Notes: generated by a model from the sequence alone, not told the origin. Counted from the first letter of the stretch, positions 1-64,000 are shown. The stretch is 64,000 nt of DNA from Anthoceros angustus (GCA_010909165.1 VJWM01000151.1:310001-374000); one strand, 5' to 3'. Numbers and translations: made by a program.

Positions 1-176
1 AGGGCACTCAAGCGTCGCCCTCCACTCGAAAACCACTTCCATGGTCGCGAACCAACCCGATATGGTTGTCCACAATTACAATTTCTTCTGGTCAACCCAA
101 CTCCTCCCACCATGTGTACTCTTCCGCGTAACGTAAGGCCGGAGCTCGATAACCCTCGCTCAAGTAAGCAACGCCT
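1..176. repeat. Further copy of transposase segment 1067-1239
   Basis: Near-identical text CTCCACTCGAAAACCACTTCCATGGTCG...GCTCAAGTAAGCAACGCCT at both places. Confidence 0.85.
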
Positions 177-485
177 CCTATCTATCATCCTCGACAAATT
201 TGTCCAGCTATGGACAACACGCCACTATAATCTTGGGGCACAGATAACCGCCCAAACACATACTTAATTTATTGGTGTTGCAAACCACATATACGGATAC
301 ACGGTATTGTATTGCATTGAGGTGGTAATGGACCAAAAGCCAAACATGATTCACGCTACCGGCTTACCCTAACAAAGGCTCGGACAAGGAGTACAGTGGA
401 ATTTAGACCGGTGAAGCTAGAACCCTATATTTATCTCGATGGAACCATTGCCTCCTCTCCCAATTCCTTCTCCATGGAAGCACGT

Positions 486-3400
486 TTACTCATCTCCGGA
501 GGTCACTCCGTCATCGCCGCCGGACCCTCGCACCATGGTCATCACTATCCTCGTGGGTACTTGGACGAATAATAATTCATTCAACTTATCCTTTATCGCT
601 TTCTTGTCAACAACATATAAATGTTTTCGAGCATTCAAAGACGAATCCATAATAAAGGATTACCGCTTGCTCACAAAGACTGTTGAATATTTTTGGTATA
701 CAAGGATTTGCTTCCTTTCTTCCCTACCTTGAAGCCATGTTCGGTACCGCTTCCCGGAATTATATATTCCTCAACATATCTTCCCTCATATGCATCCGTA
801 TGCTCGGTCATATACCAATGAACGAGGAAGTGAGGTTTGGGCGATTCCAACTTCAGTTCTATGACCTTTCCAATCCAAAATGGCCTGTTGTGAGTGTCTG
901 TGGAACACGGAACTGCTATGAACATTCCTTTATTGATCTCCGCAATATCGCCATTCAGACGTGTCATATCTTCTTGTTGCTTGCCCAAATTTCTATATGC
1001 CCCAAATACATATCGCGTTGTGGAAGTTCACAGTAGCCGCTCAAAGAAAGCCGACGGGCATGCATAAGGGCACCATCCGCCTCCACTCGAAAACCACTTC
1101 CATGGTCGTTGCAACCAACCCGATATGGTTGTCCACAATTACAGCAATTTCTTCTGGTCAACCCAACTCCTCCCACCATGTGTACTCTTCCGTAACGAAG
1201 GCCGGAGCTCGATAACCCTCGCTCAAGTAAGCAACGCCTTGCGTGAGACAAGCGGCGCGCTTTTTATCTCTAGCCATAAGGCTAAAGGAGCCGATTATGA
1301 CCTCCGTGGCACAAACTTCAAAACTCCAAGCCTCCTTCGCTTTCCCACATGTTGAGTCGCACTCCCTCGATTACACCGCTGGCCGGTTTCTCCTCGCGTG
1401 TTATCTTGAATTGATCTTTGGAACGATGATTATTCAATTTACTAAACACCGCCCCGCCCATCCCCGTCTTATTGGCCATACATACTCCAAGTCGGGAACT
1501 TCCAAGATCTTCACCTCCGCCTTGGAGTGTACGCTCCTCGATAATAGTTGCCAATGCGGGCGAGTGCGCTTCCTTGTGTTTCAAGCTTTTAGAGAAGCAT
1601 GAAAACATCCGATCAATTTGATCATGGGTGTGCCCAACTAGCGTGAAGCCCACCTTCACTTTCTCAAATGTTCCCATGTCTACCAACATGTTGAGATACG
1701 CAAAGAGTAGTTGGTTCTTGTTCTCCGCAAGTGTTGTCCAGTTGTTACAACACTTTAGGCAAGACCCCATCATAATTGTGGATAACATCTTGAATGATGT
1801 TTATAGTCAAATTAGGCGTCATTGGAGGTTGGCATAATGCAAATATGCCCTTGCTTTGTGAGTGTAATTGTGAATCATGCACCCCACAACGCAATCGAAA
1901 TACGACATTCTTCATCCAAATTCTTCGCCACCGCAAGAAATGCTAAGCTCGCTTTCTTCCGTCCATTCCATCGATGGCCAATAACATATATTTGTGGGGC
2001 TCCACGTAGCTCTTGCTGCGATGCTTTGTCATCTTCGCCGCTGTGCAGCCGATCTCGATGGGCATCTATGCCGATATTTTTCGCAAACAATTGGTGTTAC
2101 AGTGCTAGACATTCACAGCATTGCATAGGATCATTGCGCATCATGGAACACCCAAGATCGCTGGTATGGCACCCGTATCCGCAACATGAGAATCAGGCTG
2201 CTTCAACCCTTAGGGAATGCTTCTGCCGCCCACCAAAACCGTAAAACAGACATACGGCAAAGGAATCAAAAGTGGACTTTTGGTGAAAGGCGCTGCCCGC
2301 CGGTCATCCTCATACCACTCCGCTGGCTATCCACTAACACCGCAAACCGCCTACCATGACATTCGTGCATCTTGGTGGGAGATGAGAGGCGCCGGCACGC
2401 CGCCCTCTATCCGGAGGCGGCCTCGACGGCAAAGCCGATGTTCACTGCCGGCCATACCTCTTACTATGGAGTGCAATGCCATGAGGAGCATGGAAAACGT
2501 TCCTTCTTACTACCCTAACCTTCCCGACACCTTTACCTTCCCACCCAAAGCTTCCTAGGTTGGCCAAGACACTTCCTCCTCTTCCCTACACCGGGACGCC
2601 TCTTCCATAGAATGCACAAGCCGTAAACCCCGAGAGGTGCTAAGAGGAGTGGCGCGCCAGCCTACGCCCACTCATTGGTCGAACTCGACATGGTAGCCTA
2701 CTTCAATGAGCACGTCCCTTTCAACATGCCACACTCAAATTACAGAGAACACGATGTACTAACCACCTCGGACATGGAGAGTGTGCAGCCGTAACAAAGG
2801 ACATAGAAGGACACATAATGTACTCACCGAAAGGATTCGGAGAATACCTTGGTCGACTTTAGCGCGTGTTTCTAATTGTCGCTTTTAATCGCGCAAAGCG
2901 AGCACGTGGAGAACTGTTGGACTTTGGAATCTTCACCGCTAAAGTTCTCCTCCAAAGTTTCAAAACCAAGCATAGGTGACAAACCGTTGACTGGAACCCT
3001 CACATTGCCGCTTATATTTTGCCCAAATTTGAACTTTGTAAATGTGTCGGAAGATTGAACACATCAACATTGGGGAGCCTTTCCGCCATGAGCAGAATGC
3101 TTGTCCATCCACGCGATTGCACCTCGCGCATATGTAGACTGTTTAGGGTTTGCTCTAAAGCCATCCCACGGTGCATGTGCAATAACCCTTCTCTTGACCT
3201 CCTGTGGCACAAACTTCAAAACTCCAAGCCTCCTTCGCTTTCCCACAACTGTTGAAATCGCCTCCCGATTACGGTCACTGTCGGTTTCTCCTCGCGTGTT
3301 ATCTTGAATTGATCTTTGGAACGATGATTATTCAATTTACTCACAATCGAAATCGTCGCCCATCCCCGTCTTATATACATACTTAAGTCGGGAACTTGAT

Positions 3401-5600
3401 CGGTATCTTCACCTCCGGTCTTGGAGTGTACGCTGCCTCGATAATAGTAGCCAATGCGGGCAGAGTGTGCGCTTCCTTGTGTTTCAAGCTTTTAGAGAAG
3501 CATGAAAACATCTGATCAATTTGATCATGAGTGTGCCCAACTAGCAGGAAGCCCACCTTCACTTTCTCAAAAGTTTCCATGTCTACCAACATGTTCAGAT
3601 ACGCAAAGAGTAGTTGGTTCTTGTTCTCCCGGCAAGTATTGTCCAGTTGTAAGTACAACACTTTAGGCAGCACCCCATCATAATTGTGGATAACATCTTG
3701 AATGATGTTTATAGTCAAATTGGCGTCATTGCGGAGGTTGGCATAATGCAAATATGCCCTAGCTTTGTGAGTGTAATTGTGAATCATGCACCCCACAACG
3801 TGCACTGAAATACGACATTCTTCATCCAAATTCTTGACCACCGCAAGAAATGCGGAAGCTCGCTTTCTTGGTCCATTCCATCGATGGCCAATAACATATA
3901 TTTGTGGGGCTCCACGTAGCTCTTGCTGCGATGCTTTGTCATCTTCGCTCGCTCATTGTGGGCCGATCTCGATGGGCATCTAAGGCTCGATATTTTCTCG
4001 CAAACAATTGGTGTTACAGCGTTAGACATTCACATTGCGACATAGGATCATTGCGGATCATGGAACACCCAAGATCGCTGGTATGGCACCCGTATCCGCA
4101 ACATGAGAACTGTGCTGCTCAACCCTTAGGCGAATGCTTGCCCACCAAAACCGTATAAAACGGATACGGCAAAGGAATCAAAAGTGGACTTTTGGTGAAA
4201 GGCGCTGCCCGCGGCGTCATCCTCATACCACTCCGCTGGCTATCCACTAACGCAAACCGCCTACCATGACAATTCGCATCTTGGTGGGAGATGAGAGGCG
4301 CCCCGGCCTCTATCCGGAGGCGGCCTCGACGGCAAAGCGTATGTTCACTGTCGGCCATACCTCTTACTATGGAGTGCAATGCCATGAGGAGCATGGAAAA
4401 CGTTCCTTCTTACTACCCTAACCTTCCCGACACCTTTACCTTTACCCAAAGCTTCCTAGGTTGGCCAAGACACTTCCTCCTCTTCCCTGGGACGCCTCTT
4501 CCATAGAATGCACAAGCTGCGTAAACCCCGAGAGGTGCTAAGAGGAGTGGCGCGCCACGCCCACTCATTGGTCGAACGACATGGTAGCCTACTTCAATGA
4601 GCACGTCCCTTTCAACATGCCACACTCAAATTACAGAGAACACGATGTACTAACCACCTCGGACATGGAGAGTGTGCAGCCGAACAAAGGACATAGAAGG
4701 ACACATAATGTACTCACCGAAAGGATTCGGAGAATACCTTGGTCGACTTTAGCGATCGTGTTTCTAATTGTCGCTTTTAATCCTGCAGCGAGCACGTGGA
4801 GAACTGTTGGACTTTGGAATCTTCACCAAGTTCTCCTCCAAAGTTTCAAAACCAAGCATAGGTGACAAACCGTTGATGGAACCCTCACATTGCCGTTTAT
4901 ATTTTGCCCAAATTTGAACTTTGTAAATGTGTCGGAAGATTGAACACATCAACATTGGGGAGCCTTTCCGCCATGAGCAGAATGCTTGTCCATCCACATG
5001 ATTGCATCTTGCGCATATGTAGACTGTTGTTTAGGGTTTGCTCTAAAGCCATCCCACGGTGCATGTGCAATAACCCTTCTCTTCAGCTCCTCATACCTAC
5101 TATGGCCAATGCAATATACCCTGCGAAAAGCTCTGAGACAGCATCGCATTCTGACCGACCCCCATAGATGAGTCACAACTTTATCATTGTGCTGGCCACT
5201 GCGATCGACGTGAACAAGAGATTCCAGAAATGTCTCCTGCTCCTGTCTGCCCATTCGTAGAAACCGGTATCTCTGCTCCCGCAACCTTTCTATAGTCAAT
5301 TTCTGAACACACATTTGGTTGCAACAGGGCTTGCGGAAATCAAGAGACGCAGCTTCCGCTTCACATTTCCTCATCGGCACACCAGCAGCGCGTCTTTTTT
5401 GACCAGTTGAAACAAGAGCCTTTGTTGCTATCAAGCTTTCGCTCAATGGCTTGGGATGGTATGATTGCGGGCATGTCCACCGGTGTTTGAAAGACGCCAT
5501 CCTCCTCGTCGAAGCCGACCGCTTTCCGGAGGATACCTTTCCCACGGTCATCCATAGTAGGAAATAAGTCACTCAATGCTTGAGGCCCTCCTACTCGGGC
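486..5600 (-). pseudogene. DDD-type transposase (Sola-like, DUF7869-like), frameshifted and internally duplicated, with a C-terminal Tudor/PWWP-like segment and acidic tail
   Basis: ORF fragments show N-terminal 'KPCCNQMC...CCLRAFRRVYCIGHSRY', the catalytic triad segments 'LLAIDGMDQ', 'LYLQLDNTCRENKNQLLFAYL' and 'FLLVGHTHDQIDQMFS', then 'PFWIGKV...VHWY' and the C-terminus 'RKHLYVVDKKAIKDKLNEL...GDE*' (stop 486-488). The 5' end is approximate. Confidence 0.8.
1299..5082. repeat. ~1.9 kb tandem duplication inside the transposase gene (copies ~1299-3194 and ~3195-5082)
   Basis: GACCTCC(T)GTGGCACAAACTTCAAAACTCCAAG starts both copies and ...AATAACCCTTCTCTT ends both. They are colinear with scattered 1-6 nt indels. 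Confidence 0.9.
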
Positions 5601-6900
5601 AAGCAGTGTCCACTACTTTGTGCATTCTCATGCAATGAGCGACGGGCTCCTATCTAAGGCATACAAATTGAGGTTTTCTTGTCCGAGGCACACCCCTAAT
5701 GATGGTGAAGATGAACCTGCGGCGCCCATTGTGGCCACCATCGAACGAGCTGCAAATGCAAGCCACAAGATTGGTACGTAGGAACGGAATTCAAGCAAGT
5801 AGGAATGACCGTTCGATTCTCTCCGTTATACCTTGGAATGCGTTGCCTTTTGGGAAGGCAGAGGTCCACACACCACATGCCGAGACCGTATTTGAGGCAC
5901 GCTTAGTATCCTCCTCCTTTGTGCAACGTCCTCCTTGCGCCGTTGTCTTCTTGAATTGCACACCGCCGCAAGAAGGCGGAGGCGATGCACCCGACGGATG
6001 GAATAGAGTCCGTCAAGATCTAAAGAAGCCCAAAACTCGGCAAATTGAGAACAGGACAATCCAAACCTCATCTCCATCCAAAGGATGAGTAGCATTCAAC
6101 ATGTTTGTGAAGGGTGGTAAAACGAGCGACGACCTCAAGTGTCGGGTCAGGGAACGAAACCCTTGCGGCGAGTGCAAGGTTAAGGCAAACTTGGGTCAAT
6201 CATTCGGGACAAATGGACGTTAATAGCGTATCGCTTAGATATGCTACCGCTAATGGGACAAGGAATGGCGGCAGCTTTAACTACATTGCATTTATGCTCG
6301 GCATCCCACATGGAATGATTGTGGCGCAATGGGGATTTTGATTACCATGATGGTGATACTTGTGGGTACTCCTACTTTGGTTTGGTGGAACTTGCGGATG
6401 CGAATGAAAAATATTTCTACCCGTTCCTATCCATACATACGAGTTTTCCCGAGCCAGGGTTAGGTTTTGCTGGTACCTTCATGTGGGATACGCCTGGACA
6501 TGATGTTTGAGCATCCTTTCAACCCTAATGTCGATGGGGTTATTATTGCCCAAGGGAAGAAACAGGATTATCTCTTTTTACACTGGAGCAAAACAGGTGT
6601 TTGTAAGTCGAGGTGTGCATCAGAGACACCGTCTCAAAAGGGAACACTTCAGCTGAAGAGTGCGCCCATTCGGCCTCGTGACGAGCGCCAGAAGGTCGGA
6701 GCGCCGCCGATCCGCAGCCAGACTATCCGCCGCCGCCGCCTGTGAAGCCCGGAGCAATTGCGCACGCCATCGCGCTCGCCACGCCCTCCCTTGCCAACAT
6801 CCTCTAATCCAAGGTCGACACGGGTTTTGCTCTTCCATCTTCCACCTCTCGAGCAAGAATTGCGGTCGTCATCGTGGTTTGGGTGGCCTTCCAGATGGCA

Positions 6901-9900
6901 ATGGGTCGCAGGAGCAAGAAGGACCAGGGCGATAGAATCCCTGATCACCCTGAACCCTTACAGAAGGTGAGGAGATCAAAAGCGCCAGGGAAGGGGAAGC
7001 CATCTGCCGCAGGGGCGCCCATGGATGCACCTCAAGGGCGCGGAGGGTCAGGACCAGTAGCGATGGAACAAGCTGGGCCCCAGCTTCAGATTGGGTCGCA
7101 ATTGGTAGGAGCTGCGAATCAGGCGAAATCCGGGAGCCTTACTTCCGGTAAGGCTAGCACAACCAAAGGTCTTCCTACTGGTGACAAGGGAGACAAAGCA
7201 AAGCGCAGGCCTATTCCATCCCCTTACGCCTTTGAGGAGACTTTACATACGAAGGCTTGGAGCCCGATGGATTCCACACCTCTTTTGGATAAGGACTGGA
7301 TGTTGGTTCAAGAATCGGAGCCAGGATGAAGGTATTTTCGGACACCACTCTTCAAGTTGTGGATCATGGGATACAAGGATGCCTTGCCTAATCACGAGCG
7401 AGGGTTGGGTTGTGTGGCGAACTCGATATGTGTCAAGGAGACCCATCCGCAATCGCTCAGAACAAAGCCACGGAGTTTGATGAAGTGCCACAAGGGCCCG
7501 AGCTATACAGGCATTTGATCTCGTGTTCAACAACCGATCATCAAGAAATGCGAGCCCCGTGAGGTCGTGCATCTTTCGCGAATGTAGACGAGAACAAAGC
7601 GGTAATTGTTCAAGGCATTTTGGGGTAGTGAGACCTCTGTATGTTTTTTCGGTGCTTTCGCTTGGTCTCTAACCACAAATGTTGTGTCAATCAGGGCCTC
7701 AAATTGGAAATGCATACATCAGGCCCTATGTGCGTAAATCACACAATCGGTTGTTCAAGAGGAGTCATGTCCCTAAGGCGCACTCGAGCACTGCTGGTTG
7801 AGGAGGAACATCTCATCTGATGATTGTGAAGAAGGAAGCGAGCTTGGACCGAAGATGAAGACGATGGCCCTATTCCCGATATTCTGCACACGATGATGAT
7901 CAATCGGATGCGCAGTGAGGTTCGAGATCCGGCTCGTGGAGACCTTAGGGCTGCCGGTGTTAGGTATGAGCCGAGGGAAGGCTGGGCGCCCCTGTGGAAG
8001 AGGCAACCCGGATTTGGTGACCCCGATCCGGATTGGTTTGCGCTTCCCTGGGCAGCCGGCCGCCGGGCGCCCGGTCGTCATTCTGGAAGCACTGCCTGGG
8101 CAAACAGCAGATCATGGTGATCCTGAAGAGGGGCGCTGCCGGCCGGCGCCTCCTTCCCTCCATGCAGGATGTGAGTGGAATAAGAGCAAGAAGGAAAAGG
8201 AAGGCGTGAGGGCCATGCATCAAAGTAGAGGAGTCGTTCAGAGAGCTTGAGCTGGCTAGTGGACCAGGAGAAAAACCAATAGTATGCAAAAGGCGCAGGA
8301 GTTCTTGGAGGACATACCTTCCGTCCATGTATCAACGGACAAGGAGCGGTTAGCGATGCTATTCGGGATGAAGACCCCTAACGCGCATTAGGAATCGGCC
8401 TATTCCAAAAAGGTTGTTTTGGAGAGTTTTGGTGAAGTTGGAGAACCTTCGCCAAGATCACACCTCACACCATGCTCGATACGGAGGGTTGACGAAGCAT
8501 GGACAAATTACTTGGCACGTGATTTCAAGGGCGGATTGAGGAAGGCGATGCCTCTATTATGTATGATTGACCCCGCAGAGTGAAGACCGAGCAAACTTGA
8601 TTGGGACAAGTTCGGGCAAAAAATACGTCATGGGGTTCTTGGAGGCAACCACACCTATGCATGAAGCACTGCGATATATGTCCCGGAAGACTTTCGACGT
8701 GGAGGCCCATGTGTATTGTGGGCGAAAGGTGAATGCGAATTCTTGCAACAGATCACAATGTGTTGTCCGACAGGAGGAAGAAAATGAATTTCATTGAGCA
8801 AGTCGATATTTGAGGGACGATGATTATCGAACGGACGGAGTGATGACCATGGCATGGAAGTTTAATCATAAACCGCTAGGGTTGATTGACACGATGAGGG
8901 GCGAGAAGACGATGTATATAAGCAACAAAGTGGACAACAGGACTCATATTTTGTGCATGCGAGGGCAGTATGGGAGAATGTGGATAAGATTTTTACAAAG
9001 TGGGAAGCCGGGAGCTTAAGCAAAAGAAACATGTCGCGGTGGCACGAGCAAGAAAGGCAAAGGAAAACTAAGGTCATCAAGAGTCAAAGAAAATCGATCG
9101 CATGTGAAGTCAAGGATATGCTTGCAAAGCCTTGGAAATCGTTCAAGGAATACCATCAGTGAATGCGCAATGATACTAATATCGAACGGAGAAGGTTCTT
9201 GTGGCTTATTGACCTAAAGGGCATGGATGATGATATCACCCTCCCAAGAAATTTCACATCATCCAAGTGGCGATGGCGAAACACCTTGGGTGCTCATCGC
9301 TCGAGGAGGTGCGGAAAGAGTATCCCCATCATGCAATGATAGTGTGCACTTCAAACAAGATTTGCCGGAAAGGTGAGAAACACTTTCTATTCAATAGTTC
9401 TGTGGAGTTGGGTGTGTGGAGGCGGTGGAGGGCGCGGCGGGCCGCGCCCACAAGGGAAGCTGCAGTGGAGGCGCGCGGCCGGGCGCCCGCCAGCCGGGCA
9501 GTGGAGGGCGCGCCCGCCGCCCACCGCAGCCGGCTGTGAGGGCACCGCGGCCGGGCGCCTGTGAAGCTGGGCCGATGGAGGGCGCGGCGGCCGGGCGCCT
9601 CCACCTGTGAAGCTGGTGATGGAGCCGCGGGCGCGCCTCCACAGAAGCCCGCCGATGGAGGGGGCGGGCGCCCACCCGTGAAGCTCGCCGTGGATGGCGC
9701 GGGCCGGCGCCCACATGTGAAGCTCCGATGGAGCGCGCCGGGCGCCTCCACCGAACGATCGTAGAGGGCGCCTCTTCGCATACGAGCGACGATGTGGTTT
9801 TGTTTTTAACTTGCAGCAACTAAAGGACGTTGAGGTTTTGGCGAAGCTGCCGGATGACTTCCGTCATTTCATATTTGAAGTCAACAACTGGAAAGGACTT

Positions 9901-10919
9901 GAAAACGAGCAAAGGGCTTTGGCTGATAAGGACCTGGAAGAAGGTCTTAACATTTTTACCGTGCCTTCCAGTGACAAACAGGTTCAATACCAGGTGGAGG
10001 CAAGAAATATTCTTGACATGCGGGGGTTTCTGAGGACGAGGGGGTACACGCTCCTGGTAATGGACGTTCCACGAGGATTTGACATTGGCCCTATGGATAA
10101 GCGGGTGGACATGGCAATGATGCGAACAGTGTTTCAGAGCTTTGCGGAAAAGACAACAAGTGAAGAATTCCGCATTATAGTGATGCATGGGGTCGAAGAA
10201 GCCCACACCGTGGAATCCATGCGACATGGATGTGGAAAGGCGGATTGGTATCCTTCATATGGGATAAGACCAACATGCATAATGACAGGCGGGTTTGAGA
10301 CCGTGGAGTACATCACTGGGATGGTGTCTCAAAAGACACAAGCACAAAGGATAGAGCTCCTATGCCGAATGCTATGCACGGACGTTCAACAATGGGAGGT
10401 CGGTTATAGGACACGCCATCGTGGTGAAGAAACAGTGTACCGCCCAATGACAAACTTGTGGTATGCCCTTATCAACGCCCACCGGGTCTTCTTATGAAAC
10501 GATAAGGACCTTCTCAAAGGAAGGGACCGGGTTCTTGATGCATGTTCGGGCAGCGGACCACCACACTTGCCGCATCTGAGTGGACGAATCGCATTGCGCT
10601 TGAGGCAGATTTGAGATGTGCAGGTACATTCCTCGTGAATACATGGTTATGAGGTGCTTCCGGATGCAGGAAGAGCTTACATTTCAACCGCATCGCCGAG
10701 GACCATCACACCTGGGCAAAGGAGGTATGTATCAAAAGATAGTCCAAGGCACAAGTTGTTTCTTTGAGTGCGACGCGGCATTTACAACAGTGAACTTTTG
10801 GAAGATGGGCAGCAAACGTTGGATGATGTATGGCACCGCAGCTTGACGCACCCAAGGGTGATGTGAACGAAGACGAGAAGGCCTTGGAAGAAAACGACGA
10901 ATTTGAAGACGGAAGATGA
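6901..10919 (+). CDS. ParB/Srx-like domain plus beta-class N4-C/N6-A DNA methyltransferase-like protein; multi-exon, frameshifted in this assembly
   Basis: ATG at 6901 (MGRRSKK...). ParB-like segment 8482-8810 ('RRVDEAWTNYLARDFKGG..PLLCMIDP', 'VLGGNHT', 'EAHVYCG', 'ILATDHN', 'MNFIEQV'). MTase motif IV region 'YTLLVMDVPRGF' at 10045-10080, 'FIWDKTN' at ~10254, and motifs X-I-II reconstructed as 'CPYQRPPGLLYETIRTFSKEGDRVLDACSGSGTTTLAASEWTNRIALEAD' (10464-10610) after three 1-bp homopolymer corrections. Acidic tail ends at TGA 10917-10919. Confidence 0.75.
9410..9770. repeat. GC-rich ~39-bp degenerate minisatellite (~9 units) within a putative intron 9373-9816
   Basis: Recurring GTGAAGCT..CGATGGAG(G)GCGCGGCCGGGCGCC(T)CCA units, flanked by an AAG|GTGAGA donor (9373) and a TTTTGTTTTTAACTTGCAG| acceptor (9816). 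Confidence 0.7.
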
Positions 10920-11320
10920 GCGATTAGAAACCTCGGCCGTTGTCTTAGACTGGTGATGTGAGACGAGTCGCAGATGAGCCCTCCTAATGATCCAAAGGTA
11001 GACGCCTGTATGTGGTCCTATAGAAACGATAAGTTTTGTGGTCGGATAGAGGTATACTGAAGGTTGGCCACTCCATAGTTTGCGTGTAAAACCTTCTTGA
11101 AGTGGCGGAATTTTAATTTTCTTTCCTCCGCTTTGGAGCATTGCTTTCACGGTTCAACTATCGCCGCCACCGGCGATAGTTTACCACACGCACATGGAAC
11201 CGCGTGAAACCGTTGTTTCAAAATGGGATCTATCGGACAAGGGTGGACATACGTCACCAACGTGAAAAATCATAGTTTCCCGAAAGGTGCGATGTTTGTC
11301 AAGAGGGTCCACCAGCAACT

Positions 11321-11363
11321 GAAGAGGGTTTGTATATTCCCCCTCTTGAAGATATATGGTGTT
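11321..11363. repeat. Terminal inverted repeat (MTase-side end) of the large transposon
   Basis: Aligns with the reverse complement of 21613-21660 and with 23862-23893, including the subterminal AAGAGGGT motif at 11301. Confidence 0.75.
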
Positions 11364-11760
11364 TTGTCTGCGTACTGTTTTCTTCTGGCCTCCGGCACCA
11401 TCAGCTGGAGCTGTAAGAAACAAACTTCCCTGGCCTTATCCTCCACTGAAGCCGAATATAAGGCGCTCACTGATGCCTGCAAGGAGGCTGAGTGGAGAGA
11501 CAAGCCGGATTCACCAACCGTGCTCGACAGACCTACACTTGCTAGTGATAATATGAGCGCCATAGCCCTGGTGTCAAACCCTAGGTTTCATGCTAGGACT
11601 AAGCACATAGAGTTGTATCACCACTACATACGGACATGCAGCGTGGGATCGCTAAAGTAGAGTATGTTAGCACACAAGAAAACACTGCCGACATATTTAC
11701 TAAGGGGCTACCAAAATCCAAACACTTTCAGCACATGGCTGCTTTGGGGCTCCGAGAGTT
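11364..11760 (+). mobile_element. Ty1/copia RNase H remnant
   Basis: 'SAYCFLLASGTISWSCKKQTSLALSSTEAEYKALTDACKEAEW...SDNMSAIALVSNPRFHARTKHIELYHHYIR...EYVSTQENTADIFTKGLP'. Confidence 0.92.
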
Positions 11761-11949
11761 CAACTATCCCTAGCTCCTGTCATCTTCAAAGACTGTACAG
11801 GACTATGGCTACTTGTCTCTAGTATTTGGCACACCACACAAAATGGGTTTGCACCTTGGTGGCTTCTGCCACATCTTCCTTCAGGCCCTTAAGTCTTCAC
11901 GTGGTGCTGCCTTGGGCTCATAGCCTTCCTGCACGAGCCACAGCACAAG

Positions 11950-12599
11950 GTACAGGTTATGTGGCTGCCTAGTGGATGAAGCATACAGAGATATCCAAGC
12001 GTAAGCAGCACACATGTGTTAGGTTTCCTTTCCTTACCGCGTACAGGCGTTTTCCACACAAAGGGCACAGCTGACTCCTGAAGGCACACACACTGCAGCC
12101 TCTGGACCCACGGCGCCTGGCTCTGTCCACTTCTATGTCGTCAAAGGCTTGGTCAGCAGCTGCAGCAGCTCTTTCCACAGATTCTTCAACAAGCAGAGCT
12201 TGCTGCCTGGCCATCTCTGCCCGCTTCACATCCAGCAGTTTCTCCATCTCGGCAAGCGTTGCAAACACGGCTTCCACCTGATCAGCTAGCAGAGGAGCAG
12301 TGGGAGGTCCTCCGAGAGCACGAGCTCTGCGACGAGGGACGCTCGCCACCTCATCCTCCTCATCAGTTGAGTTGGGCTCAGGATCCAAATTTGTGATGCT
12401 TGGCTTTGATGCCCGGAGAATTTCGAGGATTCAAGGTCACCATTGGAGCGCTGGGGTTTCGACGAGAGTGGTCACCAGGAGCCTGATGGTTGGGAGCTGG
12501 ACAGTGCGCTGGGTTTCCTCTCCGTCCGCGCGCGCCCGCGCCCGCCGGCCACCGACATCGGGCGCCGCTTGTTTTCGCCAGGCCGCGCTTAGGAGCCAT
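11950..12599 (-). other. Antisense ORF remnant (acidic/coiled-coil region plus CxxC-x6-CPxC) between copia pol and the putative LTR
   Basis: 'STDEEDEVAS...EMEKLLDVKRAEMARQQALLVEE...CSVCAFRSQLCPLCGKRLYA', followed by a GTAAGG...CTAG intron-like segment. A MAPKRG start at 12599 lies in another frame. Confidence 0.3.
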
Positions 12600-12816
12600 T
12601 GCCGCAGAGTCAGACAGAGCTCGAGCGAAGTCTTCATCTGCCGCGGTTTGCCATTGCTTTAGGGTGAAGCATGCGCAGCTTTAAGAAGACCGTAAATGGA
12701 GCTCCATGTGTCTCGCATTTAGGTTCGGTCGAGTAGCTCGAGCGTAATGTTACGCGATGATGCTCAGTACCTTCTGCCTATGGTCATTTATATAAGCCAT
12801 CAAGGTTTAGTGGGAG

Positions 12817-12939
12817 TGTTAGGAATATGAAACCTTAGCATAGCTTATATAGTTATCTAGTTTACTCAAGTTAAGTCATTAACCCAAGAGTCACCAGTTT
12901 TGTATTTAAAGAGACATCATTCACAATTTTATTAATTCA
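12817..12939 (+). mobile_element. Possible short 3' LTR of the copia element
   Basis: Purine tract AGTGGGAG directly followed by TGTTAGG, an AT-rich body, and a CA near 12939. No partner LTR in the window. Confidence 0.35.
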
Positions 12940-14369
12940 ATGCTTTTTGTCTAAGCACGCTTCCGCGTTTATCAACAAGGTGCGGCGTGTGCTGGCAAGA
13001 GGGGAGGAATCCTCCCGTTCTGGAGGAAACCCTGCTTTCAGGTGGCACCCGTTTTCATCCCCGAACGCCAGCGCTTGGTTTTCGAAGGGGGAGGTGGGGA
13101 TCCGAGTTCTTGTGCGCGAGCCTGGAGGGGGAGTGGACACCTTCTCCGAGAACCCGGCAGATGAGGAACCGCGAGATATCTCTCGTGACCTACAGATGGC
13201 TGGGGAGGAGCTGACGGCAGCCAAGAGGAACCTTCGCAGCTTCAGGCCCTACCTCGCAGTGAAGGCTGAAAATCGGGAGCTTTCCCAGGAGGAGAAGGAG
13301 GCCGAAGATGCAGTGTGGTCTGCGAGGCGGCGACAGAGGGAGCTGGCCCTTGTGATGGCAGCAGCAGAAACTGCTGCCAAAGCACTGGCAGGAAGGAGCT
13401 CGCGGAAGACCCAGCCGTGCTAACGTGCCACACAGGCATGCTGCAGTTTTTTCCTCCTCTGGATGCCTTTGTATGCTTGCGCAGCTTGGTCTTGTGCATG
13501 ATGAGTCAAGTGCATTGGTGGCGCATGCTGTGTTCGTGGACGGGAGGTGTACAACAGAGATTAGGATTTTCGGATAAGTTTTGGGTAGGCACATGAGACA
13601 TTTTAAAGCTTTCCTTTGTTCACATAGGAACTTTCTTAGTTATGTGGGATCGAGTTGAGGGTGAGCTCAAGGAGCCCATGGACTTATGTTCACGCCTCTT
13701 GGATTGTGTGTGAGGTTGCTTGGGATGTTTGGATCACCATGCATTCGACATTGTCCGTCTTCGCCCATTAGACGGGTTGCTTATCGCATGTATGCGTAGA
13801 CAGCGTGAACTGCCACCAAGTGGATAAGTAAGCCTTTCCGAAAGGCAAGAGGAGGGGCTGCCCGGACGTCCGGCTACCAAGAAGCTAATGAAACGGATGT
13901 TACTTCCTTGCTCCTTATGCTTATTCCATACGATTCGAGTGTGTACAAGTGGATATGTTGGTTTGAAATTACTAGGATATTTATACTCAAATTCGAGCCT
14001 GCCCTTGAACACGATTTTTAAATAAGATTGGCGGTGTTGCCCGAACCGATGTATAAAATAGCCTTCAGTCATTATTGTTGGTCAAGGGCGGGTTTGGAAC
14101 GAGGCATATATTGATTACTAACGGTACAAATGTGCCGATTAAAATAAATTGCCCGATGTGGCTGGATTTCAAAAAAAACAAATAAAAAGGCTTTTTTTTC
14201 AACCAGTTCAATCCCAAGGAGCTTCGAAAGGTGGTCCGCTGGCATGAGGAACCAAGAAAGGTGCTTTTCACAAAGGTGGGCCCATCGAAGAGTGTGTTTT
14301 TGGGTCTTGTTTGGGTGCAAACCCTTAAAAGAGGGTTCCGTTTTCATTTTAGAGGTCACAGTTGGCCTA

Positions 14370-15450
14370 AATGACCTCGGTCTCTAAAAAGTGGAGCCTG
14401 TCTCTACTTCTCAGGAGACCTTGTTGTCAGATCATGTACGTTCAAGGGGGACAGACAAGGGCGGACTCAGTGGCTTTAGGAAAGGAGCTTCTTCTAGAAT
14501 TTTACAACAAATGGAGCCGAACACAGTGGCAATTCGTGGACTACATGCAACATACTTGGGAAGGCCAACTAGGTGAGTGTGTTCGTTGTCATGTTCTTGA
14601 AGAGTCTGCAAGTTTGTGCAATTCAACTATTATTCTTATGCCCTTTTCGTCCTTCCAGATATGTTCTTGAAGGCCGCTCGCACAATGCCTCATGCAGGAC
14701 AAGACTGCGCTTCCTCCATTGAAGCGTGGCATAGATTCTTGAAGGAAAGGTTAGCTTACTCAAAAGTGGGGATTCATGGTCGCCGAGTTGATTGGTTGCT
14801 TCATCAATTATGTTTTGTGGTGGCTACTCACTTTTGGTACCAAAACCATTGTAAGGAGGGAGGGTATGTGGTCAATACCAAGGTGAACAATATTGCATAC
14901 GGCTGCAAATGATATCTCGAGAGGACATGGTGTCCCTCCCAACGGAGCCATACGGTGTGGCTAAGTGTATGTCCACATCGATCCTTGAAGGCAACTTATG
15001 TGATTGACAATCCGATGTCTATGTGGGCAACTTGCAACTGTCCACAAGGACAACAAGCATTTTTATGCAAGTATGTCGTGAAAGTCCAGCAGATGCTTGG
15101 AGTCTTTGCCCATACATTAGTCCTTGGTCGCAAGTTTGCAGCTACCAATGGCAAGGTGGGGGAGGAAGTGGACACAACATTGCCATTGAGTTGTCTTCAG
15201 TGTACAGAGGGTGGTGAAATGTCAACCTTGCTAGCTTCATTGGATGAGTACTGCACACCAAGTGTACCACCGAGGGTTCAATCTTGCAAGTCCCGCTTTC
15301 AAGAATTGAAGGAAAAGAAGATGGCAAGTGTGGAGGAAGGGTGCAAGGAGTTGTGGGATTGTGTGTACATGAATGATGGCATTGTATTCGAGGCTGACGT
15401 GCTTGTTCAGAAAACGTTACTAGCTGTCAAGGAGCTGATAGCATAGATGG
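14370..15450 (+). mobile_element. MULE/SWIM-type transposase remnant
   Basis: 'QFVDYMQHTWEG', 'AGQDCASSIEAWHRFLKE...GRRVDWLLHQL' and the SWIM finger 'WATCNCPQGQQAFLCKYVVKV', with stops and frameshifts. Confidence 0.75.
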
Positions 15451-15789
15451 AGGAAACTACTGGTCACAGTGAGCGCCCCCCACTACAAGCTTTCCAGCCA
15501 GTAGGAGGCCCAAGCAACAAGGCTAGGCTTAAACCCTTCTTCTCTCCTCCAAAAAAGAAGAAGAAGAAGGTAACTTGGAATGTAGGAGGAAGCAAGGAGA
15601 ATGCGTAGAGTACATTGGAAGACATCTTCAGGGCCTTAGTGTTTGTGTTAGACATAAACCTTGATATGGTCAATTTTTTGGACAAGTGAACCAGATCAAA
15701 CCTGTCACCACTGCACATCGATTGTAAAAAATACATTCTTCACAAAGCATATACAATTTAGGTTTTTATATTATACTTGTCTCTTTGTA

Positions 15790-18700
15790 GTTATCGCAAA
15801 AGCCTTGGTTTGGTGGTCGGGCTAGGCGTCTGCGTGTAGGACGTCCCGGTCTCAATCCAACTAACTTGCATTTTGTGTGTCGGACTGTTCAACACATGTT
15901 TAGCCATGTTCACCCGGCGGTAACCCTTGTTGGGTTTGGCGTCACCCGGGTTGCCCTTGTTGGGTCTGACGTGACCCGGGTTGCCGGTGGCATACACAGG
16001 TATATACATATTCATATGGCACATTGAGAGGTATGGACTACATGGTCATGCCCGCTCTGCACGAGGGAGTCAGCGGGCCCCGCACCTGGCCACCTGATTT
16101 TTACCTGGGGTCGTGTACGCGGGAAGGTCCGGAGTAGGCCACTCCGGACTAAACTCCGGAGTAGAACACGATAAGTCTGCCGGGAAAGGTTACTTTGGAA
16201 AAGGGATGGAGCGTAATAGGCAAGGGGGCCACGTGTATGGTGCTGAGAGGAGGACTGCATGCAGGCATCGAAGGGCATGGAAGGACATGAGGGGTTGTCG
16301 GCCGTGTGTGAACCACGACCCAAGGACATGCGCCAAGAAGGCGGCGCGTAAGGCTAGAGTACACGGCGTGACTCGAGCGAGTTCACGGTAGCAAAGGACG
16401 CCTTCCCGCCGCCCGCTATTCCCGACGCCCGACGCCGAGAAGGCCATTCTCTCGACCGACTTCTCAGCAGTTTTCGTGGTCACTCGCACTCAGGCATCTT
16501 GCTCTCTAGCGCTTCCTCTTCCGACGCCCAAGCGTATCACCGAGCGGCCATCGCCTTCGAACTGCACACTCCTCGCTTTGGAACTTGGCGGGAGTATCCT
16601 TGCCCACCATCCCTCAGCAGCGGATCAGCCGAAGCGCAAGCATGGGACCCAAGAAGGCGGCGGAGGTTTGGGAGCCCTGGCGCTTGGTAGAGAAGAACAT
16701 CGTCACAAGGCGCTATCCAGATTTCGGGCCCTAGCTGGCTGAGGCGGAGGAGCTGGTGCAGGAGTGGCACTTAGACATTTTTCGGGCGGTATGGACTTTT
16801 GATAGCGTGGCGTTGGTTCGGGAATATGCCCGGAAGATGTTGGCGGCAGCCACCAAATCCGTCCACTCTAAGAGCTTGCGAGAGGACCCGAGGAGGTGGA
16901 GGTCCTTAGGGCGGTCTATGATCGCCCAGCAAAGGAAGTAGGGGGCGTAGTGACGGAGCCCTTAAAGGTGAAGGGGAAGGTGGAGGCCATGAAGGTAGTG
17001 CTCCTGAGTCCGGAGACGCAGCGGTCCTCTAACGGGTGGCTCATGTCGGACCTACTAGACCAACGAGTGAGGGCAGTGGCGTAGATTATCGTCCACTGGA
17101 ACATGCTCACCAAGGTAGACCACTGTGGGATGTAAACTCGTGTCGTGGGACACGGTGAGGTCCACATTTACCCTCAATGTCGTTGTAGTCCTGGGATTCG
17201 CTCCCAAGGGAATGGTTTGTGCCAAAAGACGCTATCTTCTATCACTACCAACTTTTGCCTAAGCCTAGACTGGACCGCTACCACTTCTCGCACCTATCTA
17301 CTCCACTACGACTACCTCCTGTCTTATTTAACTACCACGGATCTAACTTCCCGACCGCAAATCTCGTTCCACGACCCCCGTTCCGGAGCCACTACCACGG
17401 TGACTCTCACCACTACCGGGTAGTTGCTACAACCACCGAGGTGGGTCCCACACCAAACCCTAGCAACTCATCTCAAGGCGCCATGCTACCGGGATCCTCC
17501 ACACGGGGCCACGCTCATGATCGTGTTATTCGCACTCCACACTTCATACAAGACTGATTCCTAGGGACCAAAGTTCCTAGGATACCTCACATCCGCTCCT
17601 AACACACACACACACACACACGTAAAAGGCGCCACACCCACACGATTTCCACCAGAAACGTTGTTTCCCTTGTGCACTTTCCACTGCAAGCACCGGTTCG
17701 AGTTTCACAAACCACACACACAACTCTTCACTGTTAACGTCCCAACTCGCTCTCCTTCTCTTTCCACTCGCGATCTCACACCTCGCAACGCGTACAGCAT
17801 TTGATCTCCCCTTCACCCGATCTCTTCTCTCCCTCTCTCTCTCTCTTCCTCAATTCGCCCGCAGGCTTCCAACCATCCACTCAAACACTCTCTGATTTCG
17901 GAACACAACTGTTAGGATCAAGGGTGAAGGAAGAAAGAATCCTTAAAGAGAGTGTATGAGTTACATGACAAGAAAGAACCACTAAGTCAGCAAGCCGCAT
18001 AACCATCTTATTGTCATAGAGATCCATTGACCGCAGCAAGCAGCCACGAGCAAGCTCCACCCGCCGCCAATCCCTTGGTTTCCTCCTCCGTTGTCGCAAA
18101 TTGCTCCATCACCTCCTTCCCTGCCATGGAGCAAGCTCGACCACCCCTAGGAGCTGCCTCGACACCACCTCACCAATCGGACGTCTCCAACCAGCCATAG
18201 GTAACGTGGGGATCTCAACCAGGAGTTATCTATTGTGGAGGGCAAAAGTTGCCCCTCTTATACATCGGCCGGGCCGTCCTGTTTCCCCCCAGATTTCCAG
18301 ATCCTAAAAAAAGCTAAGGGGACGCGCCCACAATTCTAAGCGATCTTAGGTCCAGTGGGGCATCCTACCCAAATTTCATTCCTAGGATGCTACCACCTAT
18401 TGCCTACGCTATCCGCGCGCCCTCCCCCGACTCGTCCGCCTGGCCCTTCGTCCTCCATCGCCGCCGCCACGAGCCCTCCTGCCACGCCGCTGATCTGACG
18501 GGTTTTCCCACAGGACTTCCACCTCACTGTCACTGCTGGACGTCCTAATTGAGGGCATACCCTGCCCCGGAGCTTCCGCCTCTTCCGCTTGCCGCCTATT
18601 GCTGAGGATTACCACCGGTTCCTCATCCACCCAAGCCTGGACCTCCTCTTCACTCAACTCCTCCAAGGTCGCCTCCGCATAATAGGGGGCCAATCCCCAC

Positions 18701-21612
18701 ACTCTGGCGCAGTGGTAGAAGTATGCACTGGGTCCTCACTTGCGAGGTAGGACCCGATCCTCCTATTTCCACACGCACATGGACAAGGAAGTTAAGCACG
18801 CTGCTCCCCATTCACATATAGACCAGCACGTAAGTTTCCTCATCCATGTGCCGAACATAATAGGACCTCCGCAGTGAGGTGCTTACCCTCCTCCCGTAGA
18901 CTACACCGTTGCTCGGTCCATGTCCTCGCCGCCGCCACGAGCCCTCCCGCCGCCCATTGCCGCTTCGCTACCACGGTAGTGGTCTCCACGACTGTTGGTC
19001 CAAAGAGCCCGGTAGGTGTTTCACCACCTTGGTCGGTCCTTCCTCAGAGTGCCTTCCACTACCCCGGCCGTAGTCCCGCCACCTCGCCTCTTCTTTTTCT
19101 CGTTCGCCACGTGCCTCATCCTTCCCCTGCTTATACTGCTCCGCCACCTTATGGACCTTCTCCACCGAGGCCGCCTCGCCTCCGGGCTCGCAACAACTCC
19201 CCGCATCTCCCGGTTTGACTCGTGGGCATCCTTGATTTGAGCCATGAGCGCCTCGCCGACTCCATGGCCTGCAGCCTTCTCCCGGCCCCGCACAAATCCT
19301 CCTGCTTGATTCTTATCTCCTCTAAGGCCCGCTTGTCTTCCTCCAGCTTGCTTATACCGGCTTCTCCTTCACAAACCCGGCCTTCACCACTTCCTCCCGC
19401 CCGCCTTGCACACCGAGCCATGTGAGAGCCAAGGCCGCTTGGTCCAACAAATCCGCTTGGGCGGATCATCGGCGTCGCCTCAGAATTCCACCGCGCGGCC
19501 CTGCACGCCATCCTCCGTCCGAGCACCTTCCTTCCCAACAAAGTGCGCACTCACCACCTGGCGGCCCACCTGCTGCTGGAGTCCCTTGAAAATCTCTTCC
19601 CATGCCGAGGAGGGGTCCGCCTCGAGGTCGCCCCTAATTCCTCCTGGCCGGCTCATCCGTGCATCCAAGTCAAGAAATTATCTTCCTGACCGCGCCTCTT
19701 CCTCCGCCACCTCCTGCTTGGCTTTCATTTTCTTTGCTTTCTCGTAGCGCACCCGCCGACTGGTGACGCTGGCCCACCTTCACTTTTTCACTGCCCCGCC
19801 ACTCCGGTCTTCCTCTTCTTGCCGGTAGAAATTTCCTTCTCTTCCTCGAATCGCCTGCCATGGACTCCCACCGTCCGATTCCTCCTCAATTTCCTCCTTA
19901 GGCTCCTCCGCTTCCACTTCACCTCCCGACGGCTTCCACATATGAAGGAGGCCACAATTTCTACCTCCGGCAATTAGCATGCGCATAAAGATGAACTAGG
20001 AATGGTGAAATTAGAGAGGCCGGGGTAGGAGAAATCGATTCAACCTTTCTTCACTCAACTTCTCAAAGAGGATTCGTCTCAATCGATTTTCGCCTTGACA
20101 ACTTCATGGAGGAACAACGAAGTGGTCGACAAATAATCCCGCTTTGTGTCAGAGGAAGCAGAAGCCATCCGCTGCACTCCATTAACCGTGGCTGCTGCAA
20201 TTCTCGCGCCACCAACCATTGGGTTCCCGGATTACGCCCGCCTCACTGTGGCGGCCGCCACTGTGCTCCTTTCCGAGAAGGTTCCATCACCAAACCCCCG
20301 CCTCCTCCTTCCCGCCCATACACTTCCCTAACCAATGCCAGTCCCAACTCGAGGTTTTGCTCTAATTCCCTCGCCGGTTGCTTGTCTTTAGGTGGCGAGC
20401 GACTCGCACTCCCGACCTGTAATTCCACCGCTTCTCCATGAACCCAGCCCGAGCTCCTTCACTGTGCCCCTCGGACTTTCCAATGGTCCATGTTTGGCCA
20501 TTGGGCAAGCGCAATCTCACCGTGGCTTTGGGCGCCATCCTTCCGCAGAGTCCCGCCTCGCCTCAAACGGTGACACTGCCAATCGCGGTGCCTGTGGTTC
20601 CTACCTCCTCAGAAGCTGCCGCCACCGCCTTCCTTCCACAGGGGTTGCGACTTCACCGGTGAGGGTTCGAGGCGGCCTCCACCACGATCGCGCCTCTCGC
20701 CTCCAACCGATCACGGTCCGCCTCGAATGCGAGCCTCGACGACTCACGCCGCCACAGGCCCACTCCTCACTGCCGCCACCTCCACAGCCCGCCGCTTGAA
20801 CGCCTCGTCACCCTACCGGTTTCCTTAGGGTTAAGTTTGGCTTCCCCTACCACTGGTTGTCTTCTACGACCGCTCGCCCACGCCCCAGTCCACAACCCCA
20901 TACTCATTCAGCTACCGCCCGGCTGGGTCGACCCCTAACTCAAGACTGACAAACCCCAAATAACCACCCCCCTACCTCGCATATATAGACCTTGTAGTGG
21001 ATATCTGAGGTCCATGGGCCAAGGAACACCGAGTTTCCGGACCATTTATTATCTAACCTAGGCAATAAAACAAAAAGAACTCCATAGGCCAAGGACATTT
21101 TTACTATGAATATCCTCAACTACCGTCAATCTGACTTATTTTCACACCACTCTTAGCAAAAAAACAAAAAAATTCACTTCAGGGCACATTTTAACAGAGA
21201 TTTCCGAGCCTAGATCGTTTACAACCACCTTGGTGACAATTTGCTGGTTTTCTTGCACGCCCTTCAGAGAGGCAAGAGGGCGGATTGGGGGCGGATCATC
21301 TTCGTCTGTATTGCTCAGTAGTCGAGGAAGTTGAGGAACGAGAGGCCACCCCCGTCGGCGTTGTCCCCGTTTATCGTCCATGTGTGGGGACACCTCAACC
21401 TCCTAAAGGAAGGGGAAGAGGAGTGAGCGCTCCGGAAGGGGCTGGCGACCCTGCCACAGGCGGAGCGGGAGGAAAGAGCACAGGAACCGGAGGGCCGTCG
21501 GCCCAAGGTAAGGCGTACTCAGGAGGACGAGGACTGGGAGAGAATTCCGGACTCCATATGCCTGGAGCGAACCCCCTCTCCACCAAGGGAAGTATGGGAG
21601 GATATTCCCGCT
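15790..21612. mobile_element. Nested copies of a GC-rich repeat family, probably LTR-retrotransposon (gag-like) derived; no RT or integrase recognised
   Basis: 16130-16560 is a diverged inverted homolog of 27850-28260. Minus-strand coiled-coil/acidic ORF fragments at 18400-19990 include a degenerate CCHC-like remnant at ~18710-18760. An LTR-like segment at ~17565-18393 has CA/CT microsatellites. Confidence 0.45.
17602..17621. repeat. (AC)10 microsatellite
   Basis: Read directly from the sequence. Confidence 0.95.
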
Positions 21613-23893
21613 AACACGATATCTTTCGAAGGGGGTGAATATCCGAACCCCCTTCTGTGACATGGAAACCCTCTTAGCACATTCCACACAGTCCCGAAAT
21701 ATGCTTTGCCTCGCTTTCAAGAAAGGTCGACTGCTTTCCAACGAGTAGTTATCATGAAAACCCGCTTCCAACACACAAAGACAACAATCCATGGAAGGCC
21801 GGGCCTTCGCTTTGTTTTTGAGGAAGAGGGAAAATGAGATCATCAATTGCCTCACTACAACGGGTCCAAAAGTTATTACGAACACGTAGAAGAAGCACAT
21901 CTAGGTGCCTATGTAACCAGAACCTACTCTCTATGACTAACTTGTGACTCATCGTGCTAGAGCGACTCAATCCATCACGATGACCAAATTTCAATCCGCC
22001 TCTCGCTCATCAAAGCTATCGCTCGCCCAAAGCCCTTGAGTCTGCCTCCTCCCGCTTTGGTCTTCACCGACGAGCATTCAAAGAAACCACTGCGCTTTCA
22101 AAGAGTCCTTCTCGTTGATACACACCTCCTTTGCCCAGATTGCGCAAGCCCGTGGGCCTCTAATGTCAATTCTTCACAAGATCCGCAAAACCTCATACCC
22201 ATGGATCCGCTAGGAATATATCCGCACACCTCAAGTCGCCTCAATAGAGGGCATGCTAGCGCCTTAAATGGCCGTGCCCATGCGCCCATAAAATCAACAA
22301 GAAGTTTTTCATGCCCCTACAGAACTCGAACCCATGACCTACTCATGCTCATAGTGTTTCCAAACAACAACAACAACAACTTTATTTTATGTCCACTAAG
22401 GATGGAGAACCATCATATAGAAGTACACGATTTAAAAAGCACACTGGCACGTGAGAAGCGGTCAAACCACTTGAGTAACTATCCTATGTTGAAACACCCT
22501 AGAAGCACTAATTATTTATTTTATCAATGGCAGCCCATGTACAAGGCTTGCAGGGGAAGGGCGCCGGCCGGCCGGCGCCCATGTACAAGGCTTGTTGGGG
22601 AAGGGCACCGGTCGGCCAACGTTCTCTTATTGAGCGTTCTCTTATTGAAACTCCTCTCATGCCATGGTTGAACACATTTTCAAAAACACCTATGGACCTA
22701 TTTTCATTCATTCATTCGTACTATACTATGTGCGCTCAAGAATATATGGGCATGTTCAGGTACCCGCCAAAACGTGAAGCATAGCATTACTTTGAGATCG
22801 TAGAAATAGACTGTGTAAGTAGAGGTTTTTGTTCACCAAACGGTCATCCTCTATTATGAGTTCAACTTGACTGCGGAAACATTTGTACGCTGTGGATAAG
22901 AAGGCAATCAAGAATAACTTAATTGAATTGCGAGGCTTTATTCAACCAGCGAGTCAAAGTGCCACCGAGGATAGTGAAGATGATGGTCATGATGTCGTGC
23001 CCAACGAAGATGATGGCGTGGAGTCCGCGAAGAGTAGGAAACCCTCCGAATGTTAGGTCATCTTCAACGGGCAATTGGTGAGGTTATGCGTGAAGCTCAA
23101 TTCGTAGTTTGAGTGCACATTTCCAAGCGCAGACATATTTCCTCGAAAAGAGTCTAGGCCCATGATAGGAATTTGGTTGTGGTTGTCTCTGTGCCGTAGA
23201 CTTCCCATGCTTAATAACTTCCAATGTTCAAGCCTTTTTCCATTACATGCGAAGGACATGTGGGAGTGTGGTAGTTGCGCTCGGCATTGCGGCATACTAA
23301 CAGTAACACACGATGAGCCATGCATGTTTTTCTGCGATATGTTGGCGGGAACCGGTTGCCACACTTTTCTTCATTCATCGATTGCATTGTGGATCAACCA
23401 TGTGATTATATTTATGGGCACAATTGAGGGTGTGCGAAGCCACCCACCCACCCCACACCCAAAGTCTTTTGTACACACATCCCGCTATGGGCTCACTCTC
23501 CGCCGCAAGGCATCATCGCAATGTGAAAAGGCGCCCGGCCGCCCTACTCCTCGACATGCTTTGCTCCCGCCATCGGGTTCGCCTCATCCAATTTTGATCA
23601 CCGTGTTTTTACGAATCTTTAGGGTTGTTGTGCGAGAAAGACCCGTGACCGCAAAGAATGGCCCTTGTCATGGGTCTTAAATGCACCCCAAATAGGGTTA
23701 CCTCTTGCACCATAACCCTTCACTGCATGAAATGGACCTTGTATCACCGGGTTCTGTGAATTTCCACCCTTCTTTTCTCGCCTTACATTCATTCATACCT
23801 CAAAACCACCAGTTCAAGACCCATGTCAAACCCCTTCAGAGATATATTGAAAACCCCTTCGTGAATATTCACCCCTTCGAAAGATATCGTGTT
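21613..23893. mobile_element. Non-autonomous, internally deleted member of the MTase-carrying TIR family; ~30-bp TIRs and 4-bp TSD CGCT
   Basis: Left end AACACGATATCTTTCGAAGGGGGTGAATAT; right end ATATTCACCCCTTCGAAAGATATCGTGTT; CGCT at 21609-21612 and 23894-23897. Contains the MTase 3' remnant (-, ~22030-22300) and the transposase 3' remnant (+, ~22870-23040, 'RKHLYAVDKKAIKNNLIEL'). The empty-site homolog lies at 26994-27026 (inverted). Confidence 0.9.
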
Positions 23894-23897
23894 CGCT

Positions 23898-26800
23898 TCC
23901 CTTCTCTTGGTTCCTCCGCTGTAATGTACCCATCCCTGAGGCTACTGGCGACTACCGACGGCCAGCGCAAGACAATCCTGTCGTTGTAGGAAGGAGTCCG
24001 CTCCCAAGGGAATGATAGGCTTGCTTGCCGCTGCTTCGCATTTATTCTTACTTCACTTTGCGTCCATTCGCCTCAACGCACATTCATCAAGATCTAACTA
24101 CTCGCAACGCTCACCGTGACAGTCTGGCGTGGCTAAACGCTTAGGGACCTGCTCGTCTGCCTCGCTCACACGTCATTACTTGCACCTCTAGTCCGCTCTT
24201 CTCCACTCACGCCACACTCATCGCCTTAGGGAAAACGCTGGGCTACACCCGACCTCCTCCGCTGCTCGCCGGGTCTCCGTCCGGCTCTACACGCCTCCCG
24301 AGTCCCTCCGCTCACACGCCCGGCCCGCTCGACGCCGGCCGCCTCGACGAACACGGGTCCCCGCCACTCTTCCTCGCACACACCACCACACGCTAGGGTC
24401 CGCCACCGTAACCTTGACTGCCTCCGGTCCGCTGCTCGCCGGACTCAGACTCACGTTAGCAAGAAGACGCACAAGGGTCTGCAAGAAACGCGGCATCAAC
24501 ACCAAGAGAAAGATACTTTACTTAGAGCAGCCTCAGCCCTCTTATACTACGCCGAAGGTCGGCGCCTTTATTACACCCCTATTCTGAGCCGGTGGCTACC
24601 AAGACGCCCTAATCGCCGCCTACCATCCTATTTCCCTCCTATCTCCTCCGCTGCTCGCCGCCTCCACCGGTTCCGCCGGATTGGTGGTCCAATCTCCGAC
24701 AGCCATGGCACCAATCGGATGATCCGCGAGGGACCCTTCCTCTTCCCGAGTCCGGCCTCGACGAACACGGGTCCCCGCCACTCTTCCTCGCACACACAAC
24801 GCTGCTCGTCCCCAAGGTCCCTCCTAGGGCCACCGACTGCCCGCTTCCCCAGAAGCCTGAGGGGACCTCCATTTCCCGAGTCCCGACTGAGGTCCGGCCT
24901 CGACCCGAGTCAACTCGGAGTCTCGCTTCCCGAGTCCGGCCTGGGTCCGGCTTATCTTCGGGTTCGGACCTCGTGGTCCGATCTTATTACCGGGTCCGGC
25001 CCAAGCTCCGGACTTTACCCGCTGGACCTCATCGCTAGGTCCTCATCCTTCCCACCGACCTTGTCTTGGGTCGGTTTGGCTTCCTCCTTCCGCCTCCTTC
25101 AAGGCCTCCGCCTATCTTCCCGAGTGCGCCGACTTACCTCGGGATTCGTGGTATTGGCTGCCCGCCTCCTCCCGATGCTCTTCTCCCCGCTACTGCTCCA
25201 AACAGGCCACTAGAGTCCCGTCTTTGTCCCCATGCCCTTCATCCCCTTCTCGAGCCTTCCAGGTCCGCCTATTTGAAGGCTACCGAGAGGTCGCCAATGT
25301 CTTAAGGAGCTCGGCGTGGTAATAGGCAAAGTCCGAATCAACTTGTCAATTGCCTCTTCCACGGTGCCCGAGCACCCGATACTCCTTCGCCATAGGTGTT
25401 CCGTCAAGCGTCGGCTTGTTGGACCACCTCCCCGCCAGTTTGATACCGGAGCCGGTCAGATCACGCGAGGCTACAAGGGCCGCCTCCTCCTTGCCTCCTC
25501 CTCGCCTCCGCCGCTAACTCCGCCATCTCCTTGCGGTCTTCCGCCTCCGCCGCTAGCTTACGCCATAGCGCAGCCCTTCCGCTTTCTCAATCGGACCAGC
25601 AGCCTTTTCTCAAGGCCCAGCTCTCGCCTCCTCCGCTCATTCCCGCTAACTCCGCCATCTCCTCTCCAAAGTGTCGGGCAACTCGCCTGATGCGGGCCTC
25701 GCCTGTGTCCTTCTCCATTTCGCGACGCCCGCCCCTGCTCCATCGCCTTACTTCCTCCGTCGCCAACAGAGCCGGAGCCGCCTTATTTCGCTCGTGATCC
25801 GCGATCACGCCCGCAGACACCATTCCTCTCAATGGTAACTTGAGCCGCAGCCTGTGGTCTCCTTGCGGTCTTCCATCTCCGCTACCGGGCGCCCACCACG
25901 CAATCGAGACCGAGATCCTCCATCTCCTTGCTGCGGCTTCCTCCTCCTGCATGGCCGGGCCCAGACTGCCCGCCTCGCCTCCTCCGCTGCTCGCCGCCTC
26001 CACCGGCCCGATCACGCCGATAGTGATCACGACGGTCTTAGCGGCTTCCTTCCGCCTCCTTGCCGCTTTCACTGAAGCCGCCATTTGGCGCTGGTCCGGC
26101 CTGGGTCCGGCCGCCCGCCAGTCACGAGCCTTCTCCGCTTGCGCCCGGCCTCCTCGCCTCCCGATGCTCTTCTCCGCCCGCAGAGGTCTTCCGCCTGCTT
26201 GGGCCTCTCAGGCTCGCTCACCGCCACCCAAATGAAGGAATTTAGTCCGTCTGCCGATGGACCACTTCCTCCTCGGCCTCCTCGCTTCCTTCCTCGATGC
26301 GGCCGAGAGCTTCCTTCCTCCTGCCTCCTGGCCACCTCCAACCGCCTCCCGAGGAGCACCATACGCCTCGGTGGCTTCTACCTCCGGGTCTTCTCCCCAG
26401 AGACTTAAAGCATACCGTCCATGACGGTAGCCAGGACCCGCCGTGTTTCTTCCACGGCCGCCACTGGTGAGACCCCCACAAAGTCCGTAGTGGGAGCGGG
26501 CATTTCACGGTCCGCCAAGGACCTCCATACCGCAGTCCGGAGTAAGTCCGGACTGGGTTCTCCGGACCTAATCAGGACCCTTAGGTCCTGAGTGCTGAGC
26601 TCCGGAGCTTCACCCTCCTTGGCCCTCTTGGCCGCCAGTTCCTTATTTGCCCTCTTCGTCCTGGGGCTCGGAGGGGGTGAGGGGGTCCGGGAGCTAGCCC
26701 TTTTGCCCCTTCCTGTCGGGGATGACTGCCCGTGCGGCCGCCGCCATGACCTCCTCCGCCTCCCGCCGCCTCCTCCGCCCGCCTCTTGACCTCTTGCCAC

Positions 26801-28440
26801 CTGCAAGGTGGGTAAGGGCATGCACCGCCCGAGGTGCTACAGGCTGCCTTGGTTCTCGCCGAGTCCGCTTGGCCTTAGGGGTCGGCCCCCACCTCGGGCG
26901 CCAAAGAGATAGCGCCAGAGCCGGAGCCGCAACCGCCAACTCCCGCCTCCTCCTCCCGCCTCCCGCCGCTGATTGCTCCGAGGAGGCACTGTGGAGAAGG
27001 GAAGCGGGATTTCTTCCCATACTTCCTCGGGTGGTGAGGGGGTCCCTGCACGATGGAGTCCGAATCCTCCCGCCGCCCTCCTCCCGGTCCGCTTGGCCTT
27101 AGGGGTCGGCCCCCACCTCGGGCGCCTTCGCCTCCTCCTCGGCCTCCTTCCCGAGCGCCCGCCGATCTCTCCTCCTTCAGAGTTCAAATGTCCCCATACA
27201 TGGATCGTATGGGGACAACCCAGATGGCGAGGGCTTCGCCTCACCATGGCCTCGCCTCCCTGGTTGAACCGGCTAAGATAATCCTTCCCCCGCCTCTTCC
27301 CTCAACGCATGCAGAACACCAAGAATTATCACCAAGGTGATCCACCTTGGTGAGCAGTTCCAATGGACAATAATCCGGCTACTTTCTACTGTGGCTGGTC
27401 CGATATCAACCACCGCTGGTTGTCCGCTGCCTGTGCCTCAAAGATCGCCACACATCGGCCCCATCTTCCTTCGCCTTGAGGGGCCTGACCACGCCCATCT
27501 TCCTCCTTGGGCGGTTAGGCCGCCTCAGACCTCCAAGGTCCATCGCTTAGATCCTCCCGAGGTTCTTGACCGAACCTCCTTGTTGGCCGCCAACATCTTC
27601 CCGAACTCCCGACCAGAGTGACATCACAAACGCCCGCATACTGAACACATCTAAGTGCCACTCCTCGACTAATTCCCCGCCTCCACCAGGCCCAAAGTCC
27701 GGATAGCGCCGGTCACAATGTTGCGCCTACCAGTTCCATGGCTCCCGGACCTCCGCAGCCTTTTGGGTGCCATCGCCTTCTTCTCCCTCGTTGTCAGAGC
27801 CGCCGGGCGAGTCCGCCGGCACGATGCGCCTCTTCGCTCACCGCTCCAACCCCGACGGTGAGCCGCGCTGAAGATGCTCGGGCGCCAAAGAGATAGCGCC
27901 AGAGCCGGCGGAGCGCAAGAGACCGCGAATTGTCTCGAGGTCGCCGAAATGACCTCCGCCTTGAGGGGCCTGACCACGCCCATCTTCCTCCTTGGGCGGT
28001 TGTAGGCGCCTCGTCTGTAATCGCCAGAGGTCCGCATGGCTTACTCGACCTTACGCCCGCTTACTCGACCTTACGCCGCAGCTGCTGGGCGTGAATACCG
28101 CTATAACGGCCTCGCAAGGCTACGGCCCCGACCACCGCATGCCCGCCCACTGTGGCCGCCCACGTGGCGCCGCTTAGTCTGCCCTCACGACTCAACTTCT
28201 AAGTTACTTTCCCTGGCGTACTTATCATGTTTTGACCCGGAGTGGGGTCCAGACTTATCCCGGTACCGGCGTAGTCCGGAGCTCGCCATAGTGGTACCGG
28301 GGTACGTTGCCCACTCCGGAGTCCAGTCCGGAGCGCCATCCGTGCTTATTCCTCCTTTTCCGCCTTATTTTACTATTCCAACCTACCAAAAAAAACAAAA
28401 TCCCACTTAATTCCTACCCCCAAGGGAAGTCCATAGTCCA
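23898..28440. mobile_element. Further rearranged copies of the GC-rich gag-like repeat family, with many short exact internal duplications
   Basis: Exact 30-45 bp direct repeats (24341/24755, 26863/27087, 27474/27959). Homology to 16130-16560 and 21480-21612. Disrupted minus-strand coiled-coil ORFs. Confidence 0.45.
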
Positions 28441-28457
28441 CAGCTACTACGACGGGA

Positions 28458-30600
28458 ATGGAGATGGTGGCCATCACCCAGCAGCCCCGCAACCTGCTCC
28501 GGTCCAAGCCGCCGAGCCTCGACGGACCAGGAGTCCAGGGTGTCATTTCGAGGCTCCGTCACGTGTCCGTCGAGGCGTCAGGGTGTCCGTCGAGGCTCCG
28601 TCAAAATGACACCCTGGACTACGGATTCCGCTCTGAAGCAGTGAACCTTTCCCGGAACCAATTAGTGGGACAACTTCCGGGTAACATAGGCCTCAAGTCG
28701 CTTGATGTGTTGGATCTGTCATGGAACGGTCTGCAGGGCCCCATCCAGTCCGGATTGGGGGATGTGACGCACCTCGACCTGTCTAACAACCACTTGTCTG
28801 GCCCCATCCCGCAGGATATTCGTATGTCTCCCTTAGGTCCGTACGGATGGGTGGACCTGTCTGGAAATGAGCTGAATGGCAGCATTCCTGCCAGTTTGCT
28901 ATATGGACCACAGCATGTGAATCTTTCAAGAAATTGTCTAGTTGGCGAGATACCGAATGGTCCGGGAGATTCAACGTTTCGGCCTGACGTTCACGTTGAT
29001 CTGAGTGACAATCAGCTTCATGGCCCTATTCCTTCCGCTTTTTTCTTCTATCTTCGTCCGAAACAGCTGTGGCTTCAAAACAACAACTTCTCTGGTGACA
29101 ACAATTTGGTCTCCGAGGGAGGGATGCCACCTGACCTTTTCACAGGGCTGCGCAACTTGGAGCATTTCAACGCATCCAACAACAACCTATCCGGCCCCAT
29201 TCCAGGAACCTTTCCTCCCACTCTCCGAGTCTTGGACCTTAGCCACAACCATCTGACAGGACCGATACCCGGTAATCTCTTTTTTGCTTTGCTTCACTTG
29301 GAATACATCAATCTGTCCGGCAACCATCTCTCAGGACCCATTCCAGAGAACCTGACTCGCGAGGATGTCTTTAAGGCAAGCTCCTTTGCCGACAATCCGG
29401 GGCTGTGCGGCGGACCTCTGCCCGCTTGTGTCCCCCCTCAACCTCCTACGAGTCGGGTCAGTGTGCGGCTGCTTGTGGCAGTAGTGTTTGCCGCTGTCTT
29501 GATTTCTACGGGTAGTTGTTTGCTCCTGGTCTGACATGGAGAGTGTACTCGAAAAGCACCAGCAAGATGCGGACTTGATTGCCACGCTGCTCGAGAGGGA
29601 AACCGTGGCGGTGATGCCCTTCGGCAGCTCCGCAGAGCCACCTCCAACTTTTCAGAGTCGGCCCAGATCGGAGTGGGCGGCTTCGGCACGGTCTACACTG
29701 GCAAGCTCGCTGATGACACACAGGTAGCAATCAAGAAGGGCAAGCGGGAAGGCTCCCCCGAGTACAAGCAGCAGTTTCTCAACGAGGTCAGGATTCTGTC
29801 AGGAGTGAAGCACCGACACTTGGTGAAGCTGCTGGGCTGTTCCATGGAAAACAAAATTGCTCTCCTCGTCTTCGAGTTTGTCCCCAACGGCACACTGCTG
29901 GAACATCTGCAGGGGAAAAGAGAAGGATTTTCCCCGCTCACCTGGAGACAACGCCTTCTCATAGCGCTTCAGACTTCCGATGCACTGGCGTATCTTCATT
30001 CGGCTGCCGACCCTCCCATCTTCCACCGAGATGTGAAGTCTTCAAATATTCTCCTCGACGATGACCTCAATGCGAAGGTGGCAGATTTCGGCATCTCCAA
30101 GCTGGCTCCTAACAAGGCAGCCACTCATGTTTCCACAGTCGCAGTCCAAGGCACCATGGGCTACATCGACCCTGAGTACTATGTCAGCTTCCAGCTCACT
30201 CCCAAGAGCGATGTCTACAGCTTCGGCGTTGTGCTGCTGGAACTCATCTCAGCTCAGCCTGCTGTAGATTTTCAGAGAGGGTATGATGAGGCCAGCTTGG
30301 CGCACCTGGCATTTTCTGCCATGGACAGGGGAACTGGGAAGGGCTGGTCGACCCCGTGTTGGCGGACACATATAGTTTAGCCAGTGGAAGGCATCCATAG
30401 ACAGTGTGGGCGCTTTGGCTGTCCGGTGCTTGGCCCTCAGATCCCGAGATCGTCCCGACATGAGAGAGGTCCGGAAGGTGTTGCAAACCGTCTGGCTTCA
30501 CTCGGACTCGGAGGCATCGGATCATGTCTTGTTGCGATGTCCATGCTTTCCCGCAGCAAAGTTCCCACAGTTGCACCACCATATCCGCCCCTGAAATTGA
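28458..30600 (+). CDS. LRR receptor-like kinase with a WAKL-type kinase domain; frameshifted in this assembly, native N-terminus not evident
   Basis: About 9 plant LRRs (LDLSxNxLxGPIP), island 'SFADNPGLCGGPL', TM 'LLVAVVFAAVLISTGSCLLLV', and kinase 'GFGTVY..VAIKK..FLNEV..HRDVKSSNILLD..DFG..GTMGYIDPEY'. Breaks at ~29533, ~29550, ~29620 and ~30330 are short deletions relative to the paralog at 37480-38450. Confidence 0.8.
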
Positions 30601-31759
30601 GATGTCTTCTCTGCTTTCAGCATTGTAGAAGCCAGCTGCTGCCGGTAGACGCATGATGGACTGATGCATAAGAGAGCGAATATTATCAGGATGGTATGTA
30701 CTAAATGTCTCTCTCCTCTGCATAACAAGGTCTGAATCGTGCCCGTGCTGGAGGCAGGTGCTAGGTGACTAGATTGGACATCTGAACATGGGTTATTCTG
30801 TCGATATGCTTGTGAAGTATGTCAGGCCTTTTTGAGACCTTCTTTCAACCTTCGGATAACCAGGGCAAGCCCGGATACTTGTACATACTTTGCAAGATTT
30901 CCACCTGGGTAAGCTGCACGACAGTATGATCCAGTAGGCTGAAAAGCGCAATAGCTTCACTCTGTTCAAACAGTTGCATCATGTCTCATTTTGAAACTGT
31001 CAAAGGCCAACACAGTTTTCACATTTAAGATCTTTCCCAATATCGCCTGCGTTGTGTTGAAATCCCAGTTGTTGCCTTCATGCACGCATTATCTGCAGCA
31101 AATCCCAGGTAGTAGAATACAGAGAGGGAACAAAGAAAACCAGGATGGAGGTGTTGACCCCCGACAGAGGCCCATAAAGATCAAGGCACAGTGCTCCTGG
31201 GAATAGTCCTTCAAAAGGGACACAACAGGCTCTTTGAAAGGTTTCCGAGACAGAAAACAGACAGAGGGAAGACCTCCTCCGCTCCATCTTGGTCTTGCCC
31301 ATGCTCTGCCCACCGCACCTCACTCCCTTGGCCTTGCAATCCTTCTCCTCTTTCTGCCGACTTCTTGAAGTGCGTGCAAGCTGCCATCACCAGTGAACAA
31401 AACAATCAAGAACAAGTTCCAGTTGCACTCCAAGAAAATTGCCGCTGCCATCAACACAGACTCGTCTCAGCAAGCTCCGATGTAACGTTAACCACGGCTA
31501 CTCGCAGCTGGCCCTGCTCGTCCACGCTTCCTTTTGGCTCGCGCAAACCAGCCAGCAAGGCATTCACAGCTCCTGGCGGCATGGAACTTCTCCAGCCAGA
31601 GATTCTCGCTGCTGGGCTGCACCCTGCGGATTTCTTGCTTGGTGACGGTCGGTTCCTTTCAAGCTAGCCCACCCGCATCCTCCTTTCCTTCTGGCGATCT
31701 TGTGATCCTCGAATTCCCCCAGCTGTCCTCGATCCTTCGCGACCAGTGCTAGAAGATCT

Positions 31760-32110
31760 ATCACGGGACGACGACAGCCAGAGCCACGGGCGCCGCACCA
31801 GCCGCGAAGGTGCTCCAGGCAGAGGGCGGCAGAAGCACCTGCTGCGCATTCCGTATGCCCACAACCTTATCAATTCCCAGGAAGGAACCAGAGTGTGAAT
31901 CCATCCCCATCAAGACCAGACACCACACTCCAACACTGAGAATCGACTGTGCGAAACAGACTCACCTACCGCACCCTGGACGCACAAGGCCTGCTCCTGG
32001 TTTCCAGAACCTTCCATGTCAGATTGCCGTGCTGAAAAACGGATCCGGAGACGGCCTTGTTTGCTCGAACCGCAGAGCTGGGCCTGGTTGCCATGTCCGC
32101 CATAGCCGGC
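31760..32110 (-). pseudogene. Truncated duplicate of the 5' part of the ALS3/STAR2-like gene
   Basis: 31760-31870 matches 41625-41730 and 31950-32150 matches 41820-42045; the rest of the gene is absent. Confidence 0.75.
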
Positions 32111-33839
32111 CAGGTATTCGAAGCGATGAAACCATCTGATTCGACCAAACGCTTGATTACTCCATTCCTTCCTTCAAACTTTGAAACCGCCTCGTGGAAA
32201 CTTGAAAGCAACACGACGCAGTTACATACCTACAGTACTTATGTGTGTACAGTTGTCGACTTTGCATTCATCGTGGCAGTTACCTAAATGGTGGGCCCCA
32301 CCTCACCCATGGACAGGCGTCGCCAGACAACGGGCAACGCTAAGCAAAGGCTGGTAAGCGAGGGCTCAAGAAAGGCAGCTAGCATTTTAGGGCCGCAAGA
32401 AATGTAAAACAATGGTAGATCTCTCCCATCGGCAGGCAGCATATGTGTGAGGCGCCGATAGCAAGCTGAGTTTCCAAGCCTCCCCTCAAATTTGGCTTTC
32501 TTCCTCGTTGGCAAAGATATACATGTGACATGTTAAAGCAACATATATACCCCTACCCTAGATCAACAAATACAATAATTAGGGTTTTAGAATTAGTGCC
32601 CACTGACCTTTGTGGTCCTATGCAAATAAATCCTTAACAACCGGCGTGCCCGCCTGTTATGCTTGCACGAGTCCTTTCGTCTGAAAATTTCTTAATTAGG
32701 GTTTACTTTGTAGAGTTTCGAGACTAGAAACGATGAAAGTGCACAAGTCCTTCTTACGCAAAACCTCTAAAATGCATGGAGAGTGCACCACCTCTTGAGG
32801 TGACACCATACACTAGTCTTGTTTCACCGAGGCTATAATGATTTCGATAGTTGTATATATAATGTCAATCATCATAGTCATGTTCCTAGTCTCGCTACAT
32901 ACATAGGTGGTCACATTGTGATCTCATAATGTGAGCATGCTAAACTACCATGTGTGCACGAGTCCTTCTGAAATTTTTGAGAACAGTGAAGATGCACAAG
33001 TCCTTTTCTCACAAGAACTCACAAGTCCTTTTCTCACAAGAACTCTAAAAAAACAATGAAAGTTCAAGGACAAACTGCGCCACCTCTTGAGCGGACACCA
33101 TATAATAGTCTTGCTGTATACATTCCATGCCAGACTACATCTAGCAAGATCTGGAAGCTCAAGGCATAAAGCTTGCCCTACCTTTTGAACTTCAAGCAAA
33201 AAAGCATAAAGTTTGCACCACCTTTGCAACTGACACTATAACTGTCTTGGAACACCGAGGCCATGATAATCGAAAGTTATATATTATCAAAATCTCACGA
33301 GGTATGGAAGTTTTTCCGCACGAAATTACTCTAAAAGAAGATGAAAGGTCAGGGACCGAGATTGCGCCACCTCCCGAGCTGACAGCCGACGCAGAACAAT
33401 AGTGTAATTACCCACTGGCACCGAAGCTATCTTGATCTTGTGAGCCCCGGTCGGGGATCGGGGTGGCTCCAGGCCGCTGCAGGGCATCGGAATAGAGGCT
33501 TGGATACTTGTCGGAGCTGCGGAAGCAGTCGGGATGCGGTTGGCATTCCCAAATTCCCTTATCCGATTTCCATTCCATGACCATCGGAAATCGAGAAGGG
33601 AATCGGGATATGTTCGGTCTGTCACTTTTTTGGTGGCATGACAGATCTCACACTTTTGGAGACGTATGTGGAGAAAGGAAGGGGCGGAGTTTGAACCCAC
33701 TACAAGACCTAGGACAGCTTGAGAATTTCTTGGAATAAATATTTTACTGATATTCGTAACATTTTCAGTGACGAAAAATCATATCCATGTACAAGAAAAA
33801 CATACATATTCAATCAACACTTGGATTAAAGCAAAACAT

Positions 33840-34500
33840 GTAAGGTGCGTGACAGTTGGAGAGCGCAGCCAAGGCCGGGACGGCGAACTTCAAAGCACAA
33901 CGGTGGCGGTGATGAGGCTCACGAGGCCCGAGTATCGGCAGGTTTTGAGGCTCAGGAGATCGCTGATGTCCAGATTGAGCTGGATGCCCACAGCAGCCGG
34001 GTTGCCCCAAGTGTGAGACTGGCCAGTGCTGGTGGTGATTTTGATGCAGAGCAGCGGGCCTCCGTTTTCGCCCCAAATCGTGACCAACTGAACGACTTTC
34101 TCCACGGTTCCCAGCACCGTGCCGAGCACGCCGGCCACCAGTCCCTGGTTCAGCTTCAAGCTCTGCAAGACAGTCACAGGAAACGATGAGGCTGTTATGA
34201 AGTTGTCATGGCGGACAGTGAGATGGAGCCTGCTGGGGTGGGTTTGGAAATTGGTACTGACGACGTCGGCCGTGCCGAGGTTGAGGAGGCTGCAGCCGGT
34301 ACTGGGGTGGAGCGGAGATCCACGAGGGCCGTCAGCAACGAGCCGGCCGACAACAGGCTGAGATCGGCCCAGAGAAGGTCGATGCAGGCAATGCTGAGTT
34401 GGGCATTCACGTACACGTTGATCCCTGCCAGGACGGGTTCCACCAGGCCCAGCAGGCCGTCGCCATAGCTCACCTCGCCCGGGTGATGAGTGCCCCAGGT
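33840..34500 (-). CDS. Unknown protein exon(s), Leu/Val/Gly-rich, possibly with a jacalin-like C-terminal region; one frameshift
   Basis: Codon-like frames 'GEVSYGDGLLGLVEPVLAGINVYVNAQLSIACIDLL...' and '...LKLNQG..EKVVQLVTIWGENGGPLLCIKITTSTGQSHTWGNP...'. Family not firmly recognised. Confidence 0.35.
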
Positions 34501-37389
34501 TACTGTCTGGGTACTCGACAGCAGCTTCCGGTAATGGTTCTGTGCAGCATGTTAATTCACGATAGTCAATAGCCTGGAGCAGGAGTCTGTCAAAATTTAC
34601 CGTACGAGGGAATCGGTCATGTGGACGAACCTGGTTGGATGAAGCTTCAGCCACGTTTGCTACAAACGAGCCGAAAATCTGCAGGAATGTAATGCGAGCC
34701 GATTCTGTCAGCAGACTAGACCTTTGCAGCAACCACATGATACAGTGAGTAGTGCCTCACGGAAGTGTAGAACGATGGGTATTGGTCTCACAGCAAGGAT
34801 GATCAGGAGGGCGGCCGTCTTGGAAGCCATTGTTGCAGAAGTTGTGTTGTGGGACAGGCCTGGAACAGTGGAATGCTTGTATGTAGCAGGAAATGGAACA
34901 ATTTATAGTGAGGACGGGATAAGGAGCAGCTGTACACGACGATGGACCCAGGACGCACACATTTTTTAGTGTTACAAGGCTGAATGGCCAGTGTTGATAT
35001 TCCGTCCAAGCGTGAAGGAATGTCAGAAATTGGTTGGTCTACACTGGCTCCGTCCTCTTCGGCGCGTGTGGAAACATCTTGGCTGACTCCTATGGAATGT
35101 GGCATTCAGAGCTCCCCATTTTTTAAAGGCATGCTACATGTACCGTTGAGAAGTTCGGCGTTACAGCTCTTGACATCTGTGTCCAAGCTCCTCAAGGTTG
35201 TCAGACTTCCCATGTGCAGGGATCGAGACTGCGAAGTTTCGTCTTACGACATTGAAGAATGCGCGTGCTCTGACATGGGTTGGCGTTTGAGCTGTCGTCC
35301 GCAGAGTCACAGACCACGTTCTTAGGTATGTACATCCCTGGATCCTCACTTAGATCTGTATGTGTACGTAGCCCTTCGTCAAAGTATCTTTTGTCTTATT
35401 TCTATAATTATATTTTACCACTACGTTAGACCCTAGATTCCGACAGACGTACATAGTATTCAATGTAAACTAAGATCTATGGGCAGAGCTAGCAAACGGA
35501 ACTGTGATGTGTGCAAAGGAGTTTATGGATCCTGAGCTAGCAAACGGAACTGTGATGTGTGCAAACGAGATTATGGATCCTTCCTTCTCTACTCCCCACT
35601 GCCCATCCGCAAAAACCCCTGAACGCCGCTAACTGTCTGTAAAGGTACAAGGAGAGATGACCGCAAGAAACCTTTCGTGATCTAACCTACTGAGGGTGGA
35701 CAAATTAATTTGTCAGGCCACAGCCTTTCCAGCACTGGAGACAGTCGACTCCAGTTCAGCTTGCAGAGAGTTTTCGCTCGAAGCCGACGACAACTCGGAA
35801 CGGTCAGTACTTGCTTGCTCACTACTTTCTCCTTGCCGAATGCTGCCGCAAGGTTGGTCGTTGCTTGGGAGCAACAGCCCAAAGGGTCTTCCTCACTTCA
35901 TTTCCCACCATGCGTTGCCCTTCAGTAGCCATGTCATGGGCAGGAGTCAGGGAACCAGCAACTCCTGATGGCATGGCCACTGAAGGTTCAGGCCTGTTGG
36001 GGACCTGCATTCGAAGAGGATGAAGAGCGAGCAATAAGATAACTGATAACAGGATAGATGGATGATTCCCCATTCTGATGTGTACACATCCCGAAGAATA
36101 GATGTGCACAGGGAACTGCCCCAAATGACTCCAGATGGCAATGAATCAATTGTTGTCCCGTCCACCAAAAAGGACGGCATGCATGTGTGTTGCCACACAC
36201 TGATGCCAAATAGGTAGAATCCCCCTCCACGGACAGTCTGCATCTAATCAGGATAGATTTGAGCTCCCTTGCGTGGGGGCTCTTGAACATGGCATTGGGC
36301 GGCCTGGTGGTGAGTCGAAGGAGTGGATACTGCTGCTTGTGCCTCCCGCATGCTTACTGGCTTCCAAGTTCCTCATCAGCATGGACCTGCAGCTTGATGA
36401 GCTATGGTCTTGATACGCCTACTTTGGAAGGGTAGGCCTGGATCCCTCCGGCCCTGATAATAGGCTTAGGTGTTCTACCTTCTTAGGATAGAAGCCGCAC
36501 TTGTGCCATTTGAGTACAGTCTGTGGTCTTGCGGGCAATTCATTCTTTCAGCAAGGCTGTATGCGAGTCTCTTCGTCCTAACCTTCGGCCTAGGGCAAGA
36601 AGTCCTCGCGCCGATTGGAACCTGAGAATGCCGGTTCCTATGTGCTGTTGGGAACACCTATGCCAGAACCTGTATGCGGCATGATGTGGATAGATAGAGG
36701 GGGTGAGAAATTCAACAGGTGCTTGGAAGAAGTGAAACGGAAGGTGCACGATTTCATAGGTCTGACATTTTTCCAAAGCTCAGGAGCAAGAATACGAGGT
36801 TGAAGGAGTAAGGAGGCCATGTCCCTCCAAACAGCGCTGGTGCTGAGGGCAGTGTGTGAGCAGGGGAGGGGATCTGTCTTGTGTGGACATCCGGAGAAAC
36901 TGGCTTCGGCGTACGTTCTGCTGAACAGAATGGTGGGCGACTTCTATAGTTACCATGTTTTCCTATGCATGTGCAATGTACATGTTGTTCATGTGGGGAT
37001 CGGCATTAACCTCAACAGGACGGAGAAAATAGGGGAATAGCCAGGGGATCTCCGTCATGGTGTTTAATGCGCCGTCACACCGACGTGGTGTTCAAGGCTA
37101 CGTCACATTGTGACAGTGAAGCGGGCGCACGATTGGGAATGCAGGGAGAAGAAGAACATTTTGTACTAGGCGAATGTGTTGTGGGCTTCGGAACACATCC
37201 CGTGGTACTGGTCTCCTCTTTTTCACTGTTCCCGATCCAGAAAGTTTTGGCGAGTTTGACTTCGGTCTTTGTGCCGACAAATTCCTGTTGAAAGATTGCT
37301 TGTGGTTTGAACCTGTTGGCCGTGGTCCGTTCTTGTCCAAACATGAACTGTCCTGCCCGACAGATAGATGTTACATAGAAGGGTGACCC

Positions 37390-38665
37390 ATATGGTCCAC
37401 CAGCGCCTCCTCTTACTCATCTATCCTGTGGTTGCAGCTGTATTGCTTTGCACGGGGAGTTTTTTGCTCCTCGTCTGGAGATGGAGGGTGTATTCCAGAA
37501 AGCACCAGCAAGATGCAGACTTGATTGCCATGCTGCTTGAGAGGGAAACCGTGACGGTGATGCCCCTTTGGAAACTCCACAGGGCCACCTCCAACTTTTC
37601 AGAGTCAGCCCAGATCGGAGTGGGCGGCTTCGGCACGGTCTACACTGGCAAGCTCGCTGATGGCACACAGGTAGCCATCAAGAAGGGCAAGCCTGAAGGC
37701 TCCCCTGAGTACAAGCAGCAGTTTCTCAATGAGGTCAGGATTCTGTCCGGAGTGTGGTGAAGCTGCTGGGCTGTTCCTTGGAGAACAAAATTGCTCTTCT
37801 TGTCTTCGAGTTTGTCGCCAACGGCACACTGCAGGAACACCTGCAAGGGAAGAGAGAAAGATTTTCTCCGCTGAGTTGGAGGCAACGCCTTCTTATAGCG
37901 GTTTAGACATCCGATGCCCTGGCGTATCTCCATTCTTCTGCCGACCCTCCCGTCTTCCATCGAGATGTCAAGTCTTCAAATATTCTCCTCGACGATGACC
38001 TCAATGCCAAGGTGGCAGATTTCGGCATCTCCAAGCTGGCTCCGAGGAAGGAAGCCACTCATATTTCCACAGTCGCAATGGGCACCATGGGCTACATCGA
38101 TCCGGATTACTATGTCAGCTTCCGGCTCACTCCCAAGAGCGATGTCTACAGCTTCGGCATTGTGCTGCTGGAACTCATGTCCGCAAAGCCTGCTGTTGAT
38201 TTTGAGAGAGGATATGACGAGGCTAGCTTGGCGAACCTGGCTTTTTCTGCTATGGACAGGGGGAACTGGGAAGGACTGATCGACCCTGTGTTGGCGGACA
38301 CATGTAGTTTAGCCAATGGGAAGGCATCCGTAGACTGTGTGGGCGCTGTGGCTGTCAGGTGCTTGGCCTTCAGATCCCGAAATCGTCCCGATGTGAGGCA
38401 GGTCTGGAAGGTGTTGCAAACCGTCTGGCTCCACTGGGAGACAGACGCCTGCTTCCGATTGGATCATGTCCGCCATGATCTGCAGCCGCAGAATGCTTAC
38501 TGTGATGTCAATTCTTTAGAGGACTGCATCTCTCCGCAACAAAGTTCTAACATTGTAGAAGCCAGTACCATGCAGTCAGTGAAAATGATCGGAATGGTAT
38601 GCTCAAAATTTCTTTCTCCTCTGCGTGACACAATATGCTTACAACCATCCGCACTGTATGATTAG
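37390..38665 (+). pseudogene. Duplicate TM-plus-WAKL-type kinase lacking a recognisable LRR ectodomain
   Basis: Paralog of 29440-30500. A 13-bp deletion (AAGCACCGACACT) at ~37757 shifts the frame. No LRR motifs in the preceding 1 kb. Confidence 0.8.
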
Positions 38666-40010
38666 CCAGAAACGCATCCGACTCATATTTACAATTAAAT
38701 CCGGCCTAACTGTGGACGGAAAATCTCTCGTCAGTGTCGTGCACTCTCACAGTCTCCACTGGCGTGATGGAGTCAGGTGCTGGATGACCAGATTGGTCAT
38801 CTGTGCACTGTCTAGGTCTGATAATTTTGTGGATGTGCTCCACCCGTTTCGAGGCCTTCCCTGAGCCTTCGGATAATTGGGCAAAGCCTGCATAGTTGTA
38901 CTTTGCCAGATTTCTTCCTAGCGTAAGCTGCACGACAGTATGATCCAGAGGCTGGAACGCGCAACAGCTTCCATCTGTAGAAACAGTTGCATCATGTCGC
39001 ATTGGAAGATGTCGAAGGCCAACACATTTCAGACTGAGGATCTGTTTACCAAACGGATCCTGCGGACCACATTGTCCAGCCTGTTTCTAGATCTGCTAGA
39101 TTTGTTTGGCTCTTGTTTACTTCTTCGTTTCTCCTCTTCCAGTTGTGGCCTTCATGCACACAAAACAAAGTGTGTTCCTTGCATGATGCTGCTGCAAATC
39201 CGAGACACTAGAATGTACAAAGGCATCAAGAAAACCAGGATGAAGCTGTTGACCTCAGAGTCTCAGACAGAGGACCACAAAGATTAAGGGCACAATGCTC
39301 CTAGGAATGCTCTTTAAAAGGTTTCCGAAAGATAAAATAGACAGAGGGAAGACCTCCTCAGCTCCAGCTTAGACTTGCCCATCCTCTTCATCACCCTCGC
39401 CTAGCTGACTTGGCCTTCCGATCCCTCTCTTCGTCCAGTCCACCTTTCACGGACTTGCAGTCACGTTTAAGCGTGAGCTTAAACGACTCCCCGTACCCGC
39501 AGTAGCCAGTCTCCTTGTAGTCTTTGCAAATATCTTGGGTGATCAACCTTCACAGACCATCTGAGAGCCGAAGATCCGAACGGCCTATGAGCACCCCAAT
39601 AATCCCTCTCAGAACAATTTTGCGGTCCGCACCGACTTCTTGAAGTGTGTAAGCGGCCGTCACCGGTAGACAAAGCTATCAGAACCGGTTACAATTGCAC
39701 TCAAAGAATCGCTGCTGTCGTCAACCCATAATCGTCTCAGCAAGCTCCGATGCCATCACGCCACTGGGCCTGCTCGTCCAAGCTTTCTGGCTCACGCAGA
39801 GCAGCCAGCTGGGCATTTAGCTCCTGGCGAGCAAACGTCTGCCGCCAGAGATTCACGCTGCTGGGCTGCACCGGTAGATTTCTTGCTTGGACATGCCTTT
39901 CGCCTGACAGGACATGGCTCCAGAGCATCAAAGAACCTTTCATGGTACATACGTGCACCTATCAAACTGGGCTTCCATACATAGGGCTGCATTCATCTTC
40001 GTCCACGCTT

Positions 40011-40560
40011 GAAATGCTTGCTGCTGCAGTAGTCACCTCAGCCAAGGCCAAGGACTGGTACCTGTCAGAGCTGCCCCGCAACCCAGTCATATTGCAAAGG
40101 GTGCAAGAGGACCTGGATCAAGTGGTGGGCAGGAAGGATCGTGACCGAGGCGGAGGTGCCCAAGTTCCCAACCTCCATCTGCCAGGCAGTGGTGAAAGAG
40201 CTTTCCGGCTGCACCCGCTTCCGCCTTTAATGAACCCGCATGAAAATATCCAGTCATCCCAGGTGGGTGGCTACAACATTCCTGCTGGAACCGACAACGT
40301 TGTAGAATGTCTGGCGCATCGTTGGCGCAGCTGTGGTGCGGGACAGCTTCAGTTCTGGAAAACGGATTTGCCCGGAATGAACCTGGCGCTGGCCATGTTG
40401 CACTACACACTGGCCAGGCATTTGCAAGCCTTTGATTGGGTACTCCCGGGTGGCCAGGCTCCTCATAATTTGGGCATGAAGGAGAGATTCAGGCTCATCA
40501 CCGTGTCTCGAGCCACTCCCTTCCTGGCTGTGCCGCAACCGAGCCTCGATCCCAAATCTC
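40011..40560 (+). pseudogene. Cytochrome P450 (CYP71-clan-like) C-terminal fragment
   Basis: I-helix 'EMLAAAVVTSA', 'FRLHPLPPLMNPHE...VGGYNIPAGT', heme motif FSSGKRIC(PG) read across a frameshift, and 'QAFDW'. The PERF region is deleted. Confidence 0.85.
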
Positions 40561-40730
40561 TCTCAGTGCTTCTTCTCCTTCTGGTTCCATGCTGTTCCCC
40601 AAGTCCTGCATTTCAGATGAAGCTGAACACCAGGTCCCAAGCAGGTCTCTCCAAAATGATCCGAGCCCTGGTCTACATCTGCGGTGTTGCCCAAGCTTCG
40701 AAGATATTGAACACGTCGAATGCCATGATG

Positions 40731-42006
40731 TCAACTTTGCAGGGGCAACAATTGCAGAGTTCTGGAGAAGAGAAGTTTGCTACCCACGATTGCAGCAATC
40801 ATACAAGTGAGGACCGAGGTACCCAGCCCTACATTTAGCATTTGGATCTGCAGCTGCACAGCATCAAGAGGAGGCGTGCCCCCGAGAATCATCCCTGTCA
40901 TGACACCAGGCATGGAGACCAGACCCATGGTCTTCAGAGCATCGAGCTGAGGAGCCAAGCCCAGGGCCAGAGCTCTCTTCACGTGGGGCTGGATGGCCTG
41001 CTGGGGAGTCGCACCCAAGGCCAGGGCAACCTCAATCTGAAACAGACGGCACCATCTATCACTGAAAACCCTTGGTGAAGGGAACCATGCATACGCGTGC
41101 TGCACAGGAGTGTAGTACCACAAACCTGCTTTTCATGGGTAGACACTTCGTGATGGAGGGTGTCCAGAGTCATGCCAACCATGATCATGGCCATCCCGAG
41201 GAAATGAGCTACAGCAGGAACGACAAAGCCCACCGAACGAGGGAACACCTGCAGCGCCACCGTGCATGCCACTGGCAACAGCGAACCCAGCGTCAAGGAC
41301 ACCACCCCGACCAGATGGCTTTTCGGAAACTTGGAAGCCCTTTCACCAACAATGTGGCCAGCCACCAGAACCTGCAGAGTCACTCAATGTCATGAAAAGA
41401 ACTCGAAGACAGAAGTTCACAGCACCTAACAAGGAAGCTGTCCATCCCAAGTGCTCCAACTTCTCACCATTGCAAGCACAGACAGTGCACCCAACACTCT
41501 GCGATCTCCATCCAGCATGTACTTCAAAGTAGAGGAAAGAATCAGCAGCTGTGCTGTGCTCCGGGCCACCGCCACCTTGATGTCCTCCTCAAGACCCGTC
41601 TTCAACACGGTGGACACCGTGACAGCCAGAGCCACGGGCGCCGCACCAGCCACGAAGGTGCTCCAAGCCGAGGGCGACAGCAGCACCTGCCGCGCATTCC
41701 GTATGGCCACAACCTAACCAATTTCCAGGAAGGAAGCAGAGTGTCAATCAAGCCCTTCCCGCCATCCGTCCTCTGAGTCATCAGGACCAGACTCCAACAC
41801 GAAGAATCGACTGCGCGAGACAGACTCACCACCGCACCCTTCACAGCCGATGTCGCCGATACCAGACGCACGCATGCGCGAATCCGCCTGCTCGAAGGCC
41901 TGCCCCGGGCTACCAGAACCTTCCATGTCACGTGGCCGAGCCTGAAAGACGGAGATGGTCTCGTTGCTCCAACTGCAGAGCAGGGCCAGGTTGCCACATC
42001 CGCCAT
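40731..42006 (-). CDS. ALS3: ALS3/STAR2-like ABC transporter membrane subunit (UPF0014); exons 42006-41830, 41713-41468, 41371-41126, 41036-40731
   Basis: 'IEVALALGATPQQA..VKRAL..L.P.LD..KTMGLVSMPG.MTGMILGG..PL.A.QLQI' is strongly ALS3-like. All inferred introns are GT-AG and phase 0, with exon lengths 177/246/246/306. Confidence 0.88.
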
Positions 42007-45000
42007 AGCCGGCCAGAAACCATCCGATTCGACGAAACGCTCGATTGTCAATCCCTTGCTCGAATGCTGAGAGTTGAGACCTGAGTCGTGGAAAGTAGCA
42101 CCTGACTGACTACCTAGTCCTACTACTTGTCGAATTTCCACCCCGACGTGCTAAATGCTTGAGATAGAGAACTCCGTGATTAAGCCCCTTGGGCTCGATC
42201 AGTACTGGGATGGGGAGCGAGAAGTCACTGTTCCCTTGGGTGGGTTGCTCTTGTTCACTGTTCATAGGGCATGGCACATGACGTATGGCCATTGCACATG
42301 ATGTATGGAGAAGAAGAAGAAGAATTTTATTTAAGTCCACTATGGATGGATTTTCAGTCATAGGACTTGGTACTTAATAACTTGTACCATGGTGTGCCTA
42401 AGCTACTTGCACCAAGGGCATTCATTCCCTTTAAGCACCCCATCTAAGTATCGCTCTAAGCGCAGGATGCTTAATAACGACGTTCTTATAAATGTGTGTC
42501 CATTTGGCCTAAGCCATTTGGACACTCATTTATGGGCCATGGAAAGATCGTGCCATATGGCCATGGGAAGAAGCTTTGGCATGGGCATCCACATGACTTA
42601 TGGGAACCGGAAAAGGCCTTTCTGGGCGAGTTCCCGAATGGTGGGCCCCATTGTTTAGTGCGGGTGTCCACATGGTGTTTAAGGCAAGATAGCCTTTGCA
42701 CATGTTACTATGTCTAGGTATTCCTAAAGCAACCCGATGTTTTCATTTACGTCTTTTTAGTGCAAATAAAAATCATTATCTCAGAAGTGTTTTCATTTAG
42801 GTTGGTTTAGAATACAACCTAATGTTGTCATTTACATATGTTGGTTTAGAATGTAGTGGGTATGAATTGTGATAAAATAAAAAATAAAAATAATATAGTG
42901 GGTATTAGTAACGTGGTCTTCTTCATACGTAGTATGTACAACTCAAATTATCTTTCAAATGCCCCCTCAGGGTTAAGTGGGTGACATGAATTTCCTTTCA
43001 TGTAGCTCAAGTTCATTCTTCTAGTGTCTCGGTGAGGAACGTATCTTTTCCTTTAGAGGATCAATTTCTTTTTTGTTTCCCTCCATACAATTCAAATTCT
43101 TTCTTGCTTCTTTCATACACCTCAAATGTTTTCTTGTTTTCCTTCATACTAGTAGAAATCTAAAGAATTTTGACAAGAAATCTCTAATAACTAAAAAGTC
43201 CATGTAAGGCAAAGGCCATGTAGGCTAAAGGCCAAGGCCAAGTAAATTACATGATTAGACTAAGAACTAAAGTATATTTAAGTTATTTTTTTTAAGTTAG
43301 TTTATGTAGTGCCTATATTATACAATTATACTAAATAGCTTTGAGTGCAAAACTATTGTTTGTGGATCCATGTTGTATGCTATGTATATTCAGTGCTAGG
43401 CTAGTGTCTTTGTGAGTGTCACTCCGTACCATGCTTCAATTGTGTTGTATTGGGTTTGTAAGTGTCATGACCCATCTTGCATTTATTGTAACATTGGGGT
43501 TTGTAAATATTCCTTACTTAAAGAGCTTCTCATTTTCTAACATCTCGAGAACCCATGAGAGCTTCGAGATCAAAGAATGGGGGAGAGGGCTAAGTGCCCA
43601 AACTCGTGTGTATTGATCACCAACACTATGTAATCTAATTCTCTTGTAAGCTTGTTATCCATTGTATGAGCTCTTACAGATATTCCAAGTGTCCTAGCTA
43701 AGACCATCAAAGTTTAACCCCTCTTTTTGCCTCCTCTTCAATAAAAAAATTGGTGTGAGAAGAAATTGTGTTACAGTTGTCTTTCGTGGAGAATTCCGCC
43801 CTCCATATTATAGAAAAAAAAATTAAAAATTTTTAACCATTATATCAGGTCCCAACCAAGAAGAATCTTTAAAAAAAACTTTATTAGCCTCTCAAGAAAT
43901 GGATGCCATTACTATGTGCATACTGATCCGATGGTTCATATTTTTTATGCGATGGAAAGGTCTTTTCTTGGATTATGTGACCTATACTTTTTAGGGAAAA
44001 CTAATATTTTAATTATTATGATTTATATGTTATTTTAGTTTTTGAAAAATAATATGGCATATAGTCTAAGAAAGGGCCTTTTCAAGACACTAAACAATTA
44101 GAGCATCGGCTGAGTAACAAGGTAATAATAACTTTTATTTTATGAAGGGTTTGTGAGTTTTTTAAAAGATGTTTTTACATTTTGAAGAGATATATTGATC
44201 AAAAGTTTTCAGTTATTTTTTATGACATAGAGGATATAAATTTTCATAAAAGATAACCTCCGGTCATATAAAAATTATACACAATATTAAAGAAACATAA
44301 TTTCGATTTGAGTGGGTTGAACATAACGGGATTGAACTACTACTATAGAGCATTAATTGCAAGACCACGAGGACGCCTTGGGGAGGGAAGACATATATGA
44401 AGAAATGGTACTTGTTGGTTTGCTTCCCATCCACGCTAGTGTACATGGAACTCTGGCACTTCCATAACACCAAGTGAGTGTGGCGCCATAGCATGCGTCA
44501 TAAGGCGAGTTCCACTTGCCATGCTTTATTCCAAATGATGTGAATGTCCAAGGCTTCCCACACTCGGGCATGACATGCTTCCTGGCCACTCGGCCACAAG
44601 CACTAGTGTGTTAGAATCAGTAATGTGATCACTCGAAAATTAAGGCCTAGGTGATTCGTGGTACAGTATGCCAAGGCACAACAAAAGCTTGTTCTTCGCA
44701 TTGCCTGCATGATCAGGTGTACGCAATGAATAATGCAACTTCCACTGCTGGTGGAAGTTGCATCGCCTAAAACGGGTAGAGTTTGTGGCCCTCAGAACTT
44801 TCGTTCAACGGAGAGAGCTGAGTATCCTTCTCAAAGAGCAACCAGGGCGTGTAGAGGAAGAGTTGGCAATTAGAGTTGTATCAGCACAAGCCCGCTTGAC
44901 CGACGAGGAGGAGAAGTTTGCGGAAGTAGGCCTTCGCACTTGGAAGTGCAGAGAAGAGGTTCACCAGGTCACCGTGGAGCCCTCGCAAGTAGAGGAGGAT

Positions 45001-45164
45001 GAAACAGTAGAGGATGCATCTGAGCATTGTACGTCGATCGATTCATGTCGCCTGAACCCCGACGGCCGACTGCACTCCTTGTATGGTCTCCAAGAGGGGC
45101 ATTGTAATGAGCTATAACGAGGAGAAGTGAAGCGTTTCTGTGGAGATTTGGAGAGTTCGTTCGT

Positions 45165-47485
45165 TCACGAAGACGGCTTGGAGTTGGAGCTGGAGCTGGA
45201 GGAGTCGCGGGGCACGACGGAGGCGGTGGAGGCGGCGAAGGGATTGCGGACGGGCTGGGGCGCGATGAGTTCGTCGATCCCGCGGCGGACATGGCCGTCG
45301 CTGCGGCCGGAGATCTGGCCGAAGGCCTCGACGACCTCGCCGGCCGAGGGCCGCCGGGAAGGGTCTGGGGACAGGCACACCAGCACCAGCTTGAGAGCGA
45401 GCATGGCCTCCCGCTCCTGGTCAGGGGTGAGCCGGCCGCCATCCCTAAGCCGGGGGTCGATGGCCTCGTCCAGCTTCTTCTCCCGCGCCAGATATACCAG
45501 CCACGACCGCAAACCCTCGGGGAAGTTGAGTTGGAAGAAAGAGCTGGACGGGAGCTTGCCGGTGAAGAGCGCGGCCATGGTGATTCCGAAGCTGTAGATG
45601 TCGCTCGGCGGGGAGAACTTGGACGTCTGGTGGTACTCCGGCGCGATGAACCCAACCGTCCCCGCCACGTTGCTGGAAGCATGCGAACGCCCGTCCGGCA
45701 AAATCTTGGCCAGCCCGAAGTCCCCGATGTGCGCCTCGAACTTGTCGTCCAGCAGAATGTTCCCCGGCTTGATGTCCCGGTGCACAACCTTGGGGCGACA
45801 CTGCACGTGCAGGTACTCGAGCCCGGCCGCCGTCCCCTGCGCTATCCTCAGCCGGCACGGCCAGTCCATCACCAGCTCCCCGGCTGCCGCCTTGCTCAGC
45901 GCGGACTGCAGGCTCCCGTTCTCCATGAACTCGTACACCAGCAGATGGTCCTCCTGGCTTGCGACATACGCCAGCAACCTTACCAGGTTCCGGTGTCGGA
46001 TCGCGCCGAGGGAGTCGAGCTCGGACTGGATTTGCCTCTGCTCGGCCCCAAGGCGCGGCCCGCGACGGCGGAGCGGCGACCACATTGGCGACCGCGCGCC
46101 GTGCCGGTAGTCCGCGGGCCCGGACTCTGCCCGCTGCACCGCCACCAGCTTGATGGCCACCGGGAGGTCGCCCGGCTGCAGGACCGCCTTGAACACCTGC
46201 CCGCTTCCGCCATGGCCGAGCAGCTCCGCGCCCTGCAGGGCATCGGGCTCCTGCAGCGAGGCCAGCATCTTCGGCGAGACTACCTTGTTGAAGGTGATCG
46301 GTCCTTGCGTTGCATTCGGCTTCCTCCTCAGGTACAGCAAGAAGCGAAGAAGCGTGGCAACCATAGCCGCAGCTACGGCCCCGGCCAACAGCCCTAGCGC
46401 CAGCCCCAGCCCCCATCGCTGCGCGGCCGACCGCTGCTTCCGCCTCGGGAGCGGACCGGGCGGTGCTGCGTCGGTAGCGGGCGCCGGGGCGACTCCGAGT
46501 CCGCGGTCCCAGGACCGCGCGCGGGAGGCGAAGGCGGGTCCGCGATCCCAGGACCGGACGTCGGGGGAGACACAGGGGTCGCAGGACCGGGGGCTTCCTG
46601 GAGCCGTACGGCGCGGCCATGGCGGGAGCGAGGACGCAGGCGGGCCTTCCATCCGAGATGCACAATCGAGGCCGAGGTCGAGGCCAAGACGTTGACATTA
46701 GGAAGGCGGTGGTACCGGCCAGTGGTATCATGAATCCGCGCCGCCGTCGCTGCTTCCAGGCTGTTTCCTTCGAGGTTGATGGAGGCCAGGCGTTTGCAGC
46801 TCGCGAGTCCCAAGGGAATTGGGCCTGAGAGGTGGTTGCTCGACAGATCCAGCTCCTCCAGCTCCTTGCCCGCCGATGCTCCAGGCTCCGCAGATCCGAA
46901 CAATGCGGCCAGGCCGCCGACGAGATTGTTGTTGCCGAGGGCGAGATGTCGGAGCCGGGGGAGGCGCGCCAGGAAGCCGTCCGGGATCGGACCGGAAAAG
47001 AAGTTCCCGGAAAGATCGAGGAGGACGAGCTGGTGAGGCTGGCCGAGGGAGTCTCCGAAGAGGGCGTCCAAACCGCCGGCGAGGCGGCTGTTCCGGAGGT
47101 TGAGACGTCTCAGTGCAGGGAGGGACGGGAGGAGGCCGGGGGGGAGGGGGCCGGAGAGGGAGGTAGAATCCAGCTCCAGGGACTCCAGCTCCGAGAGTTG
47201 GGTGATGGCGGAAGGGACGGGGCCGGTGAGCCCGGGGTGGTGGAGAGAGAGGCTCACCACTCGTCCGTTCCGGCAGCCTACTCCCGCCCAGGAGCAAGGG
47301 TTGTCACCTGCCCAATCCCCCAGCACGGGGTCAGAATCCGCCATGGCCGCCTTCACCTCCAGCAGCGCCTGCGCATCTTGCTTGAGCCTGTTACGGCCGT
47401 GGAGGAGGGAGTTAGGGTTGAGGTAGAGGTAGCAGAGGGAAATGACGAGGGAGAGCTTGAGCCACTTCCATCCCTCGTCGCCCAT
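45165..47485 (-). CDS. SOBIR1: SOBIR1-like LRR receptor kinase, intronless; one apparent 1-bp frameshift in the juxtamembrane region
   Basis: Signal/LRRNT region 'WKWLKLSLVISLCYLYL..DAQALL..NPCSWAGVGC', few LRRs, a Pro-rich stalk, TM 'WGLGLALGLLAGAVAAAMVATLL', then 'GPITF..LASL..A....LLGHGGSGQVFKA', 'RQIQSELDSLGAIRHRNL' and 'TGKLPSSSFFQ'. The frames join if C4 (plus-strand GGGG, 46486-46489) is C5. Confidence 0.8.
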
Positions 47486-48288
47486 CTGGAAGCCCGTCTC
47501 CGCTGGCATCCGGGGGCGACAAGGAGGGGCGGGAGGAAAGCCTCGAGGAGAAGAGGAGGGAGCTGGAAGTGTGAAGATGTGAAGCTAATATCTGCCTCCC
47601 CCAAAAGAGATCAGCAGGAGGGTAAAGCATCGCTACCTTCGACGCTGCCCTGTTCCCGGAAATAACCCGGTTTCGGACACGAATCCCGCACGCATTGGAT
47701 GACGGCCCAGCTACCAGACAACCACGGCGACTCAGGTCAGGAGCGGACGAACCTGACATGGGTAGGTCAGCAGTTCCCCGCACTGCGTGCAGAACTACCT
47801 TCGAAAAATTGCTTGTTCTTCTTCTTCAAGAATTGTTTTCCGCCTTCTTTGACGGCTGGATCGACACTGCAGGTGTCCCGAAGCACGAGAGGAACGTCCT
47901 GTATACGCTAGAGCACTAGACGACACACAGGGACAGGGTGATGAGCAGTAGCCACACAAATCCAGAATGCTAGTGCGAAGGACGCAAGTCCAAGTCAAGA
48001 CAAGAGGGCACACGACAGGGTATGGAGTATAGAGAGTGGCAAGGGAATCGGAACTTAGAATTGAGATGGGGAACATTCGGCTAGAGTACTGTACGTATTA
48101 TTTATGTACTCCGAAATGTGGGCTGAACTGATTCTCCCGGAGAGCAAGCCAGTCTCTCGGCATTCAGAGAGGCTGCTGAAAGACACCAGAACTTAAACTC
48201 AGCAGTGAACGAGTAGGAATGGACAATTCGGGTGGCTGGTGATGCACGAACCTGAGGAAAGAAAGGGAAAATGTTTGTGGTAGTATAG

Positions 48289-50389
48289 CTACGAAGGTGT
48301 CTTGGGCTGGGTGGAAAACAGAAATCCTTTACCGGGGTCGACGGTGGACTTCTTGGTGGAGACGTAGGAGACGACCACTGTGATGTCGTCCATTTTCCCA
48401 CCGTAGAACCGGATACCGGCGTCTTGGGCGGCAGCAGAGAAAGGTGTCTGCCTGTTCCTGTCTTGGGCTCGGTCCCTGGCCAAGGCGGCTATTCTCTGAG
48501 CTGTCACCTGGGGGTCTGCACCACCTCGAGTAGACTGCATTACGACGCTTGTCAACTCCGTGTCGTAAAGGTTGTCGAAGACACCGTCTGTGCCGGCAAC
48601 GATCACATCCCCTGCTGCCACAGGTACAGAGAATTCCTGCACACAGTTGTTGGGAGTCAGGCCTGATATTGGGCATGGCTAATGGTAGGACAGACTTCTC
48701 CCTCATCTTCTCTAGGGGACCCAAGGGAAAGCAGAGGCAAAAGCAGTGGCAAGGTTATCCACCTCTGCGGCACTGGGCGGGTCACTGCCACCGCTTTCCA
48801 GTTGGAAGGGGATGTTGAACTGATGCTGCTGTGGAGGAGACTTGAAGATAGTGCGCCCATTTCTCACCACCACGAAGCCACTGTCTCCCAGATTTGCTGC
48901 TTGCAATCCCTGTTACAACAGACAAACAGTGAGGTCAGTTTACAAAGTGTTAATCCCGGGTGTGGAAGCCCAGTGTTGCCATGAGAAGGAGAAGATCTTG
49001 AGCAATAACTACCTCGTTTGAGAGTGCAAGAATGCAGGCAGTAGATGATCCCCTGCATTTTGTCCTTGAATGAGCAGTTGCCATGACCCTGGCAGGATCC
49101 ACATAGCCATGTGGCTCTTGGCCCACTGCAATCGTCGCCTGTTTCATCAGCTCCCTGGCATATTCCCCAGCATCAACACCCACATCCGCCCATCCGCCAA
49201 CACCATCAGCAACTCCGACCACCGGTGCGTCAGAGCAGATGAAGTATGCATCCTCGCCACCTGTTTTCATCTTCTCAGGATGGGGCAAGCAACAGGCTCC
49301 CGAAAATAACCTCAGATTGTTTGTGTCCACCGACGTCCTGCATGAGATACAAGTCCCATTCCCAGTGAACAAAAGAATCGATTCTCCGCTGCACAGAAAA
49401 GTTATTTGCATTCCTCCAGGGTTTGACCTCTACCATGACAACGGTTCAGTGCATCACACAGCACCATCTAGTGGGAAACACAGATCAACTGGAGACACTT
49501 ACGGTTCTTGTGGAGGACTCGAGTCCTGGTTCCCATCGTCGTGATTCCCATCCATTCCCATGCCCGGAGCAGCAGCCAACTCTGCTCCAGAGGTAGCATC
49601 TTGAAGACATCTCACAAACGCAAGATCCGCAGCTGGCAGACCTGGTGCTAGGCGAAAAAAATGATAAGCAACAGAAGTGCGCAACACATGCCGAAACGCC
49701 GATGCTCCGCCAGTAAACAATCCGTCTCCATATTTCCTATCCCCATGGCTGCTCCCACTCCTGATCCTAAACTCACTGCCCCTGCCCAAGGGCTCCTCCT
49801 CTTCTCGAGAGGTGCCACCAGCTTGCAAGGAACAAACCGTCATCCCATCCCCAAATCGAAACCGACAATCCAACTCCAAATCCTCCCTCCCAAACCAGCC
49901 ATTTCTCCTCCACACACCCTCGTTCCCGACAGCGCACTGAAAAAGGGACACCCCTGGCCCCTTCACCCTACTAACTCCAACGACCCCATCCCTAGCCGCA
50001 TCCAGGCTCAGCTCGGCATGCACTCTCGGACCCATCCCCGAACCCTTCTCCAACAAATCGCTCCTCCCAGCCTGCTGATAGCCGCAGGCAGGCCACACCG
50101 TGCCATGGGCAGACGGTGTGGCAAAAACACGGGCAAAGGCTTCCGAGATGGAGAGAGCCGTCTTACTAACCGACGACACCTCAGGAATAGGTTTAGCTCC
50201 CCCGGATGCTGCACTCACACGGAATGGCCACAAAGATGCCAAGAACGCAGCCGGCGTGCCGCCTTCTGCCTGCCACGACAACAACCCACTTCTGTCCGCA
50301 AAACCCTTCACCCCAGGGTTGCTTCCCAACTGCTGTCGGACAGCTGCGGCGCCTGCTTTGAGATTCCGGATGCTGTCCAAGGTGGGCAT
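48289..50389 (-). CDS. PTC7-type protein phosphatase 2C (PP2C55/PP2C80-like); exons 50389-49503, 49337-49013, 48909-48763, 48636-48289
   Basis: '[28 protein letters not shown]', 'ANLGDSGF', '[10 protein letters not shown]', '[12 protein letters not shown]'. Phase-consistent GT-AG introns; the start codon is less certain. Confidence 0.9.
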
Positions 50390-51436
50390 TTCCCGCTTGC
50401 TTGCTGACCATCAACGGCCGCACACCACCATGCTGCTGCTCTGGGTGCTTCAACAGCGGAATCCCACACCCAATCAGACGTCCTTGCATCTTGCCTCCAC
50501 GGCTCCCTTCTTGCTGCAAGAATCCATTTCCTTCAACAATCCGAAAGCAAGGCTCCTCCCAAAATCCCCGCTCCTCCAAGTGTCGCTGCCACAGCCTACG
50601 TGTTCACCCTGCCTCACGCAACACTTCAATTTTTTTGGCCTCTGCTACGATTCCACCTGCTGCTTAATACCCACCGTCACCTAAACCAAATCCACACCAC
50701 ATGATCACAAAAACATACCAATCACCACGATCGGGATCGCAATCTCAAGCATCCTCCAAATCCAGGCAGCCAGACCTTTCCCTCTCGTAACAGCCACAAA
50801 CAACATCCCCTTCAGATACCGGTCTAGCTGTTTACTGTACGTTACTCAAGCACTCACGGCTTTATTTGGATGGCTTTGAGGCTGATCCGCTTGCCGCCTT
50901 CCGAGATGCTGAACAGGTATTGGATAAAATACGCAAATATGATAGACGACAGTGTTATAATAGGAGGTATCAAACAAGATAAATAATTATAAAATAATAT
51001 AAACCATTAAATTGTTAAATATCATATTTATTGACGTGGAGGCTTTATAAATATGCAGAGATGGGAAGTCCCATCTACATTGGGGCGATGGGGGAGAACT
51101 CTTCTACAGGGCTCAAGCCAAGGCCGGCGAACATCTACTCTGAAGCTACCTACCGCTCCTAAGATATCATCGTCTGGAAAACGGAAGGGCCTACTAACCA
51201 CCAGAGCTAAAGATGCTACATTCCCCGTGTTCGAAGCTATCCTAAAAATTGCATTTGTCAACGCCCTTTGCAAATAACTTAGGAGGTGGAGGCAACAAGG
51301 AGGCGCATGGTGCTCCTCCAGGAGCATATGGAGGCGGCCCAGGGCAAAGGTCGTGAAGCAAACTAAGTGATACTCATTACCGGAGGAATGCCACCACACA
51401 GGAAAGAGGGAGACCTACCCCATTCTTTCGGATGTA

Positions 51437-51780
51437 TTATGCTTCAATACAAGCCTTGATAAACCTCGAGAAGTCCTTGCCCATGTCCCCATGAGTCTCA
51501 ATAGCAAGAGGAATGAAAGAATGGCTTTCTTGCTTGGGGTTGTACTTGTGAACCTTGGCTGTAGCACATCCCTCCGCCGTCCAACCCGAAGGGTTGATGA
51601 TGGACGAGGAAAGATAAGGGATCAGGATCTGTGGTGTAGCAGGGTCGTAGAGGTGCAACTAGTCAGTCCTTTTTTGAAATAGGAAAGAGGATCCTTCGAG
51701 GTTTGAGAGGGTCTGACATGGAGACCACCCTCCTTTGTATAAAGAGGCTCTCGAAGTCTCTCCAAACAAACGATTCTACG
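51437..51780 (-). mobile_element. Non-LTR retrotransposon 3' remnant with a restriction-like endonuclease motif (CRE/R2-like)
   Basis: 'A..AKVHKY...SFIPLAIETHGDMGKDF' matches the K..KY...F.P.A.ET.G pattern of RLE elements. Confidence 0.55.
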
Positions 51781-52137
51781 TTGAGCATTTCCGTGTCCTA
51801 GCCAAAGGTCTGATCGTGGTTCTAGCCTGCGCGTTGGAAAGGAGGCTTAGATGATAATGTCTTGTGTCACGTTACAGGACTTGATGCGATATCTGTTTCT
51901 TTAGAGCTATGTGACTAGCTCCAGTGATTTTGTGAATGCAGGCTGAGGAGGTGATAAGGCTATGGCGAACCCTAAAGGGAAAAGCCCCTACCCATACGAC
52001 GGATAGTGAAAGCCGTGAGTCTCATGCCAGAGGAACGAGTCGGAGGACTGGGACTTCCAAGGCAGGGACTATCTAGCATCCCACAACCGTAACCCCCAAA
52101 GTTGAGTTGTGCAACACCGGCATTTCAAGATAAGAGA

Positions 52138-52215
52138 AGAGAGGGAGAGGGAGAGGGAGAGGGAGAGAGAGAAGGAGAAGGAGAAGGGAGGAAGAGAAGA
52201 GGATGAAGAAGAGCC
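52138..52215. repeat. (GAGGGA)n/(GA)-rich simple repeat
   Basis: Read directly from the sequence. Confidence 0.9.
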
Positions 52216-52392
52216 GAAGCGGGCGTAATGGGCCCGCGACAGAGCGCAGATTGGATCTAAATCAGTGTGGGTATTGACAATACCGTGGTCCCCTTTCGGC
52301 CACCGTGGCTGAAAGGAATTCCCCGAGGGAGGAAGTATGCCACGGGAGATTGAATGTTTTGGGGGTGATTGCGTTTAACTGTGAATAGCTAG

Positions 52393-54055
52393 AACAGCGT
52401 CTGTATAGAATGAGGTTTCTTTTGAAACCCCTTTTTGCACACGGACGTGGCCGGACCCCATTTTGCACTCGAAAAAAATCGGCACTATAATCAGCCTTTT
52501 TTGTATTTCTTTGCAGACATGTCACCCACAACCTTTTGAATAATTCTTTTGATACACATTATTTGAGATTGTAGATTGCAAGTACGTGGCAAAAACCTAA
52601 AGTCCCTCCCATTCCCGTTCGGCTTTTTGTTTCAAACTGGACACAGAATTCGTGCGCAAACTTATGCGCGCACTTACATCTAACAGCCCAACACGCAATC
52701 ATTGCCGTGTTGGACGATACAAACGCTTAGAGTTTTTAGGGCTTGTTACTGCACGCAAACTTGTTTGTGCACCAACCTTTCATTCATACCAGTCAATCCT
52801 AAGACTATACTCTTGCTCTAGGAATTTTACAGGACTTTGTTTCTTAGACATTGGTACAATAATATCTTCATTAACCTGATGCTCTTGATCCGCGTGCAGT
52901 GCGACAATGAGAGTGGCATGGTCTGCACTTGGAGCTGGGCCCATGTCAAACGTCTCAAGATTCAAAAGATGCAAAAGGTTCTCACTACTAGTTCAAAGTT
53001 TTAACCACTAGAAAAAAGATGAGGGCTAAGTAAAGATAAGAACATATCCACATTAGGGAGGTGCACAAAAAAGGTTGAAAACGTCGAAAGGAACCTTTAA
53101 AACAACAAAAATATCAAAAATAATACCAAAAAATTCAAAAAATATCAAAATTTTAGTACACGTCCGCGCACTTGCCTCAAAACGTTGGACTTTTTTGGGA
53201 TTTTTTTTTGGGGTTTTTTAGATTTTTTTACTCTTTTTTTCTTTGGATGAACCGTCTGGGAATGCACTAGGAGGCATGAATCATATGGGTTCATGCTCCT
53301 AGGCCCTTCTTGACCTTGGATGCGCACTTATGCGCGCACTGCCTCCTGCCCTGGCGCGCACTGCCCCTGCACCGTGCGCACACCTAGGCCCCCTTGCCCC
53401 CTAGTGCATGCACTTGTTCACCCAGTTGGGCCCCCCTGGCATATATGATGATAACCCAGTACTAGGTCACCGCCAAAAGAGACGGAAACACCATAAAGGA
53501 TACAAAGGGGATAGGGTATTCTTTGTCGCATTAGGGCATATGATAGATATATGAGAGCGGTCTAGGTGAACCTCCGCCAATGTCTACTACTTGTTATTTT
53601 GTTGGGAGTTCCGGCACATCCTCAGACCTCCAAAAGGACATGTTTTCCCATTAGAAGATCATTTTTCACGTTCTTTTTGCACAGTGCGTGCACAAATTTG
53701 CGCATAACGTTGTTTAGATGCGCACTTATGCGCGCCTAGGCCCCCCTGGTATACAAAAACATACAAAACCACACAAAATGCAGAAACTATGAACATGATG
53801 AAATTATGGAACAATGAGGTCACTGGCCCGTCATCACACCGACAAAATTGCCATGAATCTGAGTACAAGGCGCCAGCGCGGTGTAAGTGACTCGACAGGA
53901 AGTGGTGCCGGAGCCGAAAATGCCCAAAACCGATGGATGAACACCTACAAAAACCAACAAAAACCAAACCAACTTCAGTTTCCGGCGAAATAGGGTTGGG
54001 ATTTTTTCCAAAACCCCTTTTGACAGGAGAAACCCCTTTCTACCCAGACGCTTTA
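52393..54055. mobile_element. Candidate non-autonomous TIR element
   Basis: Imperfect TIR (23/29): 52396-52424 versus the reverse complement of 54024-54052. Subterminal AAACCCCTT motifs, an internal repeated GCGCACTTATGCGCGC, and a possible TSD CTAG/TTAG. Confidence 0.45.
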
Positions 54056-54299
54056 TTAGTAGTAAGAACTGATCAGTGACTGATCAGTTCGATCAGCCAT
54101 GGGATTCGATCCCAAGAGAACGTGTTAGAGCCAACAGTTGACGCTCACTTGGGATCGAATCCCATGGCTACCAACAACATGGGGTAATTGTGTGCACCCT
54201 GTAGGTCATCAATGGGCTTGCAAAAGTTGATCTCACACACCTCCAAGCACGCTGCAACAAGCGCTTCACCGTTCAAATTATTGTACAAAGCAAATCTGC

Positions 54300-55004
54300 C
54301 ACCCCCAGGATTCTAGCCAGCGAGTGAAGACAAATGGCGGATTGCAGCCAAAGTTGATGAAGATATTTGGCATGAAGTTCATATTACAAAACAAAATTTG
54401 ATGTCAGCCCAAGACCGAGCCCGCAAGTCAATTAACCAACACCGACGACACATCTCATGCGAGATTGCCAGTTGGTATGGCTCCAAGTCCGACCTCATAG
54501 GTATCCATCTTTGGTGTAAGCAAAACACAAATTGGGTTACCGGTTTGCAAGACCCTTCATGGTTTAGAACCTTGATCAAGGTTCTTAGCAAAGTGAGTGA
54601 GGTTGCCTACAAGCTCGAGCTCCTGGCAAACTGGAGGATGTACCGGACCTTTCTCGTGAGTATGCTGAAGCTAGTGATCCCACGCCATCCCGATCGAGCT
54701 CACCGACCTATCCCTGGCAACCACACCCCGCCATTACCAACTAGGCTGCAACAACCAAGTGCACCAGTGACAGTCCCATCGGCGAAGACAATAGGCTGCC
54801 ATCCCCAAGTCACCTCTCTATCCCAACCCGACAGAATTTTGGAGGTGCATATCCGCCGGTTGCGGAATCGTTCAATCCGTGATTTCTTAGTGGGATGGAG
54901 CCAGGAACCAGATACCTCGATCAGTTGGGAGCCCGAGGAATTTTGCCATCATTTTCCAACATCTCGAAGGCTTGGAGGACCAGACCTCTTATGGTGGGGG
55001 AGAA
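54300..55004 (+). mobile_element. Ty3/gypsy chromovirus integrase-chromodomain remnant followed by the PPT; 3' LTR begins at 55005 (TGTTACA)
   Basis: 'KVSEVAYKLELLANWRMYRTFLVSMLK' and chromodomain 'RILEVHIRRLRNRSIRDFLVGW..SWEPE', followed by GGTGGGGGAGAA|TGTTAC. Confidence 0.85.
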
Positions 55005-57411
55005 TGTTACAATCTGCAAGAGCAACAAGCCCGTGTAGGTAGTGAAGACCAGATGCCAGAGTAATGAGCCCGGCATGCGAACGTGCAACCGGCCGAATAC
55101 AAAGATGAAGCCGTAAATACCTAATTACCTGGGTCCCATAAATAGTTATAAATATAGGGTAGAATACAAGTAGACTTGTAGAAATACAGTTATGAGAAGT
55201 AGGTAGAAAACCAAGACTGTTGCACGAGGGACTCAGCGTGCTTCTTAAATCAGATGCTATGTAAGGGATTGAAACGGAAGCAAAGCCAGCCATTCCTGGA
55301 CGAAGTATATAAGTGCCTGCTAAAAGGAAAGAATTTGCTCTCCCTGGCAATAGGAAACATGACATCTTGGACTGCGTCATGTGTATCAATGCACGGCCCA
55401 CCTATTCGACAAAGAGCTAAGTGGATCCCAGAGTCATCGAGAGGAGTAGCATAGCTGCAGGTCGTGAGAGAACAGGCCTGAGGTTGGACCAAGCCCAAGC
55501 GGAACCTTATTGTGGTAGAAAAAGAAGCCGGTGCGAATTGGAAGCTAGGATGCAAGGTCGGGCCAAAAGCCAGGAACCCGCTCCCTGTAATGAACAAGAG
55601 CGGAGACGAGCTCGAGTCGGTTGAGCAATAGAGAAATCCAAAAGAAGGGTCCTGGCAATCCAGATTAGTCGACTCGAACCTAGATCTCGCTACGCGCCCT
55701 CCCTCCTTCTATAGAGACTCCCAATCCCTTGCCTGAAACCGGTGGAGATGCGATGCTACCTCCTTGTGGCCAGAGGAAGCACCTATGGGGCGACGAAGAC
55801 ACCACTATTCAAAAAAGGAAAAAAGTCCAGGCCGCCTCGTCTCGAGGGTCTTGTGTGAGCCGCTCCAAGGGATGCCGATGTGCAACCCGAATGTTGTTAT
55901 GCAGTCGTCTTGGGAAACGTCAAAAAAGTCGAGGTCCTAGGAGATGCGTCTCGTACAAGGCCAAAAGATGATCAGACTACACCCGCAACCACTTCCAAGA
56001 CTCTCGTGGAGGCTTGAGGGGAATAGTCTGATGCGGGGTCGAGTGGACAGTAGTAGTGGAAGATGCAAGCCTAACTCGAGCCTCCCAAATAGTCCGATCG
56101 AAGTCCTTGTGAACCCTACCCATGTAGTGCCTCACCCCCTGTGATAGGAATCCCATACACGGAGCAAGGAGTATCCTTGACAGACGTGCAAGGAGTGGGC
56201 CCCGTAGAGATAAAATAAATAAAGATATAAAGAAAAAATGATATTTATTTTAGTATAATATAAATAAAGATGATAGGAAGATAGATAGAGGTCTTTCTTT
56301 CATTTGCTTCTTCTCCTTTAGATAGATATAAATGAATTATAATGACAGATGTAGATAGGAATTAAAAAGACTAAATATAGATAATTTATTTTATTTATGA
56401 TAAATAAATTAAAGGAGATTAAAAACAAAAAGATTAGAGATAGAGAAAGTGGGTTTTGTTTTTTTATGAACTAAATTATATAAATATCCTTTCACTACGA
56501 TTAAAATAAATTCAAAATATATTATACGGTAGAAAATACTACAAAAAAACTTAATGATTTTAAATAAAATAGATAAAAAATTAAAGAAAGATTATTTTCT
56601 ATTTATATATTAAATAAGTAGTGAAAAATATTAAAGAGGAAAAGATTAGAAGTAAAAGAAAGAGGTTAGAAAAGGATTATTTTAATTGTTTTCATGTTGT
56701 AACATCAGATGTAAATGAAGATTCAAAGGGATTGTAAAGAATTGGAAAATGTATTATATAGTGCTAAAATAAGAAAACAAAAACAAAAACAACTAGTTCT
56801 AGAAGAGAGTGGTAGACATATCAAATATGACTACCAAAAAGAAAAGGAGGAAGGTGCAAAGAGCCTGGCCACATGTCTCCAAGAATTTCGACACTTCCAA
56901 ACATCCACTTTGATATTTTCATCCGCAAGAACCCATTTTCTATGATTGATCACTCATATTTTGGCAGCCACATTACTTTTTGTTCACTCTCACATCCGCC
57001 ACTACTCCCTCTCGCACCTCCTACATTCTCTTGCAATTACTCAAAACCCACCATCGCTCCCTCCTACATCGTCCTCTTGTATTCTCCTACAACCTCCCGC
57101 ATTCTTCGAAATCCTTGTGTCCTTCTACATCGTCTTGCATTTGCCACCGCTCCTCCTACACCTCCAAAATCCTCCTCCCTCACCATTGTAGCAGTCGACA
57201 GACCATAACCTAGGTAATGAACAAAACATTTTGCAAAATTTTCTGATCTCATGTCAACGTTTCATCTAATATAGATCATAGTGGAAGGAAGTCAAGGTGG
57301 TTAGAATAGAAAAAAAAATTTATTGGTTATAAATTGATAATAATAAAGATGGTATTTGATATTTGATATAAAAGTTGTATCCCTATTTTTTAAACATGTC
57401 TAATTTTGGTT

Positions 57412-57798
57412 TCATCTTTGATAACCCTCTCCTGGGGTGTCATTTATATGAAACTCAGCTCCCATTACAAAGTACTTTCCCGGTCCTACACGTTTGCCTT
57501 TCAAAGTTTTGCTTGCAATTTCCTTGGCTTTGATTTTAGTTACTGAACGGTCCACCATAGCCCTTCTAGTGTCTCTTTTATAATAGTCAATATCAAATAC
57601 ATATTTGGGATAAGCTTGAGGAGTGATTGGTGTCTTGAGCGGTGTAGCTGGTGCATGAACACGATAATCTTTAGCATCAGGAAGAGCGTCCAAATACTCA
57701 GTAGTAGCTGGTGGACCTGTAATTTCCCATGGTCTTTTCAACCAGCTCAGGAATCCTTTAGTGGTTTTAGATGCTATGTTTTTTAGATATTTTGACAT
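57412..57798 (-). CDS. NDUFA7: Mitochondrial complex I accessory subunit B14.5a (NDUFA7-like), intronless CDS
   Basis: 'LKRPWEITGP...EYLDALP.A.DYR...PAT...P...P..V.DI.YY.RD.RR...GEGYQR' matches plant B14.5a; intact 128-aa ORF. Confidence 0.85.
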   Translation of the reverse strand: MSKYLKNIASKTTKGFLSWLKRPWEITGPPATTEYLDALPDAKDYRVHAPATPLKTPITPQAYPKYVFDIDYYKRDTRRAMVDRSVTKIKAKEIASKTLKGKRVGPGKYFVMGAEFHINDTPGEGYQR

Positions 57799-57901
57799 TT
57801 TAGGAGTTCTTCTAACTTAGTTGGTGTATTGGTCTCTCACTAATCTTCTTCCATAAAATTAAAATGAATGCTACCTATGGTTTATAATTACATGCAGTAG
57901 A

Positions 57902-57941
<40 letters not shown>
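57902..57941. repeat. (TTA)n microsatellite between the divergent NDUFA7 and PFK genes
   Basis: Read directly from the sequence. Confidence 0.95.
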
Positions 57942-57943
<2 letters not shown>

Positions 57944-58336
57944 AATTTTACATAGGCAATTCATCAAATAACATAGTTTTAGAAGTTTGCATATCAAATC
58001 TATAAATTCCCATATGAAAATATTTATCCTCACTTTTTAATTGACAGTAATATTATTAAAACTAGAGTTACTTAAAATTTATCTTACATAAATATGTTTT
58101 TAGACAAATTGATATCTTGGTCCATGTTGCATTGTTGTCACAATTTCAAAAAAGAAGTATACTTCATAAATTCAGTGCAATAGCTCCATAAGTGTTAAAA
58201 ATAGAATTAGAAGTTTTTCAAAGCTCCACATTGTACATTACCTTGTTTCATTAGTAGAAACTTGTAAACAAAAAATATTTTAATACTTCAGTACATTGTA
58301 ACTTGGCCGTTGTATTGTTTAGTAGTTTGAAAAACA

Positions 58337-59923
58337 ATGTGTAGCACTAGCCTACAACTTCATCCTCGGATGATAGAGTTTTCTTGCAAATTTGTTCACC
58401 CTCTCTACCTATGGCGGTGCTCAAATATGATAAATATAAACATGAGAAGATCTTTTGGGTTGGCAAAGAAAAGAAATTTTGCAATGATAGCGATGACCAG
58501 AGATAAAGGACATAGCTCTAAAAAAGGGACAGAAGGAGAATTTAGTTTTAAACTTCCTCATATTACAGATCAATTTTCGATTGAAGCTATACCGTCCACA
58601 TTTTGTAACAAGACAGGAACATGTGTAGTACCAGATATCAGACCAGGACATAAATTGGAAGATAAACATAAAGTCTTTGTACATGATGATGATAGAGTAT
58701 TATTAAAGGTGATTAAATATGCACAAGATTCACATTCTTCAAGTGAGAGTGCTGTTGAAAGAAGAAATGGAGGAGATTTTCATCCTCAATGGGTACCTCG
58801 AGCTGGACCTCGAAGTAAAATATATTTTGACCCGACTGAAGTGAAAGCTGCTATAGTGACATGTGGAGGTTTATGTCCCGGTTTAAATGATGTAATTAGA
58901 CAAGTAGTGTTGACCTTAGAAGTTTATGGAGTTACTGAGATCATAGGAATTTCTTATGGATATAGAGGATTCTTTGATGAGAATTTGACAGATATTCCTT
59001 TAACAAGGCACATAGTTCAAAACATTCATCTGGTAGGGGGTAGTCTATTAGGTGTTTCTAGAGGTGGAGCCAAAACCTCAGACATTGTAGAAAGTTTGGA
59101 AAGACGAGGAATCAATATGTTATTTGTTCTTGGTGGAAATGGAACTCATGCTGGTGCCCAGGCAATACACGTAGAATGCCGTAAACGAAAGCTAAAAATT
59201 GTAGTTATAGGAGTACCGAAGACAATAGATAATGACATTTTATTGATGGATAAAACCTTTGGATTTGATACAGCCGTGGAAGAAGCACAACATGCAATAA
59301 ATGCAGCATATATCGAAGCTCAAAGTGCACATCATGGTATAGGAATTGTTAAATTGATGGGTAGATCTAGTGGTTTTATTGCAATGCATGCATCACTTGC
59401 AAGTGGGCAAGTTGACATTTGCTTAATCCCAGAAGTTCCTTTTGTATTGGAGGGTACTAATGGAGTATTGCATCATATTCGACATTTGTTAAATGAAAAA
59501 GGATTAGCTGTACTATGTGTTGCAGAAGGGGCGGGTCAAGAGCTATTAAAAAAAAGTGTAGGCACAGATGCTTCAGGAAATCCAATTCTAGGTGATATTG
59601 GCATACACATTCAACAACAAGTCAAAAAGTATTTTAAAGAGAGTGGCACACCTTGTGATGTAAAATACATAGACCCCACATACATGATCAGAGCATGTAG
59701 GGCTAATGCTTCAGATAGCATCTTATGTGCTATACTTGGTCAAAATGCAGTCCATGGTGCATTTGCTGGTTACAGTGGTATAACAGTTGGTTTGTGCAAC
59801 AACCATCATGTTTATTTACCAATTCCAGATGTTATTGCATATGATAAACATGTAGATCCTCATAGCCGTATGTGGCATCGTTGTATGACAGCTACAGGAC
59901 AACCAGAGTTTACTTCTTCCTAG
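58337..59923 (+). CDS. PFK5: ATP-dependent 6-phosphofructokinase, plastid PFK5-like (group B), intronless CDS
   Basis: 'AAIVTCGGLCPGLNDVIR', 'GGSLLGVSRGG', 'GINMLFVLGGNGTHAGA', 'GVPKTIDNDILLMDKTFGFDTAVEEAQ', 'KLMGRSSGFIAM', 'YIDPTYMIRAC'; intact 528-aa ORF with an N-terminal extension. Confidence 0.95.
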   Translation: MCSTSLQLHPRMIEFSCKFVHPLYLWRCSNMININMRRSFGLAKKRNFAMIAMTRDKGHSSKKGTEGEFSFKLPHITDQFSIEAIPSTFCNKTGTCVVPDIRPGHKLEDKHKVFVHDDDRVLLKVIKYAQDSHSSSESAVERRNGGDFHPQWVPRAGPRSKIYFDPTEVKAAIVTCGGLCPGLNDVIRQVVLTLEVYGVTEIIGISYGYRGFFDENLTDIPLTRHIVQNIHLVGGSLLGVSRGGAKTSDIVESLERRGINMLFVLGGNGTHAGAQAIHVECRKRKLKIVVIGVPKTIDNDILLMDKTFGFDTAVEEAQHAINAAYIEAQSAHHGIGIVKLMGRSSGFIAMHASLASGQVDICLIPEVPFVLEGTNGVLHHIRHLLNEKGLAVLCVAEGAGQELLKKSVGTDASGNPILGDIGIHIQQQVKKYFKESGTPCDVKYIDPTYMIRACRANASDSILCAILGQNAVHGAFAGYSGITVGLCNNHHVYLPIPDVIAYDKHVDPHSRMWHRCMTATGQPEFTSS

Positions 59924-61230
59924 ATTTAAGAGGCAACAGTTTAAAAGGCTAGAAAAAACTACTAGGCATATGTAGACAAGTTGACACATTCATACAAGAA
60001 GTAGGAATAGATGCATCCCAAGGTTGACCAATAGTTATCATCAAAATCAAAATAACATAAGAAGCCAATAATTTGATTTAAAATAGGCATGATGATGTTC
60101 GGCTTCAATTCTCTTCATTTTTTAAGCGAGGAAGAGACGAGCATGTTTCTCGACATGGATATAGAAGTTTGCCGAAGTGGTTAGAACCTTTGTTGCACAA
60201 AATGTTGTTGAAGAAAGTAACAACTTCAGCCAGCAAGTGGCTTTCAATTTCCCAATCTACCTAGCCTTACCAGGTTTGTCTTCTTTGCATAAATCCATTC
60301 TTTTTGTTTTCACTTGGGTGCTTCTATTTGGTTATACATGTGGTGTCAATGGAGAGCATAGACTATTCTATGGTCCACGTAAATTTTGTTAAAGTAGCAG
60401 CATTAAATTCAGGTACCATACTAAGAATGAGGATCATTAAATTCAGGTGCCATACTGAGAATGAGGATCGATATGTCAGGAGAAGGAGACTTAAATACTT
60501 CCTATGTTAGGGACACTTATATAAATTGGATGACAAAAAAGTAAGCATCTTGAATTTGTTTCCTTCTTGCTTTTAATTTTATTTATTTATAATGACTTTG
60601 GTACTCATGCTCCTTGACTCTTCTCTAGTTTTCAAAAAACTTCATAGTGGGGATTGAGAGCCGGATTGTGAAAACTTTTGCATCTTCACCATAAATGATG
60701 TTTCAGGCACACTTGATGTGAGAATTCTACACGTGATTTTAAAGTCCAAAGCTTGGCCTGCAGAATTAATATATAATCATTCTTGAAAACCATCTCTTGT
60801 AGAAACTCTAAAATCAGTTATATCTGATTTTACTATTAGGTCCTTCGTTTTTTAGTAAAATTTTATATTAATATATAATCATTCTTCAGATACACCTCTT
60901 GTAGGAACTCTAAACTTATCGAGTCACCAGGCTTCTGGCAGCTTGAAACGGCAGTACATAATGGAGTACGTAGGGTTTTTCAGTCGTTATGTACACCTAA
61001 TTACTTACACGACCTCGTTCCTTAATCAGTAACTCTGAAATCATGACCAGTGCGGCAAGGACAGGCGGGTCTCTAAAGCGCTTCACAGTGTACATACGTC
61101 CACCCGCTGGACCCTCTTCTGTCGTGGTGTTGGACCAGGATTTGGTGATCGGTTCTAGAGAGGTTGGAGGAAAAAAGGTCGAGGATGCGGGACTTCGAGT
61201 GGCCTACGGAAAAGCATTCGTCAAGAAGGA

Positions 61231-64000
61231 TTATGTTCTCCAACTTAAGCCCCCGACCTGAGATTCATCATTGTTTACTGGAGAAATTGGGGGAAAATGC
61301 GATTGCTGCAAATACTCGGCGAAGTGCATCTCATGCGACACCATGGCTGCCAAATCAAGCCTCCCTGCCTCCTTGTAGAAGTCTATTACGCGGCTGTAGG
61401 TGACTGAGCTCGGTTCGCAGCCGTTTTGCTTCATTCTCTTGAACATTCTGGTAACAGCTTCAAGCAGACCCATCTTGCCGTAGACAGTGATGATGTTCGT
61501 GTAGGTCACCACGTCCAGGTGCAAACCATCCCGTTGCATGTCCATAGACAGTCGGAGAGCCAAGTCGAACTTGCCAGCTGTTCCGTAAGCATATATCATA
61601 GCATTGTAAGCAGCTACATTGAGCTTGAACTTGCCATGTCTCAGCTGCTCACATGCTTCCACGGCTTCGTCCTGCTTCCCAGCCAGGGCGAAAATGTTAA
61701 TAGACCTCACAAGGGCTTCCTGTTCAGCGGGAAACTCCTCTTCATCTTCAGACCCTGAAGAATCATCCATAGGTTCCATCACTAATCCAGCTTTTCTGAG
61801 AACGCCCTCTATCATGTCATGAGCTGCATCGCCTATTTCAAATATGGCTTCCTGCATTTGCAGATAAATCTGCGCAGCTGCCTGCAGCCTTCCAGCCCTG
61901 GAATACAGGCCCATGACCGAGTAGAATCCTTCCAGGTCTTTCAGAAGGCCTCTATCTTGCATCCGACCTGCAACAACAAGTGCTTGATCCAGCAGGTCTG
62001 CATCCTTGTAAAGATTAAGCATGACGGTCATCGTAACCTGATTTGCTAGTCCCATACGTTCCAGCTGACCATATTGCTTCTCTGCCTCGTCCAAAAATCC
62101 TGCCTTTCCAAGAATGTCAATCATCAAATTGCACACAAAAACATCTATGTCAAAGCCAAGCTGTTGCATTTCTGAGAAGAGGGCTCTCGCCTCATCCACC
62201 ATCCCTAACCTGCCCAAGACTTTCAACAAAGAAGTGTAAGCCACAACGTTGGAAGAGAATCCTGCCTTTTTCATAGCCTCATGTGTAACCTTTGCATCTT
62301 GCACGGATCCTGCTTCACAGAACGCATTGAGCAGTGCTCCATAGGACACTTCATCTGGTGAAATTCCATCCCTTTGCATCTGCTTAAAGGTTCTAAAAGC
62401 CTCTTTAGCTTGACCCGATCTACCATAAAGCCCCAAAACAGCACCATAAGTAGCTTGCTTTGGCTTAAATCCACGACCAAGCATGACATTCAAAATCCGT
62501 TCTGCTTCTTGAATAAGGCCTGAGGAAGCACACATCTGTATCACCGAGTTGAAGGTAATCTCATCTGCTGCGACTCCCATCTCCTCCAAACCGTCAAACA
62601 GGCAAACAGCCTGCGTGCATCTTCTCTTCAGACCATACGCCTTTATCATGGCATTGAAGACACCCACTTCTGGCATCACTGCCGTCTCTTTGTACGTCCA
62701 GAAAACCTTCTCAGCATCCTGCCACAGTCCTTGCTCCCCATAGGCATTGATGATGACAGAAAATGTCTTGGGCGAAAAGGCTTCAGCAGAATGAAAGGCC
62801 TGCTGTGCACTCTCTGCATCAGCCAGAAGACCAGCCTTGATGTACATGACCACAATTTTGGCAATCACAGCCTGTCCTAGCACATACTCCGGCTGCTTCA
62901 TGTGCTCCAGAATATCTTCCGTCTCCTTCACCATACCTGAGTCACAAGTGATGAGAAGGAGCGTTCGGCACGTCACAGCGTCTGGCTCCAAACCACCTGC
63001 CTTCATCTTCTCCAGGTACTCCATGGCAGCTCCCACTTCTCCTTCCTTTGCGCAGATGGAAATCAGAATGTTGTAAGTAGCCTCATCTGGCACAGGACCA
63101 TGTTCCTCCATCCGTTTGTACAGAGCAACCGCTTCATCTCTGCGTCCAGAGCACCCACATATGTAAATCATAGTGTTGAATGTAATGACGTCTGGGGACA
63201 CACCTGCCTGAATCATGTCAGCAAAGACTCTGGAAGCTCGGATGTAGTGGCCAGCACGACCATACATACCTATCATGGTGTTGTAAGCAGCAGAGTCACG
63301 GGCCCTTCCACCCACTCCGTCTGCATCCTCCCCTCGCCCCGGACCCGACCTCATTGTCTCCCCACTACGTCCCACCGACCCACTGAACACCATCTCAGCA
63401 GCCTCCAAATCACCAGCCCTTCTATGCAAGTTGATCACCGTGTTAACAGTCACGTCATCAGGCTCCAACCCTCGTCCCTGCATTTCCTCAAACCACAACA
63501 AGGCCTCCTCTCTCCTCCCCGCCCTCCCACACGCATCAATCAAAGTAGAAAAACTCACATTCGTCGGCTCCACATTCTCCGTCCCCATCCCCTCCCACAA
63601 CCTATTCACCTCCCCCCACATCCCAGCTCTCCCAAGAACCTTGAACATGATATTATAAAACACCACACTAGGCCGGTAATTCAGCTGCCTCTTGATCCAG
63701 CCAAAAACCTCCACAGCCCTGCGCCAATCCCGCTGCTCATTCAGAACCCTAGACAAGTCCCTGCTACCAAGCCTGCCGGCCCAGGGAGCCAACACCCCCT
63801 CCACATCACTTCCAGAGCGCAGAGCTTCAAGCACGGCAGCAACTGCCCCCCCGTACTTCTTCTTTACGTGCCTCCCTGTCTGGCTTTCCCAAGGTCTCCA
63901 ATCCTTGTGAGCCGCCTCTAGCAGCTGGTCCCCAGAGCTTGCCGCACAGGGCGGCTGAAAGACATTGTGCAATCCCTTCACCAGGCGGCCTGCATCCTGC
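61231..64000 (-). CDS. P-class pentatricopeptide repeat protein (At1g73710/At3g23020-like); 5' end runs off the window
   Basis: Tandem 35-aa PPR motifs ('PDVITFNTMIYICG', 'PDEVSYGALLNAFCEAG'). The frame is open to the window edge; the listed GTG start is not a true start. Confidence 0.92.
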   Translation of the reverse strand, partial: QDAGRLVKGLHNVFQPPCAASSGDQLLEAAHKDWRPWESQTGRHVKKKYGGAVAAVLEALRSGSDVEGVLAPWAGRLGSRDLSRVLNEQRDWRRAVEVFGWIKRQLNYRPSVVFYNIMFKVLGRAGMWGEVNRLWEGMGTENVEPTNVSFSTLIDACGRAGRREEALLWFEEMQGRGLEPDDVTVNTVINLHRRAGDLEAAEMVFSGSVGRSGETMRSGPGRGEDADGVGGRARDSAAYNTMIGMYGRAGHYIRASRVFADMIQAGVSPDVITFNTMIYICGCSGRRDEAVALYKRMEEHGPVPDEATYNILISICAKEGEVGAAMEYLEKMKAGGLEPDAVTCRTLLLITCDSGMVKETEDILEHMKQPEYVLGQAVIAKIVVMYIKAGLLADAESAQQAFHSAEAFSPKTFSVIINAYGEQGLWQDAEKVFWTYKETAVMPEVGVFNAMIKAYGLKRRCTQAVCLFDGLEEMGVAADEITFNSVIQMCASSGLIQEAERILNVMLGRGFKPKQATYGAVLGLYGRSGQAKEAFRTFKQMQRDGISPDEVSYGALLNAFCEAGSVQDAKVTHEAMKKAGFSSNVVAYTSLLKVLGRLGMVDEARALFSEMQQLGFDIDVFVCNLMIDILGKAGFLDEAEKQYGQLERMGLANQVTMTVMLNLYKDADLLDQALVVAGRMQDRGLLKDLEGFYSVMGLYSRAGRLQAAAQIYLQMQEAIFEIGDAAHDMIEGVLRKAGLVMEPMDDSSGSEDEEEFPAEQEALVRSINIFALAGKQDEAVEACEQLRHGKFKLNVAAYNAMIYAYGTAGKFDLALRLSMDMQRDGLHLDVVTYTNIITVYGKMGLLEAVTRMFKRMKQNGCEPSSVTYSRVIDFYKEAGRLDLAAMVSHEMHFAEYLQQSHFPPISPVNNDESQVGGLSWRT

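Follow-up and report, generated by a model that had tools for sequence, protein, structure and literature searches.

Features of the locus

Two genes arranged head-to-head were found in the first 11,363 nucleotides of the window, the whole stretch of 64,000 nucleotides of Anthoceros angustus DNA that was analysed. A transposase gene lies on the minus strand and an accessory gene on the plus strand (Table 1). The accessory gene had been estimated at ~4 kb in a first-pass annotation of this DNA. Its head-to-head position on the plus strand was upheld, but the recognisably conserved part spans only ~2.4-3 kb (~7830/8452 to 10850).

Table 1. Positions of the genes, motifs, repeats and element ends in the window
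Feature	Position	Strand	Evidence or remark
Sola1-type transposase remains	1..5612	-	Truncated by window start; Pfam DUF7869, identity to L002, Sola1-1_Ec32 motifs
Transposase N-terminal region with CC..C motif	5572-4952	-	
Transposase catalytic core motif AIDGMDQ	3888-3868	-	
Transposase catalytic core motif LQLDNTCRENKN	3652-3617	-	
Transposase catalytic core motif GHTHDQID	3538-3515	-	
Transposase C-terminal domain	1027-674	-	
Internal head-to-tail duplication, ~1.9 kb (1298-3203 vs 3195-5091)	1298..5091		blastn and collinear repeat families D1-D19
Second internal duplication (19-176 repeats 1080-1239)	19..1239		94% identity, spacing ~1063 bp
ParB-like region	8452..9147	+	Three collinear tblastn hits with the L002 488-aa ORF
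Conserved segment linking ParB-like and MTase parts	9246..9341	+	50% identity over 32 aa to L002
GC-rich tandem array, ~8 units of 36-40 bp	9420..9750		TRF; GGCGCC-type palindrome per unit
MTase domain, N-terminal half, open in frame 0	9790..10335	+	phmmer to P0001, P0003, P0004, P0007; tblastn
Motif IV equivalent DVPRGF	10063-10080	+	
MTase domain, C-terminal half	10449..10619	+	tblastn with the L002 294-aa ORF; after motif I, TTTLAASEW..IALEADLRC in frame 2
Motif X-like VVCPYQRPPGLL, frame 2	10458-10493	+	
Motif I-like VLDACSGSG, frame 0	10531-10557	+	
Motif II-like	10593-10619	+	
Right TIR	11321..11363	+	Ends ...GATATATGGTGTT; matches both ends of the small element (21613-23893) in alignment
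Non-autonomous deletion derivative, related subfamily	21613..23893	-	Inverted; termini AACACG..CGTGTT

The minus-strand gene had been annotated as a DDD transposase, and this was borne out by a Pfam scan of window pieces, in which DUF7869 (PF25273) was matched on the minus strand at 3952-3386 with an E value of 2.7e-49, and by catalytic motifs shared with the curated Sola1-1_Ec32 transposase. The motifs DGMDQ, QLDNxxxENKN and GHTHxQIDQxFSCF of the window resemble CMMDGANQ, VQVDNTVAENKN and GHTHIQIDQIFSCF of that protein, a comparison of motifs made by eye and without a scored alignment. Identity to the transposase of L002, a locus of another organism, was 59% over 144 aa. The transposase motifs, together with the 4-bp target site duplication (TSD) described below, point to a placement of the element in Sola1. 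A second, damaged DUF7869 copy was matched on the minus strand at 1800-1321 (E 7.7e-23); it contains several stops and the DxxxENKN region is deleted. The two halves of the ~1.9-kb duplication are 91.4% identical over 1953 columns (blastn), and a part of the transposase gene with the DUF7869 core is present twice as a result. The second internal duplication suggests that the 3' region of the transposase is also tandemly duplicated, running off the window.

The similarity of the right terminal inverted repeat (TIR) to the ends of the small element stops exactly at ...GTGTT, position 11363, which confirmed the end of the element proposed earlier at this position. Immediately beyond this position a reading frame (..ISWSCKKQ..) picks up again, and we take it to be Copia-like from a Copia RNase H motif; Pfam did not recognise this flank (11364-11657). 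Only the right end of the large element lies inside the window. The left end lies outside, and no left TIR was found in the window in searches with up to three mismatches and with a degenerate pattern. The small element at 21613-23893 has TIRs of 25 nt that are 96% complementary, and is flanked by the TSD CGCT at 21609-21612 and 23894-23897. These boundaries were confirmed by an empty-site paralog at ~26981-27084, which has CGCT only once. The earlier assignment to the TIR-type DNA transposons is borne out by the right terminus and by this small element with its TIRs, TSD and empty site. As also described before, the small element retains, inside its TIRs, stretches from the 3' ends of the two genes: collinear and inverted patches of ~140-150 bp with 69-71% identity.

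The accessory gene

The ParB-like region is split across frames 0, 2 and 0 and contains an in-frame stop. It includes VLGGNHTY at 8635-8658 and ILATDHNV at 8739-8762. The former corresponds to VLGGNHSW in L002 and in the related protein P0010; glycine and histidine are retained, and the arginine of a G-x-x-R/DGxHR-type motif is missing. No Pfam or PHROG match to a ParB HMM was obtained for the window, L002 or P0010, and a sequence search of PDB with the L002 region returned nothing. A language-model lead came from Atlas, where the L002 homologue had the features DUF3723 (0.97) and ParB_N cluster (0.91). Among the feature hits, the one ranked second has a model that resembles ParB_N clusters with a TM of 0.53-0.57, but this is not a model of the L002 protein. 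A single-sequence AF2 model of the L002 region was discarded because of a pLDDT of 38.6. A ParB-like nature is hinted at by the degenerate GGNH(T/S) motif and the language-model lead; of the ParB/Srx-like motifs claimed for this gene, the conserved upstream stretch stood, but the motif proved degenerate and had no HMM match. The GC-rich tandem array sits in a variable gap, downstream of the ParB-like part and ahead of the MTase part; it could be an intron, or else a linker coding for repeats.

Over 9790-10619 the accessory gene is homologous to a small family of eukaryotic proteins. The N-terminal half of the MTase domain was supported by tblastn with E values from 1.6e-17 to 1e-9, and window positions 9721-10494 retrieved the homologues P0001, P0003, P0004 and P0007 with phmmer. 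The order of the motifs, at 10063, 10458, 10531 and 10593, is the permuted IV ... X-I-II order of the beta class, exactly as first annotated. A Pfam scan of 26 stop-free window pieces gave DUF7869 and neither N6_N4_Mtase nor ParB. With the 258-aa MTase piece of the window, phmmer against PDB found nothing, and an Atlas search gave no meaningful neighbours. The homologues P0003 (30 bits) and L002 (39.7 bits), in contrast to the window pieces, were above the gathering score of 26.7 bits for Pfam N6_N4_Mtase (PF01555), with only profile positions 163-217 of 221 covered.

The protein P0008 was matched by sequence to beta-class MTases in PDB (2zie, 1.6e-5; DpnA, rotifer N4CMT, RsrI, MboIIA and CcrM) and to PHROG DNA MTases (1.7e-18). 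Its motif I, DGCSGSGST, and motif II, AVDVDP, were aligned to the VLDPFaGtGTT region of TTHA0409 and DpnA. The AF2 model of P0008 had a pTM of 0.63 and matched CcrM with a Foldseek E value of 4e-11; the VIA Z score to CcrM was 18.1 over residues 61-316, and the scores to RsrI, PvuII and rotifer N4CMT were 16.2, 15.7 and 15.7. Lower scores than for CcrM were obtained for MT-A70 enzymes (Z ~13). The closest language-model clusters of the MTase domain were phage N6_N4_Mtase families. Word-indexed homologue searches gave only three and one proteins, and therefore no deep alignment was possible. The sequence and the predicted fold of its relatives show that the MTase domain belongs to the beta class of prokaryotes and phages.

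Motif IV and catalysis

The canonical motif IV of beta-class enzymes is (D/N/S)-P-P-(Y/F/W). The corresponding motif was DVPRGF in the window, DLPRGL in P0001, P0003, P0004, P0008 and L002, and DIPYGF in P0007. Since the second proline is missing, and in most members also the aromatic residue, methyl-transfer catalysis appears doubtful, and with it the writing of 4mC or 6mA by the family.

A possible, though rather unlikely, explanation for this motif could be that the MTase-like domain is a pseudoenzyme, which has kept the fold and the SAM pocket, has lost base-flipping catalysis and acts as a regulatory or DNA-binding partner of the transposase. METTL14, which serves METTL3, offers an analogy for such a partner. 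The D-(L/V)-P-R motif follows the strand where motif IV of the beta class sits, and the window, P0001, P0003, P0004, P0008 and L002, from at least two organisms, all keep DLPRG or DVPRG. The SAM-binding motif I with its GSG, present in the window as VLDACSGSG in a frame-shifted context, and the acidic motif II are also retained, as would be expected of such a protein. However, P0007 carries the aromatic residue, and an arginine would also be able to stack on a flipped base. ORFs that stay long at ~50% divergence point to selection, yet they do not tell which activity was selected.

State of the window copy

The MTase gene of the window copy has at least three frameshifts and several stops, and the transposase two internal tandem duplications. 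Judged from its sequence, the window copy is dead and non-functional. Nothing from the RNA run X2 was placed on the window. The function implied for it by the first-pass annotation was not sustained, the MTase gene being pseudogenised and the transposase internally duplicated.

That long-read assembly errors produced the frameshifts and stops, in a window copy that is otherwise intact and possibly active, is very unlikely. For polishing with reads, only one run of 98 Mb (X1) held related words, and it yielded short multicopy contigs with indel-rich differences. Most differences between these contigs and the window are single-base indels, and over 10332-10499, the site of one frameshift, 0 substitutions and one gap were found, as such errors would produce. 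X1 is, however, a tiny run of a multicopy family. Its indels at 10026-10195, once applied, destroy the open frame that is homologous to the relatives, and X1 is therefore not a cleaner version of the locus. The halves of the 1.9-kb duplication differ by 8.6%, which is beyond any polishing error, and the stops and the deletion in the second DUF7869 copy also argue against an intact gene.

Linkage of the two genes

In L002 a DUF7869 transposase on the minus strand lies head-to-head with a plus-strand gene ending in N6_N4_Mtase. In L003, also from another organism, the N-terminus of a transposase lies head-to-head with the same MTase-bearing gene. The architecture was thus found in the window, L002 and L003, with remnants in the deletion derivative. 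As L002 and L003 come from another organism and share the arrangement, the MTase gene is regarded as inherited cargo. That it is a host or foreign gene placed beside the transposase by chance or by a one-off capture is hardly credible: the window does hold a single large copy with both genes and lacks its left end, but the same arrangement in L002 and L003, the remnants of both genes between the TIRs of the deletion derivative and the architecture published for Ectocarpus Sola1-1 (PMC12477816) all speak against it. The pairing of transposase and MTase gene is real and inherited, and the earlier claim of heritable linkage was confirmed by L002, L003 and the deletion derivative. The claim of a ParB-fused MTase as cargo was confirmed for the linkage and the MTase half; the ParB half remains tentative.

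GC palindromes and proposed mechanism

All eight GGCCGG(N)CGCC sites in the 64 kb are located inside the two elements, against 0.19 expected. Four of the eight sit in the tandem array, and the copies are consequently not independent. GGCGCC occurs at seven sites in 390 bp at the tandem array, and a 22-bp GC palindrome is present in the small element at 22559-22580. GGCCGG(N)CGCC was not found in the other loci, L001-L003.

In working relatives the DDD transposase (DUF7869) excises the element between its AAC...GTT inverted termini and reinserts it, with a 4-bp target duplication as the result. The accessory protein of ~1100 aa, with its putative ParB-like N-terminal part and its circularly permuted beta-class amino-methyltransferase domain, may latch onto the short, GC-rich, element-specific palindromes (GGCCGG(N)CGCC) and act on the DNA of its own element by N6-adenine or N4-cytosine methylation. 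Alternatively, given the unusual D-(L/V/I)-P-R motif IV, it could bind its own DNA without catalysis. In either case the element would be marked or regulated. A possible model is the Dam methylation of bacteria, by which transposition of IS10/Tn5 is tied to replication.

A more specific version, to which we give little weight, is a self-marking module in which the ParB-like part sits on the GC palindromes and the MTase, in which a conserved arginine replaces the aromatic residue that stacks on the base, has an altered chemistry or an altered target. The module would then provide a transposon of the streptophyte lineage with a private epigenetic mark or a switch for the timing of replication. 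We know of no algal example for which a changed motif IV or co-evolving cis sites have been described.

The evidence supports a TIR DNA transposon of the Sola type whose heritable cargo includes the MTase-bearing gene. Positions 1-11363 quite probably represent the larger part of a dead Sola1-type copy with a ParB-like/MTase gene, and this applies to the full explanation, including the putative action of the accessory protein on its own element. The dead copy says nothing on activity; its value is that of one data point for a survey of the family. A transposon that supplies a DNA-modifying enzyme itself could place epigenetic marks, or escape them, without depending on the host, and such transposons are a plausible entry route of bacterial amino-methyltransferases into eukaryotic genomes.

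Comparison with known systems

The possibility raised earlier that such an element is undescribed did not hold, as Sola1 with a ParB-like/DNA-MTase gene has already been reported from Ectocarpus (PMC12477816). In Sola1-1_Ec32 an accessory gene opposite the transposase encodes a protein of 1104 aa with ParB-like and N4C/N6A-type DNA MTase domains (PMC12477816). The element has AAC..GTT termini and a 4-bp TSD (Genome Biol 2025, PMC12477816), and its authors suggested that the accessory protein binds and modifies its own element (PMC12477816). The window family shares with it the core transposase motifs, termini, TSD length and opposite-strand ParB-like/MTase gene. The accessory proteins are likened by published description, and the window family has DVPR/DLPR as motif IV. 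At 21.5 kb with TIRs of 282 bp, Sola1-1_Ec32 is much larger than the window element, whose TIRs are ~25 nt, and its host is a brown alga, a different lineage. To this kind of element, first reported from algae, the locus contributes one more host lineage, a catalytic motif that departs from the canonical form, and a candidate cis motif.

In the red alga Bostrychia, Plavaka (EnSpm-like) elements carry the accessory genes PAG2 and PAG3 (bioRxiv 10.1101/2025.02.11.637652), with tandem inverted-repeat arrays beside the ParB-bearing gene as proposed self-binding sites (10.1101/2025.02.11.637652). These arrays parallel the element-specific GC palindromes of the window. Plavaka differs in its transposase superfamily and in having two separate genes, one combining MTase with SET and the other ParB with a 2OG oxygenase, whereas in the window family the ParB-like and MTase parts apparently form one gene.

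The phage and bacterial beta-class MTases CcrM, M.RsrI, M.MboIIA, M1.HpyAVI and M.PvuII have the same IV..X-I-II order, sequence similarity over motifs X-I-II and a similar predicted fold (Z 15-18). They carry (D/S/N)PP(Y/F/W), in contrast to D-(L/V/I)-P-(R/Y)-G in the window family, which is eukaryotic, transposon-borne and ~1100 aa long. Phage ParB-MTase fusions are comparable, but the ParB-like part of the window family has diverged too far to be recognised by ParB HMMs. Rotifer N4CMT (Adineta vaga), which is fused to a chromodomain, and Marchantia MpDN4MT1 are host genes; their catalytic motifs are canonical, and their 4mC activity has been demonstrated. Like these, the window family brings a bacterial-type N6_N4_Mtase domain into a eukaryotic genome; unlike these, its gene is transposon cargo and encodes a putative MTase with a non-canonical motif.

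Transposase gene

Long open frames were absent from the first 11.4 kb of the window, and coding remnants were clear on both strands. The first-pass annotation had read a DDD transposase on the minus strand, and the strong Pfam match to DUF7869 confirmed this (see the table). The same domain occurs a second time as a damaged copy. DUF7869 is doubled because of a head-to-tail duplication with a period of about 1.9 kb, in which 1298-3203 and 3195-5091 share 91.4% identity over 1953 columns. A second internal tandem duplication was found within 19-1239 (19-176 versus 1080-1239, 94%, period about 1.06 kb) and suggests that the 3' region of the transposase is likewise repeated, extending beyond the window edge.

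Coding remnants and candidate sites of the large element (1-11363) and its deletion derivative (21613-23893)
Feature	Position	Strand	Frame	Remark
DUF7869 transposase core	3952-3386	minus		Pfam E 2.7e-49
DUF7869, second damaged copy	1800-1321	minus		Pfam E 7.7e-23
Transposase N-terminus	5572-4952	minus		homologous to transposase parts of other-organism contigs
Transposase C-terminal domain	1027-674	minus		homologous to transposase parts of other-organism contigs
ParB-like stretch	8452-8658	plus	0	VLGGNHTY; VLGGNHSW in contig L002
ParB-like stretch	8733-8804	plus	2	
ParB-like stretch	8953-9147	plus	0	
Motif IV equivalent DVPRGF	10063-10080	plus		
Motif X-like stretch	10458-10493	plus	2	
Motif I VLDACSGSG	10531-10557	plus	0	
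Motif II region	10593-10619	plus	2	
GGCCGG(N)CGCC sites	8141, 9477, 9549, 9589, 9702, 22560, 22570, 23530			

Termini and superfamily

The small element, 21613-23893, has 25-nt TIRs (96% complementary) and is flanked on both sides by CGCT. When its flanks were joined with a single CGCT, the resulting sequence aligned through the join without a break to a paralog (about 26981-27084). This paralog is an empty site, by which the boundaries of the small element and its 4-bp TSD are proven. The very GC-rich stretch at 24-28 kb (62-64% GC) holds short direct repeats at 24341-24386 and 24755-24800, and at 25526-25882. The large element has its right end at 11363 (last bases ..GATATATGGTGTT). This end aligned to both ends of the small element with similarity ending at GTGTT, and the terminus earlier placed at 11363 was thus borne out. 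The left terminus was searched for within the window and was not found. Directly 3' of 11363 an open frame on the plus strand (11364-11657) reads ..SAYCFLLASGTISWSCKKQ..STEAEYKAL (ISWSCKKQ..SSTEAEYKAL), which we take to resemble the RNase H region of Copia-type pol; a Pfam search of this frame gave no match. From the position of this frame, the Sola1 element seems to have been inserted into a Copia element.

The transposase motifs in the window were LLAIDGMDQ, LQLDNTCRENKN and LVGHTHDQIDQMFSCF, and those of the curated Ectocarpus element Sola1-1_Ec32 are CMMDGANQ, VQVDNTVAENKN and MVGHTHIQIDQIFSCF (PMC12477816 supplement). The N-terminal CC..C motif of the window transposase also resembles that of Sola1-1_Ec32. 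The termini of the Ectocarpus element are AACCG..CGGTT with a 4-bp TSD (PMC12477816), compared with AACACG..CGTGTT and a 4-bp TSD in the small element. On the shared motifs, the AAC..GTT-type termini and the TSD, the family is placed in Sola1, a putative assignment by motifs and TSD and not by a tree.

Methyltransferase part of the plus-strand gene

Pfam, PDB and Atlas searches with the 258-aa open piece at 9721-10494 gave no signal. An exhaustive phmmer search with this piece returned four true protein relatives (P0001, P0003, P0004 and P0007; E 4e-10 to 5e-4), and one of these, P0003 (446 aa), passed the Pfam gathering score for N6_N4_Mtase. A further relative, P0008, matched beta-class MTases among PDB sequences over motifs X-I-II, with TTHA0409 at 1.6e-5, as well as DpnA, the rotifer N4C MTase, RsrI, MboIIA and CcrM. 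It also matched phage DNA MTase families in PHROGs, up to 1.7e-18, and the nearest language-model neighbours were phage N6_N4_Mtase clusters. An AF2 model of P0008 (input alignment of 8 sequences; pTM 0.63) resembled CcrM with a Foldseek E of 4e-11 and a VIA Z of 18.1 over residues 61-316. Other beta-class enzymes scored Z 15-18 and MT-A70 enzymes lower, about 13. The motifs in the window follow the beta-class order IV, X, I, II. This order and the Pfam, PDB and fold matches of the relatives uphold the beta-class reading of the first-pass annotation, while the window piece itself has no Pfam match.

The SAM-binding motifs are retained. Beta-class MTases have DPPY at motif IV, whereas the window reads D-V-P-R at the equivalent place. 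Five relatives have D-L-P-R there, and one has D-I-P-Y. In P0008 the equivalent is DLPRG, residues 89-93, which follows the modelled strand 83-89 where DPPY sits in beta-class enzymes. A DPPY-type motif IV, a defining catalytic feature of the family, was not found in the window or in the relatives compared.

ParB-like part and candidate sites

A 488-aa ORF of L002, a contig from another organism's sample (SRR33208241), aligned to the window in three stretches, and the region 8452-9147 is therefore a conserved part of the gene. This is the part earlier called ParB/Srx-like; it was not recognised as ParB by HMM libraries or a PDB sequence search. Atlas features matched DUF3723 (0.97) and a ParB_N cluster (0.91), and for the second-ranked, unnamed feature hit it is the hit's own model, not that of this protein, that resembles ParB_N clusters. 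These features, a degenerate GGNH motif and the published Ectocarpus description make a ParB-like identity probable.

The stretch that separates the ParB-like part from the MTase part holds a GGCGCC-rich tandem array (9420-9750) with about 8 repeat units, each 36-40 bp long. Across the 64 kb of the window, 8 matches to the motif GGCCGG(N)CGCC were counted where 0.19 would be expected. All 8 are inside the two elements, and two of them form a perfect 22-bp palindrome (22559-22580) at the centre of the deletion derivative. The motif was absent from the other organism's loci, where the gap between the two parts varies in length. The gap of L002 holds a different tandem repeat (31-bp x 3, 5244-5329), and that of L003, from the same sample, is only about 65 bp. 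A self-binding-site idea has been published for Bostrychia (bioRxiv 10.1101/2025.02.11.637652); as candidate sites, the GC array and palindromes (GGCCGGCGCC-type) would fit it, a fit that is only suggestive.

Linkage of the two genes

The plus-strand gene was also present in three contigs of SRR33208241. In L002 a 619-aa DUF7869 transposase (minus) stands head-to-head with plus-strand pieces ending in N6_N4_Mtase, and in L003 the transposase N-terminus is head-to-head with the plus-strand gene. The deletion derivative retains, collinear and between its TIRs, patches of the 3' ends of the MTase gene (137 columns, 71% identity) and of the transposase (154 columns, 69% identity). Chance adjacency is excluded by these arrangements and remnants, and the heritable linkage earlier proposed stands.

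Downstream of the Sola1 element, L003 carries ORFs with Peptidase_C48 (ULP-like) and RecQ helicase domains at 11918-12892 (-) and 15394-15961 (+), which may be part of another mobile element.

State of the window copy

The 3' half of the MTase gene contains stops and, as its motifs lie in differing frames (2, 0, 2), at least three frameshifts. In a read check, only one small public run (X1, 98 Mb) shared words with the locus. For so small a run, the summed word depth of its short contigs (window 5500-11400) was high. Where these contigs depart from the window sequence, they do so mostly by indels of 1-2 bases and not by substitutions; the indels may stem from the assembly, the run or other copies. 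The indels of one X1 contig, when put into 10026-10195, broke the open frame homologous to the relatives; X1 therefore does not show the window frameshifts to be errors. The duplicated halves diverge by 8.6%; this divergence is real decay, as is the damage to the second copy of DUF7869. The large element is a real feature, but the copy in the window is dead.

Comparison with known elements

This kind of element is already known. ParB-HTH-fused Dam-type MTases have been listed by Iyer et al. for chlorophytes and chytrids. Plavaka elements of Bostrychia carry ParB-bearing and N6A-methylase-bearing accessory genes with adjoining inverted-repeat arrays (bioRxiv 10.1101/2025.02.11.637652). A further published case is Ectocarpus Sola1-1_Ec32, in which a 1104-aa ParB-like plus N4C/N6A-type MTase gene lies opposite the transposase (PMC12477816). 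The window family is like it in having an MTase gene, probably with a ParB-like part, opposite a Sola1 transposase, and a 4-bp TSD.
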